Assembly: GCA_963727525.1 (NCBI GenBank) | Contig: CAVSGO010000007.1 | Span: 2,272,001-2,336,000, forward strand | Direction of reading: 5' to 3' | Origin: an uncultured bacterium | Lineage (GTDB): Bacteria; Krumholzibacteriota; Krumholzibacteriia; LZORAL124-64-63 | Length of the DNA stretch: 64,000 nt | Shown: positions 1 through 64,000 of the stretch, in pieces | Numbering within the stretch: the stretch's first letter is position 1 | Layout of the letters: every line of letters starts with the position of its first letter | Program-made: the position numbers and the translations under genes | Notes under the pieces: generated by a model | What the model was told of the DNA's origin: nothing | The model's input: the letters and a program-made list of their open reading frames with translations, nothing else | Database searches by the model: none

Positions 1-270
1 CACCGCCGCCGGATCCTCGCGCCGGAAGATGCGCATGGTGGCCCAGAGCGCGCGCAGCAGCCGCAGCGGGTTCTTCCAGCGCCCCTCGTTGATGTCGGGG
101 ATGGTATAGACACGCTCGCCATCACCGCCGGCGAAGGTATGGCTCTCTTCCTCCGGGATGATCAGGAACCAATCGTACCGGGTGTAGATGTCCTGCAGCC
201 GGCGCATCTGCTCGAGATGGCCGCCCAGCGAACAGACGAGACATAGCGTCCGTCCTCGTCTCTTGCGCAC
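1..270 (-). CDS. PssD/Cps14F (Alg14-like) polysaccharide biosynthesis glycosyltransferase subunit, partial (runs off window start)
   Basis: Manual translation (not in ORF track): VRKRRGRTLCLVCSLGGHLEQMRRLQDIY...LRALWATMRIFRREDPAAV. The 'CSxGGHLxQ' motif and 'RIFRRExP' are typical of the family. GTG start at 270 has GGAGA upstream. Confidence 0.8.
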   Translation of the reverse strand, partial: MRKRRGRTLCLVCSLGGHLEQMRRLQDIYTRYDWFLIIPEEESHTFAGGDGERVYTIPDINEGRWKNPLRLLRALWATMRIFRREDPAAV

Positions 271-656
271 CGTTGATCTCCCGAATTCCGACGTTTGCGG
301 TTCCCGAGCCGGCCATGCCATGAGAGTCGTCCGCAAGGATACCGGGTCCCGGCGCGGGCGGCAAGGACGTGAGCGATACACCGCGTCAGCGGGATGAATC
401 ACCTCACTAACCGCTGCGGCGCCCGCCGCGCGGTCCAGGTACGTCCCGGAGGGCACGGCGTGGCCGGTGTCGTCGTCTCCGTTCCAGATCCATGTATGCA
501 CGTCCGACTGCAGATCGCGTCCGTCCAGTGTACGAACGAGGCGTCCACGGGCCGTTGGCCCGTTCTTCTTGCACTCGCTCTTGCCGCCGGCCGCCGTCGG
601 CCCGAACCTGGAAGGAGAGCCCCGCCATCCCGCACACGACACGGAGGTCCTGCCCG

Positions 657-1412
657 ATGACACGCCTTCTCTCCCTCGTCCCCTTTGCGTTCATCCTCGC
701 CGCCGGTCCCGCCACGGCCGGCGTCGTCCTGAACACCCTGCAGGGTTTCGATGACCAGGTCCCCGGCTGGTCCGGCGGGCTGGACGGCCTTTTCACCGGC
801 AAGGGCGGCAACACCGAGAGCCTCCAGATCACCGCCGGTGGCCGCGTGCAATGGCACGGCGGCGGCGAACGCGTACGCCTGCACCTCTCGGAGGACTACG
901 AGGAGACCGGCGGGGCCGTCACCGACCGCAGCCTTGTGGGCCACCTGCGCCACAACCATCGCCTTGGCGCCGGCTGGGCCACCGTCACGTTCGTCCAGGT
1001 CCAGAGCAACGCGTTCCAGAGGTTGACCTCGCGCTGGCTGGTGGGCGCGGGGGCCCGCCGTGACTTCGTCGACGACGAGGATTGGCGACTCTCTCTGGGC
1101 GTGACCCCCATGCTCGAGGTGGAGCGTCTCTCGAGCGAAGGCGGCAGCACCGGCCGCGGCCGCCTCTCGACCTTCGTCATGGCGCGTCACACCCTGGCCG
1201 TCGGCACCCGAGTGGAGGCGATCGGCTTCTGGCAGCCTCTGTTCAGTGACTTCGCCGACCAGCGCGCGGTGGTCAACGCCGCCCTCGTGGTGCAGGTAAC
1301 CAGTGCCGTCGACCTGAAGGTAGGCTCGTCCATGGAACACGACGCACGGCCGCCGGCGGGCGTGAAGAAGACCGACTGGAGCACCTACGCGGGACTCGGC
1401 GTGACGTTCTAG
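657..1412 (+). CDS. DUF481/YdiY-family outer-membrane beta-barrel protein
   Basis: ATG at 657 with GGAGG RBS and a signal peptide; GNTES and 'HLRHNH...FVQVQSNAFQRL..R...GAG' motifs; C-terminal aromatic strand (LGVTF). Confidence 0.8.
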   Translation: MTRLLSLVPFAFILAAGPATAGVVLNTLQGFDDQVPGWSGGLDGLFTGKGGNTESLQITAGGRVQWHGGGERVRLHLSEDYEETGGAVTDRSLVGHLRHNHRLGAGWATVTFVQVQSNAFQRLTSRWLVGAGARRDFVDDEDWRLSLGVTPMLEVERLSSEGGSTGRGRLSTFVMARHTLAVGTRVEAIGFWQPLFSDFADQRAVVNAALVVQVTSAVDLKVGSSMEHDARPPAGVKKTDWSTYAGLGVTF

Positions 1413-1543
1413 GGTGGCCGGTTCCTCCGCACCGCCGGCGAAGCTCATGAGCGTCCGAACATGCCCTCGCGATCTTCAATTGCGAAACCCGATAAGGTAG
1501 CATGCGGCGTGGGGTCGAAATTCTTCGAAGGAGGAACACGATC

Positions 1544-3441
1544 ATGGTGCGCACGCTCGCTCGAAATGGACTTCTCGCCGTCGTCGCTCTCGTCGCGGGA
1601 CACGCCATCGCGCAGCCGCCGTGCGTAGACTACGCCACGCTGCCGCAAACCCTTGGTAGCCTGGGGCTCCATGATGTCTGCACCTGAACGGCCCGTCTCG
1701 ACGACGATCATATCGCGATCTTCGGCAACGGGACGCTCGATATCCTGGATGCCGGCGACGTCGCCGCGCCGCGATCGATCGGCTGGCTCGGGAATTTGCC
1801 CTACTATGGGCAGTTTCTCTGCGTTGGCGCTTCGACGGCCTTTCTCGCCAGTGGAACACTCTGGTTACCGTGATCGATCTCGCCGAACCGTCCGCTCCGG
1901 TTCTCGTCGGGACCGTCGACATGGGCGCGCCCGTCTACGGTCTGGCGGCCGCCCAGGGGCGACTGGCGGTCGATGTGCTGGGCGAGGTCCGCCTCGCCGT
2001 CATGGGCACGGGTCTGTGGATCGTGGACATCAGCGACCCGGCCTCGCCGCAGACGCTAACAGCCATCGACTACCCGACTGCCGTGAATTCCGACTATCGC
2101 CACGAGATCGACGTCCATGACGTCGTCGCCTATCCCGACCGGCTGGTCTATCTGGTCACGGACTGGGAACGGTGGGGCACGTTCTTTCCCGTCCGTTTCG
2201 CAGTCACCCAGAAGCGTGTTCGCGCCGTTGAGCGGCGACCTGGCCACCTTGACCACGCTTCCTGTGTCCCTGGTCACCGACCGTGGCCAGCAAGTTTGGC
2301 CGGATGGGCGCGTGCTGCTCGCGTCGTCCGAAAGCGTGGAGACGTTTGCGCTGGCGGACGTGCTGGTGGACAATGCCTGGGTGACGAATTTGTCGTCGAA
2401 CTACTGGTCGCAGGCCAGCTACGAGGGGGCCCTGGCGGGACCAGATTTCCTCTGTCAGATCGTGAGCATCGACGACGTGGATTTCGAGCGCACGGAATGC
2501 TGGTTCAACACGTCGCCGCACCAGCTACCCGTCACGGCCTGTTACGTCATGGAGGGCCTTGCCGACCTGAAACCCGCGGACGTCGCGATCCATCGCGACA
2601 CGGTGTCCTGAGCATCATCGACATCGCCCAAGTCCACGCACCGATCGTCCGCGGTTCGCTCGTGCAGGCGCAATTGCCGTCGGCCGTCTTTCTCGCCTGG
2701 GTCTCGAAGCAAGTCGTGGTGGCGGGTGGCGGCACGCTTTCCGTCTATGACGCCAGCGACAATGCCCACATCGTTGCGCGAGGTCGTCTGCAGACCGAGG
2801 CCGACTGGCTGGTGTCCGCCGGTCCGTCGCGCTGCCTGATCGGTCGCGCCGGCGAGGTGGCGCTCGTGGATCTGAGCGACGCGAACGTGCCGTTCATCGT
2901 CGCGACCCGGCCCGACTGGCTGCTCGGCTACGATCCGGTGGTCGAACTGGAGCACGGTCTCGTCACCTTCCTCGATGGCAACCTGGTCACGGTCGCTTCT
3001 CTCGACGATCTCGAGCCGTTCGGTACGCTCGCGCTCACGACGGGCGATGCTGAGCATTTGCGCGCATATGACGGGATGCTGGTGGCATCGGGAATCAATG
3101 GTGGCTGGGCCGACATTCCCGCCCAGTGCACGAGTACCGGCCTCGGAAACGAGGTGGCACCGGCGCCTGTCCTCGTGCTCGCGGCGTCGCCCAATCCCTT
3201 CAATCCCCGGGTCACGTTCAGCTTCCGGATGCCGGCCACCGGGCCGGCTCGCTTCACGATTCACGACCTGGCCGGCCGTCGCATCGCCGTCCTCCATGCG
3301 GGCCCCCTCGCGTCCGGGTTGCAGACCTGGAGCTGGGACGGTACCGACGCGGGAGGCGCGGCGGCGCCCAGCGGCGTCTACTTCGCGCGGTTGCAGGCTG
3401 CCGGCCGAACCGCGGTGGTCAAGGTGACGCTCGTGCAATGA
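1544..3441 (+). pseudogene. Degraded secreted LVIVD-repeat protein with C-terminal FlgD/T9SS-like domain
   Basis: Signal peptide after GGAGG RBS at 1544; in-frame TGA at 1685-1687; frameshifts near 1865, 2200 and 2605. Pieces read 'IVDISDPASP' and 'IDLAEPSAP', and the gene ends in SPNPFNP...WDGTD...SGVYF...KVTLVQ. Confidence 0.75.
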
Positions 3442-3634
3442 CGCCCGGACCGTGATAGGATCCGGTGAGTCGCACCCAGGTGGGGCTCACGTTGCTTGCA
3501 CCCTCGACGGGCTCGAGGCGCGTGGGCACCATGCCCTGGCATCGGTGCGACCTCGCGCCGTTCGCCCTGGGCGTATATGCTGTGGTGCAGGTCCAGACGA
3601 CAATCCGGTCAATAGATACGAGAGCGAGTCGCCC

Positions 3635-5866
3635 ATGCGAGCTTTCCCCGCGCGTCCCTGTTCGTGCCGTCGCGCACCCATGGCCGTCCGGTCAGGGGTC
3701 TTGTTACTCCTCGTGACCGGTGGCGCCTCGGCGGTGCCCGTCTCGCCAATCCTCGCCCCCACCGGCGAGAACGCGGGTGCTCAGCTCGGTCTCTTCGTCA
3801 GCGATGCCGGGGACGTCAACGGTGACGGGATCGATGACTTCATCGTCGGGGCGCCCGGGGCCAGGACCGGCGGCGTGGGCGCCGGACAGGCGTGGGTGTA
3901 TTTCGGTGGGCCGGCGCTCGACGCGGCGCCCGACCTCGTGCTGAGCGGCGAAAGCGCCGGCGACCAGTTCGGGACCTCGGCGCGGGGCTGCGGCGATGTC
4001 AACGGAGACAGCTATGACGACATCGTCGTCGGCGCCCCACACAACGACGCCGCCGGCTCCAACGCCGGCCGCGCCTACGTGTACTTCGGCGGTCCGTCGC
4101 TGGATGCCGTCGCCGATATCGTCATCTCCGGCGTCGCGGACAACGCTCAGCTCGGCTACGCGGTCGCCGGGGCCGGAGACGTCAACGGCGGTGGCGACGA
4201 TCTTCTCATCGGCGCACCCAGCAACACCGGCTCCCACGGGCGCGCGTACGTGTACTTCGGCGGCGCGGCTCTCGACGGCGTGGCCGACGTGACCCTCGCC
4301 GACCCCTCGAACGGCTTTCTCGGCTGGTCAGTGGGCCCCGCGGGTGATTTCGACGGCGACGGCTGGGACGACGTGCTCGTGGGCGGCAACACCCAGACAC
4401 ACGCGTTCCTCTTCCGCGGCGGACCCGGCTTCGACGGCGTCGCCGATCTCGTCTTCGCTGGCGATAGCGGGAGCAACCGCTTCGGCTACGGCCTCGCGCC
4501 GGCCGGCGACGTCAATGGCGACGGCTACGCCGACGTGATCATCGGCGACATGCATAACAGCGCCGGTAACGCCTACGCCGGCCGGGCCGACGTCTATTTC
4601 GGCGGGCCGGGCGCCGACGGGCAGGCCGACCTCGTCTTCACGGGCACCACCTACTACGGCATCTTCGGCCGCACGGTCGCCGGCGGTGGCGACCTGAACG
4701 GCGACGGCTTCGACGACCTCGTCATCGGCGCGCCGACGCCCGACTACGCGGGTCTCGGCCCGGGCCGCGCCTTCGTCTTCTTCGGTGGCGATCCGGCGGG
4801 CACCGCCCGCGTCGACACCCTCGCCGATGTCGTCCTGACGGGAGCGCACGAATCGGATCGCCTCGGCTCGCAGGTGGCCATCGTCCGCGATCAGAACGGG
4901 GACGATCGCGCGGACGTCATGATTGGAGCGAACCTGTTCGATACACCCACCGACACCGATGCCGGCAAATTCTACCTCTACAGCGTGCAGCCGCCGACCG
5001 CCCCCATCGCCGTGGATGACACGGACACGACGGGGATCGCCTTCACGATCGTCGTCGACGTGCTCGCCAACGATGTCGCTCCCGGAGGCGACCTCATGCC
5101 CGCATCGGTCATCGTGTTCGCGCCGCCGTCCCACGGTACCGCGGTGTCCAACACGCTCGATGGCACCATCGCGTACACGCCGGTGTCCGGCTATGCGGGT
5201 ATGGACACGCTGACCTACCTCGTGTCCGACACCGAGGGCGCCACGAGCGACGAGGGGACGGTCAGGGTGGAGGTCATCGATCCGCTCCCTTTGGCGGTCG
5301 CCGACACGTTCGCCACCAGCAATGGCGCGCCGCTCGTGGTGAACGCGCCCGGCGTGCTGGCCAACGATTCCGCGCAGATCGACGCGCCGCTCATGGCGGT
5401 CGCCGTCGTTGTGCCGCAACACGGGGATCTCGAACTCGACCCGGACGGCGGATTCACCTACACGCCGGCAGCCGCATTCGCCGGAACCGACACCTTCACT
5501 TACCGCGCCGTCCTGATGGGCGGTGCGTCCGCCCCTGCGACCGTGACGGTCGTGGTCGACTCCACGATCAACGTGGTCCCCCCGCGGTCTCGGCTGGTGG
5601 TGGCGCAGAATACGCCGAATCCGTTCAATCCCGCCACGACGATCCTCTTCTCGACCGGCGCCGCGAGCCATGTGCGCCTGACGGTCTACGACCTAGGCGG
5701 CCGTCACGTGGCGAGCCTCATCGACGCCACCATGGACGCCGGCGAGCACACCGCCGTATGGCACGGGCAGAACGACGAAGGCGCCACCGTCGCGTCGGGC
5801 ACCTATGTGTATCGCGTCGAGGCGGCAGGTCAGGTCAAGACCCGCACGATGTCCCTGCTCCGATGA
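3635..5866 (+). CDS. Secreted FG-GAP (integrin-alpha-like) repeat protein with two Ig-like (Big_9/tandem-95) domains and FlgD/T9SS-like C-terminal domain
   Basis: Seven 'GDVNGDGxDDxxVGAP'-type repeats; 'PIAVDD...DVLAND' and 'GVLAND..GGFTYTP' Ig modules; PNPFNP tail. Start could be 3635 or 3680. Confidence 0.85.
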   Translation: MRAFPARPCSCRRAPMAVRSGVLLLLVTGGASAVPVSPILAPTGENAGAQLGLFVSDAGDVNGDGIDDFIVGAPGARTGGVGAGQAWVYFGGPALDAAPDLVLSGESAGDQFGTSARGCGDVNGDSYDDIVVGAPHNDAAGSNAGRAYVYFGGPSLDAVADIVISGVADNAQLGYAVAGAGDVNGGGDDLLIGAPSNTGSHGRAYVYFGGAALDGVADVTLADPSNGFLGWSVGPAGDFDGDGWDDVLVGGNTQTHAFLFRGGPGFDGVADLVFAGDSGSNRFGYGLAPAGDVNGDGYADVIIGDMHNSAGNAYAGRADVYFGGPGADGQADLVFTGTTYYGIFGRTVAGGGDLNGDGFDDLVIGAPTPDYAGLGPGRAFVFFGGDPAGTARVDTLADVVLTGAHESDRLGSQVAIVRDQNGDDRADVMIGANLFDTPTDTDAGKFYLYSVQPPTAPIAVDDTDTTGIAFTIVVDVLANDVAPGGDLMPASVIVFAPPSHGTAVSNTLDGTIAYTPVSGYAGMDTLTYLVSDTEGATSDEGTVRVEVIDPLPLAVADTFATSNGAPLVVNAPGVLANDSAQIDAPLMAVAVVVPQHGDLELDPDGGFTYTPAAAFAGTDTFTYRAVLMGGASAPATVTVVVDSTINVVPPRSRLVVAQNTPNPFNPATTILFSTGAASHVRLTVYDLGGRHVASLIDATMDAGEHTAVWHGQNDEGATVASGTYVYRVEAAGQVKTRTMSLLR

Positions 5867-6007
5867 TGCCCCGGTGGCGCCGGCGCTCCGAATCGTCCAA
5901 GGCACGCCACTGCACATCACATCGGTTCGGCAGGCAAGGGACGGCGCGGCGTATTTCGTGATGACGGAAGAACGATCGCCGCCGAGTCTTGCCCGATCGT
6001 CAAGGTC

Positions 6008-6664
6008 TCAGTCCGGCACGCAGCTCGTGCCGAGCCCCTGGGCGAAGACCGCAAGGTCCCCCAGATCGATCTGACCGTCCCAGATGAAGTCCGATCGATA
6101 GTCATAGACGCCGAAGAAATCGGCGGCGAATAGACTGAGATCGGTGATATCGACCTGCAGGTCGCCGTCGATGTCAGGGCTGTTGATGTTCAGGGTCGTA
6201 CTTGGGCTGACAAAAAGTGACAGGTTGCATACAGCGATCTGCAGCCCCACCGGTCCGGCCATGTGAGAGCCGCCGCCAGCGAGAGAACCCGTGAAGAGAT
6301 ACTGTCCCGGCTCTGTACCGTAGGCGTGCGCGAACTGCTCGCCGCCGCAGAACGCCACCGCTCCGGTGAAGTCAAAGAGCCATATCTCGTCGAGGGCGAC
6401 GGATGTCAGGGGATTCCCGTTGGCATCGACCAGTTCGACCCTGATGGACTTGTCGATGCCAGCGCCGCCAAACGTCTGCGCCTGCGTGAGCTCCGGACCC
6501 TGGCCGTTGGGCAGGATCCAGATGGAAGCCTCGCCGAAGCTGGCAAACTCCCAGGTACTGAGCGCGTTATCCGGCAAGAACATACAGTCGGCGGCGGCGG
6601 TGAACGGCAGGAGCGCGAGAGCGCAACCGATGATCATGCCGCTCGTGATGGCTCGGTCACGCAT
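6008..6664 (-). CDS. Secreted protein with C-terminal dockerin-like duplicated Ca-binding motif
   Basis: Signal peptide; C-terminal PDIDGDLQVDITDLSLF ... SDFIWDGQIDLGDLAVF pair; GGGAG RBS. Confidence 0.7.
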   Translation of the reverse strand: MRDRAITSGMIIGCALALLPFTAAADCMFLPDNALSTWEFASFGEASIWILPNGQGPELTQAQTFGGAGIDKSIRVELVDANGNPLTSVALDEIWLFDFTGAVAFCGGEQFAHAYGTEPGQYLFTGSLAGGGSHMAGPVGLQIAVCNLSLFVSPSTTLNINSPDIDGDLQVDITDLSLFAADFFGVYDYRSDFIWDGQIDLGDLAVFAQGLGTSCVPD

Positions 6665-6872
6665 GGTGTTCTCCCATCTTGACGATCAGAAAATGACAGA
6701 CTCGAGTCATCTTCATGATACGGGGTGGCAAGCGACGGAATCAACCCGTCCCCGATCGCGGAGCCACCATCGAGGTGGGAGCGCCTACGTGCAACCACCT
6801 GGCGCACGGCCATACGACGATTGCTGCGTTGGCGCGCGTGGATCGCAATGAAGGTTCAGCAGCGGTTCCCTA

Positions 6873-8792
6873 TCACTTCAGCAGAGTGCATTTCTGATTC
6901 AGCTCCGTCGCGCCCGCACGCAGCCGGTACACGTAGGTGCCCGATGGCAGATCGCGGGGCTGCCAGTTCACCTCGTGGCGACCCGCCGCGAAGACCCCAT
7001 GTGCGAGACTGGCCACCCTGCGGCCGGCCATGTCGTAGACGGTGAGCGACACCGGCGTGGCCACGTCGATCCGGAAGGCGATCATCGTGGTGGGGTTGAA
7101 CGGGTTGGGTGAATTCTGCTCCAGGGAAACGGCCACCCCGCGGCCCGGCACGCCGGTGGCGTTCGACGTCTCGGCGATCGTGATCGACCGTGTCGTCTGT
7201 CCGTCCACGACGCAGGTGTAGACACCGTACTCGTCGGCCGTCACACCCGCGAAAGCCAGGCTCGGCGTGCTGGCGGACGGGATCGGCTCCCCGTCGCGGT
7301 ACCACTGATAGCTCGCCCCGTTCAGCTCGGACTCGATGACGAAGGTCGCCACCGCGAGGCCCTGCGATCCTGCGCCCACGAACTGATCGACCGTGCCGGC
7401 AATCGTGACGAGGCCGTTGGTGAACGAGCCGTGGTTCACGAGGTCGCCGTGCGCCGTGATCCGCAAGGTATCGGTACCGTCCTGCAGTGTGCCCTCATTG
7501 TCGAGGGTGCCATCGACGATGATGTCCGCACCCTGGAAGGACTGGCTCCGTACGGTGCCGGTGACCGTCAGGCCGCTCGTGAAGTGGTTCTGGCCCACGA
7601 CGTTGGCGTCGCCGAGCACGCCCTGATCCACCGTCACGCCCCCGATCCGCGCGAACCCGGTGACGCTGATCTCGCTGCCGTTCGCAAGCACGGTTCCCGA
7701 TTCGAGGCTCCCATAGCCGGCGAGCTCGAGCGAGCTGGCGGACGGCAGAATCAAGGTGCCGGTGCCGAGCACGACCGCGCCACCGATGCGCAGCGGCGTA
7801 TCGGCGATGAGCGTGGATTCCTGGATTTCCGCCAAGAAGATCGGCGCCAGCATGACTGCGTCAGGGCTCATGCTCAGGTGATGTTCGACACCCACTCCTT
7901 GCAGGTCCATGGTCGCCACGTCGATCGTCCCGTCGTCGACGATGTTGCCGGTGATGTTGAAGTTCAGGCTGTAGTTGATATCGTGGATGTACCCGTGATT
8001 GACGAGATCACCCTCGATGCTGATGAATCCACCGCCGCTGATCCCGCCTTCCGTCAGCTCGTCCATCACGACGAGTCTGGTCGTGATCGCCACATCGACC
8101 GAGGCCTTGGCGTCGCCGACCATGATCATGTCGTCGATCGTGCAGTTCACCAAGTAGGACCACGATGCGAAATGCACCTCGTTCCCGTTGGCGAGCAGCG
8201 CTCCCCTGAACGACGTGGCGGGCAGGGTGAGCGGACAGTTCGGCTGCAGGATCAGCCGGCCGCCGGTGACATCGAGATTGCCGCCGCAGCTCACGGCCGT
8301 GGTGGCAATCAGGTCGCCCGACGCGCCGGCGGCGAGGGTGAGATCCGTGGTGAATTCTTGGCCTGGGTCCTGGCTGAGGTAGCGCGTGCCGGTGCCAGTG
8401 ACACGGGTGTGGCTCGGCTTCCAGGCGCCGGCATTGTGGATGTCGCCGGCGATCTCGACCTCGAGATAGTACGAGTCGACAGTGCCGACCGCACCGCGAT
8501 TGTCGACGCTGCCCAGAATCTGCAGGCCCGGGGGCCCAGGAACGATCGCGGCGTTCACCGATCCAGCCGGCTGAACCGTCAGATCGTGGCACGGATCGAG
8601 TCCGTCGACGAGTACAGGCCCGAGAATCACGACGTCGTCGCTGCCGGAGGGTACGACGCCACCCGCCCAGGTGGATGTTTGCGACCAGTATCCACCGCTG
8701 GCGGTGGACGCGATGACGGCGGCCGATGCCGGTGCCGGAGATGCCGATGCAATGAGGGCGAGTGCCACGGCCAGGATTCGGCGATACATCAT
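6873..8792 (-). CDS. Secreted beta-strand-repeat protein with an Ig domain and FlgD/T9SS-like C-terminal domain
   Basis: Signal peptide; N-terminal 'GGYWSQTSTWAGGVVP'; 'YQWYRDG...YGVYTC' Ig domain; LEQNSPNPFNP...KCTLLK tail. Confidence 0.85.
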   Translation of the reverse strand: MMYRRILAVALALIASASPAPASAAVIASTASGGYWSQTSTWAGGVVPSGSDDVVILGPVLVDGLDPCHDLTVQPAGSVNAAIVPGPPGLQILGSVDNRGAVGTVDSYYLEVEIAGDIHNAGAWKPSHTRVTGTGTRYLSQDPGQEFTTDLTLAAGASGDLIATTAVSCGGNLDVTGGRLILQPNCPLTLPATSFRGALLANGNEVHFASWSYLVNCTIDDMIMVGDAKASVDVAITTRLVVMDELTEGGISGGGFISIEGDLVNHGYIHDINYSLNFNITGNIVDDGTIDVATMDLQGVGVEHHLSMSPDAVMLAPIFLAEIQESTLIADTPLRIGGAVVLGTGTLILPSASSLELAGYGSLESGTVLANGSEISVTGFARIGGVTVDQGVLGDANVVGQNHFTSGLTVTGTVRSQSFQGADIIVDGTLDNEGTLQDGTDTLRITAHGDLVNHGSFTNGLVTIAGTVDQFVGAGSQGLAVATFVIESELNGASYQWYRDGEPIPSASTPSLAFAGVTADEYGVYTCVVDGQTTRSITIAETSNATGVPGRGVAVSLEQNSPNPFNPTTMIAFRIDVATPVSLTVYDMAGRRVASLAHGVFAAGRHEVNWQPRDLPSGTYVYRLRAGATELNQKCTLLK

Positions 8793-8918
8793 GGTTCATC
8801 CCCTCGCCGGAGTGATAAACGTCTTTATCGGGGTAATGCGCAAAGCGTACCATATTTGTGTTGTATTTACAAACGTCATATGATCTCGAGATGGCGGGTA
8901 AACCTCATGACATGAGTT

Positions 8919-10141
8919 GTGCCAAGAAGAATGTTGATGAGGCTTCGCACCGCGATCTCGCCCGCTAGGCCCGACTTTCTCACTACGCGGCGTACGTCAG
9001 CTTGTGCGTCCGGTTCACCTTCAATGGCCGCGTCTCGACCCGTCGCCAGTAGTAGTCATCCCACAACGGCGGCAACTCGATATGCGACACGAACAGCCGC
9101 CGCGACAACACCTCCTCCTCGGTCAATGGCTTCGTGGCGATCCCGATCTGCATCGCCGGCGTGCTCCAGCACCGCTTCTCCCGACGCAACTTGATCGTGT
9201 TGCGCCACACCAGGAAGATCGCCAGCCGGTAGATCGAATGCTGCCGTCGCTTCCCGAACGCGATCGTCTCCCGCGTGTGGTCTTTCAGACAATGCCGCAG
9301 CAACATGTCCAGCAAGTTGACCTCGAACAACGGGTTGCGACTCGTCCGCGGCTGACGGGAGTCGATCGTCTCGTGGATCACCTTGCAATACCGTAGCTTC
9401 GCGATCGCGTAGGGATAGGTCTTGTGCTTGTCGCTCCAGATGTGGGCCTCGGTGGCGCCGTCGAGCGAGACCGAGAGCACCTCGAGCAGCGCCCGCATCA
9501 ACGACCTGGGGTCCGGCCGGCCATAGTTTTGTTCAAAGAGGGACCGTTTCCATTGCTGCTCGACGGTCATCGCCCCGCTGCGTCGCCGCTCGGCCTCGGC
9601 GAAGTGGATGATGAAGCTGGAGGGGCGATCGACGGCCGCGACGATCTCGTAGGGGAAGTACTGGGAGTGCTCGAAGGTGACGAGCCCGTCGATGGCGATG
9701 TCCACGAAGGGTGACGCCTGGGACACCAGGTGTCGATGGAAGAGGATGCAGTGTCGGCCGAGGCGGGCGAGGAGGTTGTCGACGGTCGTCGGCGAGGTGT
9801 CGAGGAGCCTGGCGATCTGGCGGTTGGCGGCGCCTGAGACGGCGTGCTTGTGGACCTTGGGCAGGAGATCGGCGCGTTTGAGCCAGTATGTGGTGCGGAA
9901 GGTCTGGTCTGAGCAGGTCCTGCCGCAGGCCAGGCAGAGGTAGCGCTGGACGGTGTAGGGCGGGGATTTTCGGGAGAAGGTGCCGAAGAGCGCGAAGGGC
10001 CAGGGTTGCGGCTGAGGCTTGTGGTATTTGCAGTTAGGGTTGGGGCAGTGGGGCGGAAGCGTAGGGCATGAAGTGAGTGTTTTGATGTTCATGAGGACGG
10101 GTCCAGGCAAGCGCTGGACCCGTCAACATTCTTCGTGGCAC
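8919..10141. mobile_element. Insertion sequence (IS1-like zinc-finger DDE transposase), 1223 bp, with 21-bp imperfect TIRs and 3-bp flanking direct repeat GTT
   Basis: Left end GTGCCAAGAAGAATGTTGATG (8919-8939) vs reverse complement of right end GTGCCACGAAGAATGTTGACG (10121-10141), 19/21 match. GTT occurs at 8916-8918 and 10142-10144. Confidence 0.8.
8983..10092 (-). CDS. Transposase, IS1-like (N-terminal CPxxxC...CxxC zinc finger, HTH, DDE-like core)
   Basis: CPNPNC...QRYLCLACGRT zinc finger; RQIARLL HTH; 'IAIDG', 'WSDKHKTY' and 'TPAMQIG' motifs; lies inside the TIRs. Confidence 0.75.
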   Translation of the reverse strand: MNIKTLTSCPTLPPHCPNPNCKYHKPQPQPWPFALFGTFSRKSPPYTVQRYLCLACGRTCSDQTFRTTYWLKRADLLPKVHKHAVSGAANRQIARLLDTSPTTVDNLLARLGRHCILFHRHLVSQASPFVDIAIDGLVTFEHSQYFPYEIVAAVDRPSSFIIHFAEAERRRSGAMTVEQQWKRSLFEQNYGRPDPRSLMRALLEVLSVSLDGATEAHIWSDKHKTYPYAIAKLRYCKVIHETIDSRQPRTSRNPLFEVNLLDMLLRHCLKDHTRETIAFGKRRQHSIYRLAIFLVWRNTIKLRREKRCWSTPAMQIGIATKPLTEEEVLSRRLFVSHIELPPLWDDYYWRRVETRPLKVNRTHKLTYAA

Positions 10142-10221
10142 GTTACAACCCGCGCGGCACCACCCTGGCCGAGCTGACCATTGCCTCTTGAAGGTGCCCT
10201 TCAGGTCTCCTGTACCTGCTG

Positions 10222-10464
10222 TTAGCCGGAGTGACGCCCCGCCAACTCGACCAGCACGATCAACAGCGGTATGCCCACGAGGATCGCCGCCAACGACAGG
10301 ACGCCAGTTGTCCGGCCCACGTTGACCGTCCACCCCAACATGGGATATCGCTTCGGGACCCACGTTCTCGAGTCTCGCTTGCTGGAGTAGACTCCAAGCC
10401 ATTGCGGCCCACTCCAATTGTCGGGATTCGCCCACTCCGCCTCGTTGATCTGCTGTTGGTTCAT
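10222..10464 (-). CDS. DUF5808-like small membrane protein
   Basis: 'PDNW..G.Y....D.R.WVPKR...GWTVN.G' motif followed by a TM helix; GAAAGG RBS. Confidence 0.7.
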   Translation of the reverse strand: MNQQQINEAEWANPDNWSGPQWLGVYSSKRDSRTWVPKRYPMLGWTVNVGRTTGVLSLAAILVGIPLLIVLVELAGRHSG

Positions 10465-10814
10465 GTTTCAGCCTTTCGCGTGGGCCGCCGCGGCCCGCCG
10501 CATGTCGTCATCTCGGTGAAGAGCTCGTTGCGTATACTACCGACAAGACTCCGCGAAGTCTGCGCCTACCGACTCTCGCCTTGCGGAGCGGCGACGGAAT
10601 GATCAGCCGACCTTCCGCCCTACCCTCGCCCAGGGTGCGATATTCTCGGGAATCCGTATTCCGTGCTCGACGTATCGGATCCCGCGCGCCTGACGCTCAT
10701 GGGGTCGACGCCCACCGGGGACATCCCGGTCGAAGCGCATGGAGTAGCCGTCGTCGGGAGTGGAGAGATAGAAACGCGGTGATCGTTGTCACTGCACGCG
10801 GCGAGCCGGGTCTT

Positions 10815-12113
10815 TCAACTTTCGGCCGGGGGTCCGGCTGTCGGTAGGACGATAGTGAAGGTGGTGCCGGTGCCGACGTTGCTCTCGACCGTGACCTTGC
10901 CGCCGTGGCGTTCGACGATGGTGTGCACGATATGGAGTCCCAGGCCGGTGCCCTTGCCGACTTCCTTGGTGGTGAAGAACGGGTCGAAGATACGCTTGTG
11001 GTTTTCCGGCGAGATGCCCTTGCCGTCGTCGCGGATGCGGATCTCGATGTGGTCACCGTCCAGTGACCGGGCCGAGATCGCGATGGTCCCTTTCTCCTCG
11101 ATGGCATGGGAGGCATTGACGAGGAGATTCATCAGGACCTGCTCGATCTGGCGGGGGAAGCACTTGATCTGTGGCAGGTCTGCAGGCACGTCGCAGGTGG
11201 TCTCGCAGCGGTACTTCAGTTCGTTGTGCGTCACGACCAGGGCCGACTCGACCATGTCCGCAACCACCGCTTCACTCGGCTGCGCGTCGTCGCGCCGCAC
11301 GAATCCCTTGAGGCTGTTCACGATCGTCCGGATCCGTTCGGCACCGTCGGTGCTCTCGGCGACGAGCTGACGGGCATCCTGGGCCGCGAACTCCACGTCC
11401 CTCTCCGCAAAGAGTTCGCGTAGCTCGGCCGTAGCAGCGTCGATCGCATCCGCCGCGCCGCCGGAAAGTTCGATGATGGCGCGTGCCCCGGTGGCGGCAG
11501 CGACGAGGTCGTCGATGTACTCGCCAAGGGTGGCGAAATTGCCCAGGATATAGGAGAGCGGGTTGTTGATCTCGTGAGCCACGCCCGCGGCGAGCTGTCC
11601 GACCGAGGCCAGCTTCTCCGACTGGACCAGCATGGTCTGCTGATGTTCCAGCTGCTCGGCGAGCGCCCTGGTCGCTGCGAGCATGGTCTGGAGTTCCTGC
11701 TCTGCCTGCTTGCGCTGCGTGATGTCGCGACAGACGCAGAGGACGAACTTCTCGTCGTCGAACATCACCGCATTCGTGCAGATCTCCACGTCGTAGTGCG
11801 AACCGTCCTTGCGACGGTGGGTGGTCTCGAAATGCGCTCCGGTCTCGTCGACCGATGCGAGCATTTCCTCGACCTTCTCGGCCGGGAAGTTCGCTTCCCA
11901 GTCCCAGACAGCGAGGTCGAATGCTTCGTCCCGCGTGTAGCCGAGCATCGCGGCGAACGGCTCGTTCACCCAGAAGACCTTGCCGCGCTTGTCGACCACG
12001 ACGATTCCGTCACGCGTCTGCTCGACGAGCTGGCGCCACCAGATCACCTCGCCACGGCACGATCTCTGCGGATCGTGGGTAAAACGTGTCGTTTTGGTTA
12101 ATCGCACCGGCAT
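10815..12113 (-). CDS. PAS-domain sensor histidine kinase (NtrB/AtoS-like), cytoplasmic
   Basis: PAS domain (HRRKDG...RDITQRK); H-box EKLASVGQLAAGVAHEINNPL; N, G1, F and G2 boxes. Start uncertain (12113 or 12137). Confidence 0.9.
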   Translation of the reverse strand: MPVRLTKTTRFTHDPQRSCRGEVIWWRQLVEQTRDGIVVVDKRGKVFWVNEPFAAMLGYTRDEAFDLAVWDWEANFPAEKVEEMLASVDETGAHFETTHRRKDGSHYDVEICTNAVMFDDEKFVLCVCRDITQRKQAEQELQTMLAATRALAEQLEHQQTMLVQSEKLASVGQLAAGVAHEINNPLSYILGNFATLGEYIDDLVAAATGARAIIELSGGAADAIDAATAELRELFAERDVEFAAQDARQLVAESTDGAERIRTIVNSLKGFVRRDDAQPSEAVVADMVESALVVTHNELKYRCETTCDVPADLPQIKCFPRQIEQVLMNLLVNASHAIEEKGTIAISARSLDGDHIEIRIRDDGKGISPENHKRIFDPFFTTKEVGKGTGLGLHIVHTIVERHGGKVTVESNVGTGTTFTIVLPTAGPPAES

Positions 12114-12471
12114 CGTGACAACCTTCGTGCGGATCATGGGTCTCGCGTCCAGACGTCTTCGACATCGATATCGGTCCGAAGGCGACAGGGTTGAGGTTTT
12201 CCGGGTGAATCGTGCGCCGATAGCCAGACACCCCACGCCGCCGCCGTACAGCGGATCATGGTATCGCAAGAGCAGGTCTGACCGGCCGTCCGTATCGAGC
12301 TCGGCGAGGGCAACGCTGTAACTCGGCTCACGATCTTCGATCCGGCGGATGTCGGAGAAGCCACTCGCAGCAGCCCGTTCGATCACGGCGCCCTGTGTCG
12401 CGTCCGGACAGCCCGGGGCCGCTCGTGCTCTTCGTACTCGAGCCGGGCTACGACATCAACGGCCGGGGGCC

Positions 12472-12612
12472 GTGCAGCAGGCCTCGCGCGTGAGCTACGA
12501 CACAGCCTTCATGGACATCGGACACCTCATCGAGGCCCGCCCCACGGAGAAGATTTTCACCAATCCCCACGTGAAGGAGACCGAGGACTCCGTGACTGGG
12601 CGCTTCTGTTAA
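12472..12612 (+). pseudogene. pstB: C-terminal remnant of phosphate ABC transporter ATPase PstB
   Basis: [45 protein letters not shown] matches the PstB C-terminus (QQAxRVSDxTAF...TEDYITGRFG); there is no upstream ATPase core. Confidence 0.75.
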
Positions 12613-12737
12613 CCGAATTCTCGTTGGTCCTCGACCTGCCTGCATGGCGTCGCGCGAGAACTGATCTACGCTGAATTCACGCCAGACACATCGTGTCGGC
12701 AATCGCCCACCGATTTTGGAATTCCAAGGAGACACAT

Positions 12738-13331
12738 ATGGATTCGACACCGCAACGTAGTAGCAGTATCTGCATCCTGGCGATGGCTGCCCTCCTCATC
12801 CTCACCGCTGCTCCCTCGGCCCTTGCTACAACGCTCATGTACAGCACGAACCTATCCGGGGCGAATCAGGAGCCACCAAAAGCCTCGACAGGTACGGGCA
12901 CGTCGCAGGTCTATGTCGATGATGTGGCGCACACCATGCGTGTCATCGTCACGTTCTCGGACCTCACGAGCTTGACCACGAACTGCCACATCCATGCCCC
13001 GACGGCACTGCCGGGCGAGGGCTTGGCCGGCGTGGCCACGCCGACGCCGACGTTTCCGGGCTTTCCCGCCAACGTCACCAGCGGCACGTACGATATGACT
13101 TTCGACATGACCGAAGCGGCAAGCTACAACGGGGGATTTCTGATCTCGGACGGTGGCGGCGACCCGGCCCAGGCGGAGGCAGTCCTCTTCGCGAGCGTTG
13201 CCAACGGCACGGCATACCTCAATATCCACACCCTAGAGTTTCCCGCCGGCGAGATTCGCGGCTTCTACGGTGATGGCATCGTCGGCACCACCACCACTAC
13301 CTGGGGCGGGATCAAGGCGGTTTTCGAGTAG
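12738..13331 (+). CDS. Secreted CHRD-domain protein with C-terminal WGxIK motif
   Basis: AAGGAG RBS; signal peptide; LSGANQEPP...HIH...AYLNIHT..FP.GEIRG (CHRD); ends TTTTTWGGIKAVFE. Confidence 0.9.
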   Translation: MDSTPQRSSSICILAMAALLILTAAPSALATTLMYSTNLSGANQEPPKASTGTGTSQVYVDDVAHTMRVIVTFSDLTSLTTNCHIHAPTALPGEGLAGVATPTPTFPGFPANVTSGTYDMTFDMTEAASYNGGFLISDGGGDPAQAEAVLFASVANGTAYLNIHTLEFPAGEIRGFYGDGIVGTTTTTWGGIKAVFE

Positions 13332-13353
13332 TCGCTCCCACCCGCAAGCACCG

Positions 13354-13386
13354 CGGCGCCGCTTCGACCAGTTCGGAGCGGCGCCG
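13354..13386 (+). terminator. GC-rich hairpin downstream of the CHRD gene
   Basis: CGGCGCCGCTTCGA-ccagt-TCGGAGCGGCGCCG; no clear U tract. Confidence 0.45.
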
Positions 13387-13684
13387 TCGTGTCACGGATC
13401 GCGCGCCGCGCGGCAGGTTCGTCGGCACGCATAACCACAGCGTAGTTTCGGTAGGCGGGTGATGGCGTCAATCGCGTGGGCGCAGTTGCCAGGGCGCGAC
13501 GGGCTGAGAGCCCACCGTGCGTGGTGGAGGCTGCGTCGGGCCGACGAATCATGTAGCGTATTGTGCTCTGGATCCGACATGCGAGCGAGGTCGCGGTGCA
13601 AGGGCCGGCCATGCAGGACGCTCAATTCGAGCTGGCCGGCACCGGCATCGAGATGCCGCGACGCATCCCGTCTTGAGGTTGGTC

Positions 13685-14617
13685 ATGATCCGATTCTCGT
13701 TGATCCTCATCATTCCCGCGCTTCTCGGCCTCGGTGCGTGCAACGACGCGAACGGACCATCCCCGGATCCCAGCGAGATGAGAGGTGACGCCATCCAGGC
13801 GCCGTTGGATCCGGCCGTGCCTGCGACCGAGGTGGTATGGTCGGTCCCGCACCGTGTGCTATTTCTGCAACGCTCCGTCGGGTTAGCCCTCATTCGCACC
13901 GGTGCCGTCACCATGTACGATGTGCTCGACTCGTTGAATGCCGAGCACCATACGACCGTCGAGCTGTGGCATCACGGTTGCGGCACTCATCCGTACTGGG
14001 ACCTCTACTACGACGGGCACGACCAGCTGGTGGAGCCGAACTTCGGGACCGCGCTGAGCGAGCCGCGGTACGCGAGTCCCGAGCACTGGAAGCGGATCTT
14101 CTGCGATGCCGACCCGCAGTACGTCGCCGCCCGGGACAGCATCGGCAATTTCCGCGTCGTCATCTTCAAGAGTGGCTACGACAACACGGTCGCTGCGGCG
14201 ACCGAGCAAGCCGGGTTATGGCGCCAGCTCTATCGCACGATGAAGGACAGTGTTTTCTTCCGGGACACGACACGACGGATCATCGTGCTGGGCTTCCCAC
14301 CGGCCCGCGAAGGATTCGGCAACGCCACTCAGACTGACGCCGACAGTTCCCGAGCTTTCAACACCTGGCTGGTCGATGAGTTTGTAGTTGGCCGGGGGAA
14401 TCTCTATGCCTTCCCGCTATTCGATCGGTTAGCCGGCGCGGACAACTGGTTGCGCGACGAATACGTGAAGGTGGACTACCCGAACGACTCCCATCCCAAT
14501 CCCTACGGTTGCGAGATCGTTGGCCGGGACCTCATGACGTTCATCCATGCGGTCGCCACGCAGAGTGATCGCCCGGTCCAGGATCCGGTGCAGCGCCACG
14601 CGACACCTGTCGATTGA
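13685..14617 (+). CDS. Lipoprotein, SGNH-hydrolase-like fold
   Basis: Lipobox LGAC; motifs FLQRSVG, VIFKSGY, FN.WL and DSHPN..G. Confidence 0.6.
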   Translation: MIRFSLILIIPALLGLGACNDANGPSPDPSEMRGDAIQAPLDPAVPATEVVWSVPHRVLFLQRSVGLALIRTGAVTMYDVLDSLNAEHHTTVELWHHGCGTHPYWDLYYDGHDQLVEPNFGTALSEPRYASPEHWKRIFCDADPQYVAARDSIGNFRVVIFKSGYDNTVAAATEQAGLWRQLYRTMKDSVFFRDTTRRIIVLGFPPAREGFGNATQTDADSSRAFNTWLVDEFVVGRGNLYAFPLFDRLAGADNWLRDEYVKVDYPNDSHPNPYGCEIVGRDLMTFIHAVATQSDRPVQDPVQRHATPVD

Positions 14618-14734
14618 CGCGGCGCGAACTTCAGATCTCCCTGCGGCGGTGATCGCGCCAACAACACGGCCGGCGGCTCGCTTTGCGATATATTGGATTC
14701 GACCCTCGGCAGACCCAGCGGAGAGAACATACAG

Positions 14735-15541
14735 ATGATCAGTTTTTTCGACGGCGACACCTACACCACCCCCGCCGACCTGCGCCGCGACCTCCGCGAC
14801 CGGTTGTGCCTGGGCGGCTCATTGTGGTTCTACCTGATGCACGCGCGGCTAATGCTGGAATCCCGGTCGAATGCCCTGGCCGACCGCTACGACGCCGCTG
14901 CCTGGGCCAGGGCATCTCGCGACATCATGCGCGCCCTCGAGCGTTGCGGCGCGCGGTTCCACGTGTCGGGCCTCGATCACATCCGCAACGTGGACGGTCC
15001 GGTCGTGTTCATCTCCAACCACATGAGCACCCTGGAGACACAGGTCTTCCCGTGCCTGATCGCCCCGATCAGACCGGTCACCTTCATCGTCAAGAAGGTC
15101 CTCACCACCATGCCGATCTTCGGCCCCATCATGCGTTCGTGCGACCCGATCGCCGTGAACCGCGTGAACCCCCGGGATGACATGCAGACCGTCATGACCG
15201 AGGGCGTCAACCGGATCGAGGGCGGCACGTCGGTCATCGTCTTCCCTCAATCGACACGGCAGTTGCTGTTCACGCCTGCCAAATTCAATTCCCTGGGCGT
15301 CAAGCTGGCCCGACGGGCCGGCGTGCCGGTGATTCCGGTGGCCATCAAGACGGATTTCTGGCGGCCCGGGAAGCTGATCAAGGACTTCGGCCCGCTGGAC
15401 CGTTCACAATCGGTGCACATCGAGTTCGGGGCGCCGATGGAGATCACCGGCAACGGCCGCGACCAGCACCAGGCGATCGTCGACTTCATCCGCCGGCGGA
15501 TCATCGAGTGGGGTGGCGAGGTGGACGAGACAGAGTCGTAA
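14735..15541 (+). CDS. Lysophospholipid (1-acyl-sn-glycerol-3-phosphate) acyltransferase, PlsC family
   Basis: NHMSTLE (NHxxxxD/E) motif, FPQSTR and PVIPVAI blocks. Confidence 0.85.
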   Translation: MISFFDGDTYTTPADLRRDLRDRLCLGGSLWFYLMHARLMLESRSNALADRYDAAAWARASRDIMRALERCGARFHVSGLDHIRNVDGPVVFISNHMSTLETQVFPCLIAPIRPVTFIVKKVLTTMPIFGPIMRSCDPIAVNRVNPRDDMQTVMTEGVNRIEGGTSVIVFPQSTRQLLFTPAKFNSLGVKLARRAGVPVIPVAIKTDFWRPGKLIKDFGPLDRSQSVHIEFGAPMEITGNGRDQHQAIVDFIRRRIIEWGGEVDETES

Positions 15542-15934
15542 GCCTGGAGTCGAGAGGGTAGGAGCCCTCCGCGACCGGCTCGTGGCGTCATACAGTGAGC
15601 CGGATCGCGTGGTTCTGCGCCCGCCGCGCAGACTGCTCCCATCGGCGACTGTCTGGCCCTGCTGTTGTACGGTCTCAGGCTCCGGGTTCTTGGCTCTCGT
15701 CCGACATACCCGCCGTCTGGTCCACCCCGTCCCAGATCACTTCTCGCCTGCGCGAACTCGAGTTCTCCGTGCTGCCAGGGGCGCATCTCGCGGACCGCAG
15801 CGGCGCATCAAGGTGCTCGAGCTTCGTGAGCAGCGCCGTGTGGGCACACCAGCGGCAGGCATTCGAACCAGCGCGCCAGCAGTCCGTCAAATCCCGCCAG
15901 CCCGCTCAATTTTAGGCATGCATGCTAGTCATTA

Positions 15935-16000
15935 TGTAAAATAAACTTGACTAAATGGACTTTTTGACTATCCTGGGCCTGTAAAGCACATTTTACTCAA
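15935..16000 (+). promoter_or_regulatory. Sigma70-like promoter with candidate XRE operator boxes
   Basis: AT-rich island; TTGACT (15947-15952), 16 nt, TATCCT (15969-15974); two related boxes TGTAAAATAAACTTGAC and TGTAAAGCACATTTTAC. Confidence 0.5.
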
Positions 16001-16019
16001 TGACAAGGAAACAAGACAA

Positions 16020-16439
16020 ATGAATAGAAAGGCAATCAAACCTGACGAGGCCCCAGCGCGTTCCAAGAAGAACCATGCCCTCATCATGCTCTGGATCTTC
16101 GTCTGGATGGCGACTTTTGTAGCGGCGGACAAAGCCGAGGCGTACAAGTGGTACACTGCGGGTTCGCTTCCCCTGCTCGCCATTGCGATGAACGCGGTCA
16201 TCGGCCTGATAGTGATCGTGACGTACATGCGATTTCTGAAGGAACTGGATGAAATGCAGCAGAAGATCCAATTGAATGCGCTGGCTCTCGCCATGGGAAT
16301 TGGGCTTGTGGGTAGCGTCAGCTACTCACTCTTGGTTTCGGCCGGGATTGTCGCCGCTCCAGACATCGCAGTCGTTATCGCGCTTCTAGGTGGAGGCTAC
16401 AGTGCAGGACTGGTCATCGCCAGGACTCGGTACCAATGA
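16020..16439 (+). CDS. Four-TM membrane protein commonly paired with an XRE regulator
   Basis: AAGGA RBS; hydrophobic helices; 'LDEMQQKIQLNALA' motif; ATGA overlap with next gene; lower GC than flanks. Confidence 0.75.
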   Translation: MNRKAIKPDEAPARSKKNHALIMLWIFVWMATFVAADKAEAYKWYTAGSLPLLAIAMNAVIGLIVIVTYMRFLKELDEMQQKIQLNALALAMGIGLVGSVSYSLLVSAGIVAAPDIAVVIALLGGGYSAGLVIARTRYQ

Positions 16440-16639
16440 AAAACCGCCTAAAAGTACTCCGGGCAGAGCGGGATTGGACCCAGGCGGATCTAGCGGTCGC
16501 ACTGGATGTCTCGCGGCAAACGGTCAACGCAATCGAGACCGGGAAATTCGATCCGAGTTTGCCTCTTGCCTTCAAAGTAGCCCGGCTATTCGAGCTCTCG
16601 ATCGAGAAAATTTTCTGTGATGAAGCAGTAGACAGGTGA
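16436..16639 (+). CDS. XRE/Cro-family helix-turn-helix transcriptional regulator
   Basis: MKNRLKVLRAERDWTQADLA...VSRQTVNAIETGKFDPSLPLAFK. Confidence 0.95.
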   Translation: MKNRLKVLRAERDWTQADLAVALDVSRQTVNAIETGKFDPSLPLAFKVARLFELSIEKIFCDEAVDR

Positions 16640-16786
16640 CGTCAATCTGAAAATCACGACATGCCCGTGGGTGTTCGGTCGCCTGACCGTCGACTCCGCA
16701 ACCGTCAGCCCGGGCAATGATCATGGCGTGCCCTACGCGATTACCGTCAATTATGAATAGTCCCCCATAGTATCTCGAAAAATCAC

Positions 16787-16813
16787 TAAAGGTCCACTTA
16801 GCTGGTCCGATAC
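16787..16813 (+). promoter_or_regulatory. Sigma28 (FliA/SigD)-like promoter
   Basis: TAAA-N15-TCCGATAC compared with the consensus TAAA-N15-GCCGATAA; about 105 bp upstream of the 16919 gene. Confidence 0.5.
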
Positions 16814-16918
16814 GTCTATCCAGTTAGGGGCTGATAATCAGGCCAAGCCAGCCCTGGAGTTGACTGCCTTGAGGAAGTTTCGTGGAGCGGATAGCTCACG
16901 TCACCAAAGGATAGTCCG

Positions 16919-17425
16919 ATGCTGAACTTCACTCGTTTCTCCGTCCTGACGATCGCGATCGTCTGCATCGCCAGCACCGCGTCGGCCGTTGATCTCGCCA
17001 GCCACGCTCTGGTCGACATCGTCGAGGGTATCGTACTCACGGAAACCGCGGGCATGGACTTCGGTACGCTGTCGAAGAATGACGGTACCGTGGTGATCGC
17101 GCCCGACGGCTCGTACACCGACGCTGCCAGCCTCATGTTCGACCCCACCGGCGTGGCCGCCGGCGGCTTCACGGTTCAGTCGGTGGCCGGCGCCGATGTC
17201 ACCGTGAGCGTCGTCGCGGGTGCGATGCCGGCTGGCCTGGACCTCAATACGTTCACCTTGGACGTCGCTGGCGGCACCACGACGGGCACCAGCCCGCAGA
17301 GCCACACGATGGCGGCTGACACCGACGTGCTGCTCGTGGGTGCTTCGCTGGACGTGACGGGCGCCACCGCGACCGTGGGCGACGACACGTCGCTGCCGTT
17401 CACTGTGACCGTCGTCTTCCAGTAG
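16919..17425 (+). CDS. DUF4402-like secreted fimbrial/spore-coat-U-like subunit
   Basis: Signal peptide; 'MDFGTL...GTVVIAP', 'LLVGASLDV' and terminal 'FTVTVVFQ' strand. Confidence 0.7.
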   Translation: MLNFTRFSVLTIAIVCIASTASAVDLASHALVDIVEGIVLTETAGMDFGTLSKNDGTVVIAPDGSYTDAASLMFDPTGVAAGGFTVQSVAGADVTVSVVAGAMPAGLDLNTFTLDVAGGTTTGTSPQSHTMAADTDVLLVGASLDVTGATATVGDDTSLPFTVTVVFQ

Positions 17426-17447
17426 ACCACGGCCTGGTGCCGGAATC

Positions 17448-17478
17448 CAGGGCCGGCGGCGACGAGCTGCCGGCCCTG
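17448..17478 (+). terminator. Hairpin terminator after the DUF4402-like gene
   Basis: CAGGGCCGGCGGC-gacga-GCTGCCGGCCCTG followed by CTTGT. Confidence 0.55.
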
Positions 17479-17804
17479 CTTGTCGAAACCCTCCCCACCT
17501 GACCCCCTTGGCATACCCATTGCCTGAGCCTCGCTGGGCGCTGTTGCGGTAGCGCTTCTCTTTCGTCGTAAGACAACGTGTCATTCGCATCGGAAGGATC
17601 GCGTCTGCCCCCATCCTCCATGCGGCGCGGACCGGTCTTGGCCATGCTTGCCTGTTGCCCGAGGTCTCGCCCGATGGCCGCGCCATCCTCTCCATCGGTC
17701 AGGACGAGCAGGGTCGCAGCGGCTTCGTCAGGACTTACGACCAGCGCACGTTGCGCCTGGCCTGGCCCGGGGCGTCGGCCTATCTGGCTGGTCCAGGCGC
17801 TGAT

Positions 17805-18464
17805 TCATGGCCGTCGGTAAACGGCGAACGCGTGAGGCACCGGCGGATCCTGCTCGTCGTCGTACGCCTCGAACTGTTCCTCGATCAAGCCGATCCGTCG
17901 GAAGCCGTCGATCTCGCCCCGGTCCAGCGGCACCGGGAACCCGTCCACGCACTCTCCGGGTTCGCGACTGCGACAGGATACCAGTAACACGCCGCCGGTT
18001 GCGACCAGCCCGGCGATGGCGTCGACCGCCGCTATCCGGAGATCGCCCACGAGAATCTGGATCGTGTTGCACTCGTACACCAGGTCGAACCCGCGCACCC
18101 AGTCCCGCGGCGGCTCGAAGAGGTCGGCGACCTGGTACGCGACCTCGGTGTGCGGGTAGCGCGCGCGACACATGGCGATTGCCGATTCGGAGATGTCGAA
18201 GGCCGTGACCCGGTAGCCGCGGCCAGCGAGGAACTCGGCGTCGTCGCCCAGGCCGCAGCCGACGACGACCGCGCGCTGCCCTCCCGGTACGGGGTGCTCC
18301 TCGAGCCAGCCCGTCAGGCGTGGATTCGGTGCCAGGTCGGCCCAGTAGACCTTCTCGATGTCGCCGCCCGCCCCATCGTAGAACTCCTCGAACCAGCCGT
18401 TGGGATCGCCCCGTTCGAGGTACGACCTGGCCAGTGCCCTGGCCGCTTGCTTGGCGTCATTCAT
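17805..18464 (-). CDS. Class I SAM-dependent methyltransferase (TPMT-like)
   Basis: VVGCGLGDDAEFLA..G..VTAFDIS; GWFEEFY...WADL.PNP; ATG at 18464 with GAGGA RBS. Confidence 0.9.
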   Translation of the reverse strand: MNDAKQAARALARSYLERGDPNGWFEEFYDGAGGDIEKVYWADLAPNPRLTGWLEEHPVPGGQRAVVVGCGLGDDAEFLAGRGYRVTAFDISESAIAMCRARYPHTEVAYQVADLFEPPRDWVRGFDLVYECNTIQILVGDLRIAAVDAIAGLVATGGVLLVSCRSREPGECVDGFPVPLDRGEIDGFRRIGLIEEQFEAYDDEQDPPVPHAFAVYRRP

Positions 18465-19149
18465 GGTCTCGATATCCTCGTGTTCTCGATCAACAGCGTG
18501 GAGGCTACGGCTTGCCTTACCCGCCAAGTCTAGCCGATTCGCTGTTATACGACAATATCGACCCTGTCTGACTCGCGCTCGCCTCGTCTTCGTATGATGA
18601 GCGGATGATGTGCGTCCGGTACGCGCCGCCGCGAAGGCGTGTCGTGGGCCGACGGTCGAGTCGCGACGAAGTCGAGATCCATGAAGGCACGTGAATGCGA
18701 TGAGAATTTCGACCGATGCGAAGCCGTTACCTCGGAGTTGGATCTGTGCAAGTGTGCCGCGAGAATCTAGAACCACTTCGGATCAACGTCGATTTCCCCG
18801 TGTGGATGATCAAGTCTCTGGGGACCTGGGGCCGACTGAACCAGAACTCGAACATACGCCTATCTCGGCTCAGCACCTTCTTCACGAGCAAATGGTGAAG
18901 GTGCTTTTTCCTCCTCATGGGCCGGTCGAGGATGAATCCCGTCGCATCCTGCGACATCTATTCCCCTGCTAAAACACAACCACAAACCTCCTATTAGATC
19001 TTGATCCGGACGGATATTGATGGTACCATTTCTCAAATAATAGGGGGAATTGGCCCTGCGAGAGGGAGTACGGCGTGAGAAAACTTACTATCTGTAAATC
19101 AGTTGGATCGTCGATGACAACTCCGGCGACAATACTGGGAACGAAAAGA

Positions 19150-21210
19150 ATGATCATCGTGGTAAGCCTCGCGCTCCTGTATGCGGCCGTCAGCCGGGCC
19201 GATACGCCCGTCAGCGGCAGCGTGTCCGGCACCTGGACGGCCTCGGGCTCGCCTTATGTCGTGGTCGGGTCAGTCACCGTGGACTCCGGTCTCACGCTCA
19301 CGATCGACGAGAGCGTCACGGTACTCTTCGGATCCAACGAGTCGATGACGGTCAACGGAACGCTCATCACCCACGGCATGCCCTCGCAGGGTGTGGTCTT
19401 CACCTCACCGGACTCGATCCCTGGGTCCTGGCTGGGTATCTATGCTCAGCAGGGCAGCGTCGTGGACATGAACAACACGGCCCTGCTCTGGGCGGGGCAA
19501 GGCACCGGGGCGTGTCTTGTCACCACCTCCGGCACGGCCGACTCCATCACGGTCCGGAATTCGTTCGTCCGGCATTCGGCCAACGACGGGATGCGCATCT
19601 CGGCCTTGCATATTTTTCTGGAGAACGTGACTGCCACCGACAACGCCGCCGATGGCATCGAACTCAATACCTTTTCCGAACCACCCCAACTGGACAATCT
19701 CCGCCTCGACCGTAACGGCGAGCGGGCGCTCGCCCTGGACAACAACCCCGGCAATCTCCCCGGCAACCTCAGCGGGTCCGGCAACGGCATCAACGGGGTG
19801 TACGTGGCCGGCAACCTCGGCGGGGGATCGGCGAGCGGGCGCTGGACCTGGCGGGCCAACCCAGGGTTCCCGGTGGTTTGCCAGACCATCAACGTGAGTT
19901 CCGACACCCTGGACGTCGAGGCCGGCGCCGTGATCAAGATGTACGACGCCAACTCGACCATTTCGATCCAGACCGACGGCGTCCTGCTCAGTGGATTGTC
20001 TCCAGCGGCGGTAAAATCGGGTACGAGCGGAGGGGACGTTTGGATCACTTCGCTCCTAGACGATCAGCACGGGGGCGATACAAACGGCGACGGGAGCGCG
20101 AGTGCGCCGTCGCCCGGTGACTGGTCAGCCGTTTTCGCACAGTCGAGTTCGACGCTTCACCTCGTCGACACCTGGTTCTCCTACGGAGGGCATTCGATTT
20201 ACGGGAACCTCACGACGACTTCGGGGCAAGCCACGGAGCTGACCTGGAGCGGCGGGGGTGCGGTCTTCAGCCTGAACGACGGCATTCGGATCAACGTCAA
20301 TTCCGCGACGGTCACCGGCGTTCGCTTCGCCGGCAACCTCGACGATGGTGTGCAGGTCGCCTCGGGCACGGGGGCCACGTTCGCGGGCTGCGACATCCTG
20401 GACAACGAATCCGACGGCATGCGCTGGGGCGGCGGACCGGTGGTGCTCGCGCAGGGCAACTGGTGGGGTGACCCGTCGGGTCCGCAGCATCCGACGCTCA
20501 ATCCCGGCGGCCTGGGCAATCCGGTCTCGGACAACGTCGATTTCGGGAACTGGGCTACATCCGCGTTTACGAACGCCGGACCCGACGATTTCCTGCTCAC
20601 GGCACCGGCAGACGGCGCCACGCTGGATCTGGCCGCCACCGGAAACGACTCGGTGCGGTTTACCTGGAATGCGGCGATCGATCCCGACGGCGATGACCTG
20701 ACCTACGAGCTCGCCGTGAACGCGACGCCGACGTTCGATCCAGGAAGTGAGGTTTTCCACGCGTCGGGCCTGACCTCGACATCGCAGTGGGCGACAGGCT
20801 TCGCGCCGAACTCCACGTACTACTGGTGCGTCAGCGCCACGGACGGTCTGGTCTCGCGGTCCTCGACGCCAGCCTTTGCGGCCTTCTCCACCGCACCGGA
20901 TTCTAGCCTGGTCCCGGTCGTGGCCTTCCCCAGCGCCTTCACTGTAGGGCACCCTGCCCCGAATCCCTTCACGTCCCATTCGCAAATCGCGTTCGCCTTG
21001 CCTACGAGCGAACGTGTGAGCGTCAGGATCTACGATCTCCGGGGACGCCTCGTGAAGACGCTCCTGGACGGTGTGCAGTCCAGCGGCCGGCAATTCGTGA
21101 TCTGGGACGGCCGTGACCACGCCGGCCAGAAGGTCGCCTCCGGCGTGTACTTTGCGCACGTGGTTTCGCGGCAGGGCGCGCGAGTCCGGCGGCTGTTGGT
21201 CGTACGCTAG
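19150..21210 (+). CDS. Secreted right-handed beta-helix protein with FnIII-like and FlgD/T9SS-like C-terminal domains
   Basis: 'VSGTWTASGSPY...G.TLTI', 'GNWWGDPSGP', 'WNAAIDPDGDDLTY'; PNPF...WDGRD...SGVYF...RLLVVR tail. Start 19114 or 19150. Confidence 0.85.
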   Translation: MIIVVSLALLYAAVSRADTPVSGSVSGTWTASGSPYVVVGSVTVDSGLTLTIDESVTVLFGSNESMTVNGTLITHGMPSQGVVFTSPDSIPGSWLGIYAQQGSVVDMNNTALLWAGQGTGACLVTTSGTADSITVRNSFVRHSANDGMRISALHIFLENVTATDNAADGIELNTFSEPPQLDNLRLDRNGERALALDNNPGNLPGNLSGSGNGINGVYVAGNLGGGSASGRWTWRANPGFPVVCQTINVSSDTLDVEAGAVIKMYDANSTISIQTDGVLLSGLSPAAVKSGTSGGDVWITSLLDDQHGGDTNGDGSASAPSPGDWSAVFAQSSSTLHLVDTWFSYGGHSIYGNLTTTSGQATELTWSGGGAVFSLNDGIRINVNSATVTGVRFAGNLDDGVQVASGTGATFAGCDILDNESDGMRWGGGPVVLAQGNWWGDPSGPQHPTLNPGGLGNPVSDNVDFGNWATSAFTNAGPDDFLLTAPADGATLDLAATGNDSVRFTWNAAIDPDGDDLTYELAVNATPTFDPGSEVFHASGLTSTSQWATGFAPNSTYYWCVSATDGLVSRSSTPAFAAFSTAPDSSLVPVVAFPSAFTVGHPAPNPFTSHSQIAFALPTSERVSVRIYDLRGRLVKTLLDGVQSSGRQFVIWDGRDHAGQKVASGVYFAHVVSRQGARVRRLLVVR

Positions 21211-21582
21211 GCTAATGGTTGGCAGTTGCTTCGATCCGGTACGGCCCAGAAGTTGGCCGTCCGGGCCAAGGCAACCACTCTGTCTGGCGACGGCCGCGGA
21301 CCAATTCAGAATCACCGATTGAGCCGAGATCGCCGTGTCGCCCGGGCGATCGGCACTGAATATCGCCGCCAATCTCATCTTACCGGCGTCAGCAAACCCG
21401 TGAGCGCCAAATTACAAGACCGATCGCGTGGCAGATCGAGTGTTGACTATGCGCCGGTCATGGTCTCCGGTGAGATCGCTGCAACCCAAAAGACATCCTC
21501 GCCGACCCTCGAACCTCGGCGACGGATCCATGGTATGATCGTGTCCGCTCCGTCGTACGCAGCCCATTCCGGAGGTCAGGCC

Positions 21583-23136
21583 TTGAAGCGCTCTTTCCTG
21601 TCGGCATCGGTCGCGCTCGTCATCCTCGCCGGCGCCGACCTCGTTTGCGCCGGGACCCGCAACGGCGCCGATGGCCCGCTTGGCCATTGGCCGGACTTCA
21701 CGCCGCTCGGCACCATCACCGCGCCTCACCCCGACAATCCCGATCAGCAGACCCCTCTCTACGGCGACTGGGGAGGGATCGTCGGCGAGGAATTCCTCTT
21801 CCTGCAGGATGGTCTGCTCAAGCTGCTTTACCACAGTTACCACGAGACATATCTGACCGAGCACCCATACCAGCAGGAGATCCTGCACGACTGGGCGCTC
21901 GGTTACGATCCCGTGACCAGGATCAAGTACCCGCCGCTGGTGAGGCCGGGAGGCCCCGTGCCCGGGCCGGCGTGGGAACACACCGACACGCCAGGCTACC
22001 TGCAGCACCCGCTGACCGGAGAACACCTGCTCTACAACACGGTCCGGCCGGGAACGGTCTACCTGCATCCCGAGTGGAACGGCCTACCGGGCTGGGAGGG
22101 AGCGATCCAGGTCGCCACCAGCGCGACGCCGCCGGCGATCGGCCGACCGTTCACGCAGACCTACGAGAATGCGCTGGTCGCCGAGCTGTGGTGGGAGCAG
22201 GGCTGGAACCAGAACGGAGTCATCAAGGGCGGTCTGTCCGAACCGACGCCGGTCTGGGTGCCGCACCTCGGCGAGCACGGTATGGTGCGACTGTTCTACC
22301 GCGGCCTCCACGGCTCGACCACCGGCTACTGGAACTGGCGCATCTCCTACGCGGACAGCGAGGACGGAATGACCGGCTGGATCAAGCACGAGACCCCCAC
22401 CTTCGACCCCGCGGATCCCGCGAACCCCGCCTACCGCTGGACCCTGCCGCCGCCCGACGGCTTCGGCTTCCGCGGTGCCTGGCAGGCACACTGCACCGGC
22501 GACGTGCGCGCGGACGGCGTCCACATGGTGCTGTGCGTCTCCAACCAGAACTACGCCCTCGGCGGCCGCATTGCCTACTACTGGTCGCCCGACTGGGGCG
22601 ACACCTGGTATGGCCATCCCGACAATCCGATCATCGTGCCCGGCACCGACCCCGACGGCGTGCCCGCCACCGGCTTCCAGCGGACGCCCACGTTGATGAT
22701 CGACGAGGAGTACCACCGCTACATCCTGGCCTACAACGCGGGCTGGAATGCCGAGTCGCCGGCGCATCGGGTGACTATGATCGCGGTCGCCGACCGACCC
22801 GCGGCCACGCCGACGACGGTGGACGCCGGGCCCGACGCAGTCGCCGCCTTTGCAATCTCTGCGATCGCCACCGGCCCCGGCCAAGGCGGTGCGCAGTTCC
22901 GCCTCACGGTGCCGGCAGCGGGGTACCTTCAGGTCGCAGTCTATAGCATCGACGGGCACCGGGTCGCCGGCCTCGCCGACCGGCGCGTCTCCCCCGGCGC
23001 ATCGACCGTGGCGTGGGACCGGCGGACGAAAGCCGGTGCACCGGCGCCGTCCGGGGTCTACCTCGTGCGAGGAATGCTGACAATGACCGGCCAACCTGCG
23101 GCGGTCGCGGTGGCACGCATCGTCGTCGTCCGCTGA
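21583..23136 (+). CDS. Secreted five-bladed beta-propeller glycoside-hydrolase-like protein with FlgD-like C-terminal domain
   Basis: TTG start after GGAGG; signal peptide; 'ISYADSEDG..W.K...P' and 'WSPDWGDTW..HPDNPII' blades; degenerate tail YSIDGHRV...WDRRT...SGVY. Confidence 0.65.
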   Translation: MKRSFLSASVALVILAGADLVCAGTRNGADGPLGHWPDFTPLGTITAPHPDNPDQQTPLYGDWGGIVGEEFLFLQDGLLKLLYHSYHETYLTEHPYQQEILHDWALGYDPVTRIKYPPLVRPGGPVPGPAWEHTDTPGYLQHPLTGEHLLYNTVRPGTVYLHPEWNGLPGWEGAIQVATSATPPAIGRPFTQTYENALVAELWWEQGWNQNGVIKGGLSEPTPVWVPHLGEHGMVRLFYRGLHGSTTGYWNWRISYADSEDGMTGWIKHETPTFDPADPANPAYRWTLPPPDGFGFRGAWQAHCTGDVRADGVHMVLCVSNQNYALGGRIAYYWSPDWGDTWYGHPDNPIIVPGTDPDGVPATGFQRTPTLMIDEEYHRYILAYNAGWNAESPAHRVTMIAVADRPAATPTTVDAGPDAVAAFAISAIATGPGQGGAQFRLTVPAAGYLQVAVYSIDGHRVAGLADRRVSPGASTVAWDRRTKAGAPAPSGVYLVRGMLTMTGQPAAVAVARIVVVR

Positions 23137-23253
23137 TCCGGCAGTGCAGCACCGAGCGGCTGGCGATCGTCCTGGACGGCGGGGTTTGGCGCGCATGATG
23201 CCGCGGGGAGCGCCGGGACCCATCTCGTGTCGCGGTGAGTCTCGCAGGTAAAG

Positions 23254-23281
23254 GCAGGGGGGCACCGGCGGTACCCCCTGC
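23254..23281. terminator. Hairpin between convergent genes
   Basis: GCAGGGGGGCACC-ggc-GGTACCCCCTGC. Confidence 0.4.
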
Positions 23282-23405
23282 GACGGATCACAACCTAGCG
23301 CGCGAACGACGCCTTGACGTCACTCCACGTCGCGGGCTCGACGGCCACGGTGCCGTCGACGTAGGTGCGGAACCCGTAGTCTATCGAGACGTCACCCGGC
23401 GTGCG

Positions 23406-26400
23406 TCACTTCGCCAGTACCATCTTGCGCACCGCCGCGCCATCGGCCGTCACGAGGCGGACCACGTACACGCCCGACGCGACGGTGCGGCCCCGCGCAT
23501 CGGTCCCGTCCCAGATCACGTCGTGCGCGCCGACCGCGAGTTCACCCTCCACGAGTCGTCGCACCCGCTTACCGTCGGTGGCGAAGACGTCGAGGGTCAC
23601 GGGCATGGCGCGCGGTAGCGTGAAGGCGATCGCCGTCGTCGGGTTGAATGGGTTCGGGTAATTGCCGCGCAGGACGACCGCGTCGGGCACCTGGTCGCCG
23701 ACGTCCGTCGACGTGCTCACCGTCAGCGCGATCGGGATGGGGAAAACCTCGCCGGTGCTCGTCGCAACGCGCAACACCGCCTCGTAGGTACCCACGGCGA
23801 GGGTCGCCGCCTGCAACGTGATCGTCACGGCGTCCTCGGTGCCGGCCGCCACGAAGCCGACCGTTTCGGCCAGTTGCACCCAGCTCACGTCGCGCCCGAC
23901 GGTGAACACGCCACTCGTGTCGGCCACGCTGGCGTTTTGGGCATCGCGGATACGAATCCGCGCATACGGTCCCGGGTCGCCCGTCACGAGCCACGTCCAG
24001 CTTCCGGCCGCAGCGTCGACGTCCGTGGCCACATCGGTCCAGGCTCCACCCATGTCGCGTTGCAAGGCGATGTCCACCAGGCCCGACGTATTCCCCGCCA
24101 CGAAGGTGACCGGCAGCTCCTGCCCGATGACCGCCACCGCCCCCTCGGTGGGGGTGTGAAGGGCGACGTACGGCTGGTCGCTGGCCAGGATGACGGAACC
24201 CAGGACCTGATCGGGATCACCGAAGAGGCCGACGTCCTCGAGGACATACTCGAACACGAGGTCACCCACGATATCAGGAGCGAAGGTCAGATTCACCGTG
24301 GCGGTCGCGGTGGTTCCCGCCGCGATGTAATAGAGGAATTCCCCGCCCAACCCGTCCCACGTGGTCAGGACCCCGGAACCCGCCGGGCCGAGCCAGGGAA
24401 GAACGCTGCTACCAGCGTTCATCAGGTCGGTGGCCGTGTTCAGCGTCACGCCGGGCGGGCACTGGAGACGGACCAGCGATAGCAGCGGCAACCAGCTCGA
24501 CCCCTCCGCGTGGACGCTCACCATGATGTCTGCGGTGGTGCCCGGATCGTAATTCGTGGTGTCAAACGTCAGGGTGGAGCCCTGGATGTCGGGCGGCAAC
24601 GGGGTCGCGGTCCGACGCACCACGGCGGGTGGCAAGGTTGCCGGATCCACCACGTCGATCGTGTAGCCGAGTACCGAACCGGCAACGCCGGTGTTGGAGA
24701 TGTGCAGCGTGCGCGTCACCTGGCCGCCCGGCGGCGTCGTGGCTTCGATGGTCGACGGGGTCACGCTTGCGGTCGGTATGGCGACGGCGCCGATCGGCTC
24801 GAAGCGGATGGCGCGGCCGGCCGCGAGCGGCGCCGCGCCGGCGGCGTACTGGTTCCAGTAGGTGTAGAGCAGGCCGCCGGTTCGATCATTGTTCTGGAGG
24901 CCGACGGTGGCGAATCCGTCGCGCGAGTCGGTATTGTTGACCTGCTCGTACTGCAGGATGATCGCGCCGTCACCCGTCGCTGTGGGGTGCCACACGGGAT
25001 CGAGCAGGATGATCTCGAAGTTCTGCATCGCGCCGGAAAAGTCGTTGTTCAGGTGGTACCACTGCACGATGAAGCGGCGATTCACCTCGTCGTGATACGT
25101 GTAGATCTGCGCGGCGCCGAGCTGGTAGAGGTCGTCCCAGAACGCGGCGATCAGGCTGCCCGGGCAGTCCGCGCCGGGTAGGGCGGTGTTACGGTAATTC
25201 ACGAGCGGCGTCTCGCCCATCGCGAGCCAGCCGTTGGAGCAGATCGATACGCGATCGAAATCGACGCCGTAGAATCGGAAGGTGAACGGCAGGTCGATGG
25301 TGCGCGTGTCGTCCTGCTCGAAGCCATGGTCGGTCAGTTCCAGCGGTACACCCTGGCCGCCGTCGTTGGGGTCGAGGGCCACCCAGTCGAACACCGGCGC
25401 ATGGCCGCTCGCGACATCGGTGTCGTCGAAGGCGTAGTAGCCACCGGCCCCCGGGCCGGTGGGCGCGTCGGTCGCGGCGGTGCCCACGGTCACCGGGACT
25501 TCGGCAGTGGTCCGCCCGCCGGCGCCATCGTCGAGCGTCAGGTGCAGCACCGCAAGGTGTCCGGGGAAGCATTCCGCCGCGATCGACACGGCAAACGGAT
25601 CGAGGGCGTTGTCGGCCGTGCTGCCCGCATCGATCGCGCCGTAGACCGCCGCGGGATCCGTGATCTGCAGCCACGGGCTGTCGGTGGCGAGGGTGGCCGT
25701 CACGTTCGCGGCGTCGAGGCTGCCGTCGTTGGCGAGGGTGATGACGAGCGACCCCGACTGGCCGGGTTCGAACGTGGCGCCCGCGCTCCACACGAGCCCA
25801 CTGACGCCAAAGGCCGCCGCATGCACCGTCACCTGGACCACCTCCATCCACACGTCGCTGCCGCTCGCAAGCTGCAGCGGCCACGACACCACGGTGCCAT
25901 CGGGCGCCGCGGCGTCCACGGCAACGGTGGCGGGCGTCGTAGCCCACACCGTGGCGCCGGGCGCCACGTCGCCGAAACTCAAGGCGCCGGCCATGACGCT
26001 GCCCCACGGGTCTCCACCCTCGAGCTGGCCCGTCACGGCCGTGGCCGTCTGCGTGCCGTGGTTGGTGATGGCCAGGGCGAGCGTCACCGTCTCACCGGGG
26101 TTGAGCTGACCGTCGCCGTTGCCGGCGCTGTCGTCGAGGGTACGATCGGCGAGGACGCAGGCGACGTCGACCACGCCTACCGAGAGGCTGCCGCGGTACG
26201 GCAACAGGCCGTCGCCGGTGACTGTCACGGCGCAGGTGCCCGCAGTGAGCGGCGGCGTGACCAGGGTCACCGCACCCGTGGCGTCGGTGACGCCCGACAC
26301 TTGCACCTCACCGTCACGGAACAGGCAGACCCGTGCGCCGGCGACCGGCGTCGAGCTGTCGAGCACGGCGACCGTCACGGCACCCGTCGCCACCGACACC

Positions 26401-28163
26401 TGGGCCGGGTGCTCGACGGTGAGCACGCGCGGCACGCTCAGCCAGATCGCGGTGGCCGGGTCGCCCATCAGGTTGTTCCACACGGCCCAGATCTCCGCAT
26501 TGTCGGGCTCGGCCAGATAGTAGTTGGTGTACAACTCCAGCTTGCCGGAGGTGTGCGCCGCCCCGATGTGCGGATTGTCATGGTTCAGCAGCCCGTTCCA
26601 GGCACCGACGTAATAGCAGTTGTTATAGCGCGTGTGGGTGCCGAGGGTGGCGGTCGCGATCGCGGCCACCGCGCCGCCATTGGGGGCACGTAAGAAGGCC
26701 TCGGAGCGGCAAACCGTGGAACCGGCGAAGGATCCGGTGTCGCAGGTCGGTAAGATCGCGACGGGCAGACGGGCGCCATTCTCTAGAGCGTTGATCAGGC
26801 CGGTGGAGATGCCGCTCATGTCGAAGAAGCCGCGATAGCCGAACAGGCTCTTACCCCGGTTCAGCGACGAGTAGAAGAACCCGGAAAAATCACCGCTCCA
26901 GGCGGTGTCGACGGCCGTGTAGCCATGGGCCTGGAGCTGCCCCTTGAGCCACTGATTGACGTAGATGGTGGTGATGCCCGACGAGGCGGGGTCACCGATG
27001 AGGCTGGCCTCGGTGAACCAGGCCGTGTCGTCCATGGGTGGCGCTGTCTCGTAGCCGACGATCTTGGCCACGATCCGGTCGAGCATCGCGAGATCGTCGA
27101 AGGTGATGCGCCCGATGTGAGCGTCGGGCAGGATGTCGTCGCCATCGAGGAAGGTGTAGTAGTTGTCGCCTTCGCCGGCGTACCCCGACAGCGACTCGTG
27201 CCAGGTCGGCACGGCCCAGGTGCCGTACGTGTCGCCGGCGATCAGCACGTCGGTGAGTGGCGGCAGGTCGGGGTCGTCATACAGGGACTGAAGCTGCGCC
27301 TTGACGTCCGTGTTCGGACCCGGTCCGTGGATGATCTCAACGTGGTACCCCTGTTGCCGGCGCCAGGCGATGAGCGGCTGCAGATGGTCGAGCGCCGTCT
27401 GGTAGCCGTACACGAGGGCCCAGGTGCCCGGGCTGTCACCGGGCGCGGCGACACTGCGGTCGTCGGGCACGCCGAGCACCGCAGCGGGCAGCTGGCCGAT
27501 CAGCGCCTCGTTGGGCGCATGTCGCCGGCTTGCCGGTGCGGTCACGCCATCGCGCGCGTCGAAGCGCAGCTCGATCTCGACGCGGTTCGCCACCACGAGT
27601 CTCCCGCTCACCGGGTCGTAGGCCACGGGGATCACGTTCAACGGTACCACCGCCTGGCCCGCCAGCAGCTGCGGGGCGCCGACCACCACCGTCGGTCCGC
27701 CGTCTGTGCCCAGCTGCGTCACCCCGGCCGCCGTCGTCACGGGTGTCCAGCCGGGGCGGGCGTAGGCGGTCGTATCCAGCGCGAACCGGGTCGCGCTGGC
27801 GGGCTGCACCGGTAGCAGACGTCCGGCCGGCAGCTCGTGAGTCGTCGCCTTCACGACCCGTGCCCCCACGCGCGCTCCCGCCGGCACCGCCACGAGGCGC
27901 CCCACCGAGGGTAAGCCCGGCGTTCCGGGCGCGCCCACGAGACCGGCGCGATCGAGGCTCAGCGTCACGTACGGGGTCCCGTCCAGCTCGACGACCTCGC
28001 GCTGCAGATCCGGGATGACGACCTCGAGCCGCAGCGACGTCCCATTGCGCGCGAGGATGCGCCACATGGCGTCACCCGCCGCGGGTGCGGCGTCGGACGG
28101 CTGGACGAGGAGGAGCAAAAAAAGGACGGAAGGCATCGTCTTGAAGGCGCCACGACGGAGCAT
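23406..28163 (-). CDS. Peptidase C25 (gingipain-like) protein: propeptide, C25 domain, Ig-like repeats and FlgD/T9SS-like C-terminal domain
   Basis: Propeptide 'GxPGLP...VAVP'; 'WRRQQGY', 'DNYY..LDGDD.LPD..IGR', 'KIV.YE', 'TCDTG.F...SEAFL', 'NLMGDP'; NYPNPFNP...KMVLAK tail; AAGGAG RBS. Confidence 0.9.
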   Translation of the reverse strand: MLRRGAFKTMPSVLFLLLLVQPSDAAPAAGDAMWRILARNGTSLRLEVVIPDLQREVVELDGTPYVTLSLDRAGLVGAPGTPGLPSVGRLVAVPAGARVGARVVKATTHELPAGRLLPVQPASATRFALDTTAYARPGWTPVTTAAGVTQLGTDGGPTVVVGAPQLLAGQAVVPLNVIPVAYDPVSGRLVVANRVEIELRFDARDGVTAPASRRHAPNEALIGQLPAAVLGVPDDRSVAAPGDSPGTWALVYGYQTALDHLQPLIAWRRQQGYHVEIIHGPGPNTDVKAQLQSLYDDPDLPPLTDVLIAGDTYGTWAVPTWHESLSGYAGEGDNYYTFLDGDDILPDAHIGRITFDDLAMLDRIVAKIVGYETAPPMDDTAWFTEASLIGDPASSGITTIYVNQWLKGQLQAHGYTAVDTAWSGDFSGFFYSSLNRGKSLFGYRGFFDMSGISTGLINALENGARLPVAILPTCDTGSFAGSTVCRSEAFLRAPNGGAVAAIATATLGTHTRYNNCYYVGAWNGLLNHDNPHIGAAHTSGKLELYTNYYLAEPDNAEIWAVWNNLMGDPATAIWLSVPRVLTVEHPAQVSVATGAVTVAVLDSSTPVAGARVCLFRDGEVQVSGVTDATGAVTLVTPPLTAGTCAVTVTGDGLLPYRGSLSVGVVDVACVLADRTLDDSAGNGDGQLNPGETVTLALAITNHGTQTATAVTGQLEGGDPWGSVMAGALSFGDVAPGATVWATTPATVAVDAAAPDGTVVSWPLQLASGSDVWMEVVQVTVHAAAFGVSGLVWSAGATFEPGQSGSLVITLANDGSLDAANVTATLATDSPWLQITDPAAVYGAIDAGSTADNALDPFAVSIAAECFPGHLAVLHLTLDDGAGGRTTAEVPVTVGTAATDAPTGPGAGGYYAFDDTDVASGHAPVFDWVALDPNDGGQGVPLELTDHGFEQDDTRTIDLPFTFRFYGVDFDRVSICSNGWLAMGETPLVNYRNTALPGADCPGSLIAAFWDDLYQLGAAQIYTYHDEVNRRFIVQWYHLNNDFSGAMQNFEIILLDPVWHPTATGDGAIILQYEQVNNTDSRDGFATVGLQNNDRTGGLLYTYWNQYAAGAAPLAAGRAIRFEPIGAVAIPTASVTPSTIEATTPPGGQVTRTLHISNTGVAGSVLGYTIDVVDPATLPPAVVRRTATPLPPDIQGSTLTFDTTNYDPGTTADIMVSVHAEGSSWLPLLSLVRLQCPPGVTLNTATDLMNAGSSVLPWLGPAGSGVLTTWDGLGGEFLYYIAAGTTATATVNLTFAPDIVGDLVFEYVLEDVGLFGDPDQVLGSVILASDQPYVALHTPTEGAVAVIGQELPVTFVAGNTSGLVDIALQRDMGGAWTDVATDVDAAAGSWTWLVTGDPGPYARIRIRDAQNASVADTSGVFTVGRDVSWVQLAETVGFVAAGTEDAVTITLQAATLAVGTYEAVLRVATSTGEVFPIPIALTVSTSTDVGDQVPDAVVLRGNYPNPFNPTTAIAFTLPRAMPVTLDVFATDGKRVRRLVEGELAVGAHDVIWDGTDARGRTVASGVYVVRLVTADGAAVRKMVLAK

Positions 28164-28409
28164 GGGAGGACTCCTTTGAATCAATGCTGTCTATATTGAC
28201 TAATAATACAGAAGTCGGCGCTATCGAGGCAATTCCCGATCAATGCGCTTTCCGGTCGGCGACGGCTCGTCCCGGATCACCGGACCACTCGGTTGCGCGA
28301 ACTCCAGTTCTCCCGGTCGAGGGCATGCAGCACCGCACCGGTGGGGCCGGCCGCGTGCGTGACCGCGGCGCGTAGCTTGGCCCCCGGCGCCAGCACACCC
28401 TCCCGTCGT

Positions 28410-29612
28410 TCATGGGCGGCTCTCCGGCATCGTGAAGACGAACACGTTGAACGAAGCGAAGCGGTGTGAACCGTAAGCGATACGCGTCGCATCGGGCGAC
28501 CAGCGCGGCCCGTACTCCGGATCCGGCGTGCTGATGAGCGACGCCTTGTGCGAGCCGTCCGTGTCCATGATCCAGATGTCGCGGGAATTGTCGCTGCGCT
28601 CGTAGACGATCTTGCCGTTCACGCCCCAGTCGGCCCAGCCGCCCGTCTCGGGGTCGGTGGAGAGGGCGGTGCGGTCGGCGCCCGGTATCGTGGTCGTCTT
28701 GAAGATCTGTGTAGCCACTCCCACGAAGTCCACGAAGACGATAGCGTCGCCGTCGTTCGGATTGAACCGAGGATTGGCGCCCGTCGTCAGTTCAGAGACC
28801 GCACCGCCGGAGTGCAGGAGCCGGATGACGAACGTCCCGATGTCGTTCTCGGAGCTATAGGCCAGGGTCACGCCGCCGGAGACGTCGCGCGACCATGCGG
28901 GCGTGCGATCCAGATAGCTCTGCATGGCAATGTCGGGAGCAATGTGCATCATGCTCGAGAAGTCCGGTGCGGCGACCCAGATCTCGTAGTCTCCATCCGT
29001 GTTGCCCGATCCCGTCGAGTTACTGCCGAAGGCGACGAACCCGGACTGGAAGTTGATGTCCGGCCAGTTCTCGTCGTACAGCGTGTTCGTCACGCGGATC
29101 GGCGCACCGCCAGTGGACGCGACGCGGAAGAGCTCGTACTGACCGTCCACGCGCTCGGTGTAGTAGATCCACGCGCCGTCGGCGGACCACGTCGGCTCAC
29201 CGGCTCCGCTCCCCGACTGCGTGTCGGTGAGCTGGATAACGCCCGGCTCCCAGACGAGGACGCTTCCCGCGGTAATGGAGTCGCCGCCAATCTCGACATC
29301 GACGGCCGCCGGGTTGGCCGCGACGTCGGGCATCACGGCGATGATCTCGTCGTCGGCCCAGCTCGTGATCGTCGCCATCTGGCCACCGATACGAACAACC
29401 CCGACCGCACGTGCCGTGCCGAAGCCACTGCCGGTGATCGTCACGAATGCACCCGGCCCGGCACCGAAGGGATACACGGCGGATATCATCGGTCCACCGC
29501 CTCCGCCACCAGCGTTACCGGAGTCGGTGGGGGAGTCGCCGCAGCCGCTGAGGAGTGCGGCAAACAAGATTGCGCCGGGGAGAATGACGTTCCAAGCGAT
29601 GCGTAGGTGCAT
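28410..29612 (-). CDS. Lipoprotein with IPT/TIG domain and TolB-like (PD40) beta-propeller
   Basis: Lipobox LSGC; 'VTITGSGFG...ITSWAD' IPT domain; 'PTWSADG' and 'PRWSPDATRIAY' repeats. Confidence 0.85.
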   Translation of the reverse strand: MHLRIAWNVILPGAILFAALLSGCGDSPTDSGNAGGGGGGPMISAVYPFGAGPGAFVTITGSGFGTARAVGVVRIGGQMATITSWADDEIIAVMPDVAANPAAVDVEIGGDSITAGSVLVWEPGVIQLTDTQSGSGAGEPTWSADGAWIYYTERVDGQYELFRVASTGGAPIRVTNTLYDENWPDINFQSGFVAFGSNSTGSGNTDGDYEIWVAAPDFSSMMHIAPDIAMQSYLDRTPAWSRDVSGGVTLAYSSENDIGTFVIRLLHSGGAVSELTTGANPRFNPNDGDAIVFVDFVGVATQIFKTTTIPGADRTALSTDPETGGWADWGVNGKIVYERSDNSRDIWIMDTDGSHKASLISTPDPEYGPRWSPDATRIAYGSHRFASFNVFVFTMPESRP

Positions 29613-29801
29613 CGAGCTCACCTCCAGTTAGTGGGTCTTCTCCAGTGGATGGCCGCGGTGCTGCAAGAGTAGGAGGCATCTTGGGGCATGGCGTCCGCTC
29701 TCCACATCCGCCCCTCTCACCCGCCCCCCATCCACAGCCGGAGGCTCTGCCTGATTCCTTGCCTTCCCGGCGCGCGCCATCGGCACGTCGTCGGCCATCG
29801 A

Positions 29802-32141
29802 TCACTTCACCAGCACCACGCGCTGCCGCGCCGATGACCTGCCGTCGCGCAGGGCCATGAAGTAGACGCCCGCCGGCGCCGGGTGGCCCGCCGCATCGCG
29901 TCCGTCCCAGATGACGCGGTGCGAGCCGGCGTCCAGGCCCGACCGATCGAAACGGCGCACCCGCGCGCCGCGCACGTCGAAGACGTCGATGGTGACGTTG
30001 GCTGGCGCGGGCAGATCGAAGGCGAGGACCGTCGAACCCGCGAAGGGATTCGGCCACGCCGGCCGCATGGCGGTACGCGTCACCCCGGCGGGTTCGGGGG
30101 TTGCAGTACTCGAAGACCCAGGATGCCAGACCGCGATGTGCGACGAGCCGGTCAGGCCCGCCTGCACGAACTCGCCCCCGACCCAGAGCTGCCCGTCCTG
30201 CGCGTCCAGCGCGTGACCTCGGTTGTCGAGACCCGAGCCGAGCGCCTGCCAGGCAATGCCATCCCAGCGCGCGATACGGCTGACCGGCTGCCCCTCGGCC
30301 TGAGCGAATTGGCCGGTCGCGTAGACGTCTGCACCGATCGACGCGATGTCGTCCACCGTGGTGATGATACCACCGCCAACTGCGTGCCAGTCGGTGCCGT
30401 CCCACATCGCGACGTGACTGGCGGGCAAGCCGCCGGCCTGACTGAAGGTCCCCCCCACGTAGAGCAGGCCGCCGACCTCGTGGATCGCATAGACGGCGCC
30501 GTTGGTGCCGGAGCCCAGCGGCTGCCACGCGTTGCCGTCCCAACGGGCGATGTTGTTGACCACGACGCCGTCGACGGTGGTGAAGCTGCCGCCCATCACC
30601 GGATCGCCCTGGTACGAGCCGAGGCTGTAGAGGATCTGCACGCCGCCGACGACACTCGTGCCCAGGGGATCGAAGTCGCTGCCGTTCCAACGGCCGAGCG
30701 TGTACTGTCCGTTCCACCGACCGTTGGCATACAACACGCCGCCCAGCGCGACCACGCCGCTGACGCTCGACAGCTGCGAGCCCGTCCCCATCGCGCTCCA
30801 TTGCGACCCGTCCCACCGTGCGATGTTGGAGACGGTCACGCCGCCGGCGGTGGCGAAGGAGCCGCCGACGACGAGGTCGTCCTCGAAGGTCGCCATGGCG
30901 CCGACGAAGTTGATATTGCCGCGGGGAATGCCGCTGCCCATCGGTTGCCAGGCGGCGCCATCCCAGGACGCGATCACGCCGGTCACGTTGCCGACGCGGG
31001 CGAAACCGCCACCGACGACCTCGGTGCCGTTCCAGTCGTGGAAACACTCCACCGTGCCGCTGGCGCCCTGACCCGAAGCAATGGGCGACCAGGTGCCGTC
31101 GTAGCGCGCGAGGCCCGGCATCCAGGCGCCTCCGATCGTACTGAATTCACCACCGGCGATCAGATCGCCCTCCCGCTCGACGAAGGTGTACGCCCCGCCG
31201 CCGGTAATGCCGATGGTGTTCCAGAAGATGCCGTTCCAGAGGTTGATGTTTCCCCAGGCGTCACCGGCCACGACATCGCTGCCCAGGGTGCCCAATGCGA
31301 GGGCCTCGCCGCCGAACGACGGCTCGCCCAGCGCGCTGAACGACGAGCCGTTCCAGGCCACGACGCCGTCGGTCACAACGCTACCGGCGCGCGCGAAGTA
31401 GCCGCCGACGATGAGCGAGCCGCCCGACACGGCCAGCGCGCTGCCATAGGCGTTGTCGATGTCGCCACTGTCGTCGCTCAGACCGCCGCCCACGCTGGAC
31501 CAGGCACTGCCGTTCCAGCGCGCGAGGTTGCCGGCGACCACGCCGTCGACGATGTCGAACTCGCCGCACACGTAGAGCGAGCCGCCGTAGCTCGCGACGT
31601 CGGCGACATCGCCGTTGGTGCCGTCGTTCATGCCGTTCCAGCTGGTGCCGTTCCAGATGGCGACACCACCGGCCGTGACCGCGCCGCCGCCAACGCTCGA
31701 GAAAAAGCCGCCCACGGCGAGGTCGGCGTTCCAGACCGATAAGCTCGACACGCTGCCACCGACCCCGCCGCCCACGTCGACCCACTGCGCGCCATCCCAG
31801 CGCGCCAGGCCGCCAGTGATTTCGCCGCCGGCATAAAGTTCGTTGTTCCAGACGACGAGAGCAGACACGTCCGCATCGAAGCCGTCGCCCATCGCGTTCC
31901 ACTGGGTCCCATCCCAGCGGGCAACGTTGCCTACCGCGAGGTCGCCCACGGCCGTGAATGCACCGCCGATCACGAGGTCGCCGTCGAAGACGGTGGACGC
32001 CGCGAGATTGCCGGTCACGCCAGGCGCACCGAAGCGCGTGTCCCAGTTCTCGTCGCCGGGAACGGCGAGGGCGAGTTGACAGGCGAGGCAAATCAGCGCA
32101 ACGAACGTGAGAAGCGGGAACTGCCAGCGACCGTGGGCCAT
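29802..32141 (-). CDS. Secreted 'ARWDG..W' beta-propeller repeat protein (Rax2-like repeats) with FlgD/T9SS-like C-terminal domain
   Basis: More than 10 repeats of 'GGxF..AGG....IARWDG..W..LG.G'; WPNPF...RVVLVK tail; AGGAG RBS. Confidence 0.85.
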   Translation of the reverse strand: MAHGRWQFPLLTFVALICLACQLALAVPGDENWDTRFGAPGVTGNLAASTVFDGDLVIGGAFTAVGDLAVGNVARWDGTQWNAMGDGFDADVSALVVWNNELYAGGEITGGLARWDGAQWVDVGGGVGGSVSSLSVWNADLAVGGFFSSVGGGAVTAGGVAIWNGTSWNGMNDGTNGDVADVASYGGSLYVCGEFDIVDGVVAGNLARWNGSAWSSVGGGLSDDSGDIDNAYGSALAVSGGSLIVGGYFARAGSVVTDGVVAWNGSSFSALGEPSFGGEALALGTLGSDVVAGDAWGNINLWNGIFWNTIGITGGGAYTFVEREGDLIAGGEFSTIGGAWMPGLARYDGTWSPIASGQGASGTVECFHDWNGTEVVGGGFARVGNVTGVIASWDGAAWQPMGSGIPRGNINFVGAMATFEDDLVVGGSFATAGGVTVSNIARWDGSQWSAMGTGSQLSSVSGVVALGGVLYANGRWNGQYTLGRWNGSDFDPLGTSVVGGVQILYSLGSYQGDPVMGGSFTTVDGVVVNNIARWDGNAWQPLGSGTNGAVYAIHEVGGLLYVGGTFSQAGGLPASHVAMWDGTDWHAVGGGIITTVDDIASIGADVYATGQFAQAEGQPVSRIARWDGIAWQALGSGLDNRGHALDAQDGQLWVGGEFVQAGLTGSSHIAVWHPGSSSTATPEPAGVTRTAMRPAWPNPFAGSTVLAFDLPAPANVTIDVFDVRGARVRRFDRSGLDAGSHRVIWDGRDAAGHPAPAGVYFMALRDGRSSARQRVVLVK

Positions 32142-32741
32142 GTTGGTGACTCCTAGTGGATGTTGTGACGAGCCGAGTCGAGGGTCTCTGATAATACAAG
32201 AGTCAGAACGTCTGATCTAGTCGAAACAAATTTCCTTACCAATTTTCATCGCGACGATGAGGGAGCACCAATGCTAGGAACTTCATTAATCAACAATGGA
32301 GAGCATGGTCGAGCAGCGGGGGATAGAGTTAGGGTTGGGGACAAATCGGCCACGTGTTGAAACCCGGCACCGCCATTGCGCCGACTCGCTGACTCGATTC
32401 CACCACGTGTTTACCGCGCGCATGCGCAAGGATAACCCCTAGATTTCTCCACACGCCCACCACCGTCAGATCGCTTCGCCGTTCAACGATAGCGATTGCG
32501 TGGTTCCGCGCCGGACACGGCCCCACCCCCTACAGGCCAAATGTCAGGCCCCGCCGCAGCGGGTATTGCGTCGGGCGCACGTCGTAGATACGAGCGAGCA
32601 GCAGCGTCCAGCTGCGGGACGCGTTGTGGCACGGCAGGGGCCGGCGGAACCGGCCGATTTGCAACCCCGGCGCCTATACCCCGTATTGGGCGGACTGCGG
32701 TCGCCTGCCGTGCGGACTCACACTGCTCCTGGAGCCGAGTC

Positions 32742-33320
32742 ATGATGCGATTCTCTCTACTTATCGCCCTTTCGTTGTGCCTGTTGCTGACGGGCGGGGC
32801 CGCTGGCGTACCGGCTCAGAGCGAGATTCCCGCCGCTGAGGCGCTCGACACCGCCGTGAGTAAGTTCACGCTGCAGGGCGACCGGCTGATCCTGACCCAC
32901 AGTCACGCTCGGGCGGTCGACCGCGAAGCCGGCCCATCGGCGCTGCAGTCTTTCGATCAAGCGATCGTCTCGGTTGACGGCGTATTGACATTCAATGGTT
33001 CCGAGGTCTCCACCGACAAGCGCGACCGCAAGCTCCTGCGAAAGTTCTACCGGGAGGTGCGCGAACTCGATCGTGTGAACACCGACTTCTCAGCCGAAGT
33101 CGAGTTGGTCGTCAAGGCCAGCGTTGGCGACCGCGCTGAGGCCAACAAGGGTGGAGCTGCCGACGACAACCTGGCCGACCGCGTGGCCAGCGCAGTTGGG
33201 GGACTCGAGAAATCGGCCCACCGGATCGAGGCCCAGGGCGAGCGCGTCATGAAGATCGCAGCTGAACTGAAAGAGCGAATCCCGGCCCTGACCGATTTCG
33301 GCTGGAACCTGGATGACTGA
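32742..33320 (+). CDS. Exported helical protein, YggN/DUF2884-like
   Basis: GGAG RBS; signal peptide; 'DG.L.FNG.EV.....RKLLR.FY' and 'L.ERIPAL' pattern. Confidence 0.5.
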   Translation: MMRFSLLIALSLCLLLTGGAAGVPAQSEIPAAEALDTAVSKFTLQGDRLILTHSHARAVDREAGPSALQSFDQAIVSVDGVLTFNGSEVSTDKRDRKLLRKFYREVRELDRVNTDFSAEVELVVKASVGDRAEANKGGAADDNLADRVASAVGGLEKSAHRIEAQGERVMKIAAELKERIPALTDFGWNLDD

Positions 33321-33579
33321 GTTCACGGGCAAATTTCCTATTCCCGCCAGTCTATCCTTACCATCTTTCCCGCCAGGTCAAGAGGCTAGGCATCATGGGG
33401 GCCTGGCGTCCTCACTCCACAAACCAACCACCGCTCTCTCTCAGTTCGAAGACGGATTGGCGTTCTCCGCTGACGTTGGTTAAGATCCGGACTGCCCAAC
33501 TCTTGCCGATCATCGCTACACCCTACCGTTTCGCAAACAAGCGTCAGTTCTGGGCCTGCTGTGGTCCGGGTATTCTCAC

Positions 33580-33930
33580 GCGCAGCTCGTCGGATCGGGT
33601 GCGCACCCAGAGTGGCGAGCGGGTCATGCTCCCGTTGAGCGACACCCAGTCGGGCACGGCGACCTCGCCGCTGGGATAGTTGCCGCGGACGATATTCACG
33701 TACGCATCGGTCGGGTCGGTCGTCGGTGGCGGTGAAGGCGGTCCAGAGGAAGTCGTAGCTGACGGAGGTGTGGTTGTCGATGATCACATGCAGCGCCGCG
33801 TCCAGCGGCTCACCCTGCAGCTCGGCCGCGCTGGCGTCGTACCCCGGCGGCGGTGGGAAGTCGTAGGAGGTGAACGTGTCCACCGCGGTGGCGATGGGGT
33901 TGCCATAGATGTCGGCGACGACGTCACCCG
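33580..33930 (-). pseudogene. Chimeric remnant: N-terminal part of an endonuclease-I-type extracellular nuclease fused to an unrelated fragment
   Basis: 'LQGEPLDAALHVIIDNHTSVSYDFLWTAFTATDDRPD' resembles the start of Endonuclease_1 domains; the reading switches at a CCGACCGA-like repeat near 33705-33725. Confidence 0.5.
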
Positions 33931-34147
33931 CACCTACACCGTGGTCCTTTCAGAACCGACCCACCTCAGCGCCCGACGCCCATTCACCGACATGGAGACG
34001 ACGACGCCGGCGCCGTGTGTCCGGACATCGGCTCGACGTCGCCCGACGGGAACTTTGACTCCCGGCCCATGTTGACGATATTCTATCAATAGCCATCGGG
34101 TCGCCGATGGGGACTTCAATCGAAACCCGGACGGTCCGACTTTCGCC

Positions 34148-34552
34148 ATGCCGAGCCTACGTATCATCCTCGCCGTTCTCGGCCTTGCCATCATGGGAGC
34201 AGGAACGCAGTCCTCTCCTGTCAGCGGCCCCGGTCGACTTGCCTCGGCCCGGGTCGTGAACACCCCGGCTGTCCCGGTCGCCGAAGGTCGCCCCTGCCAC
34301 GCGTGTCGGCGAAGCGCCGGGAACGGCGAACGCCGTACCTGCCCCAGTAGGCCCGCGTCTCCTTGCGGCCCGGAGACGCCATGCCCGCAGTGGCAACCGT
34401 GCGCAAGTGGTGGCGTGTTTCTGGCGCCGGCGACCTTCCAGTTCGTACTCCCTCAGATGCGCGGCAGGGTCCAGCCGGTGGTCCACCGCCCCAACGAGAT
34501 CACATTGACCCCACCTGTGCCTCCCCCGCGCGGCCCTGTCCTTTCCTGTTGA
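34148..34552 (+). CDS. CutF/CruR (DUF2946)-like leader protein: signal peptide, CxxC, C-terminal polyproline arrest-like motif
   Basis: MPSLRIILAVLGLAIMG signal; CHAC plus further Cys; C-terminal TPPVPPPRGP; lies 47 nt upstream of a Cys/His/Met-rich gene. Confidence 0.7.
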   Translation: MPSLRIILAVLGLAIMGAGTQSSPVSGPGRLASARVVNTPAVPVAEGRPCHACRRSAGNGERRTCPSRPASPCGPETPCPQWQPCASGGVFLAPATFQFVLPQMRGRVQPVVHRPNEITLTPPVPPPRGPVLSC

Positions 34553-34593
34553 CGGTTCCTGTGTCATCGAGGTGTATCTCTACAAGAAGGGAC
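34538..34593 (+). promoter_or_regulatory. Anti-Shine-Dalgarno stem linking the leader ORF end to the RBS of the downstream gene
   Basis: GTCCTTTCCTGT (34538-34549) pairs with ACAAGAAGGGAC (34582-34593) at 11/12 positions, one of them G-U. Confidence 0.6.
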
Positions 34594-34599
34594 GAGACG

Positions 34600-35100
34600 A
34601 TGAAAACCATGCATCGCCTGACAGTTGTCGCCGTTATATTGACGGTCGTGATGATCGTGGCCGGACTGACCCTGGCCGCCGACAAGCCGGCCAAGGAGAC
34701 CACGGACAAGCCTGCATGCAGTGCTAGCTGCACCGCCACCTGTCCGGGGGCGACTGCCGCGAGCGACGCCCCGACCGCCGCAGCCGAGGCGCAGCCCACC
34801 AAAGCGACCGACGCCCCTGCGGCCACCGCAGCGGCGGATCCTCCCACCTGTCCTGCCCAGCAGGATGGGATGTGCTCACCTGAGCACCGCTCGCAGATGC
34901 AGAAGGACGGGACGTGCTCCGCCGAGCATTGTGCGCAGATGCAGAAGGACGGCACGTGTGCGGCCGAGCACTGCACGCAGATGCAGAAGGATGGGAAGGG
35001 CACGGCCGAGCATTGCGCACAGATGAAAACAGATGGCAAGTGCTCGGCCGAGCACTGCGCACAGATGAAGCAAAACGGCGAGGTGTCCGGCGCGAAGTAG
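34600..35100 (+). CDS. Exported Cys/His/Met-rich tandem-repeat protein (putative metal-binding, metallothionein-like)
   Basis: Signal peptide MKTMHRLTVVAVILTVVMIVAGLTLA; CSASCTATC; Ala/Thr/Pro linker; five 14-aa repeats. Confidence 0.75.
   Translation: MKTMHRLTVVAVILTVVMIVAGLTLAADKPAKETTDKPACSASCTATCPGATAASDAPTAAAEAQPTKATDAPAATAAADPPTCPAQQDGMCSPEHRSQMQKDGTCSAEHCAQMQKDGTCAAEHCTQMQKDGKGTAEHCAQMKTDGKCSAEHCAQMKQNGEVSGAK
34864..35073 (+). repeat. Five tandem 42-bp coding repeats (consensus DGxCSAEHCAQMQK)
   Basis: DGMCSPEHRSQMQK / DGTCSAEHCAQMQK / DGTCAAEHCTQMQK / DGKGTAEHCAQMKT / DGKCSAEHCAQMKQ. Confidence 0.95.
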
Positions 35101-35127
35101 ACCAGCCCGGAATCTTCCCTCGACACA

Positions 35128-35157
35128 GGGCGCCCTCCATTCGGGGGGCGTCCTTTT
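35128..35157 (+). terminator. Rho-independent terminator
   Basis: GGGCGCCCTCC-attc-GGGGGGCGTCC followed by TTTT. Confidence 0.75.
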
Positions 35158-35536
35158 CGCGCTCCGGCTCATGACGTCGGCGGCCAACGTCGACGAGTAC
35201 CACCTGCCCGCCGCCTTCGCGACCCGCATCGCCGCAAGCTGGCGCGTCGGACTATCGCGTGAGCGCGGGCGGTCCGAGATTGCAGCGAGTTCCTCGTGTG
35301 CGGGAGCGGTGCCTCGCGCGGTGGGTGCATGGAACGATGCCCGCAAATAGGCGTCTGGATGTTGGACGGTCGCGCGGTCAATAGTGATTCAGCGAATGAA
35401 ACAATTCTGAACGACATCTTCCGCGTCCGGAGCGATCCGCGCGACTATCCGGACCAGGACACGGGTTGCACCCCGGAACTGGTGGCTGACCCGTGTCGCT
35501 GGTCCGGATTTGCCTGTCTGACGGCCTACGCAGCCG

Positions 35537-38500
35537 TCATTTCACGAGCTGCAGCTTGCGCACCGTGGTGTAGCCCGGAGCGATGAGCCGCGCCAGGTAG
35601 GTGCCGCTGGCGACGCCGTCGCCGCCGTCACTGTGCCCGTCCCACACCGCCTCATGTCGGCCGGCGGGCAGATCCTCGCTGAGCAGGCGGCGGACCAGCC
35701 GACCGCGCAGATCGAAGATCTCGAGCCGGACGCGACCCGCGAGCGCCAGATCGAAGGCGATTCGCGTGCTCGGATTGAACGGGTTGGGAGAGATGCCGCG
35801 CAACGCCGTCACCGTCGGGGTGTCCACCGTGGGCACCGGCGTGGACACCTCGTCGAAGGTCAGCTCGTAATGCGCGCCATTCGCGCCATCGGCCGCGCCG
35901 ACCCTCCAGACAGCCAGGCAGTAGTAGCCGGTCTGGGGGACGTCGACGATCATCGTCTCGTCGGCACCGGCGCCGGCGATCCAGACCTGACCGACGATGC
36001 CGGCCGAGGCCGACTTGGCATGGAAAGGCAGCTGGCCGCGATGCAGCGTCAGACCCCAGTCGACGGGCGCGTTGTCGGTCTGGTGCAGCGTGATCTCCCG
36101 CAGGCCCGCCTGCAGCCAGATCTCGTGCAGGGCGATGGTCTTGCCCACGGTGAGGCCGAAGGAGCCGTAGGTCCCCGCCGGATCGGTGTCCAGCCAGTGC
36201 GAGGATACCGTCTGCGCGCTGTAGTCCTCGGTGCCGGAGAGACCAAGCACGCCGACGTCGAACTGTCGCGGCGACGTCGCCCGGAAGTTCACCAGCAGGT
36301 AGTCGGACTCCCCCGGACCCCACACCGACACCGCCTGGGCGATGGTGAAGCCATTCAGCACCGAGTCGATCTTCTCGTGCAGGCGCAGGTCGACGTCGCT
36401 GGTGTCGCCCGGCATCGCCGCGACGGCGAGCCACTGCGCCTCGTCGCCCGCCGGCGCGGGTACGGGGGTGCGCAGCCCGTCGCAATTGTACCAGGTCGGA
36501 TCCGTGTTCCAGGCCCAGACTGCCGGGAAGCCGCCCGTGGGATCGGGCGGGGCCGGGCGCACGATCGCCGCGGAGGCGGCCAGGGCCAGCGGCGACCAGA
36601 CGTACTGCTTGCCCATGGCGTTGTTCGTCTCGTCGCCCTCGACCACGGTGTTGCCCGAGTCCGGGAACATGGAAAGCGTGTGGCGGCCGCCGCTCACGGT
36701 CTGCGGGTAGGGGTAGTTGCGGATGCGGTCGGTGAAGCCGGCGAGCTGGCTGATCTGCTCGCCCAGTAGCGTCGAGCCGTCCAGGTAGGTCATGCTGTCG
36801 AAGAAGCTGGCCGCGCCAGCGTCCTGGTTGCGGAACTGGACGTTGATGTAGGTGGTCGCGGCACCGCCGACGAGGCCAAACGGCAGCGGCGTCGACGTCG
36901 GGGTGCCCGGTGCGCCGCTGGTCGGCACCAGGGGGGCGTACCAGCCGCCGCTGGTCAGCGGCACGAGGTCGGCCGGCCGCGTACGGGCGTACACCGTCGC
37001 CAGGAAGTGGCCCGACTGGCCCGCCGGGATGTCCCGCGGGTCCTGCCAGACGATCAGGCCCTGGGTGGCGCCGCCGTAGGTGAAGTCGATCTTGGCGAAG
37101 CCCGTGGCGTCGGTGACCGTGAGATTGTCCTCGTCGTCGAGGCCGGCATGGACGACACCGGCGTGCATGACCTTCATGCGCACCGGTCCGACTATCGGGT
37201 CGACCTGCATCGTCACCGTGCCGTAGTTGGTGCCGCCACCGCCGGGCAGCGTGAAGTGCCGCAGCGCGAGCGGCTCGTTCGGGCTGACCAGCACGCTGAC
37301 ATCACTGTCGGTGGCCAGCGAGGTGCTGGCGATGCGGCGAATCTGGAAGCCGTAGCCGTCGAAGGCGAAGTTGATGACCCCGACGTCCATGACCGACTCG
37401 GTGGTCTGACTGTTGTTGGAGAAGACGGCTTCGACGCAGCCGGCCGGCCGGTAGGTGGCGGCCTCGGTGTCGAAGTAGCCGAAACCGCTGGTCGGACTGC
37501 TGAGGTGGGTGTGCAGCCGCAGGTCGAAGTCGGAGGCGTCGTCGTCGGCGACCATGACCGCACCGACGAAGGTGTCGGAACCGAGTCCATAGGCGAAGCC
37601 GTCGCAGTTCGGCGCCGAGAGCAGGCCATGGGTGAAGCCGCCCCAGGCGTCGGGCGGGCGCTGGCGCGTGGTCCAGCTGCCGTTGCTCTGTAGCGTGAAC
37701 GGATACCAGACGAACTGCCGCGAGTAGATGTTGTCCTCCTCGTCCGCCTCGGGCATCTGTTCGTAGGCGTCGGCCCACATCTTGAGCGCGTGGCGGCCGC
37801 CGCGGACCGCCCACGGGCCCACGTTCAGGAAGGCCCGGTCCACGAAGCCCTCGAGGGGATAGATGGTCGTGTACCAGGCCAGCGCTCCGTCCTCCCAGAA
37901 GTTGAGGCGCAGGTTCGGGCTGGTGGTCAGCTCGCCCGTGTTTTTGACGCGGATGTTGAAGTAGGTGTCGCCGTTGCCGAGGAGCACCACGGGCAGGGGC
38001 GCCGAGACGGCCGTGGCGTCGCCGGTCAGGCGCGGCACGATGGGATAGGGCCAGGTGCCGGCGTTGGCCTCGATGTCGGCCGCGATGTAGGCGCGGATGG
38101 TGACCGGGCCGAAGGCGGTGTCGGCACCGCCGTTGCCGGCGCGGTCGACGGCGCGCACCGTGAACCAGTACACGCCGGGGGCGAGGTCGTCGGAGGTCCA
38201 GCTCGTGGCCGTCGTCTCGACCACCGTGTCCGGCGTCTGGGGCGCGTTGGCGCTCACGCGCACACTGTAGCCGGCGACGCCGGAAAAGGCGTCCCAGGAC
38301 GCGTTCCAGACGAGGTCCACGGTACCGTCGGGCGAATCGCCGGAGGTGACGTGGCTGGTCGAGGTCAGACCGCTGAGCGCCGACGGTGGGTCGTTGTCGA
38401 GGTTCGTGAAACGCGCGTTGGTCGCCGCCATCCAGACCGCGTCCGCCGACTCCGGGTAACGGTCGCGCAGGTCTCTGATGAGCTGGCGGGAGGTGACCGG

Positions 38501-40072
38501 GTCATCGCCGGCCTGGGTCATGAGCACGCGTTGCGCCGACCAGGTGACGGCGTCCTGGCCGCCGGGCAGGCCGTTGGGGTCCGTCTCGTTGGCGCTGTCG
38601 ACGATGTCCTGCAGGAAGGCGGCGATCATGCCCTCGGTGAGGTCGGCGTTGTCGAAGTCGTCGATGTGCTGCCAGTTGCACTGTAACACCGATTCGAAGT
38701 CGTAGTCGAAGATCGGCGAGAAGCCGTAGAGCGCCGGCCAGGTCGTGGTCATCGCGTTGGACATCCAGTCGGGGAAGCCCTCCTGGATGGCGTCGCCGCC
38801 GGTCTCCTCGCACCAGGGGCAGTGCCGGCAATCCTCGCCCGGCTCGTCGCAGCGGCCGCCCGCATTGCAGTAGTCCGAGCCGTTCGTCTCGGTGTAGAAC
38901 CGCTGCCAGTGGTGTCCGTACTCGTGGCAAATGGTGCTCTCGTACCACTGCTTGAAGGCGGGGATGTAGATGGTCCCCCAGAACGGCGTGTAATGCGGCC
39001 AGTCGCCGTCAGGCCAGGAAATGGTCACCTGGTCGAGGCCGCCGTACCCGTTGTCGTTCATCCAGCGCCAGCCCCGCGTGGCCGAGGCCAGCAGGTTCAG
39101 CCCCGGGTAGTGGGACTCGGATCCCGGGTGGCGGGTCCCGAAGTTGATCACGTCGCCGGTGAAGTCGTCGCGAGTGGGCGTGTGCCAGGCGTAGGTGGTG
39201 TTCCAGACGCTCGGATAGACCAGGTCGATCTGGGAATTGGCGGCGAGGAACTCGACGTAGATGTCGGGATCCTCGGAACCATAGTACCAGAACGTGATGT
39301 CGTACCAGCCGTCGGGTCCGAGCGAGGTCTGCGCCAGCAGATCGTCCCATTCCCAGTCCTCGTCGTAGACGTTGATCGTGACGCCGTCGGCGCCCATCGT
39401 GCGGCCGTCGCCCTGGTAGTCGCCGCTCGAGTCGACGGAGTTCCGGTCGTAGATGAAGCGGCCGTGGACGCGGATGGTGCGCCCGGTGGTCGCGGGATCG
39501 GTCGGCGCCTTGCGGAGGTCGCGCACGTTGGCGCGGACGATGGCGGCTGGTTCGGGGCGCGCGTAGGCGTCGCTGGGGGTCACGGCGGGCCCCAGATCGC
39601 TACCGACGATCAGCTCGGCGTCGGCTCCCCCGAGGGCGGAGTCCAGGCCTTGCGGCAGGAGACTGAAGCTCTGCACCGCCGAGCGGCCGCCGATCTGCAG
39701 CGAGATCTCGATGGGTTGTGACGGGTCGTTGCACATGAGCTGGACCGGATAGGTGACCGGCTGCAAGCCCTGCAGGTAGATGCTCTCCGGCAGCGGGAAG
39801 CTGACGATGTCCCAGGCGAGGCCGCCATCGGGCGTTTGGCTGGTGCGCAGTTCGGGCGCCGTGGCCAGGAGCGTGTTCGCGCTCGTGACCTCGAGATCGA
39901 AGTTGAAGGCCTGGCCCACCACGGGCAGGGCGCCGTCGGGTACGGTCAGGTGGATGCGCACGTCGGGGCCCACGTCGGCCAGGGCCGGCGCGGCGAGCGC
40001 CAGCGCCAGCGCCAGCGCCAGGACGAGGACGCCTGCCGGCGCGCGGTGGCGGCGGGATTGGGCGGTTCTCAT
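35537..40072 (-). CDS. Large secreted zinc-metalloprotease-like protein (HEXXH...E) with FnIII, duplicated CARDB-containing module and FlgD/T9SS-like C-terminal domain
   Basis: Signal peptide; CHEYGHH followed by 'AIQEGFPDW'; two 'GGRH.L...E.DE.NN/DN...Q.VW.P...PPD..GG...NCDG' units; ISPNPFNP...KLQLVK tail; AAGGAG RBS. Confidence 0.85.
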   Translation of the reverse strand: MRTAQSRRHRAPAGVLVLALALALALAAPALADVGPDVRIHLTVPDGALPVVGQAFNFDLEVTSANTLLATAPELRTSQTPDGGLAWDIVSFPLPESIYLQGLQPVTYPVQLMCNDPSQPIEISLQIGGRSAVQSFSLLPQGLDSALGGADAELIVGSDLGPAVTPSDAYARPEPAAIVRANVRDLRKAPTDPATTGRTIRVHGRFIYDRNSVDSSGDYQGDGRTMGADGVTINVYDEDWEWDDLLAQTSLGPDGWYDITFWYYGSEDPDIYVEFLAANSQIDLVYPSVWNTTYAWHTPTRDDFTGDVINFGTRHPGSESHYPGLNLLASATRGWRWMNDNGYGGLDQVTISWPDGDWPHYTPFWGTIYIPAFKQWYESTICHEYGHHWQRFYTETNGSDYCNAGGRCDEPGEDCRHCPWCEETGGDAIQEGFPDWMSNAMTTTWPALYGFSPIFDYDFESVLQCNWQHIDDFDNADLTEGMIAAFLQDIVDSANETDPNGLPGGQDAVTWSAQRVLMTQAGDDPVTSRQLIRDLRDRYPESADAVWMAATNARFTNLDNDPPSALSGLTSTSHVTSGDSPDGTVDLVWNASWDAFSGVAGYSVRVSANAPQTPDTVVETTATSWTSDDLAPGVYWFTVRAVDRAGNGGADTAFGPVTIRAYIAADIEANAGTWPYPIVPRLTGDATAVSAPLPVVLLGNGDTYFNIRVKNTGELTTSPNLRLNFWEDGALAWYTTIYPLEGFVDRAFLNVGPWAVRGGRHALKMWADAYEQMPEADEEDNIYSRQFVWYPFTLQSNGSWTTRQRPPDAWGGFTHGLLSAPNCDGFAYGLGSDTFVGAVMVADDDASDFDLRLHTHLSSPTSGFGYFDTEAATYRPAGCVEAVFSNNSQTTESVMDVGVINFAFDGYGFQIRRIASTSLATDSDVSVLVSPNEPLALRHFTLPGGGGTNYGTVTMQVDPIVGPVRMKVMHAGVVHAGLDDEDNLTVTDATGFAKIDFTYGGATQGLIVWQDPRDIPAGQSGHFLATVYARTRPADLVPLTSGGWYAPLVPTSGAPGTPTSTPLPFGLVGGAATTYINVQFRNQDAGAASFFDSMTYLDGSTLLGEQISQLAGFTDRIRNYPYPQTVSGGRHTLSMFPDSGNTVVEGDETNNAMGKQYVWSPLALAASAAIVRPAPPDPTGGFPAVWAWNTDPTWYNCDGLRTPVPAPAGDEAQWLAVAAMPGDTSDVDLRLHEKIDSVLNGFTIAQAVSVWGPGESDYLLVNFRATSPRQFDVGVLGLSGTEDYSAQTVSSHWLDTDPAGTYGSFGLTVGKTIALHEIWLQAGLREITLHQTDNAPVDWGLTLHRGQLPFHAKSASAGIVGQVWIAGAGADETMIVDVPQTGYYCLAVWRVGAADGANGAHYELTFDEVSTPVPTVDTPTVTALRGISPNPFNPSTRIAFDLALAGRVRLEIFDLRGRLVRRLLSEDLPAGRHEAVWDGHSDGGDGVASGTYLARLIAPGYTTVRKLQLVK

Positions 40073-40085
40073 GTCATGACTCCTT

Positions 40086-40523
40086 TTAGCGCTTGTCGCC
40101 GGCAGCCGCCGGGGCACCGAGGCCGGTGTCGACGGCCAGGCGCGTGCGCGCGGCCGTCAGGATCTGGTCGAGTTCGGTGACGGCCGCCGCATCCTCGCGC
40201 TCGTGGGCCAGCCGTAGCTGGATGCTCAGCAGGTCGATCTCGAGCTGGAGCTTGAGCGCCGCGATCTCGTGTTGCGCCGCGGCGGCGGCCTCGCTGCTGG
40301 TGGCGGCGCCATAGCGCGCCGTCAGCTCGGTCAGGCGGATCCGGAAGGTGTCGCGCAGGTCGGCGACCTCGCGTTCCAGCGGGGTGGCCGCCGGGCTCAC
40401 GGTCACGACGGCCGAGTCGGCCGGCGCCGTTGCGATCTGGTCGACCGCGGCGTTGGCGGTGCCATGGAGACAAGCGGTGGCGACGAGAGCCGCCAACGGG
40501 ATCCAGCGTGTCCAGTTCTGCAT
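40086..40523 (-). CDS. Small exported coiled-coil protein, operonic with the metalloprotease-like gene
   Basis: GGAGG RBS; signal peptide; amphipathic helices; its stop codon abuts the RBS of the 40072 gene. Confidence 0.75.
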   Translation of the reverse strand: MQNWTRWIPLAALVATACLHGTANAAVDQIATAPADSAVVTVSPAATPLEREVADLRDTFRIRLTELTARYGAATSSEAAAAAQHEIAALKLQLEIDLLSIQLRLAHEREDAAAVTELDQILTAARTRLAVDTGLGAPAAAGDKR

Positions 40524-40889
40524 GAATATCCTCCAGTCTAATAATGACTTGTGGTGCAAGACGGCGGCGCGTGGCGCGCCTGGCTTTCCAGGTGTCATAG
40601 GGATTAACGCAGGATCGCGTCGCAGAGTATCACGACGATCGAGAATTTCGACGGAATCGGGCTCGTTTCAGCCTTCAGATCCCCGTGCCCGCCATATATT
40701 CGTCCGCTGTGGAATCCAAGGACTTCCGAGATCGGGCCGATGCGCTCATCTGCTCGTCGTCCGGAGCTATAAGTCGCCACTACTGGCTCCCTATATCTCG
40801 TCTACAACATTGAATTGAGATTTCTTGTCAGAAATAAGGAAATTTCTAACTGCTTGTTCTACGGCACGGACGAATCAATGGGAGGGACA

Positions 40890-40919
40890 GGTACCCCGGA
40901 GGCACGCCTCCGGGGTACC
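40890..40919. terminator. Perfect 14-bp inverted repeat downstream of the 40940 gene fragment
   Basis: GGTACCCCGGAGGC-ac-GCCTCCGGGGTACC. Confidence 0.55.
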
Positions 40920-40939
40920 GCAGGTACGGATGCAAGGGT

Positions 40940-41589
40940 CTACTTCAGTAACAGGATCTTCGTCGATTCGGTCTCGCCGCCGGCACGGATTCGGGCCACA
41001 TACGTGCCGGACGGCAGGGTCCTCGGCGCGAATGTGACGTCGTGGGGGCCGGCTGCGAGCCGCGCGCGCAGCACATCGGCGACCCAGCGTCCCGCGAGGT
41101 CGAACACGTCGACGACAACATCCGCTTCCGCATTCAGGCTGAATTCAAGCACTGCCTTCGGGTTGAACGGATTGGGCTTCACGCCGTGCAGAGTGATCAA
41201 TCTCGCGGTCGGAATCGCGCCTTCGTCCGGTGTAGCAACGATGTTCGTGGCTTCGATCGGTACGCTCTCGTTGCCTAGGGCATCGACGATGGACACCCGG
41301 TAATAGGTCGCCGGCCAACCCGGACGCCGTGTGTCCGTGTAGGTAATGGCGGTTCCAGGCAGAACCGCGAGGCGTGTACCAAGGCTCGGCAGGAAGTGTT
41401 CGACCGGACCACCGTAGATGACGACTTGCGCGATATCGTCGAGGACATGGGGGAATGCAAGCTGAGCGGGACCAGCGTTGATCACGACACTGAGTGCGAA
41501 TGGCGGTATCGGGGGCGCGCCGCCCGGCATTCCGACGATCTCGAAATCATCGATGTACCACCCGGCTCCCTGTACCGATGGATAACTAG
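40940..41589 (-). pseudogene. 3' part of a secreted FlgD/T9SS-tail protein truncated by IS1380
   Basis: 'SVQGAGWYIDD...YYRVSIVD..GNES...KPNPFNP...TKILLLK'; the reading frame runs into the IS end at CTAG 41586-41589. Confidence 0.8.
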
Positions 41590-43435
41590 ACCTAAAACAA
41601 GCGCGTTTCACGACGCGAGATTGGCGGCATTTCGCGACTGGCCAAAGTCACACTCACCCTATGCCGGCTTGCAACTTCGCCGACTACCGTTGCTTTGATC
41701 ACTTGCCTCGACACTGCCTTCCCGTTTCTTGATCGCCTGCGGCCTCGGCTCCACCCCCCGCTAATAAAGCGATGGCTTCGTCAACAGCGACAAGGAATTC
41801 GCAAGGCATCAACACCGCGGAGAAACACCTGCTGCCACGGGTTCCACGACAACAGTCGGTAGACGATTCGCCGCCCACCGCGAATAATCTGGCACGGTAA
41901 CATCATGAAGCTGTTCAAGAACGTTCTGAACTCCATCCGCAGTACAGCCTGTTTCTCAGCAGCGTGCTTTGCCGCCCAACGTCCTTGCTCTGGCAAGCGC
42001 AACGCAAACCATGCCTTCAGCGTCCAAGCCAAAGACGCCATCACCATGTAGGCCCAGTTGGCGACCAGGCTATTGACCGGCAACCGAAACGCCCGCACGC
42101 CGTTCTTAAGCTGTTCGATCAGATTCTCCTGGTTGCAGCGGTCATTCGCCAGAAACACGATTTCCGACGCTGGCGTGAGCTCGTCGTTGGTGATGTAGAA
42201 AAAGTACCGGATCTGCTCGAAGAGGGCGTGTTCACCTTTTTCTACCGATAGATTCTTGCGGACCACGACAATTCGGTATGCCTGCGCACATGCGGTGGGA
42301 CGATACGGGAACTCCGCCACATCCTCGCATTGCAGTTTGATGTTCTCGAATTCGCGCGCTCGCACGACATCTTCCTTCACGTTGCGTGGTCGCCGTCGTG
42401 GCGCTGTCTTGACCACGTGCTTCACTGGTCGCTGCAGGCGAGACCAGGCCTCTTCCGGCAGGTCATCTGCCCATTCGACGAGGTGGCGCCCAGCGTCGAT
42501 GCCGAAGACGAAACGCACGCCTTGCGAGTGCCAGCGATCGAGATGTGAGGTCTGGCTGAAGTCCGTGTCGCCACGCATCAGGATTCGGCGGAATCCAGCT
42601 TCACGACACAATCCGATGGATTGATCGAGTCGCGCCGCCGCTCCTTCATGAGAAGGGCGGTTGCCACTGCGGTTTACCAGAAACAGTGGCTCACCGGTGT
42701 TGGCTAAGGAGACAACCAACGGATGGTAGCCCCAGTCGCCTTTGTAGGAAATATCCATGCCCTGTTTGCACTCGCCGGTGGTTGGAGCCAATGTGCCGTC
42801 CGCCTCCAGGATCGCCTCTTCAAAAAACGCCGACGGCTGTTGTCTCCAGATCCTCTGCCGTGTCCGATTGATCACGTCCATTAGCGTCTCGACGTCGCTG
42901 GGCCGGAACCTCCGACAAAAGTCGCCGGCTGTCGTCGGATCTGGAATGCTGAGCGCTCCCAGTGCGTCCAGATAGACCTCATCGTTGCGGCGGATTTCGA
43001 TGTCTTCGAGACGTTGGCCGCCGCACAGGATGTTGTAGGCGATGTTGAGAACGTGGTCAGATTCGTGATATGGCAGGTGGGATCGTAGAAGGTGAAGTTG
43101 CCCATCGATTCCGCCAATCAGTCCGCTGTGTTGTGCCAGGCTATGGATGGCGCCGATCCCGCCGTACGCGATGCCGCGAATTCGGTCGCTGTGTTCGTAG
43201 TGAATGTTGGTCGCCTTGAACATCGGTTCCGGCTGGTCGCACCAGTTGCGCCGTCTAAGCCGGCGGCCAATTCTGCGCTTGCAATCGGCCTCACGATTGT
43301 GTTTAATCTTGCTCACTCGAAATGCCCTCCCGGCGACTGGGTTGTAGTTTGTCCTACCTCCCTTATAGCAGCTTGTGGCGGGCATTTCGAGCATCTTCGC
43401 TACTCTTCAAGTAATATATCGCGCTTGTTTGAGGG
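41590..43435. mobile_element. IS1380-family insertion sequence flanked by CTAG
   Basis: Left ACCTAAAACAAGCGCG (41590-41605) vs reverse complement of right end CCCTCAAACAAGCGCG (43420-43435), 14/16 match; CTAG at 41586-41589 and 43436-43439; lower GC than flanks. Confidence 0.85.
41781..43316 (-). CDS. IS1380-family DDE transposase
   Basis: 'PDPTTAGDFCRRF', 'ADGT', 'WGYHPL', 'RGDTDF', 'RCNQENLIEQLK', 'NWAYM'; probable GTG start at 43316. Confidence 0.9.
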   Translation of the reverse strand: MSKIKHNREADCKRRIGRRLRRRNWCDQPEPMFKATNIHYEHSDRIRGIAYGGIGAIHSLAQHSGLIGGIDGQLHLLRSHLPYHESDHVLNIAYNILCGGQRLEDIEIRRNDEVYLDALGALSIPDPTTAGDFCRRFRPSDVETLMDVINRTRQRIWRQQPSAFFEEAILEADGTLAPTTGECKQGMDISYKGDWGYHPLVVSLANTGEPLFLVNRSGNRPSHEGAAARLDQSIGLCREAGFRRILMRGDTDFSQTSHLDRWHSQGVRFVFGIDAGRHLVEWADDLPEEAWSRLQRPVKHVVKTAPRRRPRNVKEDVVRAREFENIKLQCEDVAEFPYRPTACAQAYRIVVVRKNLSVEKGEHALFEQIRYFFYITNDELTPASEIVFLANDRCNQENLIEQLKNGVRAFRLPVNSLVANWAYMVMASLAWTLKAWFALRLPEQGRWAAKHAAEKQAVLRMEFRTFLNSFMMLPCQIIRGGRRIVYRLLSWNPWQQVFLRGVDALRIPCRC

Positions 43436-43591
43436 CTAGTACTCGATGAGACGCAGATCCGCGACCTCAAGTTGTTCAGGTTGGCAGAGAATCTGAGCGC
43501 CATCGTCGTCAGCGAGGACGTCAAGGAAGAGATCGAACGAAGGGGAATCGCGGGTATCTTCTTTTACAAGAGTGGCGAGTGGTCGGGTTGA
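43436..43591 (+). pseudogene. C-terminal remnant of an Imm11/DUF1629-like immunity protein
   Basis: Manual translation starting at the IS end: LVLDETQIRDLKLFRLAENLSAIVVSEDVKEEIERRGIAGIFFYKSGEWSG*. Confidence 0.6.
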
Positions 43592-43719
43592 TCCACGAGC
43601 TCCCTACCACGTGGAAACCTGCGTGGCGGCTGTCAATTTCATGATATCATGCTGCAGCGACGTTTCGTCAATCGCACCTTGCGATCGGCCCGGCGGCCGA
43701 CAGGGTGAGGCCGTGGTAA

Positions 43720-43890
43720 AGCGCTCATCACCATCGCCATGATACGCCGCACCCGCCGCCAGCAGCCGCCCATCCGGCAGGAGCGCGAGGTCGAGCGTTT
43801 CGCTAGTGCCGGAAAACCCGTCGTCACGACGCCGAAGTCGCCGAACCAGGAATCGTAGAGTCCGTCGACGAGGTGGGCGACCGTCTCCAC
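43720..43890 (-). pseudogene. Frameshifted delta-60-repeat remnant
   Basis: 'DGLYDSWFGDFGVVTTGF' followed in another frame by 'DLALLPDGRLLAAG'. Confidence 0.5.
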
Positions 43891-43949
43891 CATGCGGCGC
43901 GTGCCGCAGGATGGGCACAGGTCACGGACCTTGCAACTGAAGGGGCGAT

Positions 43950-44294
43950 GTGTTCGTGATCGACGACATTACCTTCACGGGCGCGTACGGTCCGTTCGGC
44001 GGCGCGGTGCGGATCTTCGACTGGTCCTACGTCGAGGTGCGACGTTGCGTGCTGCGTGGCAACCGCTCGCAGTCCGTGGGCGGTGGCATCGCTGCGGGCG
44101 TCGCGTTTCCCCAAGTTGCGGGAAACGTGGCGGTCGACCCCCTGCTCTGCGATCCCGACGCCGGCGACTTCCACCTGCATGCCGACTCCCCGTGCCTCGC
44201 CGACTGCGGCGTGATCGGGGCCTGGCCGGTGGGGTGTGGGGTGGTGCGGGTGGAGACGACGGCCTGGGGTGCGATCAAGGCGATGTTCGACTGA
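43950..44294 (+). pseudogene. Internally deleted beta-helix protein remnant ending in a WGxIK motif
   Basis: 'GNRSQSVGGGI' joined to 'GNVAVDPLLCDPDAGDFHLHADSPC...ETTAWGAIKAMFD'; no signal peptide. Confidence 0.6.
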
Positions 44295-44469
44295 AGACGG
44301 TAGAGCCATTTCCCCGGCGAAGCGCCGGGGGTGTTCTGTCGTTTCCCGCGAAACGCTATAAGCATATAAAATACAACAGATTGCGCCATTGGTGCCGGCG
44401 CCACTGGAGCCGACCATCGCCCCGCAGCTGCGCGGCGACCCGGTCGAAACGCAAGGGCCGCGGACCGTG
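44090..44469 (+). repeat. 380-bp dispersed direct repeat, copy A
   Basis: Aligns without gaps to 57284-57663; about 31 mismatches by manual count (about 92% identity). Confidence 0.95.
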
Positions 44470-44537
44470 ATCAACATTGCGGATTTTTAATCTCCGCTAT
44501 TCAATGGGATCATCTCAGAGTAAGAAAGGACGCTGCC

Positions 44538-45070
44538 TTGGACGATCCCGACCGTACGCTTCCGCCAGATCCCGATCGCACCCGCGCCACCGACGAAGCA
44601 GCCGTACCTGGCGGCCCGCGCTTGCCGGCGAAAGTGGGGCGCTACCGTCCCCTGCGCATCCTGGTGCAGGGCGGCATGGGTGTGGTCTACGAGGCGGAGC
44701 AGGAGGAGCCGCGTCGCCGCGTGGCGCTCAAGGTGATCCGCCCCGAGCTGGCGACGGAAGACTTGCGCCGCCGTTTCGCGCACGAGTCGGTCTTCCTGGG
44801 CCGGCTGCAGCATCCCGGCATCGCCCAGGTCTACGAGGCCGGCACCGCGGACACGCCCGATGGCCCGGTGCCGTTCATCGCCATGGAGCTGATCGAGGGC
44901 TTGCCCCTGAACACCTGGGCGCGGACCACCGACCCCGATCGAAGCACCCGCATCGAGCTGATGATCCGGCTCTGCGACGCCGTGTAGCACGCCCATCAGC
45001 GCGGCCTCATCCATCGCGACCTCAAGCCCGGCAACGTGCTCGTTGATGGCAGTGGTCGCCCGCGCGTGAA
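44538..45070 (+). pseudogene. Truncated Hanks-type Ser/Thr protein kinase
   Basis: GGMGVVYEA...VALKVI...LQHPGIA; in-frame TAG at 44985-44987, then [18 protein letters not shown]; no DFG motif or anything downstream of it. Confidence 0.85.
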
Positions 45071-45175
45071 GGCGGGCGCCGACAAGCGCGTCGCGCGGGT
45101 CCGCGATGAACTGAAGACGGCGATCGCCGCGCGGTGATCCGCGGCGGTGCGCAAGAAGCAAGAGAAAGGCAAGAC

Positions 45176-45580
45176 ATGAACCTCCAGAACGCGCGCACCC
45201 TGATCACCGGCGCGATGCTCATGGCCCGTGAAGTGGTCCCGCATTTCATCAAGCAGAATCATGGCCACCTGCTGAACATCTCGTCGACCAGCGGCCTGAG
45301 CGGCGGCAAGCTCAGCACAGCCTACAGCGGTTCGAAGTTCGCCCTGCGTGGCATGACCGAGTGCTGGCGTGCCGAGCTGCGTCCTCACAACATCCGCGTG
45401 ACGCTCGTCAATCCCAGCGAGGTGCAGACACCGTTCTTCACCAAGATGGGCCGCGAGCAGGTCCTGTCGGACAAGAAACTGCGCCCGAGCGAGATCGCCG
45501 ATGCCATCGTGGGCGCCGTGGAGATCGACGACCGCGGCTTCATCCCCGAGTTCTCGGTCTTCGCCACGAATCCGTTCTAG
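45176..45580 (+). pseudogene. Short-chain dehydrogenase/reductase with an in-frame internal deletion
   Basis: MNLQNARTLITG is fused directly to AMLMAREVVPHF...NISS...YSGSK; the Gly-rich loop and NNAG region are missing. Confidence 0.8.
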
Positions 45581-45777
45581 AGATCGTCCCGAAGTTTGGC
45601 GTGCGACCGGGTATAGGCAAACAGACCACGTTTCCGAAACCCCTCTCCCCCATGGCGCCAGTTCTCTGGCTCGATTCGACCACACCTTCGCCGCGCCTTC
45701 GCATGAGATTCGCCTGTGAACCTCTCGATGCTTCCGCCAATCCTCCGGGACCTTCTTTCGCGTCTCGCCCCGAGATT

Positions 45778-46968
45778 TCAGAGCGGCAAGCCGCGCCAGG
45801 CGACGGGCAACTCGATGTCGCGCGCGCCGACGAAGCTGGCCAGCTCGCGCAGGCTCCCGGCGAGACCTCTCTCGAGGCGGTCGTCACGAAGGGCCCTGTG
45901 CTCGAGGTGAATGGCGCCGATAGTCAAACGGCCGCGCGCGCGATCGAGGCGGGGATCGAGACGGCCGACGAGCCGTCCCTCGTGCAGGATGGGCAGCACA
46001 TAGTAGCCAAAGTTGCGCCTGGCCGGCGGCGTGTAGATCTCGATGCGGTAGCGAAAGTCCAGCAGTTCCTCGGCGCGCCGGCGCTGCCAGAGCAGCGAGT
46101 CGAAGGGGCAGATCAGCGTGGTCCCACGGGGCGCGGGCAGGCCGAAGCCGGCGTCGAGATGCTCGGGCAACGCGTAGGCCGTGCCGGCCAGGCCGGGCAC
46201 TTCGACCGCGACGATGCGCTTCGTTTTGACCAGGCGCGCGAGCACGGCCGTGCGCTCGGCGGCCTTGAGCCGCGGCGCGGATAGGTAGTGGTCGAGATGC
46301 CGCGCCGTGGCGACGCCGTTGCCGGCCAGACCGATCAGGGCCCAGCTGTCCTCGTGGGCGCGCCGGCTCGCCGTCGGGCCGGGCGGATAGACGCGCTCGG
46401 CGAGATCGTAGACGCGCCGGAAGTGCCGCCGCTCACGCACGGCCAGCTTGCCCTCGCGCCAGAGCAGCTCCAGGGCCATCTTCGCGTCCTTCCAGCCCCA
46501 CCAGCCACCGCTGCGCTTCTCACCATCGCCCTCGAAGTCGGCACTCTCCAGCGGGCCCTCGTCGCGGATCCGGCGCAGGACGCGCCGCTTCACGGTCGCG
46601 GGCTGGTGCATGCGCGCCCACCACTTGCCCGCGGGATCCCAGTCGCGCATGAAGCGTCGGCTGAGCGGCAGGCTCGCCGTCGGCAGGATGCTCGCCTCGT
46701 GCCCCCAGAACTCGTAGGCACAACCATCGCGGTAGACCCAGCGGTCCAGCGTGGCCGGCGCGAAGTGCCCATAGCGGCTCCAGAGCGTGAGCAGATGCGC
46801 GCGCGCCACCGCGTTGACGCTGTCGAGCTGCAACGCCCCACAGCGAGCCAGATGGTCGACGAACTGCACGCGCGTGAGACGACGGCCCCGGGGCCTGAGC
46901 AGCCCCTGGCGGGCCAGCCAGAGCCGGACCACGTGCTCGCGCTCGATGCAGGGAAGGGCTTTCGACAT
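45778..46968 (-). CDS. YcaQ/AlkZ-like (HTH_42) crosslink-repair DNA glycosylase
   Basis: LQLDSVNAVARAH (QxD motif), EFWGHEAS, PFDSLLW.R.R...F.YR.EIY.P..R.FGYYVLPIL. Confidence 0.9.
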   Translation of the reverse strand: MSKALPCIEREHVVRLWLARQGLLRPRGRRLTRVQFVDHLARCGALQLDSVNAVARAHLLTLWSRYGHFAPATLDRWVYRDGCAYEFWGHEASILPTASLPLSRRFMRDWDPAGKWWARMHQPATVKRRVLRRIRDEGPLESADFEGDGEKRSGGWWGWKDAKMALELLWREGKLAVRERRHFRRVYDLAERVYPPGPTASRRAHEDSWALIGLAGNGVATARHLDHYLSAPRLKAAERTAVLARLVKTKRIVAVEVPGLAGTAYALPEHLDAGFGLPAPRGTTLICPFDSLLWQRRRAEELLDFRYRIEIYTPPARRNFGYYVLPILHEGRLVGRLDPRLDRARGRLTIGAIHLEHRALRDDRLERGLAGSLRELASFVGARDIELPVAWRGLPL

Positions 46969-47229
46969 GGGCGGAGGCTAGCAGGTCATGGCGGATGCGA
47001 AAAGCACTGGGCGCCCGTGCAGATCCATCGCGTGCCCGATCGACGGCTGCGCGGGGCATGCCCCCGCGCGCCTGCCCGGCCCCAGCCAACAGGTGCAAAT
47101 CAGCACCGGCCACCTCGTCCCAGGCACCGACGTGTTCGTTTGGCAACCGTGGTGCGTATCCCATATGGCATGGCATGAACCCAGGGGCTGCACACCCCCG
47201 ATCTCGTCGGTGAAACGGAGTCGAAAATC

Positions 47230-50055
47230 ATGAATAGAGAACGTCAATCTGGATTCAATCGAGGCTTCCCCATCGTGCTGGTCTACGTCGCGCTACTGGG
47301 AATCCGGTGCTATCCGGCCCACGCAAACCCGGGCGATCTCGACCCGTCCTTCGGCGGATTCAGCCACGACGGTATCGCCACCCAGTATGGCTATCCGATG
47401 GACAGTTACGATCGACGCGGCATGGCCGTCCAGCCGGACGGAAAGGTCGTCACGGCCGGATACACGGGGCAGGGAATCCTCGTGATGCGCTTTCTGCCGA
47501 ACGGATTCCCCGATCCCACCTTTGGCGACTCCGGCGTCGCGATGCTCCAACACGCCACGATCCAGACGCGAGCGACCTGCGTCGCCTTGCAGAGCGATGG
47601 GAAGATCGTCGTGGCCGGCTGGGCCGACACGAACCCGGCCAACTACATGCTGGCCCGCCTCCTGCCGAATGGCCAGCTCGACGCGTCATTCGGTTCGGGC
47701 TTTGTGTTCACCGACTTCTCCAACGACACCGACCAGGCTTACGGCGTCGTCATCCAGGCCGACGGCAAGATCATCGCCGCCGGACGCTCCCTCGTCGGCG
47801 GCGACTACGACTTCTCGGCCGCGCGCTACAACCCCGACGGCTCGCTCGACACCAGTTTCAATTTGGATGGCCGCATCACGTTCGGCTACGGTGCCGGCGG
47901 GGACGATGCCAACGAAGCCTGCTATGCCATCGCCCTCGATGGCAGTGGACGGCTCGTCATGGCGGGTGGCAGTACCGACGGCTCCATCTCCAACCAGTTC
48001 AAGGTCGCCCGCCTGACCACGGCTGGCGTTCTCGATCCGACCTTCAACGGGACCGGCAAGTTGCACTTCGGCATGGGCGAGTACCATTCGGCCGCGAATG
48101 CCGTGGCGATCACCTGGGATGGGAAGATCGTCGTCGCTGGGTCCTACTACTTCCACTCGCCGTTCCCCGGCCAGAATCAGGGATACGTCGCGCGGATCTT
48201 GCCATATGGTGCGTTGGACAGTTCGCTGGACGGAGACGGCAAGGCGACGGTGCTCGACGCCCTGTACATCTGGGGCGTCATCGCGCAACCCGACGGCAAG
48301 ATCGTGGTACTGGGAAACATCGCCGACTCGGCGAGCGAGTCCACGATCTACCTCGTAGGCCTCAACTACGACGGTTCTCACGACGTGACCTTTGGTTCCT
48401 CCAATGGCGAAGTCGCCTTTGCCCTCGGCGGCTACTGCGCGGGCGATGCCCTTGCGCGTCAACCTGACGGACGCTTGCTCATCTACGGCGCCCAGGGCCA
48501 GAACCACGTGCTGATACGAATCTGGCCCGACGCCAGACTCGACACCGACGGGACGCAGGCCGTCGGGTTCGACATGCCTGGTTTTGGCGTCGGGACCTAC
48601 GCGATCGGGAACGGACAGGCAGTACAAACCGACGGCAAGATCATCGTCGCGGGCACCGTCTACGGCTTCCTGGAACCGGCGGCCGATTTCGGCCTCGCGC
48701 GCGCTGACCCGAGCGGGTCGCCCGACGACTCCTTCGGCACTCACGGCCGGGCCACGTTCCCGTTCGACCAGGACGACTTCGGCGCCTGCGTCGCGCTGCA
48801 GGACGACGGCAAGATCGTCATGGCCGGCGACACCCAGACCGGGTCGGATCGCGATTTCATGGTCGTGCGCTTCAACGCCGACGGCAGCATCGACGGGTCG
48901 TTCGGATTCCTCGGCGTCGCCATGCTCGATTTCCTGGGCGGCGACGACTACGGGCGCGCCGTGGCCATCGCGCCGGACGGGAAGATCGTCGTCGCCGGTA
49001 CGGTCTTCAATGGTGTCCGCAACGTCTTCGGGGTCGCACGGTTCAACAGCAATGGCACGCCCGATACCACGTTCGATCTCGACGGCAAGCAGCTGGTCGA
49101 ATTCTCGATCGGGCCGACGCACTGGGCATCGAGCGTTGCCGTGCTACCGGATGGGAGAATCCTCGAAGGCGGATCTGTCGGCGGTGATTTCGCGCTGCTG
49201 CGTCTGAACGTCAACGGCAGCCTCGACACCACCTTCGGCAGCGCCTTCGGTGGATCCGGCCACCGCACCTACGATTTCGGCGGCGACGACTACCTGAACG
49301 CGCTCACGCTGGGTCCGGGCAATTCGATCTACGCGGCCGGGAGCCGGACGATCGGCGGTCATTCGGTCTTCGCGCTGCTGCAGCTTCCGCAACATGGTGG
49401 GCCGCCGGTCTGCTTCCCCAACCCCTGCCCCTGGCCGGACGGACAGGCGATCGTCGACTGGGGTGCGAGCCTAGATGCCGCGGCTTATGCGATCGACCTG
49501 CGCGACGATGGCCAGGTGCTCGCCGGCGGCATCGCCGGAGCCAACCTCGCGTGGGCCCAGGTCAGCGCGTCGTCGACGCCCGTGCCGATCTACGCGACGG
49601 CGTCCTTCCCGGGCACCAGCGACACGGCCACCGGCATCAGCTTCACGAACGACGGCAAGGTCATCGCGACGGGCTACTACAACTGGAATGGTGCCAAGGC
49701 CATGGCTCTGGCTCGCTTCTACACGACAGGCGGTGAGGTTGGAGTCGAGGACGGTGACGTGGCCGTGAATCCCGGCAGCTTGCGGCGCATATCGACCTAT
49801 CCGAACCCCACCACCGGACGCGCGACGATCGCCTTCGATTTGCCGGGCGGCGCGCGCACGACCGTCTCGATCTACGATCTCGCCGGACACCGCGTGCGCA
49901 TGCTCTTCGATGAACCGCTCCCCGCTGGTCGGCACGAGATGGTGTGGGACACGAATGACCGACGCGGGCGACCCGTCGCGGCCGGGATCTACCTGGTCCG
50001 TGTCGATTCCGGTGCACGGCACGTGGAGCAGAAAGTCATGGTGCTCAGCCGCTGA
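47230..50055 (+). CDS. Secreted delta-60-repeat beta-propeller protein with FlgD/T9SS-like C-terminal domain
   Basis: Many 'QPDGKIVVAG...ARYNPDGSLDTSF' repeats; TYPNP...AGIYL...KVMVLSR tail; GGAG RBS. Confidence 0.9.
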   Translation: MNRERQSGFNRGFPIVLVYVALLGIRCYPAHANPGDLDPSFGGFSHDGIATQYGYPMDSYDRRGMAVQPDGKVVTAGYTGQGILVMRFLPNGFPDPTFGDSGVAMLQHATIQTRATCVALQSDGKIVVAGWADTNPANYMLARLLPNGQLDASFGSGFVFTDFSNDTDQAYGVVIQADGKIIAAGRSLVGGDYDFSAARYNPDGSLDTSFNLDGRITFGYGAGGDDANEACYAIALDGSGRLVMAGGSTDGSISNQFKVARLTTAGVLDPTFNGTGKLHFGMGEYHSAANAVAITWDGKIVVAGSYYFHSPFPGQNQGYVARILPYGALDSSLDGDGKATVLDALYIWGVIAQPDGKIVVLGNIADSASESTIYLVGLNYDGSHDVTFGSSNGEVAFALGGYCAGDALARQPDGRLLIYGAQGQNHVLIRIWPDARLDTDGTQAVGFDMPGFGVGTYAIGNGQAVQTDGKIIVAGTVYGFLEPAADFGLARADPSGSPDDSFGTHGRATFPFDQDDFGACVALQDDGKIVMAGDTQTGSDRDFMVVRFNADGSIDGSFGFLGVAMLDFLGGDDYGRAVAIAPDGKIVVAGTVFNGVRNVFGVARFNSNGTPDTTFDLDGKQLVEFSIGPTHWASSVAVLPDGRILEGGSVGGDFALLRLNVNGSLDTTFGSAFGGSGHRTYDFGGDDYLNALTLGPGNSIYAAGSRTIGGHSVFALLQLPQHGGPPVCFPNPCPWPDGQAIVDWGASLDAAAYAIDLRDDGQVLAGGIAGANLAWAQVSASSTPVPIYATASFPGTSDTATGISFTNDGKVIATGYYNWNGAKAMALARFYTTGGEVGVEDGDVAVNPGSLRRISTYPNPTTGRATIAFDLPGGARTTVSIYDLAGHRVRMLFDEPLPAGRHEMVWDTNDRRGRPVAAGIYLVRVDSGARHVEQKVMVLSR

Positions 50056-50311
50056 AACGAGTCGAGATGAACGTCGAATGGGCACGGGCGGACCAGGGGC
50101 CGGACACCGCGACGGCACCGAGGCCGGGCGCTGGGGCGACGTCAAGGGGCTGTTCCGCTGACCAGCCCCGCGCGGTGCGCCGCGCGCTTCACCGGATCGC
50201 GGCGGGGTCTGTATCGCGCGATCCCGCCGTTTGCTGTAGACTTTGCAAGGCGTCTCAGGTGGCCGAAACATGCCGCCGGACCACTCCGAATCAGGCGCGA
50301 GGAGTTGCCCG

Positions 50312-50830
50312 ATGGAGTTGCGCAGCTTCGAGGCCATCATGCGGGCCTTGAACGAGAACGGTGTTCGATACGTACTGGTGGGTGGCATGGCTGTCGTGGC
50401 CCATGGGCACGGTCGCATGACCCACGACGTCGACCTCGTGATTCAACTCGAGCGGGAGAACATCCTGCGCGCGTTCGCCGCACTGTCCGGTCTAGGCTAC
50501 CAGCCGCGCATTCCCGTGACAGCCGAGGCATTCGCCGATCCCGGCAATCGCCGCCGCTGGATCGACGAGAAGGACATGACGGTGTTAAGTCTCTACTCCG
50601 ATCGCTACCGCACGACTCTGGTCGACATCTTCGTTCACGAGCCATTCGATTTCGACGACGTCTTCGCTCACGCCCATACCACCGACGTCGAGGGCATCAC
50701 CGTGCGCTTCGTCGACCTGCGGACGTTGATCCGAATGAAGGAAGCCGCCGGTCGCCCGATCGACCTCGACGACGTCCACCACCTGAAGCTGCTCCAGGAA
50801 GACAACGCTACCGGTGGGGGGCACCCGTGA
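50312..50830 (+). CDS. Minimal nucleotidyltransferase (DUF6036-like), putative toxin
   Basis: VLVGGMAVVAHG..R.T.DVDL...LIRMK.AAGR..DLDD; GAGGAG RBS. Confidence 0.8.
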   Translation: MELRSFEAIMRALNENGVRYVLVGGMAVVAHGHGRMTHDVDLVIQLERENILRAFAALSGLGYQPRIPVTAEAFADPGNRRRWIDEKDMTVLSLYSDRYRTTLVDIFVHEPFDFDDVFAHAHTTDVEGITVRFVDLRTLIRMKEAAGRPIDLDDVHHLKLLQEDNATGGGHP

Positions 50831-51060
50831 CCGTCCCGGGCAGCTGGCGCATTCCCGACGATGCCGAAGATTGGCAATGTGACTGGGAAAGCGCCCGGCG
50901 ATTCCAGCTCCGATACTTCCGCAGCCTACCACTGGTCGACAAGATCCGGGCCGTCGAGGAGATGTGTCGTTTGGCCCGCCTACTGCACCCCGCGAAGTCC
51001 GACGCTGGTGACCAACGGACCAGCGCCGCCACGCCCCCCCCGGACGAGCCTCGTAGCTAG
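50827..51060 (+). CDS. Small partner protein of the nucleotidyltransferase (antitoxin-like)
   Basis: GTG start overlaps the upstream stop (GTGA); 'WESARRFQLRYFRSLPLVDKIRAVEEM'. Confidence 0.6.
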   Translation: MTVPGSWRIPDDAEDWQCDWESARRFQLRYFRSLPLVDKIRAVEEMCRLARLLHPAKSDAGDQRTSAATPPPDEPRS

Positions 51061-51247
51061 CCGCAGGGCCCACGCGGCGCACCGCACGTCCCACCAGGTC
51101 GAGGCGGCCCCCCGGGCGTCCAATCCGTATCGCACGTTCCGCGATAGCCGAGGCCGTCGCGGGACGCCCGCCTCCGAGGTGCGATCCCTCGGAGGCGTAG
51201 CGTGTCCACTCGTCTACCTGGCTCTCCGCCGCCCGATCCACCTGCCT

Positions 51248-52945
51248 TTATCTGACCAGGGCGACGCGCGCCGAGGCCAGTCCACGGGCTGTCTCGAGGC
51301 GTAAGAAGTAGACGCCCGACGGCAGCGACCGGCCACTGTCGTCTTCACCGTGCCAGTTCATGCGGTGCTGGCCGGCCGTCCCACTGCCGCTGTCCAGGGT
51401 GCGCACGCGACGGCCGCGCAGATCGTGCACCGTCAGGCGGTACGCGCCGGCGCGGGGCAGACGGAACCGGACGGCGGTCTGCGCCGAGAACGGGTTCAGC
51501 TCGGGACTCACGACCAGACCGGCAGCAGCACCGCCCTGGGGCGTCGCCGTCGCGTTGCCCTGGTCGTAGTAGATCGTGATGGCATTCTCGTGCTCGCCGT
51601 TCGGGAACCAGGCGTGGCCGGCTACGATGACGTTGCCGGCAGGCGTGACGGCGACGTCGAAGCCGCCGTCGTTGCCGCCGTACGGGCTGGCCCAGTAGGC
51701 GGCCCATTCCTCAGTACCGTCGGGTGCATACTTGACCGTGGCGATATCGCGGTTTTGCGGCGGGAATATGGTATTGCCGGTGATGTAGATGCCACCCGAG
51801 TCGTCGATGGCGAGAGCCTCGGGTATATCGCCAGCCGTACCCACGCCATCGAAGACTGCGTGCCATAGACGCTGGCCTGCGGCGTCGTACTTGAGCGTGT
51901 GGTAGTGAGATTCGATCTCCCCGACTTGGGCGTTGGTGGTGACGACTACGTTGCCGTCGGCATCGACGGCCATGTCGCATACCTCGATGAAGTCGCCGTT
52001 CTGAGGGTGGAAAGCGTCCAGCCAGAGGAGGTCGCCGTTCGAGGAGTCGAGCTTCCAGGTAAGCGCTTCGGCATCGAATGGGCCATCCAGGGGATTGCCG
52101 GTCACGACGACGTTGCCGTCCGGCGCAACCGCGACCTTTGCGAACTCCAGCACCAAACGAACGTCGTTGGTGTACACGTGCTGCCACTGGAAGTCGCCGT
52201 CCGCCGTGACCTTGACCGTCGCGACGAAGCCGTGGGTGTTGTCGGACTCGAATCCAATCCCGGTCGTGTAGACGCTGCCGTCCGCGTCGGCAGCGATATC
52301 GACGGGGAAATCCGGACCCGCGGTTGGACCGGTCCAATCTCGTTGCCAGCGGAGTTCCCCGGTCGGCGCGTACTTCAGGATCAGGAACTTCCCGTCGCTG
52401 TGGGCCGCGACGACGATGTTTCCGGCGTCGTCACACGCCAGCTTGGGCGCAAACGAGACGTTGGTCGTACCCACGAGCGGTTGATGGTTCTCCCATTCGA
52501 TCGCACCGCCGGCGTCGTACTCGACGGTCGCGACGTCGTAACCCCCGCCGTTCCAGAAATAACCGGTCACGACGACAAGTCCCGGATCCGGTACGAGCAG
52601 ATCCGAGGGCACCTCATACCCCGGACCGCCGTAGGTCTCGGTCCAGTCGACGGCGCCGTCCGATTCGAAACGGCGCACGAAGAAATCATTGTGTTGGCCG
52701 CCGACCCCGCTTTCGTAGGTACGGCCCGCCACGTACAGAGGACCGGTGGGATCGCAGGCCACGAGCAGTCCCTGGTCGTCGTGATTCGTGGGCGCGTTCC
52801 AGGTATCGACCCAGGCTTCTAGCGGCGGGTTGTCGGCATCGGCAGAGGCGTGGGTGAGGAGAACGAGAAACAGGGCGGCAACGACGCGGTAGCGGAGTCG
52901 GTTCGCCGGCGGATATGGGAAAGCGCGGTTCAAGAACGTCGACAT
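51248..52945 (-). CDS. Secreted SBBP-repeat beta-propeller protein with FlgD/T9SS-like C-terminal domain
   Basis: Repeats 'D.AxDxxGNVxVTG...TxKYD..G...W'; LNPF...SGVYFLRL...VALVR tail; AGGAG RBS. Confidence 0.85.
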   Translation of the reverse strand: MSTFLNRAFPYPPANRLRYRVVAALFLVLLTHASADADNPPLEAWVDTWNAPTNHDDQGLLVACDPTGPLYVAGRTYESGVGGQHNDFFVRRFESDGAVDWTETYGGPGYEVPSDLLVPDPGLVVVTGYFWNGGGYDVATVEYDAGGAIEWENHQPLVGTTNVSFAPKLACDDAGNIVVAAHSDGKFLILKYAPTGELRWQRDWTGPTAGPDFPVDIAADADGSVYTTGIGFESDNTHGFVATVKVTADGDFQWQHVYTNDVRLVLEFAKVAVAPDGNVVVTGNPLDGPFDAEALTWKLDSSNGDLLWLDAFHPQNGDFIEVCDMAVDADGNVVVTTNAQVGEIESHYHTLKYDAAGQRLWHAVFDGVGTAGDIPEALAIDDSGGIYITGNTIFPPQNRDIATVKYAPDGTEEWAAYWASPYGGNDGGFDVAVTPAGNVIVAGHAWFPNGEHENAITIYYDQGNATATPQGGAAAGLVVSPELNPFSAQTAVRFRLPRAGAYRLTVHDLRGRRVRTLDSGSGTAGQHRMNWHGEDDSGRSLPSGVYFLRLETARGLASARVALVR

Positions 52946-53339
52946 GGGTGTCTCCTGTCGTTGAGATCCGGCGACGACGATCGGGTCAACGATCGCCCGT
53001 CATCGAACCTCGAGGGCACGAGTCGGCTCGAGCCACTCCCCACGGGGGCGCGGCATCCGGCTCGCATGTCATGCACCGCATTATCGCCCGTTCTCAGCGA
53101 TGCGAGATCGGAGATTCACGGATCACGCGAAAGAGTCGCGCTCTCCGCTCCCTCCCAGGCAACGACCGGCGCGGCATATCCGCCAGTGTAGGGGTCTTCG
53201 ACAGGGCTCTCTCAAGACTGGCGGTGGGAAGTCTCGAGGTCACGACACCAACGCCACGAGATCACCGCTGACCAGACCCACGCGACGCTCCGCGCGCTCC
53301 ACCTGATCGAGCCGATCCTCGAGGCGTCCGGTCAGCCCC

Positions 53340-53845
53340 ACCGAGATGCGTGGCGCGCCCCAGGTGGGGTTCTCGCGCGACATGCGGCGGATCAGCTCGA
53401 CAACGTCGAAGGGGATACGGGGCCTGCCTACCGCCTCTGGTCGGCTATCGAGTCGCCACCAGGTCGCCAGACCTTGCGGTGCAAAGGGGTCAACGTCTCG
53501 GGTTGGATGAGCCGCAGCGGTCGTCGCAAGCTTGCCCGGTAGGCAAAGCAGTACCCAGTAGGTCTGGTCCAGAGCCGTGAATGGTGGCCTGGGATTCGAT
53601 CGCTGCAGCGCGGGAATCTACTGGCGCAGGGCGAGGTTCTCGATGACCAGGTCGCGGCGTGGGCGGCCGACGTCGCGCAGGAATTCGAGGACGATGTTTG
53701 GCATGGGTAGGAATCGGGCGTTTGAGCGACCGGTTGAGACCCACGGAATTGGTCAGCAGCGACGATCTTGAGCGTTGGCTCGTGGTATACTCGTGAGGTC
53801 ATAACTCTGGTCGTGGCAATGCCGACGGGGTTTTAAGGAGGGACG
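53340..53845 (-). mobile_element. Degenerate integrase-core (IS3/IS481-like) transposase remnant with one probable end
   Basis: Frameshifted pieces 'ENLALRQ', 'DQTYWV', 'IQPET..HR', 'GRPR...LIRRMSRENPTWGAPRI'; end-like GTCCCTCCTTAAAACCCCGTC on the minus strand near 53824-53844. Confidence 0.6.
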
Positions 53846-53861
53846 ATCTCGACTGGACGAC

Positions 53862-54308
53862 TCAGTCACCGAGTTCTTCGAGCCATTCCACGTCGGCCAG
53901 GTCCTGGAGGCGTCCCGACGCCCGTTTGTTGGCGATCAGGTGGTGACGCGAGATGACGGGCACGGGAACGCCATCGAGGTCGACAACGACACGATCGGGC
54001 CAGGCGGCCGCGAACTCGACACCGTCGATCTGCGTGATCGCGTCGATTCGTAGCGGCGCGACGCCGATCTGGAAGATGAGTCCGGGTACCGTCAGGTCCG
54101 CTGGCGTGAGGTCGTGGAAGGGCGCGCCGAAATCGATCAGCGCGTCGATGATCCGCGGGGCGTTGTCCGCGTCCGGTCGGATCCAGATTTCGAGATCCTT
54201 CGTCGCGCGCACATGACCATATGTCGCCAAAGCATGCGCTCCGACGATCAGGTACTCAACGCCTTGGTCGTTCAACGCGGCTAACAGATCGATCAAATCG
54301 CGGTTCAC
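53862..54308 (-). CDS. Minimal nucleotidyltransferase (DUF6036-like)
   Basis: (M)NRDLIDLLAALN...YLIVGAHAL..YG..RATKDLEIW...LIANKRASGR.QDLAD; GTG start at 54308. Confidence 0.75.
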   Translation of the reverse strand: MNRDLIDLLAALNDQGVEYLIVGAHALATYGHVRATKDLEIWIRPDADNAPRIIDALIDFGAPFHDLTPADLTVPGLIFQIGVAPLRIDAITQIDGVEFAAAWPDRVVVDLDGVPVPVISRHHLIANKRASGRLQDLADVEWLEELGD

Positions 54309-54317
54309 CGCGACGAC

Positions 54318-54500
54318 ATGGCCGCACGGCCGTTCGCATTGTTGCAAGATCACCCCAATCCGTTCAATCCGAGGACCCGGATCCAGATCGCGGTCCCGCA
54401 GGCGGGCCAGGTGGCGTTGCACGTGTACGACCTGATGGGGCGCCAGGTGCGGACCCTGGTGGACGGCAACCGGGCCGCGGGCGAGTACATTGTGGCGTAG
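54318..54500 (+). pseudogene. Isolated FlgD/T9SS-like tail fragment
   Basis: FALLQDHPNPFNPRTRI...YDLMGRQVRTL...AGEYIVA*DGRDGRG; TAG sits where the Trp of the WDG motif is expected. Confidence 0.65.
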
Positions 54501-54627
54501 GACGGGCGCGACGGGCGCGGCGCCGCGGCCCATGGTTCTCGTCAAGTGATCGACAGTATGGCGGTCGTGGCCCCGGGTCCATGGGGTCGCGCCCCTCGCC
54601 ATCCGCAAGAAGAGAATGGAGTGCATC

Positions 54628-55575
54628 ATGCTGCTACAGCGTTACCGGGCCTGCGCCCCCGCGCTCGCCATCGTCCTGCTGAGCCTCGTCGGTGCATCGG
54701 CGGGACACGCCGTCTCGGCGGCCGTCACCGACGGCGTGCCACTCACCCTGATCTACACCACCGATATCAAGGGCAAGATCGACCCGTGCCACTGCAGCGC
54801 CCATCCGCGCGGCGGACTCGCGCCGCGGGCCACCTGGTTCAACGCGGTCTGGGACGAGGGCGTTGCCACGGTGACAGTGGATGCGGGCGACCTCTTCGGC
54901 ATGCGCAACACCGGCGACCGTGACCAGACGGCGTTCCTTTGCGAGCAGACGGCTTCCTTCGGCTACGATGCCATCGGGCTCGGCGAGTTCGACCTCCACT
55001 ACGGGCGTGATTTCCTGCAGCAGATGATCAAGGACCACGGGCTGCCGTTCACCTGCGCCAACGTGCGCGACGCGGCGAGCGGCGCGCTCCTGCTGCCGGA
55101 GTGGCGAATCGTCGAGCGTGGCGGGATCCGCATGGGCATCGTCAGCGTCGTCGACCCGCAGCAGAGGTTCGCCGACCTCGACGGCCCCATCACCACGATC
55201 CGGGTCGACGACCCCGCGACGACGTTGCGCGACGTGCTACCGCGCCTGCGGCAGGCGTGCGACACCGTGGTGCTGCTCAGCCATCTCGGTCAGGTCGAAA
55301 CGGACGGGCTGCTGAAAGCCGTTCCTGGTATCGACGTGGCGGTGATCGGACACACCAGCCGGAGTCTCGCACTGCCGCGGTACTCCTCGGACGTCGTCGT
55401 CCTCGCAGCCGCGTTCGAGGGCCGCACGATCGGCCGGGCGGATCTGCGCCTGGATCCGGCCACCGGCAAGGTGCTAGCGACCGAGGTGCACGTGACGGAC
55501 CTGGATGCGCAGATCGGGGATGACAAGGAGATGGCGCAACGGGTCGCCGCCTACGAGACGGGCCTCGGCGAGTAG
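54628..55575 (+). CDS. Exported UshA-like (5'-nucleotidase N-terminal fold) protein, CxC form
   Basis: Signal peptide; YTTDIKG.IDPCHC...GGLA.RAT; DAGD; YDAIGLGEFD; LLSHLG; IGH. Confidence 0.8.
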   Translation: MLLQRYRACAPALAIVLLSLVGASAGHAVSAAVTDGVPLTLIYTTDIKGKIDPCHCSAHPRGGLAPRATWFNAVWDEGVATVTVDAGDLFGMRNTGDRDQTAFLCEQTASFGYDAIGLGEFDLHYGRDFLQQMIKDHGLPFTCANVRDAASGALLLPEWRIVERGGIRMGIVSVVDPQQRFADLDGPITTIRVDDPATTLRDVLPRLRQACDTVVLLSHLGQVETDGLLKAVPGIDVAVIGHTSRSLALPRYSSDVVVLAAAFEGRTIGRADLRLDPATGKVLATEVHVTDLDAQIGDDKEMAQRVAAYETGLGE

Positions 55576-55741
55576 CGCGCCGAGGACCAAACCCGCTTTC
55601 CGCGCGACAGGGATGCGAGCGACGAGAAGTTTCTGGGGGTCGCGGATCGCCTGATTTCGCTCTTGCCGCGCAGGCCGCTCGTCTGATCCACCTCGTCGCA
55701 GGTCGCTGGCTATGCGGTAGAGTTCCTTGCTACAAGCATAA

Positions 55742-55771
55742 TTGACAATGTCTATCGGGTTTTGGTAGGAT
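55742..55771 (+). promoter_or_regulatory. Sigma70-like promoter
   Basis: TTGACA (55742-55747), 18 nt, TAGGAT (55766-55771) with an extended -10 TG. Confidence 0.5.
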
Positions 55772-55804
55772 AGCCCATACGACTTTTCCGTCACATGGGG
55801 CCCC

Positions 55805-57098
55805 ATGTCCAACCATCACGCGATCCGGTACCTTGCGACGCCCACGGCAATCGTGGTCGGTCTGTTTTGCCTCCTGCTTTCGGCTTCGCTTGCGCCGCCC
55901 GCCCAGGCCCAGTGCCATGACTACGGTGCGCCGGGCTCCGACCCCACCCTGATCCAATTCGACCTCTTCCCCGACAGCATCGCGGATGTCGCCATGCAGG
56001 GTGACCTGGCGTGGCTGGCGCTGTCCGACTACGGCGGTATCGCAGCGGTCGACATGACGGACCCCTTCGCACCGCAACTCGTCTCCCGACTCGCCCTGCC
56101 GGTCTTCGAAACTTACCAGATTGCGGTCAGCGGTGACGTCGCCGTGCTCAGCTACTCCAACTGGACGTCCTTCGGGTTGGTCATTGTCGACATTACCGAT
56201 CCGGAGGCGCCGGAGCTGATCCTCGATTACGACGCCCCAACCGGCTGGATCTACGGAGTCGCCGTGCGGGACACGACACTCTACGCGGTCCTGCCAAATC
56301 CGGGCACGTTGCAGGTCTTCGACATTGCCGACCCCTCGGCCCCCCAAATCGTCGGACAGCTCACACTCGGCTACGGCGCGGGGTCCATCGCCTTGGACGG
56401 GGATCTGGCCCTCGTCCCCTTTGACGCCACGGTCGAAATCGTTGACATCGCAGTTGACGCGAATCCCACCCTGTTGGGTACGATCCCGATTCCCGCGCCG
56501 CCGGGCGGCGGGCCAACTGCGGCGAACTGCGTGGCGACCGCGGGAACGTGGACCGTGGTCGGCGTCGGCGGGCCCGGGCTCACCGGCGGGTTGCAAATCT
56601 TCGACACGAGCGACCCCTCCGCGCCGGTTGCCACGGGATCCGTGACCTGATGGCACCGGAGGCGCCCACGCTGCTCGGAACCTCGACCTATCCCAACGAT
56701 ATCCAGTGGGCTGAGCTGCATCGGGTCGGCGACAGCCTGGTCACAACCTACGATCGGCTCTATATCCAGCCGCTGCAGTGCACGTCGGTGCCGGCGGACG
56801 TCGTATCGGCGGATCACGCGAGCGACCTGGCCTTTGCGGTCGCGCCCAACCCGTTCAACCCCGGACGGCGATCCGCTTCGAACTACCCGCGGCGACCGCC
56901 GCCACGGTCGAGATCGTCGACCCCCGGGGACGGCGAGTGCGCTCGCTCGCGCTCGATGGGGACCTGTCGGCCGGCCGGCGCGAGGTGACCTGGAATGGGC
57001 GGGACGACACGGGGCGCCGGGTGGCGTCCGGGATTTACTTCTGCCGCGTGCAAGCCGGACAGGACCGGCAGGTGGTGCCGGTGACGCTGCTCAAGTAG
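55805..57098 (+). pseudogene. LVIVD-repeat secreted protein with FlgD/T9SS-like tail, disrupted
   Basis: Intact signal peptide and 'VIVDITDPEAP' repeats up to 56650; frame change near 56645 (likely an internal deletion); second frameshift in the C-run at PNPFNP near 56860; ends PVTLLK at 57098. Confidence 0.75.
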
Positions 57099-57283
57099 CC
57101 GTCACCGCGCGCAAATAGGCGCGTGTCATAGCGCAGTTAGCGACGGTACGTTTTCGTAACCCGCGAGATGGAGGATTCTGAGAATTCACCGGAAGCGGCT
57201 TCTCAGCGCCCACGTAGGCGATTGATCTGCGCGATCGTCCCCGCCTAGCCCCCACGTGTGATGCTCTCCTCGTGATTCGAGAC

Positions 57284-57663
57284 CGTTGCGGGCGTCGCGT
57301 TCCCCTACGTTAGGGGAAACGTGGCGGTCGACCCCATGCTCTGCGATCCCGATGCTGGCGACTTCCACTTGCACGCCGACTCCCCGTGCCTCGCCGATTG
57401 CGGCGTGATCGGGGCCTGGCCGGTGGAGTGTGGGGTGGTGCAGGTGGAGACGACGACCTGGGGTGCGGTCAAGGCGATGTTCGGCTGAAGACGGCGGAGC
57501 CACTTCCCCGGCGAAGCGCCGGGGGTGATCTGTCATTTTCTGCGAAACGCTATAAGCATTTAAAATACATCAGATTGCGCCAATGGCGCCGGCGCCACTG
57601 GAACCGACCATCGCCTCGCAGCTGCGTGGCGACCCGGTCGAAACGCAAGGGCCGCGGACCGTG
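57284..57663 (+). repeat. 380-bp dispersed direct repeat, copy B
   Basis: Aligns to 44090-44469; carries ETTTWGAVKAMFG* with its stop ending at 57488. Confidence 0.95.
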
Positions 57664-57826
57664 CCGGCGGGACCGGCGGTCTGTGTCACGGCGGCGCGAG
57701 ACGCGGGATCTCCTCGCGGGCACGCCCGAACAGCGGAGCACGACGGTCCAGGACCGGACCATGCATCATGCGCTGCGAGGATCCGGGCAGAATTGGGTGG
57801 ACCGGTCGGCGCGCCGCCGCGTCCGT

Positions 57827-58095
57827 CTACCAGCGATCCAGGAGCGCTTCCCAACCCGGATAGGCGACCGCGTCGAATTCAGAAATCGGCCCGCCGATCT
57901 CCGCTGCGAGACTCCGTCGTTGTAGACCGCTCTCATGGTCGCCCCCCACATCGCAGACGCCGCGTACTTTAGGCAGCGACTCCAGCAGGAGCTCCGACTT
58001 GCCCGGCCGCCGCCGGCCGTAGATTACGACGAGCGAGCCGTCCTGTGAGCCGAGCGCGCGTGCAAGGCTGTGGCGCTCCTCGTCGCGATCCGGAA
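57827..58095 (-). pseudogene. N-terminal remnant of an archaeal-type (ATPase_2/DUF234-like) AAA ATPase
   Basis: 'DRDEE...L...LVVIYGRRRPGKSELL...W..LL' followed by a stop. Confidence 0.6.
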
Positions 58096-58119
58096 TGTCG
58101 CGACGGGAAATATTCCGTC

Positions 58120-58150
58120 TTGACGAGCATACCAACCAGTTGGTATGCTC
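58120..58150 (+). promoter_or_regulatory. Sigma70 promoter overlapped by a perfect TetR operator palindrome
   Basis: TTGACG (58120-58125), 18 nt, TATGCT (58144-58149) with an extended -10 TG; palindrome GAGCATACCAAC-ca-GTTGGTATGCTC (58125-58150). Confidence 0.8.
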
Positions 58151-58155
58151 ATCGC

Positions 58156-58809
58156 ATGACCAGACCAACCAAACACCACCCCGAACGCGGCGACGCCCGC
58201 ACCCGGCTTCTGGAAGCCGCCCGCGACGTCATTCGGGCGAAGGGCTTTGCCGCGACGACGGTGGACCAGCTCTGCAAGACCGCGGGCGTCACCAAGGGCG
58301 CGTTCTTCCACCATTTCGAGAACAAGGAGGCGCTGGGTGTGGCCGCGGCCAACTACTGGGCCGAGACCACCTCGGCGCTATTCGCCGACGCTCCCTACCA
58401 CGACCACGACGATCCATACGATCGGTTGATCGGCTATGTCGATTTCCGCAAGACCATCATCGAGGGCGACCTCGCCGAGTTCACCTGCCTCGTCGGCACC
58501 ATGACGCAGGAGGTGTACGACACCCATCCCGCGATTCGCGACGCCTGCGCCGCCAGCATCTTCGGCCACGCCGCCACTCTCGAACCCGACATCCGGGCGG
58601 CGATAGAGCAGCATGGCATCACCGCGGACTGGACGGCGGCCAGCCTCGCGGCCCACACCCAGGCCGTGTTGCAGGGCGCCTTCATCCTGGCCAAGGCCAC
58701 CGGTGATCGCACGTTCGCGCGCGAGAGCGTCGAACACCTACGCCGCTACATCGAGATGTTGTTCGCCGCGCCCGCCGCGAGCGGACCGAAACCCTCCAAG
58801 GAAAGATAA
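58156..58809 (+). CDS. TetR/AcrR-family transcriptional regulator (NemR-like)
   Basis: RLLEAA...KGFAATTVDQLC..AGVTKGAFFHHF.NKE; 'CLVG'. Confidence 0.95.
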   Translation: MTRPTKHHPERGDARTRLLEAARDVIRAKGFAATTVDQLCKTAGVTKGAFFHHFENKEALGVAAANYWAETTSALFADAPYHDHDDPYDRLIGYVDFRKTIIEGDLAEFTCLVGTMTQEVYDTHPAIRDACAASIFGHAATLEPDIRAAIEQHGITADWTAASLAAHTQAVLQGAFILAKATGDRTFARESVEHLRRYIEMLFAAPAASGPKPSKER

Positions 58810-58813
58810 AACC

Positions 58814-59410
58814 ATGAGAACGCTGAAGATCATCGAGCATATCACGCTGGACGGCGTGATCCAGGCGCCCGGCGGACCGGACGAGGACGGTGACTACCCC
58901 TACGGCGGTTGGTCGGTGCCGCATCACGATCCGGCGGTCGGCGAGGCCGTCGACGTGGCGCACGGCGGACGTTTCGATCTGCTGCTCGGCCGCCACACCT
59001 ACGACATCTTCGCCGGCTACTGGCCGCAGATCGAGGATAACCCCATGGCGGACCGATTGAACAGGGCGACCAAGTACGTCGCGACCCACCACCCCGGTAC
59101 GCTCGCCTGGGGACCGGTCGAGGACCTCGGCGCGGACGTCGTCGCCGGTGTCCGCCGCCTCAAGGAGACGGACGGGCCCACGCTGATCGTCTGGGGCAGC
59201 TCGCAGCTGACGCCGGAGCTGCTCGAGCACGAACTGGCGGACGAGGTCGTGTTGCTCGTCTTTCCGGTCCTGCTCGGTCACGGCAAACGCATGTTTGCGG
59301 ACGGGACCCCGCCCCGCGAACTAGCGCTCGTTGGCACGAAGGCCGCGGCCTCGGGCGTCATCATCAGCACCTACCGACCTGCCGGGCCGCTGCGGACCGG
59401 TTCATTCTAG
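58814..59410 (+). CDS. Dihydrofolate-reductase-like (RibD C-terminal) protein
   Basis: ITLDGVIQAPGG...LLLGR.TY..FA.YWP...GS...LADE..L.VFPVLLG.GKR.F. Confidence 0.9.
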   Translation: MRTLKIIEHITLDGVIQAPGGPDEDGDYPYGGWSVPHHDPAVGEAVDVAHGGRFDLLLGRHTYDIFAGYWPQIEDNPMADRLNRATKYVATHHPGTLAWGPVEDLGADVVAGVRRLKETDGPTLIVWGSSQLTPELLEHELADEVVLLVFPVLLGHGKRMFADGTPPRELALVGTKAAASGVIISTYRPAGPLRTGSF

Positions 59411-59446
59411 GGAATGCAGGCGCAAGCCGTTGAAAGGAAGATGTTC

Positions 59447-59929
59447 ATGAGCAACCTCATCACCTGCCTCTGGTTCGACCACGGCGAAGCCCGAAAGGCC
59501 GCCGAGTTCTACGCCGCGACGTTTCCCGAAAGCCAGGTCGACCGGGTGAACAACGCCCCGGGCGACTTTCCCGGCGGCCAGGAAGGAACCGAGTTGACCG
59601 TAGAGTTCACGGTGCTCGGACGGCGGTTCATCGGCCTCAATGGTGGCCCGAACTTCACGCCGAACGAATCGGTCAGCTTCATGGTCGTGACCGAGACCCA
59701 GGAGGAGACTGACCGCTACTGGAGCGCGATCACCAGCAACGGCGGCGCCGAGAGCGCCTGCGGCTGGTGCCGCGACCGCTGGGGCTTTTCCTGGCAGATC
59801 ACGCCGCGACGGCTGCTCGAGCTGACGACGGATCCCGACCGCGACAAGGCGAAGCGCTCGTTCGCCGCGATGATGACGATGAAGAAGATCGACATCGCGG
59901 CCATCGAGGCGGCTGCGATGACACCGTAG
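59447..59929 (+). CDS. VOC family protein (PhnB / 3-demethylubiquinone-9 3-methyltransferase-like)
   Basis: TCLWFD..A..AAEFY...LNGGP.F...QEETDRYW...CGW..DRWG.SWQI.P...MKKIDIA. Confidence 0.9.
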
Positions 59930-60609
59930 CAGCCGGAGCTGCGATCGCAGCGCGGCGTCAGTGTTCGCGGCAAGTTCCGTGCGCAAGTTGTTCAGCACCT
60001 GCGTTGTCCAGGCCGTCTGCCCACGGTGCAGCAGGGCAGCCAGCTCGCCGGACTCGGGCTGCGGCGTCGGAATCGTCGGCGATTGGAATGCGGCCGGGGC
60101 CAGAATTGCGACCAACGTGCGCATCCTTGTCTGCTCTACGGCGCAGAGGCACCCCGTGGCGTTTCAGCATCGGCCCACACGGCGCCGGCCGCGTTCTGCG
60201 CCCTGCGTCCCCGGTTTGCTGTCCGGGGAACCCCAGCCTACACCGAGTCCTGGCGTAATGCTGTCAACGCGTCTCCGGGCCTAAGCGCACCGAGACTGCG
60301 ATTGCACATGCCACCTCCGCACCCTTCTCGTCCCGGTAGGTAACCTTGAACTGGAGGCTCGTCGCCATCGCGGATTCTCCGGTGCGGTTCACGTCAGACA
60401 CATACATTTCCACGGCGAGCGGTAGCTCTTCCAGGCATTCACCGTCCGTGGTGGTGGCGCAGCCCGATCCCGCCGCCGACGCCGACAACGCCGCGGACCG
60501 CCAGGCGTGGGACGTTCCAGGATTCGGTATTGCCCCCCTCGCGGCGCCCGGATATACTCGTCGCGGGTTGTATTTCCATGAATGGCCCAGTCGCTACCGG
60601 GGGGATTCC

Positions 60610-62802
60610 ATGACACGCTGGCATGTCATCCGTTTCATGCTGCTACTCGGCTCGGGCGTAGCGATGGCGTTCGCACCCAGCGCGGGGGCGAGCGACGTGA
60701 CCCGCGACTGGCCCACGATCGCCACCGACCAGTCGCGCCAGGGGGGCGACACGGTCGAGTCGGCAACGGTGATCGTCTCCATTCCCTATTTCGCCATCGG
60801 CACGACCGCGGGATATGCCGACGACTACGACGTCCCTTGCCCATCGGCATCGGCGTCGGCGGACGTCGTGTATCGCTACGAGCCTTCGGTCGATCAGGAG
60901 ATCAACATCGATCTCTGTTCGTCGAGCTACAACACGAAGGTCTATGTCCTGGATGCCGCCGGCGGCGTCGTGGCATGCGACGACGACTATTATCACGAGT
61001 CGCCGTGCGGCCCCACCCGCTCGCGTGCGGAGGATGTGGCACTGCAGGCGGGGTCAACGTACTACATTGTCATCGATGGCTCGTTTGACCAGTCGGGTAA
61101 CTATCACCTCGCCGTCACGAACTACCATCCGCACGTGTTCTCTCCACCGTGGTACGCGCAGCCCGAAGGGGAACCACCGCTCGAGAATGGCTACGTCGAC
61201 ACCTACAATGGTGGCTGCAACACGCCGGGACCGCCCCAGGCGAGCTTCCACCCCTACGATCCCGCCATGGGTTACGCGGCGTGCGTGCACGGCCAGTCGG
61301 GCTGGTATCGCAACGAGGAGGGAATCTGGCACAGCGACTTCGACTGGTACATCATCCAGATCTACGCACAGGGATCCCTGGATCTCACCCTCGAGTCAAC
61401 GTCGCCGTGCTACGTGTATTGGCTCGAGCAGGGCTGGGACTGCGACAACCCCACCATTGCCGACTACGCTCTCGCCGAGCCGGGCCAGACCGCCCACTTG
61501 ACGATCAGCGGGCCATACGCGTCCCAGATCACCGTGGTCGTAGTACCGACGGCCCCCGAGCCGCCTCCGGACCTCCCGGGCCAGACGTTCTCATACCTTC
61601 TCGGCATCGACGCCTGGGAGCAACCTTACCAGATGCCCATGGCCGACTACAGCTACGGCTGCGCAACCATCTCGCATCCTCGCAACGGATTCTCCACCAA
61701 TATGGCCGCACTCCACGACGACTATTCGCCCGCACAGGCGTGCACGGTGTCGGCTGACGTGGCCCGCGACGGGATCTTCCAGGTCTATCTCTGGGCCGGA
61801 CAGCGGTTCACAATCGGCTGGATTGACATCTGGTATCCGACGCCGTTGCCACTCGTTGATCCGCAGGATGTCGTGTGTTTCTACCTGACGACGGATGCAC
61901 GCATGACGCCTGGGTCGTGCGTGTATGCTCGCTGCGGGTTGAACTCACCGTATGGTTTCACGACAACCTTCGCGGCGGAGGAGACTGGCTGGCACTATCT
62001 CATCTGCGACTACGATGCCTCGCCGAGTTCGTGGACCATGTTTGCCAACATCGAGTTCGCCGATTGGACGCAATTCGTTCCGCCGCCGGCGCCGCCCGCC
62101 AACGATCGCTGCGAGGGGGCGCCGACACTGCCTGTTGGGGTGTTCACCATAGCGGGCGACCTCACCGATGCGACAAACTCCTTCGATCCCGGACCCGACG
62201 GGTGCGTCGATCGCCCCGAGCTGAACAACACCGGTCGCGATGTCGTATACGAGGTCGACCTGCAGCAGGGGCAGGTCCTGGACGTGACGATGACGAGCAC
62301 GAACGGTGCGGAAGTGGTCATGTACCTCGTCAGCGACTGCGAGGTACCCGTGGGCGCGTGCGTTGCGTCGAGCGCGGTCCTTCAGGGCGCCACGCAGCTC
62401 GTATATCCGTCATTCCGCGACCAGACGCTGTGGCTCGTCTGCGATTCCTGGGGTCTGGGCGAAAGAGCGTTCACACTCACGGGCACCCTCAGTACCGCGA
62501 CCGGCATCGCCGACCCAGGCGCCGGCGCGACCGGGATCCACGGCATTCAGCCGAATCCCTGCAATCCGCGCGCGGTCGTTTCGTTCGGGTTGGCACGGGC
62601 CGGAATGGTCCAGCTCGGGGTCTACGACGTCCGCGGGCGACGCGTGGCCTCCCTGCTTGCGGGTTGGCAAGAAGCGGGGGATCACGCGGCCGTCTGGGAC
62701 GGCCGCGACGACGCGGGACGTGCGGTCGCGTCCGGCATCTACATGGTCCAATTGCGCACCGACGAGGCACGCGACATCCATAAGGTCGTGGTGCTGAGAT
62801 AG
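60610..62802 (+). CDS. Secreted Cys-rich protein with PPC-like beta-sandwich repeats and FlgD/T9SS-like C-terminal domain
   Basis: Signal peptide; 'RQGGDT...GTT.GY.DDYD..CP...DVVY', 'PANDRC'; QPNPCNP...HKVVVLR tail. Confidence 0.85.
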   Translation: MTRWHVIRFMLLLGSGVAMAFAPSAGASDVTRDWPTIATDQSRQGGDTVESATVIVSIPYFAIGTTAGYADDYDVPCPSASASADVVYRYEPSVDQEINIDLCSSSYNTKVYVLDAAGGVVACDDDYYHESPCGPTRSRAEDVALQAGSTYYIVIDGSFDQSGNYHLAVTNYHPHVFSPPWYAQPEGEPPLENGYVDTYNGGCNTPGPPQASFHPYDPAMGYAACVHGQSGWYRNEEGIWHSDFDWYIIQIYAQGSLDLTLESTSPCYVYWLEQGWDCDNPTIADYALAEPGQTAHLTISGPYASQITVVVVPTAPEPPPDLPGQTFSYLLGIDAWEQPYQMPMADYSYGCATISHPRNGFSTNMAALHDDYSPAQACTVSADVARDGIFQVYLWAGQRFTIGWIDIWYPTPLPLVDPQDVVCFYLTTDARMTPGSCVYARCGLNSPYGFTTTFAAEETGWHYLICDYDASPSSWTMFANIEFADWTQFVPPPAPPANDRCEGAPTLPVGVFTIAGDLTDATNSFDPGPDGCVDRPELNNTGRDVVYEVDLQQGQVLDVTMTSTNGAEVVMYLVSDCEVPVGACVASSAVLQGATQLVYPSFRDQTLWLVCDSWGLGERAFTLTGTLSTATGIADPGAGATGIHGIQPNPCNPRAVVSFGLARAGMVQLGVYDVRGRRVASLLAGWQEAGDHAAVWDGRDDAGRAVASGIYMVQLRTDEARDIHKVVVLR

Positions 62803-62834
62803 ACGGCAAACGCCGACGGCTCGATCATCGGCGC

Positions 62835-63095
62835 CTACTGCGGATACCTCGCCTCCCACCACGCCGGCCGCTCCCTCAGGTAGCGGGCGAAGTTGACGAG
62901 GATGGTGTCGTTCCAGCCGATGCGCTGGTCGTGGTCGAGGATCCGGTGGTCCTGGCCCTCGATCGGCACGTACTCCACGTCGCGACCGAGCAGTTTCAGC
63001 GCGGTGAAGAGCTGGTCGATCTCTCCCGGCAGCACGTTGGTGTCGGCGCTGCCGTGCAGCAGGAGCAGGGGTGTGTGGATGCGGTCGGCGTTTTC
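62835..63095 (-). pseudogene. C-terminal remnant of an S9-family (prolyl oligopeptidase-like) peptidase
   Basis: ADRIHTPLLLLHGSADTNV...EGQDH.I; the catalytic Asp/His region is present but the GxSxG region is absent. Confidence 0.75.
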
Positions 63096-63609
63096 GGAAC
63101 CCCTCTCTCCCCCGTGGCGCCAGCTCTCTGCCTCGATTCTACCATACTTTTCGCCGCGCCTTCGCGTGAGTATCGCCTGAGAACCTCGCGACACGCCCAA
63201 CACGATCGGCTCACGGCGTCGGTCTCACCAGCGTCATGCGTTGCGTCAGTACCTTACCGAGGTACCGCTAATTTATGAGCCGCGGCGAGCGGATAGTACC
63301 CGGAGGCGCTCGCCTCCCCCCATGAGCAACATGGGCAATACCAACTTGATCGCCGCCATGCGTGCGGGACATGATCGCACCTTTCGCTCCCCATGGAGCT
63401 GTGCCGAGGTCGATAGCCGAGATGCGCCGCTATCCACCGCACGGGCGCCAACACAACCAGCTCACTCCGCATTGACCGCCATCGCGATCGGCATACACGT
63501 CGCGGAATTCCCAAACGCCCAGTGCGGACTTTGTGATAGTCTCCGGCAAAGCCTATCGATGTGAACCTCTTGTTCTTTGCCAAATCAATTCTATCAGAGG
63601 GATCCTCCC

Positions 63610-64000
63610 ATGAGAAGTGCGTGCCGTCACTCGATGCTCGTCGCCACGATTTTGTTCTTCCTGTTACCCATAGCGACCGCGCTCGCCGACAACGTACGCC
63701 TGACCACCGACCCGGCGGAGGATACCGCACCCTGCGTCGACGTCGATTCGTCAGGCCAGGTTCGCGTCGCGTGGTCGCGGGATGTCATGGGTCACAAGCA
63801 GATCATGTGGGCAACGTACTCGCGCTTCGGCGAGGTCCTCTTCGGTCCCGTGCAGGTCACGGATTCGACGAGCGATTCGGGCAGTCCGAATATTTCCCTC
63901 GACGGACAGGACCGGAGCTTTCTCGTCTGGCAAGAGGGCGCAGGCACATCGGCCAAGACGTGGTTCGCGCGGATCGAGGCGGACGGCACCGTGGGAGTCG
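63610..64000 (+). CDS. Secreted beta-propeller-like protein, partial (runs off window end)
   Basis: Manual translation: MRSACRHSMLVATILFFLLPIATALADNVRLT...P.V.VDSSGQV.VAW...P.I.LDGQDR.FLVWQE; GAGG RBS. Confidence 0.75.
   Translation, partial: MRSACRHSMLVATILFFLLPIATALADNVRLTTDPAEDTAPCVDVDSSGQVRVAWSRDVMGHKQIMWATYSRFGEVLFGPVQVTDSTSDSGSPNISLDGQDRSFLVWQEGAGTSAKTWFARIEADGTVGV

Follow-up and report, generated by a model that had tools for sequence, protein, structure and literature searches.

The DNA analysed here, referred to throughout as the window, is a 64,000-nt stretch from a bacterium of the phylum Krumholzibacteriota; within it we focus on a unit of two genes whose parts all lie on the forward (+) strand. 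The upstream gene, ORF1 (34148..34552), encodes a Cys-rich leader of 134 aa that is predicted to be exported and ends in PPVPPPRGPVLSC, and the downstream gene, ORF2 (34600..35100), encodes a 166-aa, predicted exported protein with Cys/His/Met repeats. A candidate promoter region (34049..34084) contains GGAAC (34049-34053) and, after N17, GTTGA (34071-34075); overlapping it is a candidate sigma-70-like promoter made up of TTGACT (34055-34060), a spacer of N16-18, and GATATT/TATTCT reaching to 34084. A promoter scan returned two sites upstream of ORF1 where 0.3 would be expected, and GGAAC-N17-GTTGA recurs 90-100 nt 5' of ORF1 in five of eight loci. The pattern is not enriched across the genome (7 matches vs 9.8 expected) and was ruled out as a regulon motif on that count; only at the ORF1-ORF2 locus does a genome match sit in a promoter position. 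The 5'-UTR also forms a hairpin, CCAUCGG-GUCG-CCGAUGG (34093..34110), in the fold of 34090-34150, a segment with a folding z-score of only -0.89.

At the other end of the unit lies an intrinsic terminator (35127..35160), in which CUUUUCG comes directly after a hairpin with a 12-bp G+C-rich stem (35127-35154). With a z-score of -3.0, and with 0 of 200 shuffles folding as stably, it confirms that the two genes are closed by a clean terminator, as had been proposed from the sequence. No metal-homeostasis genes adjoin the unit. We lean towards treating ORF1 and ORF2 as a self-contained operon with its own candidate promoter and a single terminator, which forms part of the CutF-like interpretation given below. 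Upstream of the unit, the segment 33317-33949 shows a switch of the high-GC3 frame; the guess that it holds transposase and nuclease debris was dropped, as neither translation matches a Pfam family.

ORF1 starts with a predicted export signal or membrane anchor formed by hydrophobic residues 6-20 (IILAVLGLAIMGAGT; 34163..34207), followed by a Cys cluster (34295..34402) comprising C50-H-A-C53, C65, C73, C79, and C85; the Cys outside this cluster is residue 134. The C-terminus reads TPPVPPPRGPVLSC and includes PPVPPPR (34511..34531), a candidate ribosome-stalling site with its PPP codons at 34520-34528. The sequence-only reading had described a 134-aa leader with a signal peptide, a CHAC motif, further Cys and a Pro-rich end, and this description is borne out, with the hydrophobic segment at residues 6-20 and CHAC at 50-53. 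An AlphaFold2 model based on a 14-sequence alignment gives a helix at residues 2-17 and otherwise no fold (pTM 0.18).

Profile searches covered all 208 Krumholzibacteriota species genomes and recovered ORF1 relatives at E<=9.2e-8. The two-gene unit, which the earlier reading had suggested looking for in related genomes, was found at 11 distinct loci: nine of the 208 genomes and two metagenome contigs. All nine genomes belong to the window's own family (genera g1, g9, g11, and g14). A metagenome scan with a closer alignment yielded four loci, two of them new; a two-sequence profile matched only two representatives among 1.84 billion, and a scan of genome contigs returned only the contig of G008. 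Gene callers had predicted ORF1 in other assemblies as well (P0001-P0007). The frame is open and the motifs are kept in all 10 loci with a complete ORF1—one further locus, L019, is cut by a contig end—and dN/dS over six pairs is 0.27-0.75, with dS up to about 1.5. ORF1 is coding and under purifying selection, and the leader is conserved, as the earlier reading would have it.

Members of the ORF1 family are 125-142 aa long and contain 6-12 Cys, with an identity to the window's ORF1 of only 17-36% in the 14-sequence alignment. All 13 members examined carry an N-terminal hydrophobic run, 13-26 residues long. The 14 aligned sequences share C50, C65, and C79 without exception and C73 almost without exception, and 13 of them have C-x2-C at one alignment position; the window's ORF1 is without the family's second Cys and has C85 instead (C79-x5-C85), in addition to its separate C50-H-A-C53. 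The motif P[PQ]x[PR]PP[RKQ] occurs in 13/13 members examined, with the stop 2-6 residues downstream, and RAPP in 0/13; the tails do fit the looser rule of PMC9973294, which asks for PP among the final 15 residues. Between the CxxC column and the proline motif 14/14 sequences align without a gap, and the second Cys of C-x2-C is separated by exactly 39 residues from the first Pro and by 45 from the last.

A search of the leader against DUF2946 models had been suggested as a check, and it came back negative: none of the sequence tests applied places ORF1 in DUF2946. The window's ORF1 has no match at E<=1; Pfam and NCBIfam models matched 0/6 family members at E<=10; a search with DUF2946 (PF11162; Pfam cut-off 23.7 bits) over the whole genome did not match ORF1; and hhalign of 13 ORF1-family members against five local DUF2946 proteins gave a probability of 0.6%. 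Canonical DUF2946 genes do occur in the same bacterial family, with L035, L036, and L037 above the Pfam cut-off and L038 and L040 just below it. They share with ORF1 the host lineage, an N-terminal hydrophobic segment, C-x2-C, and a Pro motif near the end; however, they have RAPP/RGPP-type tails (...PRAPPALPA, ...TRAPPAA) and 2-4 Cys. In a protein atlas the neighbours of ORF1 are CzcI/DUF2946/DUF6660 at 0.93-0.94, which we treat as a lead only.

The window's ORF2 product contains 12 Cys, 6 His, and 8 internal Met, with 0 aromatic residues. Residues 1-26 form a predicted signal peptide (MKTMHRLTVVAVILTVVMIVAGLTLA, cut before AD), CSASCTATC occupies residues 40-48, and about five tandem repeats of 42 nt (14 aa; type CSAEHCAQMQKDGT) extend over 34862..35070, which Tandem Repeats Finder describes as period 42, 4.4-5.0 copies, and 79-80% matches. 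Its GC3 of 0.79 is frame-specific. The AlphaFold2 model (mean pLDDT 60, pTM 0.30) is too weak to give a fold, and Pfam reports a sub-threshold zf-HC2 only; among the seven ORF2 proteins scanned, none has a Pfam family above cut-off and none matches the metallothionein families at E<=1. ORF1, a spacer of 40-70 nt, and a predicted exported Cys-rich ORF follow one another on the same strand at 11/11 loci. In the nine loci tabulated the ORF2 proteins are 115-187 aa long with 12-22 Cys (7-17%) and 0-3 aromatic residues; they are rich in Lys, Asp, and Glu, and all have a predicted signal peptide. By eye, DGK(C) motifs recur in the printed sequences, and G+C-rich inverted repeats stand 3' of ORF2 in nine loci (90 nt inspected for each).

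Known bacterial metallothioneins include SmtA/BmtA and PmtA, and periplasmic metal sponges or stores include SilE/PcoE and Csp1. The ORF2 proteins resemble the metallothioneins in their small size, their 7-17% Cys, and their near lack of aromatic residues; the window's ORF2 further contains His and Met, with C-x4-C-x2-M as its repeated motif. Unlike the known bacterial metallothioneins, every ORF2 protein has a predicted signal peptide. The downstream gene encodes the small, predicted exported Cys/His/Met repeat protein that the earlier reading had named, putatively metallothionein-like as judged by composition, and the claim that such a pairing had not been described also holds for the main texts of the CutF and CruR papers, where the word metallothionein occurs 0 times, supplementary neighbour lists aside. 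Exported Cys-rich proteins of this kind may form disulfides instead of binding metal.

The two genes are connected by a predicted RNA helix. Its 5' arm, an anti-Shine-Dalgarno (anti-SD) sequence, consists of the last four codons of ORF1 (34538..34549; GUCCUUUCCUGU), and its 3' arm (34582..34593; ACAAGAAGGGAC) holds the ORF2 SD, GAAGGGA at -14..-8. Pairing at 11/12 positions was confirmed from both sequence and fold, with ten Watson-Crick pairs plus one G-U, and a C.A mismatch at the remaining position; the minimum-energy and centroid folds both contain the helix, and the SD is paired with the end of ORF1 at a probability of 0.90 and unpaired at 0.05. Folding of 34500-34620, another of the checks suggested earlier, thus recovers the helix, but its stability is not exceptional: the z-scores are -0.39 for this segment and +0.22 for 34529-34602, and the duplex reaches p 0.19 when compared with dinucleotide shuffles and p 0.022 when compared with the locus's other windows. 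In the window alone the stem does not stand out from chance, and the functional case rests on the related loci.

There, the helix between the end of ORF1 and the SD is the minimum-energy fold in 9/11 loci, with differing arm sequences. In eight of the nine genome loci the SD pairs with the ORF1 end at a probability of 0.49-0.98 (0.11 in L029), and in eight of nine the duplex energy has p 0.02-0.05 against other windows of the same locus (0.35 in L021); the metagenome loci L042 and L044 give p 0.29 and 0.13. The expectation of a stem in homologous loci accordingly stands for most of them, but the per-locus p values are modest, and L021, L042, L044, and L029 are weak. GA[AGT][AG]GGA occupies -14..-8 in all nine loci aligned, and the register of the 3' arm is fixed (-14..-1) while pair types vary between subtypes. 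Between L002 and L028, 6/7 pairs at -1..-7 differ on both sides, although pairing in this comparison holds by construction because RNAduplex assigned the partners per locus. The anti-SD lies at or across the ORF1 stop in all loci, within the last codons in most, and in one subtype straddles and follows the stop; since the placement of the 5' arm relative to the stop varies by subtype, no single column structure fits the alignment. With 24 assignments of arms compared in a cross-pairing control, the cognate one came in 4th to 8th place, and it was the single best in 0/18 representative sets.

A ribosome covers about 12-15 nt 3' of its P-site. In the window the 5' arm begins 9 nt past the last Pro codon, so with this footprint a ribosome halted at PPP would extend over no more than 0-4 nt at the start of the arm. 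The proposal that such a ribosome would cover the 5' arm is thus right as far as the edge of the arm and no further. Under a simple mask of the PPP-stall footprint, the SD is freed only in part: its unpaired probability starts at 0.05 in the window and reaches 0.35, and in L027 it moves from 0.00 to 0.01. A mask for a terminating ribosome matches or outdoes the PPP-stall mask in 7/9 loci, a result that fits plain translational coupling equally well.

The same genome encodes a second leader of this kind—a 117-aa, predicted exported, Cys-rich ORF ending APPPPPRTTVLRI—which lies 77 nt 5' of an OEP...ACR_tran (RND) efflux operon. The bases just 3' of its stop pair with the SD of a gene of that operon. 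An EF-P gene is also present in the genome. OEP is described in PMC9973294 as the commonest neighbour of CutF-like genes.

Two experimentally characterized leaders offer the closest comparison. One is CutF of Rhodobacter capsulatus (cutFOG; DUF2946), which has the C-terminus GPPPRL (bioRxiv 10.1101/2025.02.05.636593) and is reported to be undetectable or quickly degraded once exported. CutF and ORF1 (118 aa vs 134 aa) are both small proteins that combine a Cys metal motif with PPPR at the C-terminal end (GPPPRL in CutF, PPVPPPR plus six residues in ORF1) and have an export signal, which in ORF1 is predicted. In both, the next gene follows on the same strand after a short spacer and a CU-rich anti-SD helix shields its SD (as predicted for ORF2), and the EF-P gene of the ORF1 genome is a further likeness. 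A CutF-type switch works by ribosome stalling that depends on metal, is sensitive to EF-P, and increases translation of the following gene. The two differ in that CutF has a single CxxxC whereas the ORF1 family has 6-12 Cys, that the anti-SD of CutF lies in the spacer and that of ORF1 within its last codons in most loci, and that CutF controls a multicopper oxidase, whereas the ORF1 target is an exported Cys-rich protein; the ORF1-ORF2 switch is a prediction from sequence, and the ORF1 family has no detectable sequence relation to DUF2946.

CruR (Bp2923) of Bordetella pertussis, which belongs to DUF2946/PF11162, is likewise an exported leader with CXXC and a C-proximal proline arrest motif, and it heads an operon tied to metal homeostasis. 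As stated in PMC9426467, DUF2946 proteins follow a CXXC-45-RAPP rule with the spacing kept within 1-2 residues; in the ORF1 family the Cys-to-proline distance is fixed as well but has another value, 39 residues to the first Pro. In contrast to ORF1 with its PPxPPP, CruR carries RAPP; its target is a TonB-dependent transporter, and copper relieves its arrest, which acts through Rho-dependent termination across a 162-nt spacer (PMC9426467).

On balance we favour, somewhat, the interpretation of ORF1-ORF2 as a CutF-like stalling switch with a new leader family and a new target. The CutF/CruR-like logic put forward in the sequence-only reading is supported in part, by the conserved leader, the gene pair, the helix, the proline spacing, and the second leader; the leader does not group with DUF2946, and in the window a PPP-stalled ribosome would barely touch the arm. 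In such a switch, nascent ORF1 would thread out of the cytoplasm so that its Cys cluster could meet a thiophilic metal; Cu(I) is the likeliest, and Zn, Cd, or Ag are other possibilities. This contact would alter ribosome dwell time in the polyproline and termination region. A dwelling ribosome would keep the anti-SD arm unpaired and the ORF2 SD free, and the periplasmic metal-binding protein would be made; fast translation and release of ORF1 would let the helix re-form and turn ORF2 off. The sign of control could go either way, with metal prolonging the stall (as in CutF) or relieving it (as in CruR); because the ORF2 product would be a metal sponge, induction by metal is the more sensible direction.

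A rather unlikely alternative is that the two genes are plainly coupled in translation. ORF1 would then be a functional membrane-anchored or periplasmic Cys-rich partner of ORF2, such as a metallochaperone, a thiol-redox partner, or a maturation factor, its prolines would be structural, there would be no metal-dependent stalling, and the helix would ensure that ORF2 is translated only once ORF1 has been translated to its end. The masking result in 7/9 loci and the position of the anti-SD at or across the stop codon are what coupling would predict, and at 125-142 aa with 6-12 Cys, ORF1 is bigger and more Cys-rich than a pure leader needs to be. Yet AlphaFold2, albeit with a shallow alignment, gives no ORF1 fold beyond the N-terminal helix, and at a dN/dS of 0.27-0.75 selection is laxer than one would expect for a structural protein; an invariant proline motif beside the stop, at a fixed distance from the Cys motif, is the signature of an arrest peptide and not of a folded partner. 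Moreover, the second polyproline leader of this genome precedes an efflux pump, not a Cys-rich partner.

If ORF1 is indeed an arrest peptide, it might also work in the CruR manner, with a default stall that keeps ORF2 on until a ligand on the Cys cluster relieves it and ORF2 is shut off through the helix or Rho; in a variant of this idea the ligand would be periplasmic thiol/disulfide or sulfide status instead of metal. We consider this unlikely. CruR itself is reported to work in this way (PMC9426467), the anatomy of ORF1-ORF2 fits either sign of control, and salt marsh labels among the metagenome habitats, in small shares, hint weakly at sulfidic settings; but the spacers here are short (40-70 nt, vs 162 nt for the Rho-dependent cruR-bfrG spacer), and a metal sponge switched off when metal appears makes little physiological sense. 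Very improbable, in our view, is that ORF1 is no gene at all but a chance open frame in 65% G+C DNA, forming a long structured 5' leader of ORF2. The GC3 of ORF1 is 0.72, barely above its GC1 and GC2 (large neighbouring genes have 0.87-0.92), an antisense ORF of 136 aa covers the same DNA, and single-sequence searches, which covered 5.8 billion proteins, returned no relatives for either gene; all this would suit a chance frame, which is nonetheless contradicted by the open frames and conserved motifs of the 10 complete loci, with dS reaching about 1.5 and dN/dS below 1.

A more far-reaching version of the stalling switch is possible, though we hold it only tentatively. Under it, ORF1 would stand for a separate family of exported polyproline arrest sensors, restricted to this lineage, that arrived at the CutF/CruR design by convergence. 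The proteins under its control would form a hitherto unrecognised class, bacterial metallothioneins that have a signal peptide and DGKC-type repeats. The nascent Cys cluster may read a periplasmic thiophilic metal or thiol/sulfide redox state, and from one subtype to another the helix arm would have shifted with respect to the stop codon, with no change of register on the SD side.

If the switch is real, the sensing of external conditions by an exported peptide during its own translation would extend beyond DUF2946, and beyond Proteobacteria and Bacteroidota, to an uncultured sediment phylum, having either arisen there or diverged past recognition. The output of such a switch would be new as well: a secreted protein that buffers metal, in place of a pump, an oxidase, or an importer. 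At about 130 codons, with a single helix and a single target of reporter size, the unit would offer a compact natural test case, suited to asking how Cys-metal chemistry outside the membrane reaches a polyproline stall inside the ribosome. In anaerobic sediments, exported metallothionein-like proteins may then be a component of envelope metal handling that has been overlooked.

ORF1 (34148-34552, forward strand), the candidate leader gene, encodes 134 amino acids that begin with MPSLRIILAVLGLAIMGAG, carry CHAC at residues 50-53 and further cysteines at positions 65, 73, 79 and 85, and end in TPPVPPPRGPVLSC; re-reading the window confirmed the Cys-rich leader with CHAC and a polyproline end that had been described there. 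The codon-position G+C signal of ORF1 is weak (GC3 0.72; ORF2 reaches 0.79 and the large neighbouring genes 0.87-0.92). The frame is open at every locus holding a complete ORF1, and six pairs of sequences give dN/dS of 0.27-0.75, with dS up to about 1.5—judged from its sequence, ORF1 is a genuine coding gene whose product has the build of an arrest peptide. AlphaFold2, given a 14-sequence alignment, predicted an N-terminal helix alone (pTM 0.18).

That alignment defines the anatomy of the family. The variable N-terminus bears a hydrophobic segment, and the alignment also shows a Cys cluster, a hydrophobic xVFxxP stretch and P[PQ]x[PR]PP[RKQ] 2-6 residues ahead of the stop; at window ORF1 positions 50, 65 and 79 every sequence has Cys, and at 73 nearly every one. 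A C-x2-C occurs in 13/14 sequences, its second Cys constantly 39 residues N-terminal of the motif's first Pro, and all 14 are free of gaps between C-x2-C and the prolines at merely 17-36% identity to window ORF1. In window ORF1 the second Cys of this pair is lost and C85 is found instead, the distance from the first Cys being kept.

Single-sequence searches for relatives of ORF1 or ORF2 found none, and a six-frame search of 40 relatives recovered one syntenic pair, in another genus. Stepwise profiles (alignments A1, then A3) run on the full set of 208 Krumholzibacteriota species genomes gave 5 and then 13 matches, nine of them at E<=9.2e-8 and all nine in the window's own taxonomic family, across four genera. 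Four weak matches (E 0.0025-0.008) were rejected as ORF1 relatives, having internal stops and no proline-ending ORF. The first profile retrieved 2 representatives from a library of 1.84 billion proteins and the second 6 from a 5.8-billion collection, these six being unnamed or "hypothetical protein" and lacking Pfam domains; two further loci, L042 and L044, came from a scan of metagenomes. In 11/11 distinct loci a small Cys-rich ORF with a signal-peptide-like start lies 40-70 nt 3' of the ORF1-like gene. Flanking genes vary from locus to locus while the pair is kept, and it therefore behaves as a self-contained cassette.

ORF2 (34600-35100, forward strand) opens with what looks like a signal peptide and contains roughly five repeats of 14 residues, of the type CSAEHCAQMQKDGT. 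Across the nine loci tabulated, the ORF2 protein has between 12 and 22 Cys and between 0 and 3 aromatic residues; repeats of DGK(C) type recur in these sequences, and G+C-rich inverted repeats lie within 90 nt downstream in the same nine loci (both read by eye). In the window, the clean terminator claimed for the two-gene unit was borne out—a 12-bp, G+C-rich hairpin on the forward strand at the unit's 3' end, followed by a U-run (z -3.0). The window's flanking genes encode secreted proteases and propeller proteins, metal genes not being among them. The neighbouring genes at 23406-32141 and 35537-40117 encode large secreted products with FlgD_ig domains at their C-termini, among them a peptidase of the C25 (gingipain) type, a CARDB protein and beta-propeller proteins. 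At 33317-33949, just upstream of the unit's promoter, the high-GC3 frame switches abruptly near 33700 from the forward (33540-33660) to an apparent reverse frame (33720-33840); two open frames here have no Pfam match, and the segment may be gene debris. A bipartite GGAAC-N17-GTTGA is conserved 90-100 nt upstream of ORF1 in 5/8 loci (window, 34049-34075; L002, L021, L028 and L029) and resembles promoters that extracytoplasmic-function sigma factors recognise; a genome-wide count shows no enrichment (7 matches, 9.8 expected), so no regulon can be drawn.

The sequence-only reading had likened ORF1 to the exported, copper-linked DUF2946 leaders CutF of Rhodobacter and CruR of Bordetella, and membership of DUF2946 itself failed. 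None of six ORF1-family members matched Pfam or NCBIfam at E<=10, a genome-wide PF11162 search did not touch ORF1, and hhalign of the family against five DUF2946 proteins of the phylum gave a probability of 0.6%, aligning C-x2-C alone; every test run places ORF1 outside DUF2946. CzcI, DUF2946 and DUF6660 clusters were among the nearest named neighbours in a language-model search (0.93-0.94), which serves as a lead only. PF11162 at E<=0.001 was found in 6/208 genomes of the phylum, with three above cut-off, and the products carry RAPP-type tails; within the same bacterial family, L035-L040 hold canonical DUF2946 genes with C-x2-C and such tails, that of L036 lying directly upstream of a 428-aa ORF. 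In the searches made, canonical DUF2946 genes were absent from the nine genomes carrying the ORF1 family. Roy et al. (PMC9426467) define DUF2946 by CXXC, RAPP, a 45-residue spacing conserved within 1-2 and an export signal; the ORF1 family appears to follow the same kind of rules, but with different values. It also shares a PPPR-like end with CutF, whose C-terminus is P109EPEGPPPRL118, with PPP and EF-P required (bioRxiv 10.1101/2025.02.05.636593). That the pairing of such a leader with a metallothionein-like protein is undescribed holds for the main text of three CutF/CruR papers, where "metallothionein" is absent; their supplementary neighbour tables may list such neighbours.

The proposed stem between the end of ORF1 (34538-34549) and the ORF2 Shine-Dalgarno (SD) region (34582-34593) stood as a pairing—11/12 positions, one G-U, present in the minimum-energy and centroid folds—but, taken alone, the window helix is no better than chance for 65% G+C DNA (folding z-scores -0.39 and +0.22; duplex p 0.19 with shuffles as background and 0.022 with the locus's other windows). 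Among the loci, the ORF1 end pairs with the SD in the minimum-energy fold of 9/11 (exceptions L029 and L042), with pairing probabilities of 0.49-0.98 in 8/9 genome loci (L029, 0.11); duplex energy, scored against the remaining windows of its own locus, gives p 0.02-0.05 in 8/9 genome loci (L021, 0.35), and 0.13 and 0.29 in L044 and L042. The SD side is alignable, GA[AGT][AG]GGA at -14..-8 in 9/9 aligned loci. Its partner is the last 4-5 ORF1 codons (...YYU UCC UGA) in the window, L002 and L021/L028 types, and spans the stop in the L020/L027/L030 type, with CUCCUC right 3' of it. Pair types at -1..-7 vary among subtypes (L002 and L028 differ at 6/7 on both sides), the pairing in this comparison being true by construction since RNAduplex chose the partners at each locus; between L002 and L019 the arms are identical and the loop has diverged completely. 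A cross-pairing control failed to pick out the cognate arms, which ranked 4th-8th of 24 in 18/18 representative sets. In L020, L027 and L030 the ORF2 start codon occupies the loop of a local hairpin, GUCGG-xAUGx-CCGAC; because GUCGGC recurs at the ORF1 end of this subtype, alternative pairings could hide or expose both the AUG and the SD.

A ribosome covers roughly 12-15 nt 3' of its P-site. The idea that one paused on PPP covers the 5' arm fits the types L002, L020 and L021: 3-4 nt separate the proline codons from the arm, and the arm's start is covered. It fits the window poorly, since 9 nt lie between them there and only the arm's first 0-4 nt are reached. Under a crude PPP-stall mask the unpaired probability of the SD rises from 0.05 to 0.35 in the window and scarcely changes in L027. 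A terminating-ribosome mask equals or exceeds the PPP-stall mask in 7/9 loci, so the structure fits translational coupling in general, and a specific role for stalling would rest on the anatomy of the ORF1 protein.

We lean, by a little over even chances, towards a CutF-like nascent-chain switch in which polyproline stalling on a new, narrowly distributed leader family would control an exported metallothionein-like protein. The foremost rival, in which two partner proteins are simply coupled in translation, gains weight from the termination result but seems rather unlikely; a switch of the CruR kind with the sign reversed, or one sensing redox state, is less probable again. That ORF1 is a chance ORF we consider very improbable, given its open frame and dN/dS.

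The preferred stalling switch has a possible counterpart elsewhere in the genome. A scan for small ORFs with PPP within the last 15 residues returned 160 of 14,237, of which 13, mostly off-frame noise, passed a filter for a hydrophobic start and Cys/His. ORF1 itself was recovered in this way, and so was a second ORF (G000:C7:2076663-2077103, L045:4167-4517, reverse strand) encoding an exported, Cys-rich protein of 117 aa that ends in APPPPPRTTVLRI; it has no Pfam match, and only its last 10 residues align to the ORF1 family. It lies 77 nt upstream of an OEP gene (E 1.7e-22) in an RND-type efflux operon (L045:6-4086, reverse strand) that includes an ACR_tran gene (E 1.8e-143); immediately upstream at this locus is a TonB_C gene. 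In the fold the OEP gene's SD pairs with bases directly 3' of the leader's stop. The OEP genes of RND metal pumps are the commonest neighbours of CutF-like genes (PMC9973294). With its second leader preceding this usual neighbour, the window's organism appears to use the same leader design in a canonical metal context, which would by analogy strengthen the metal reading of ORF1-ORF2.
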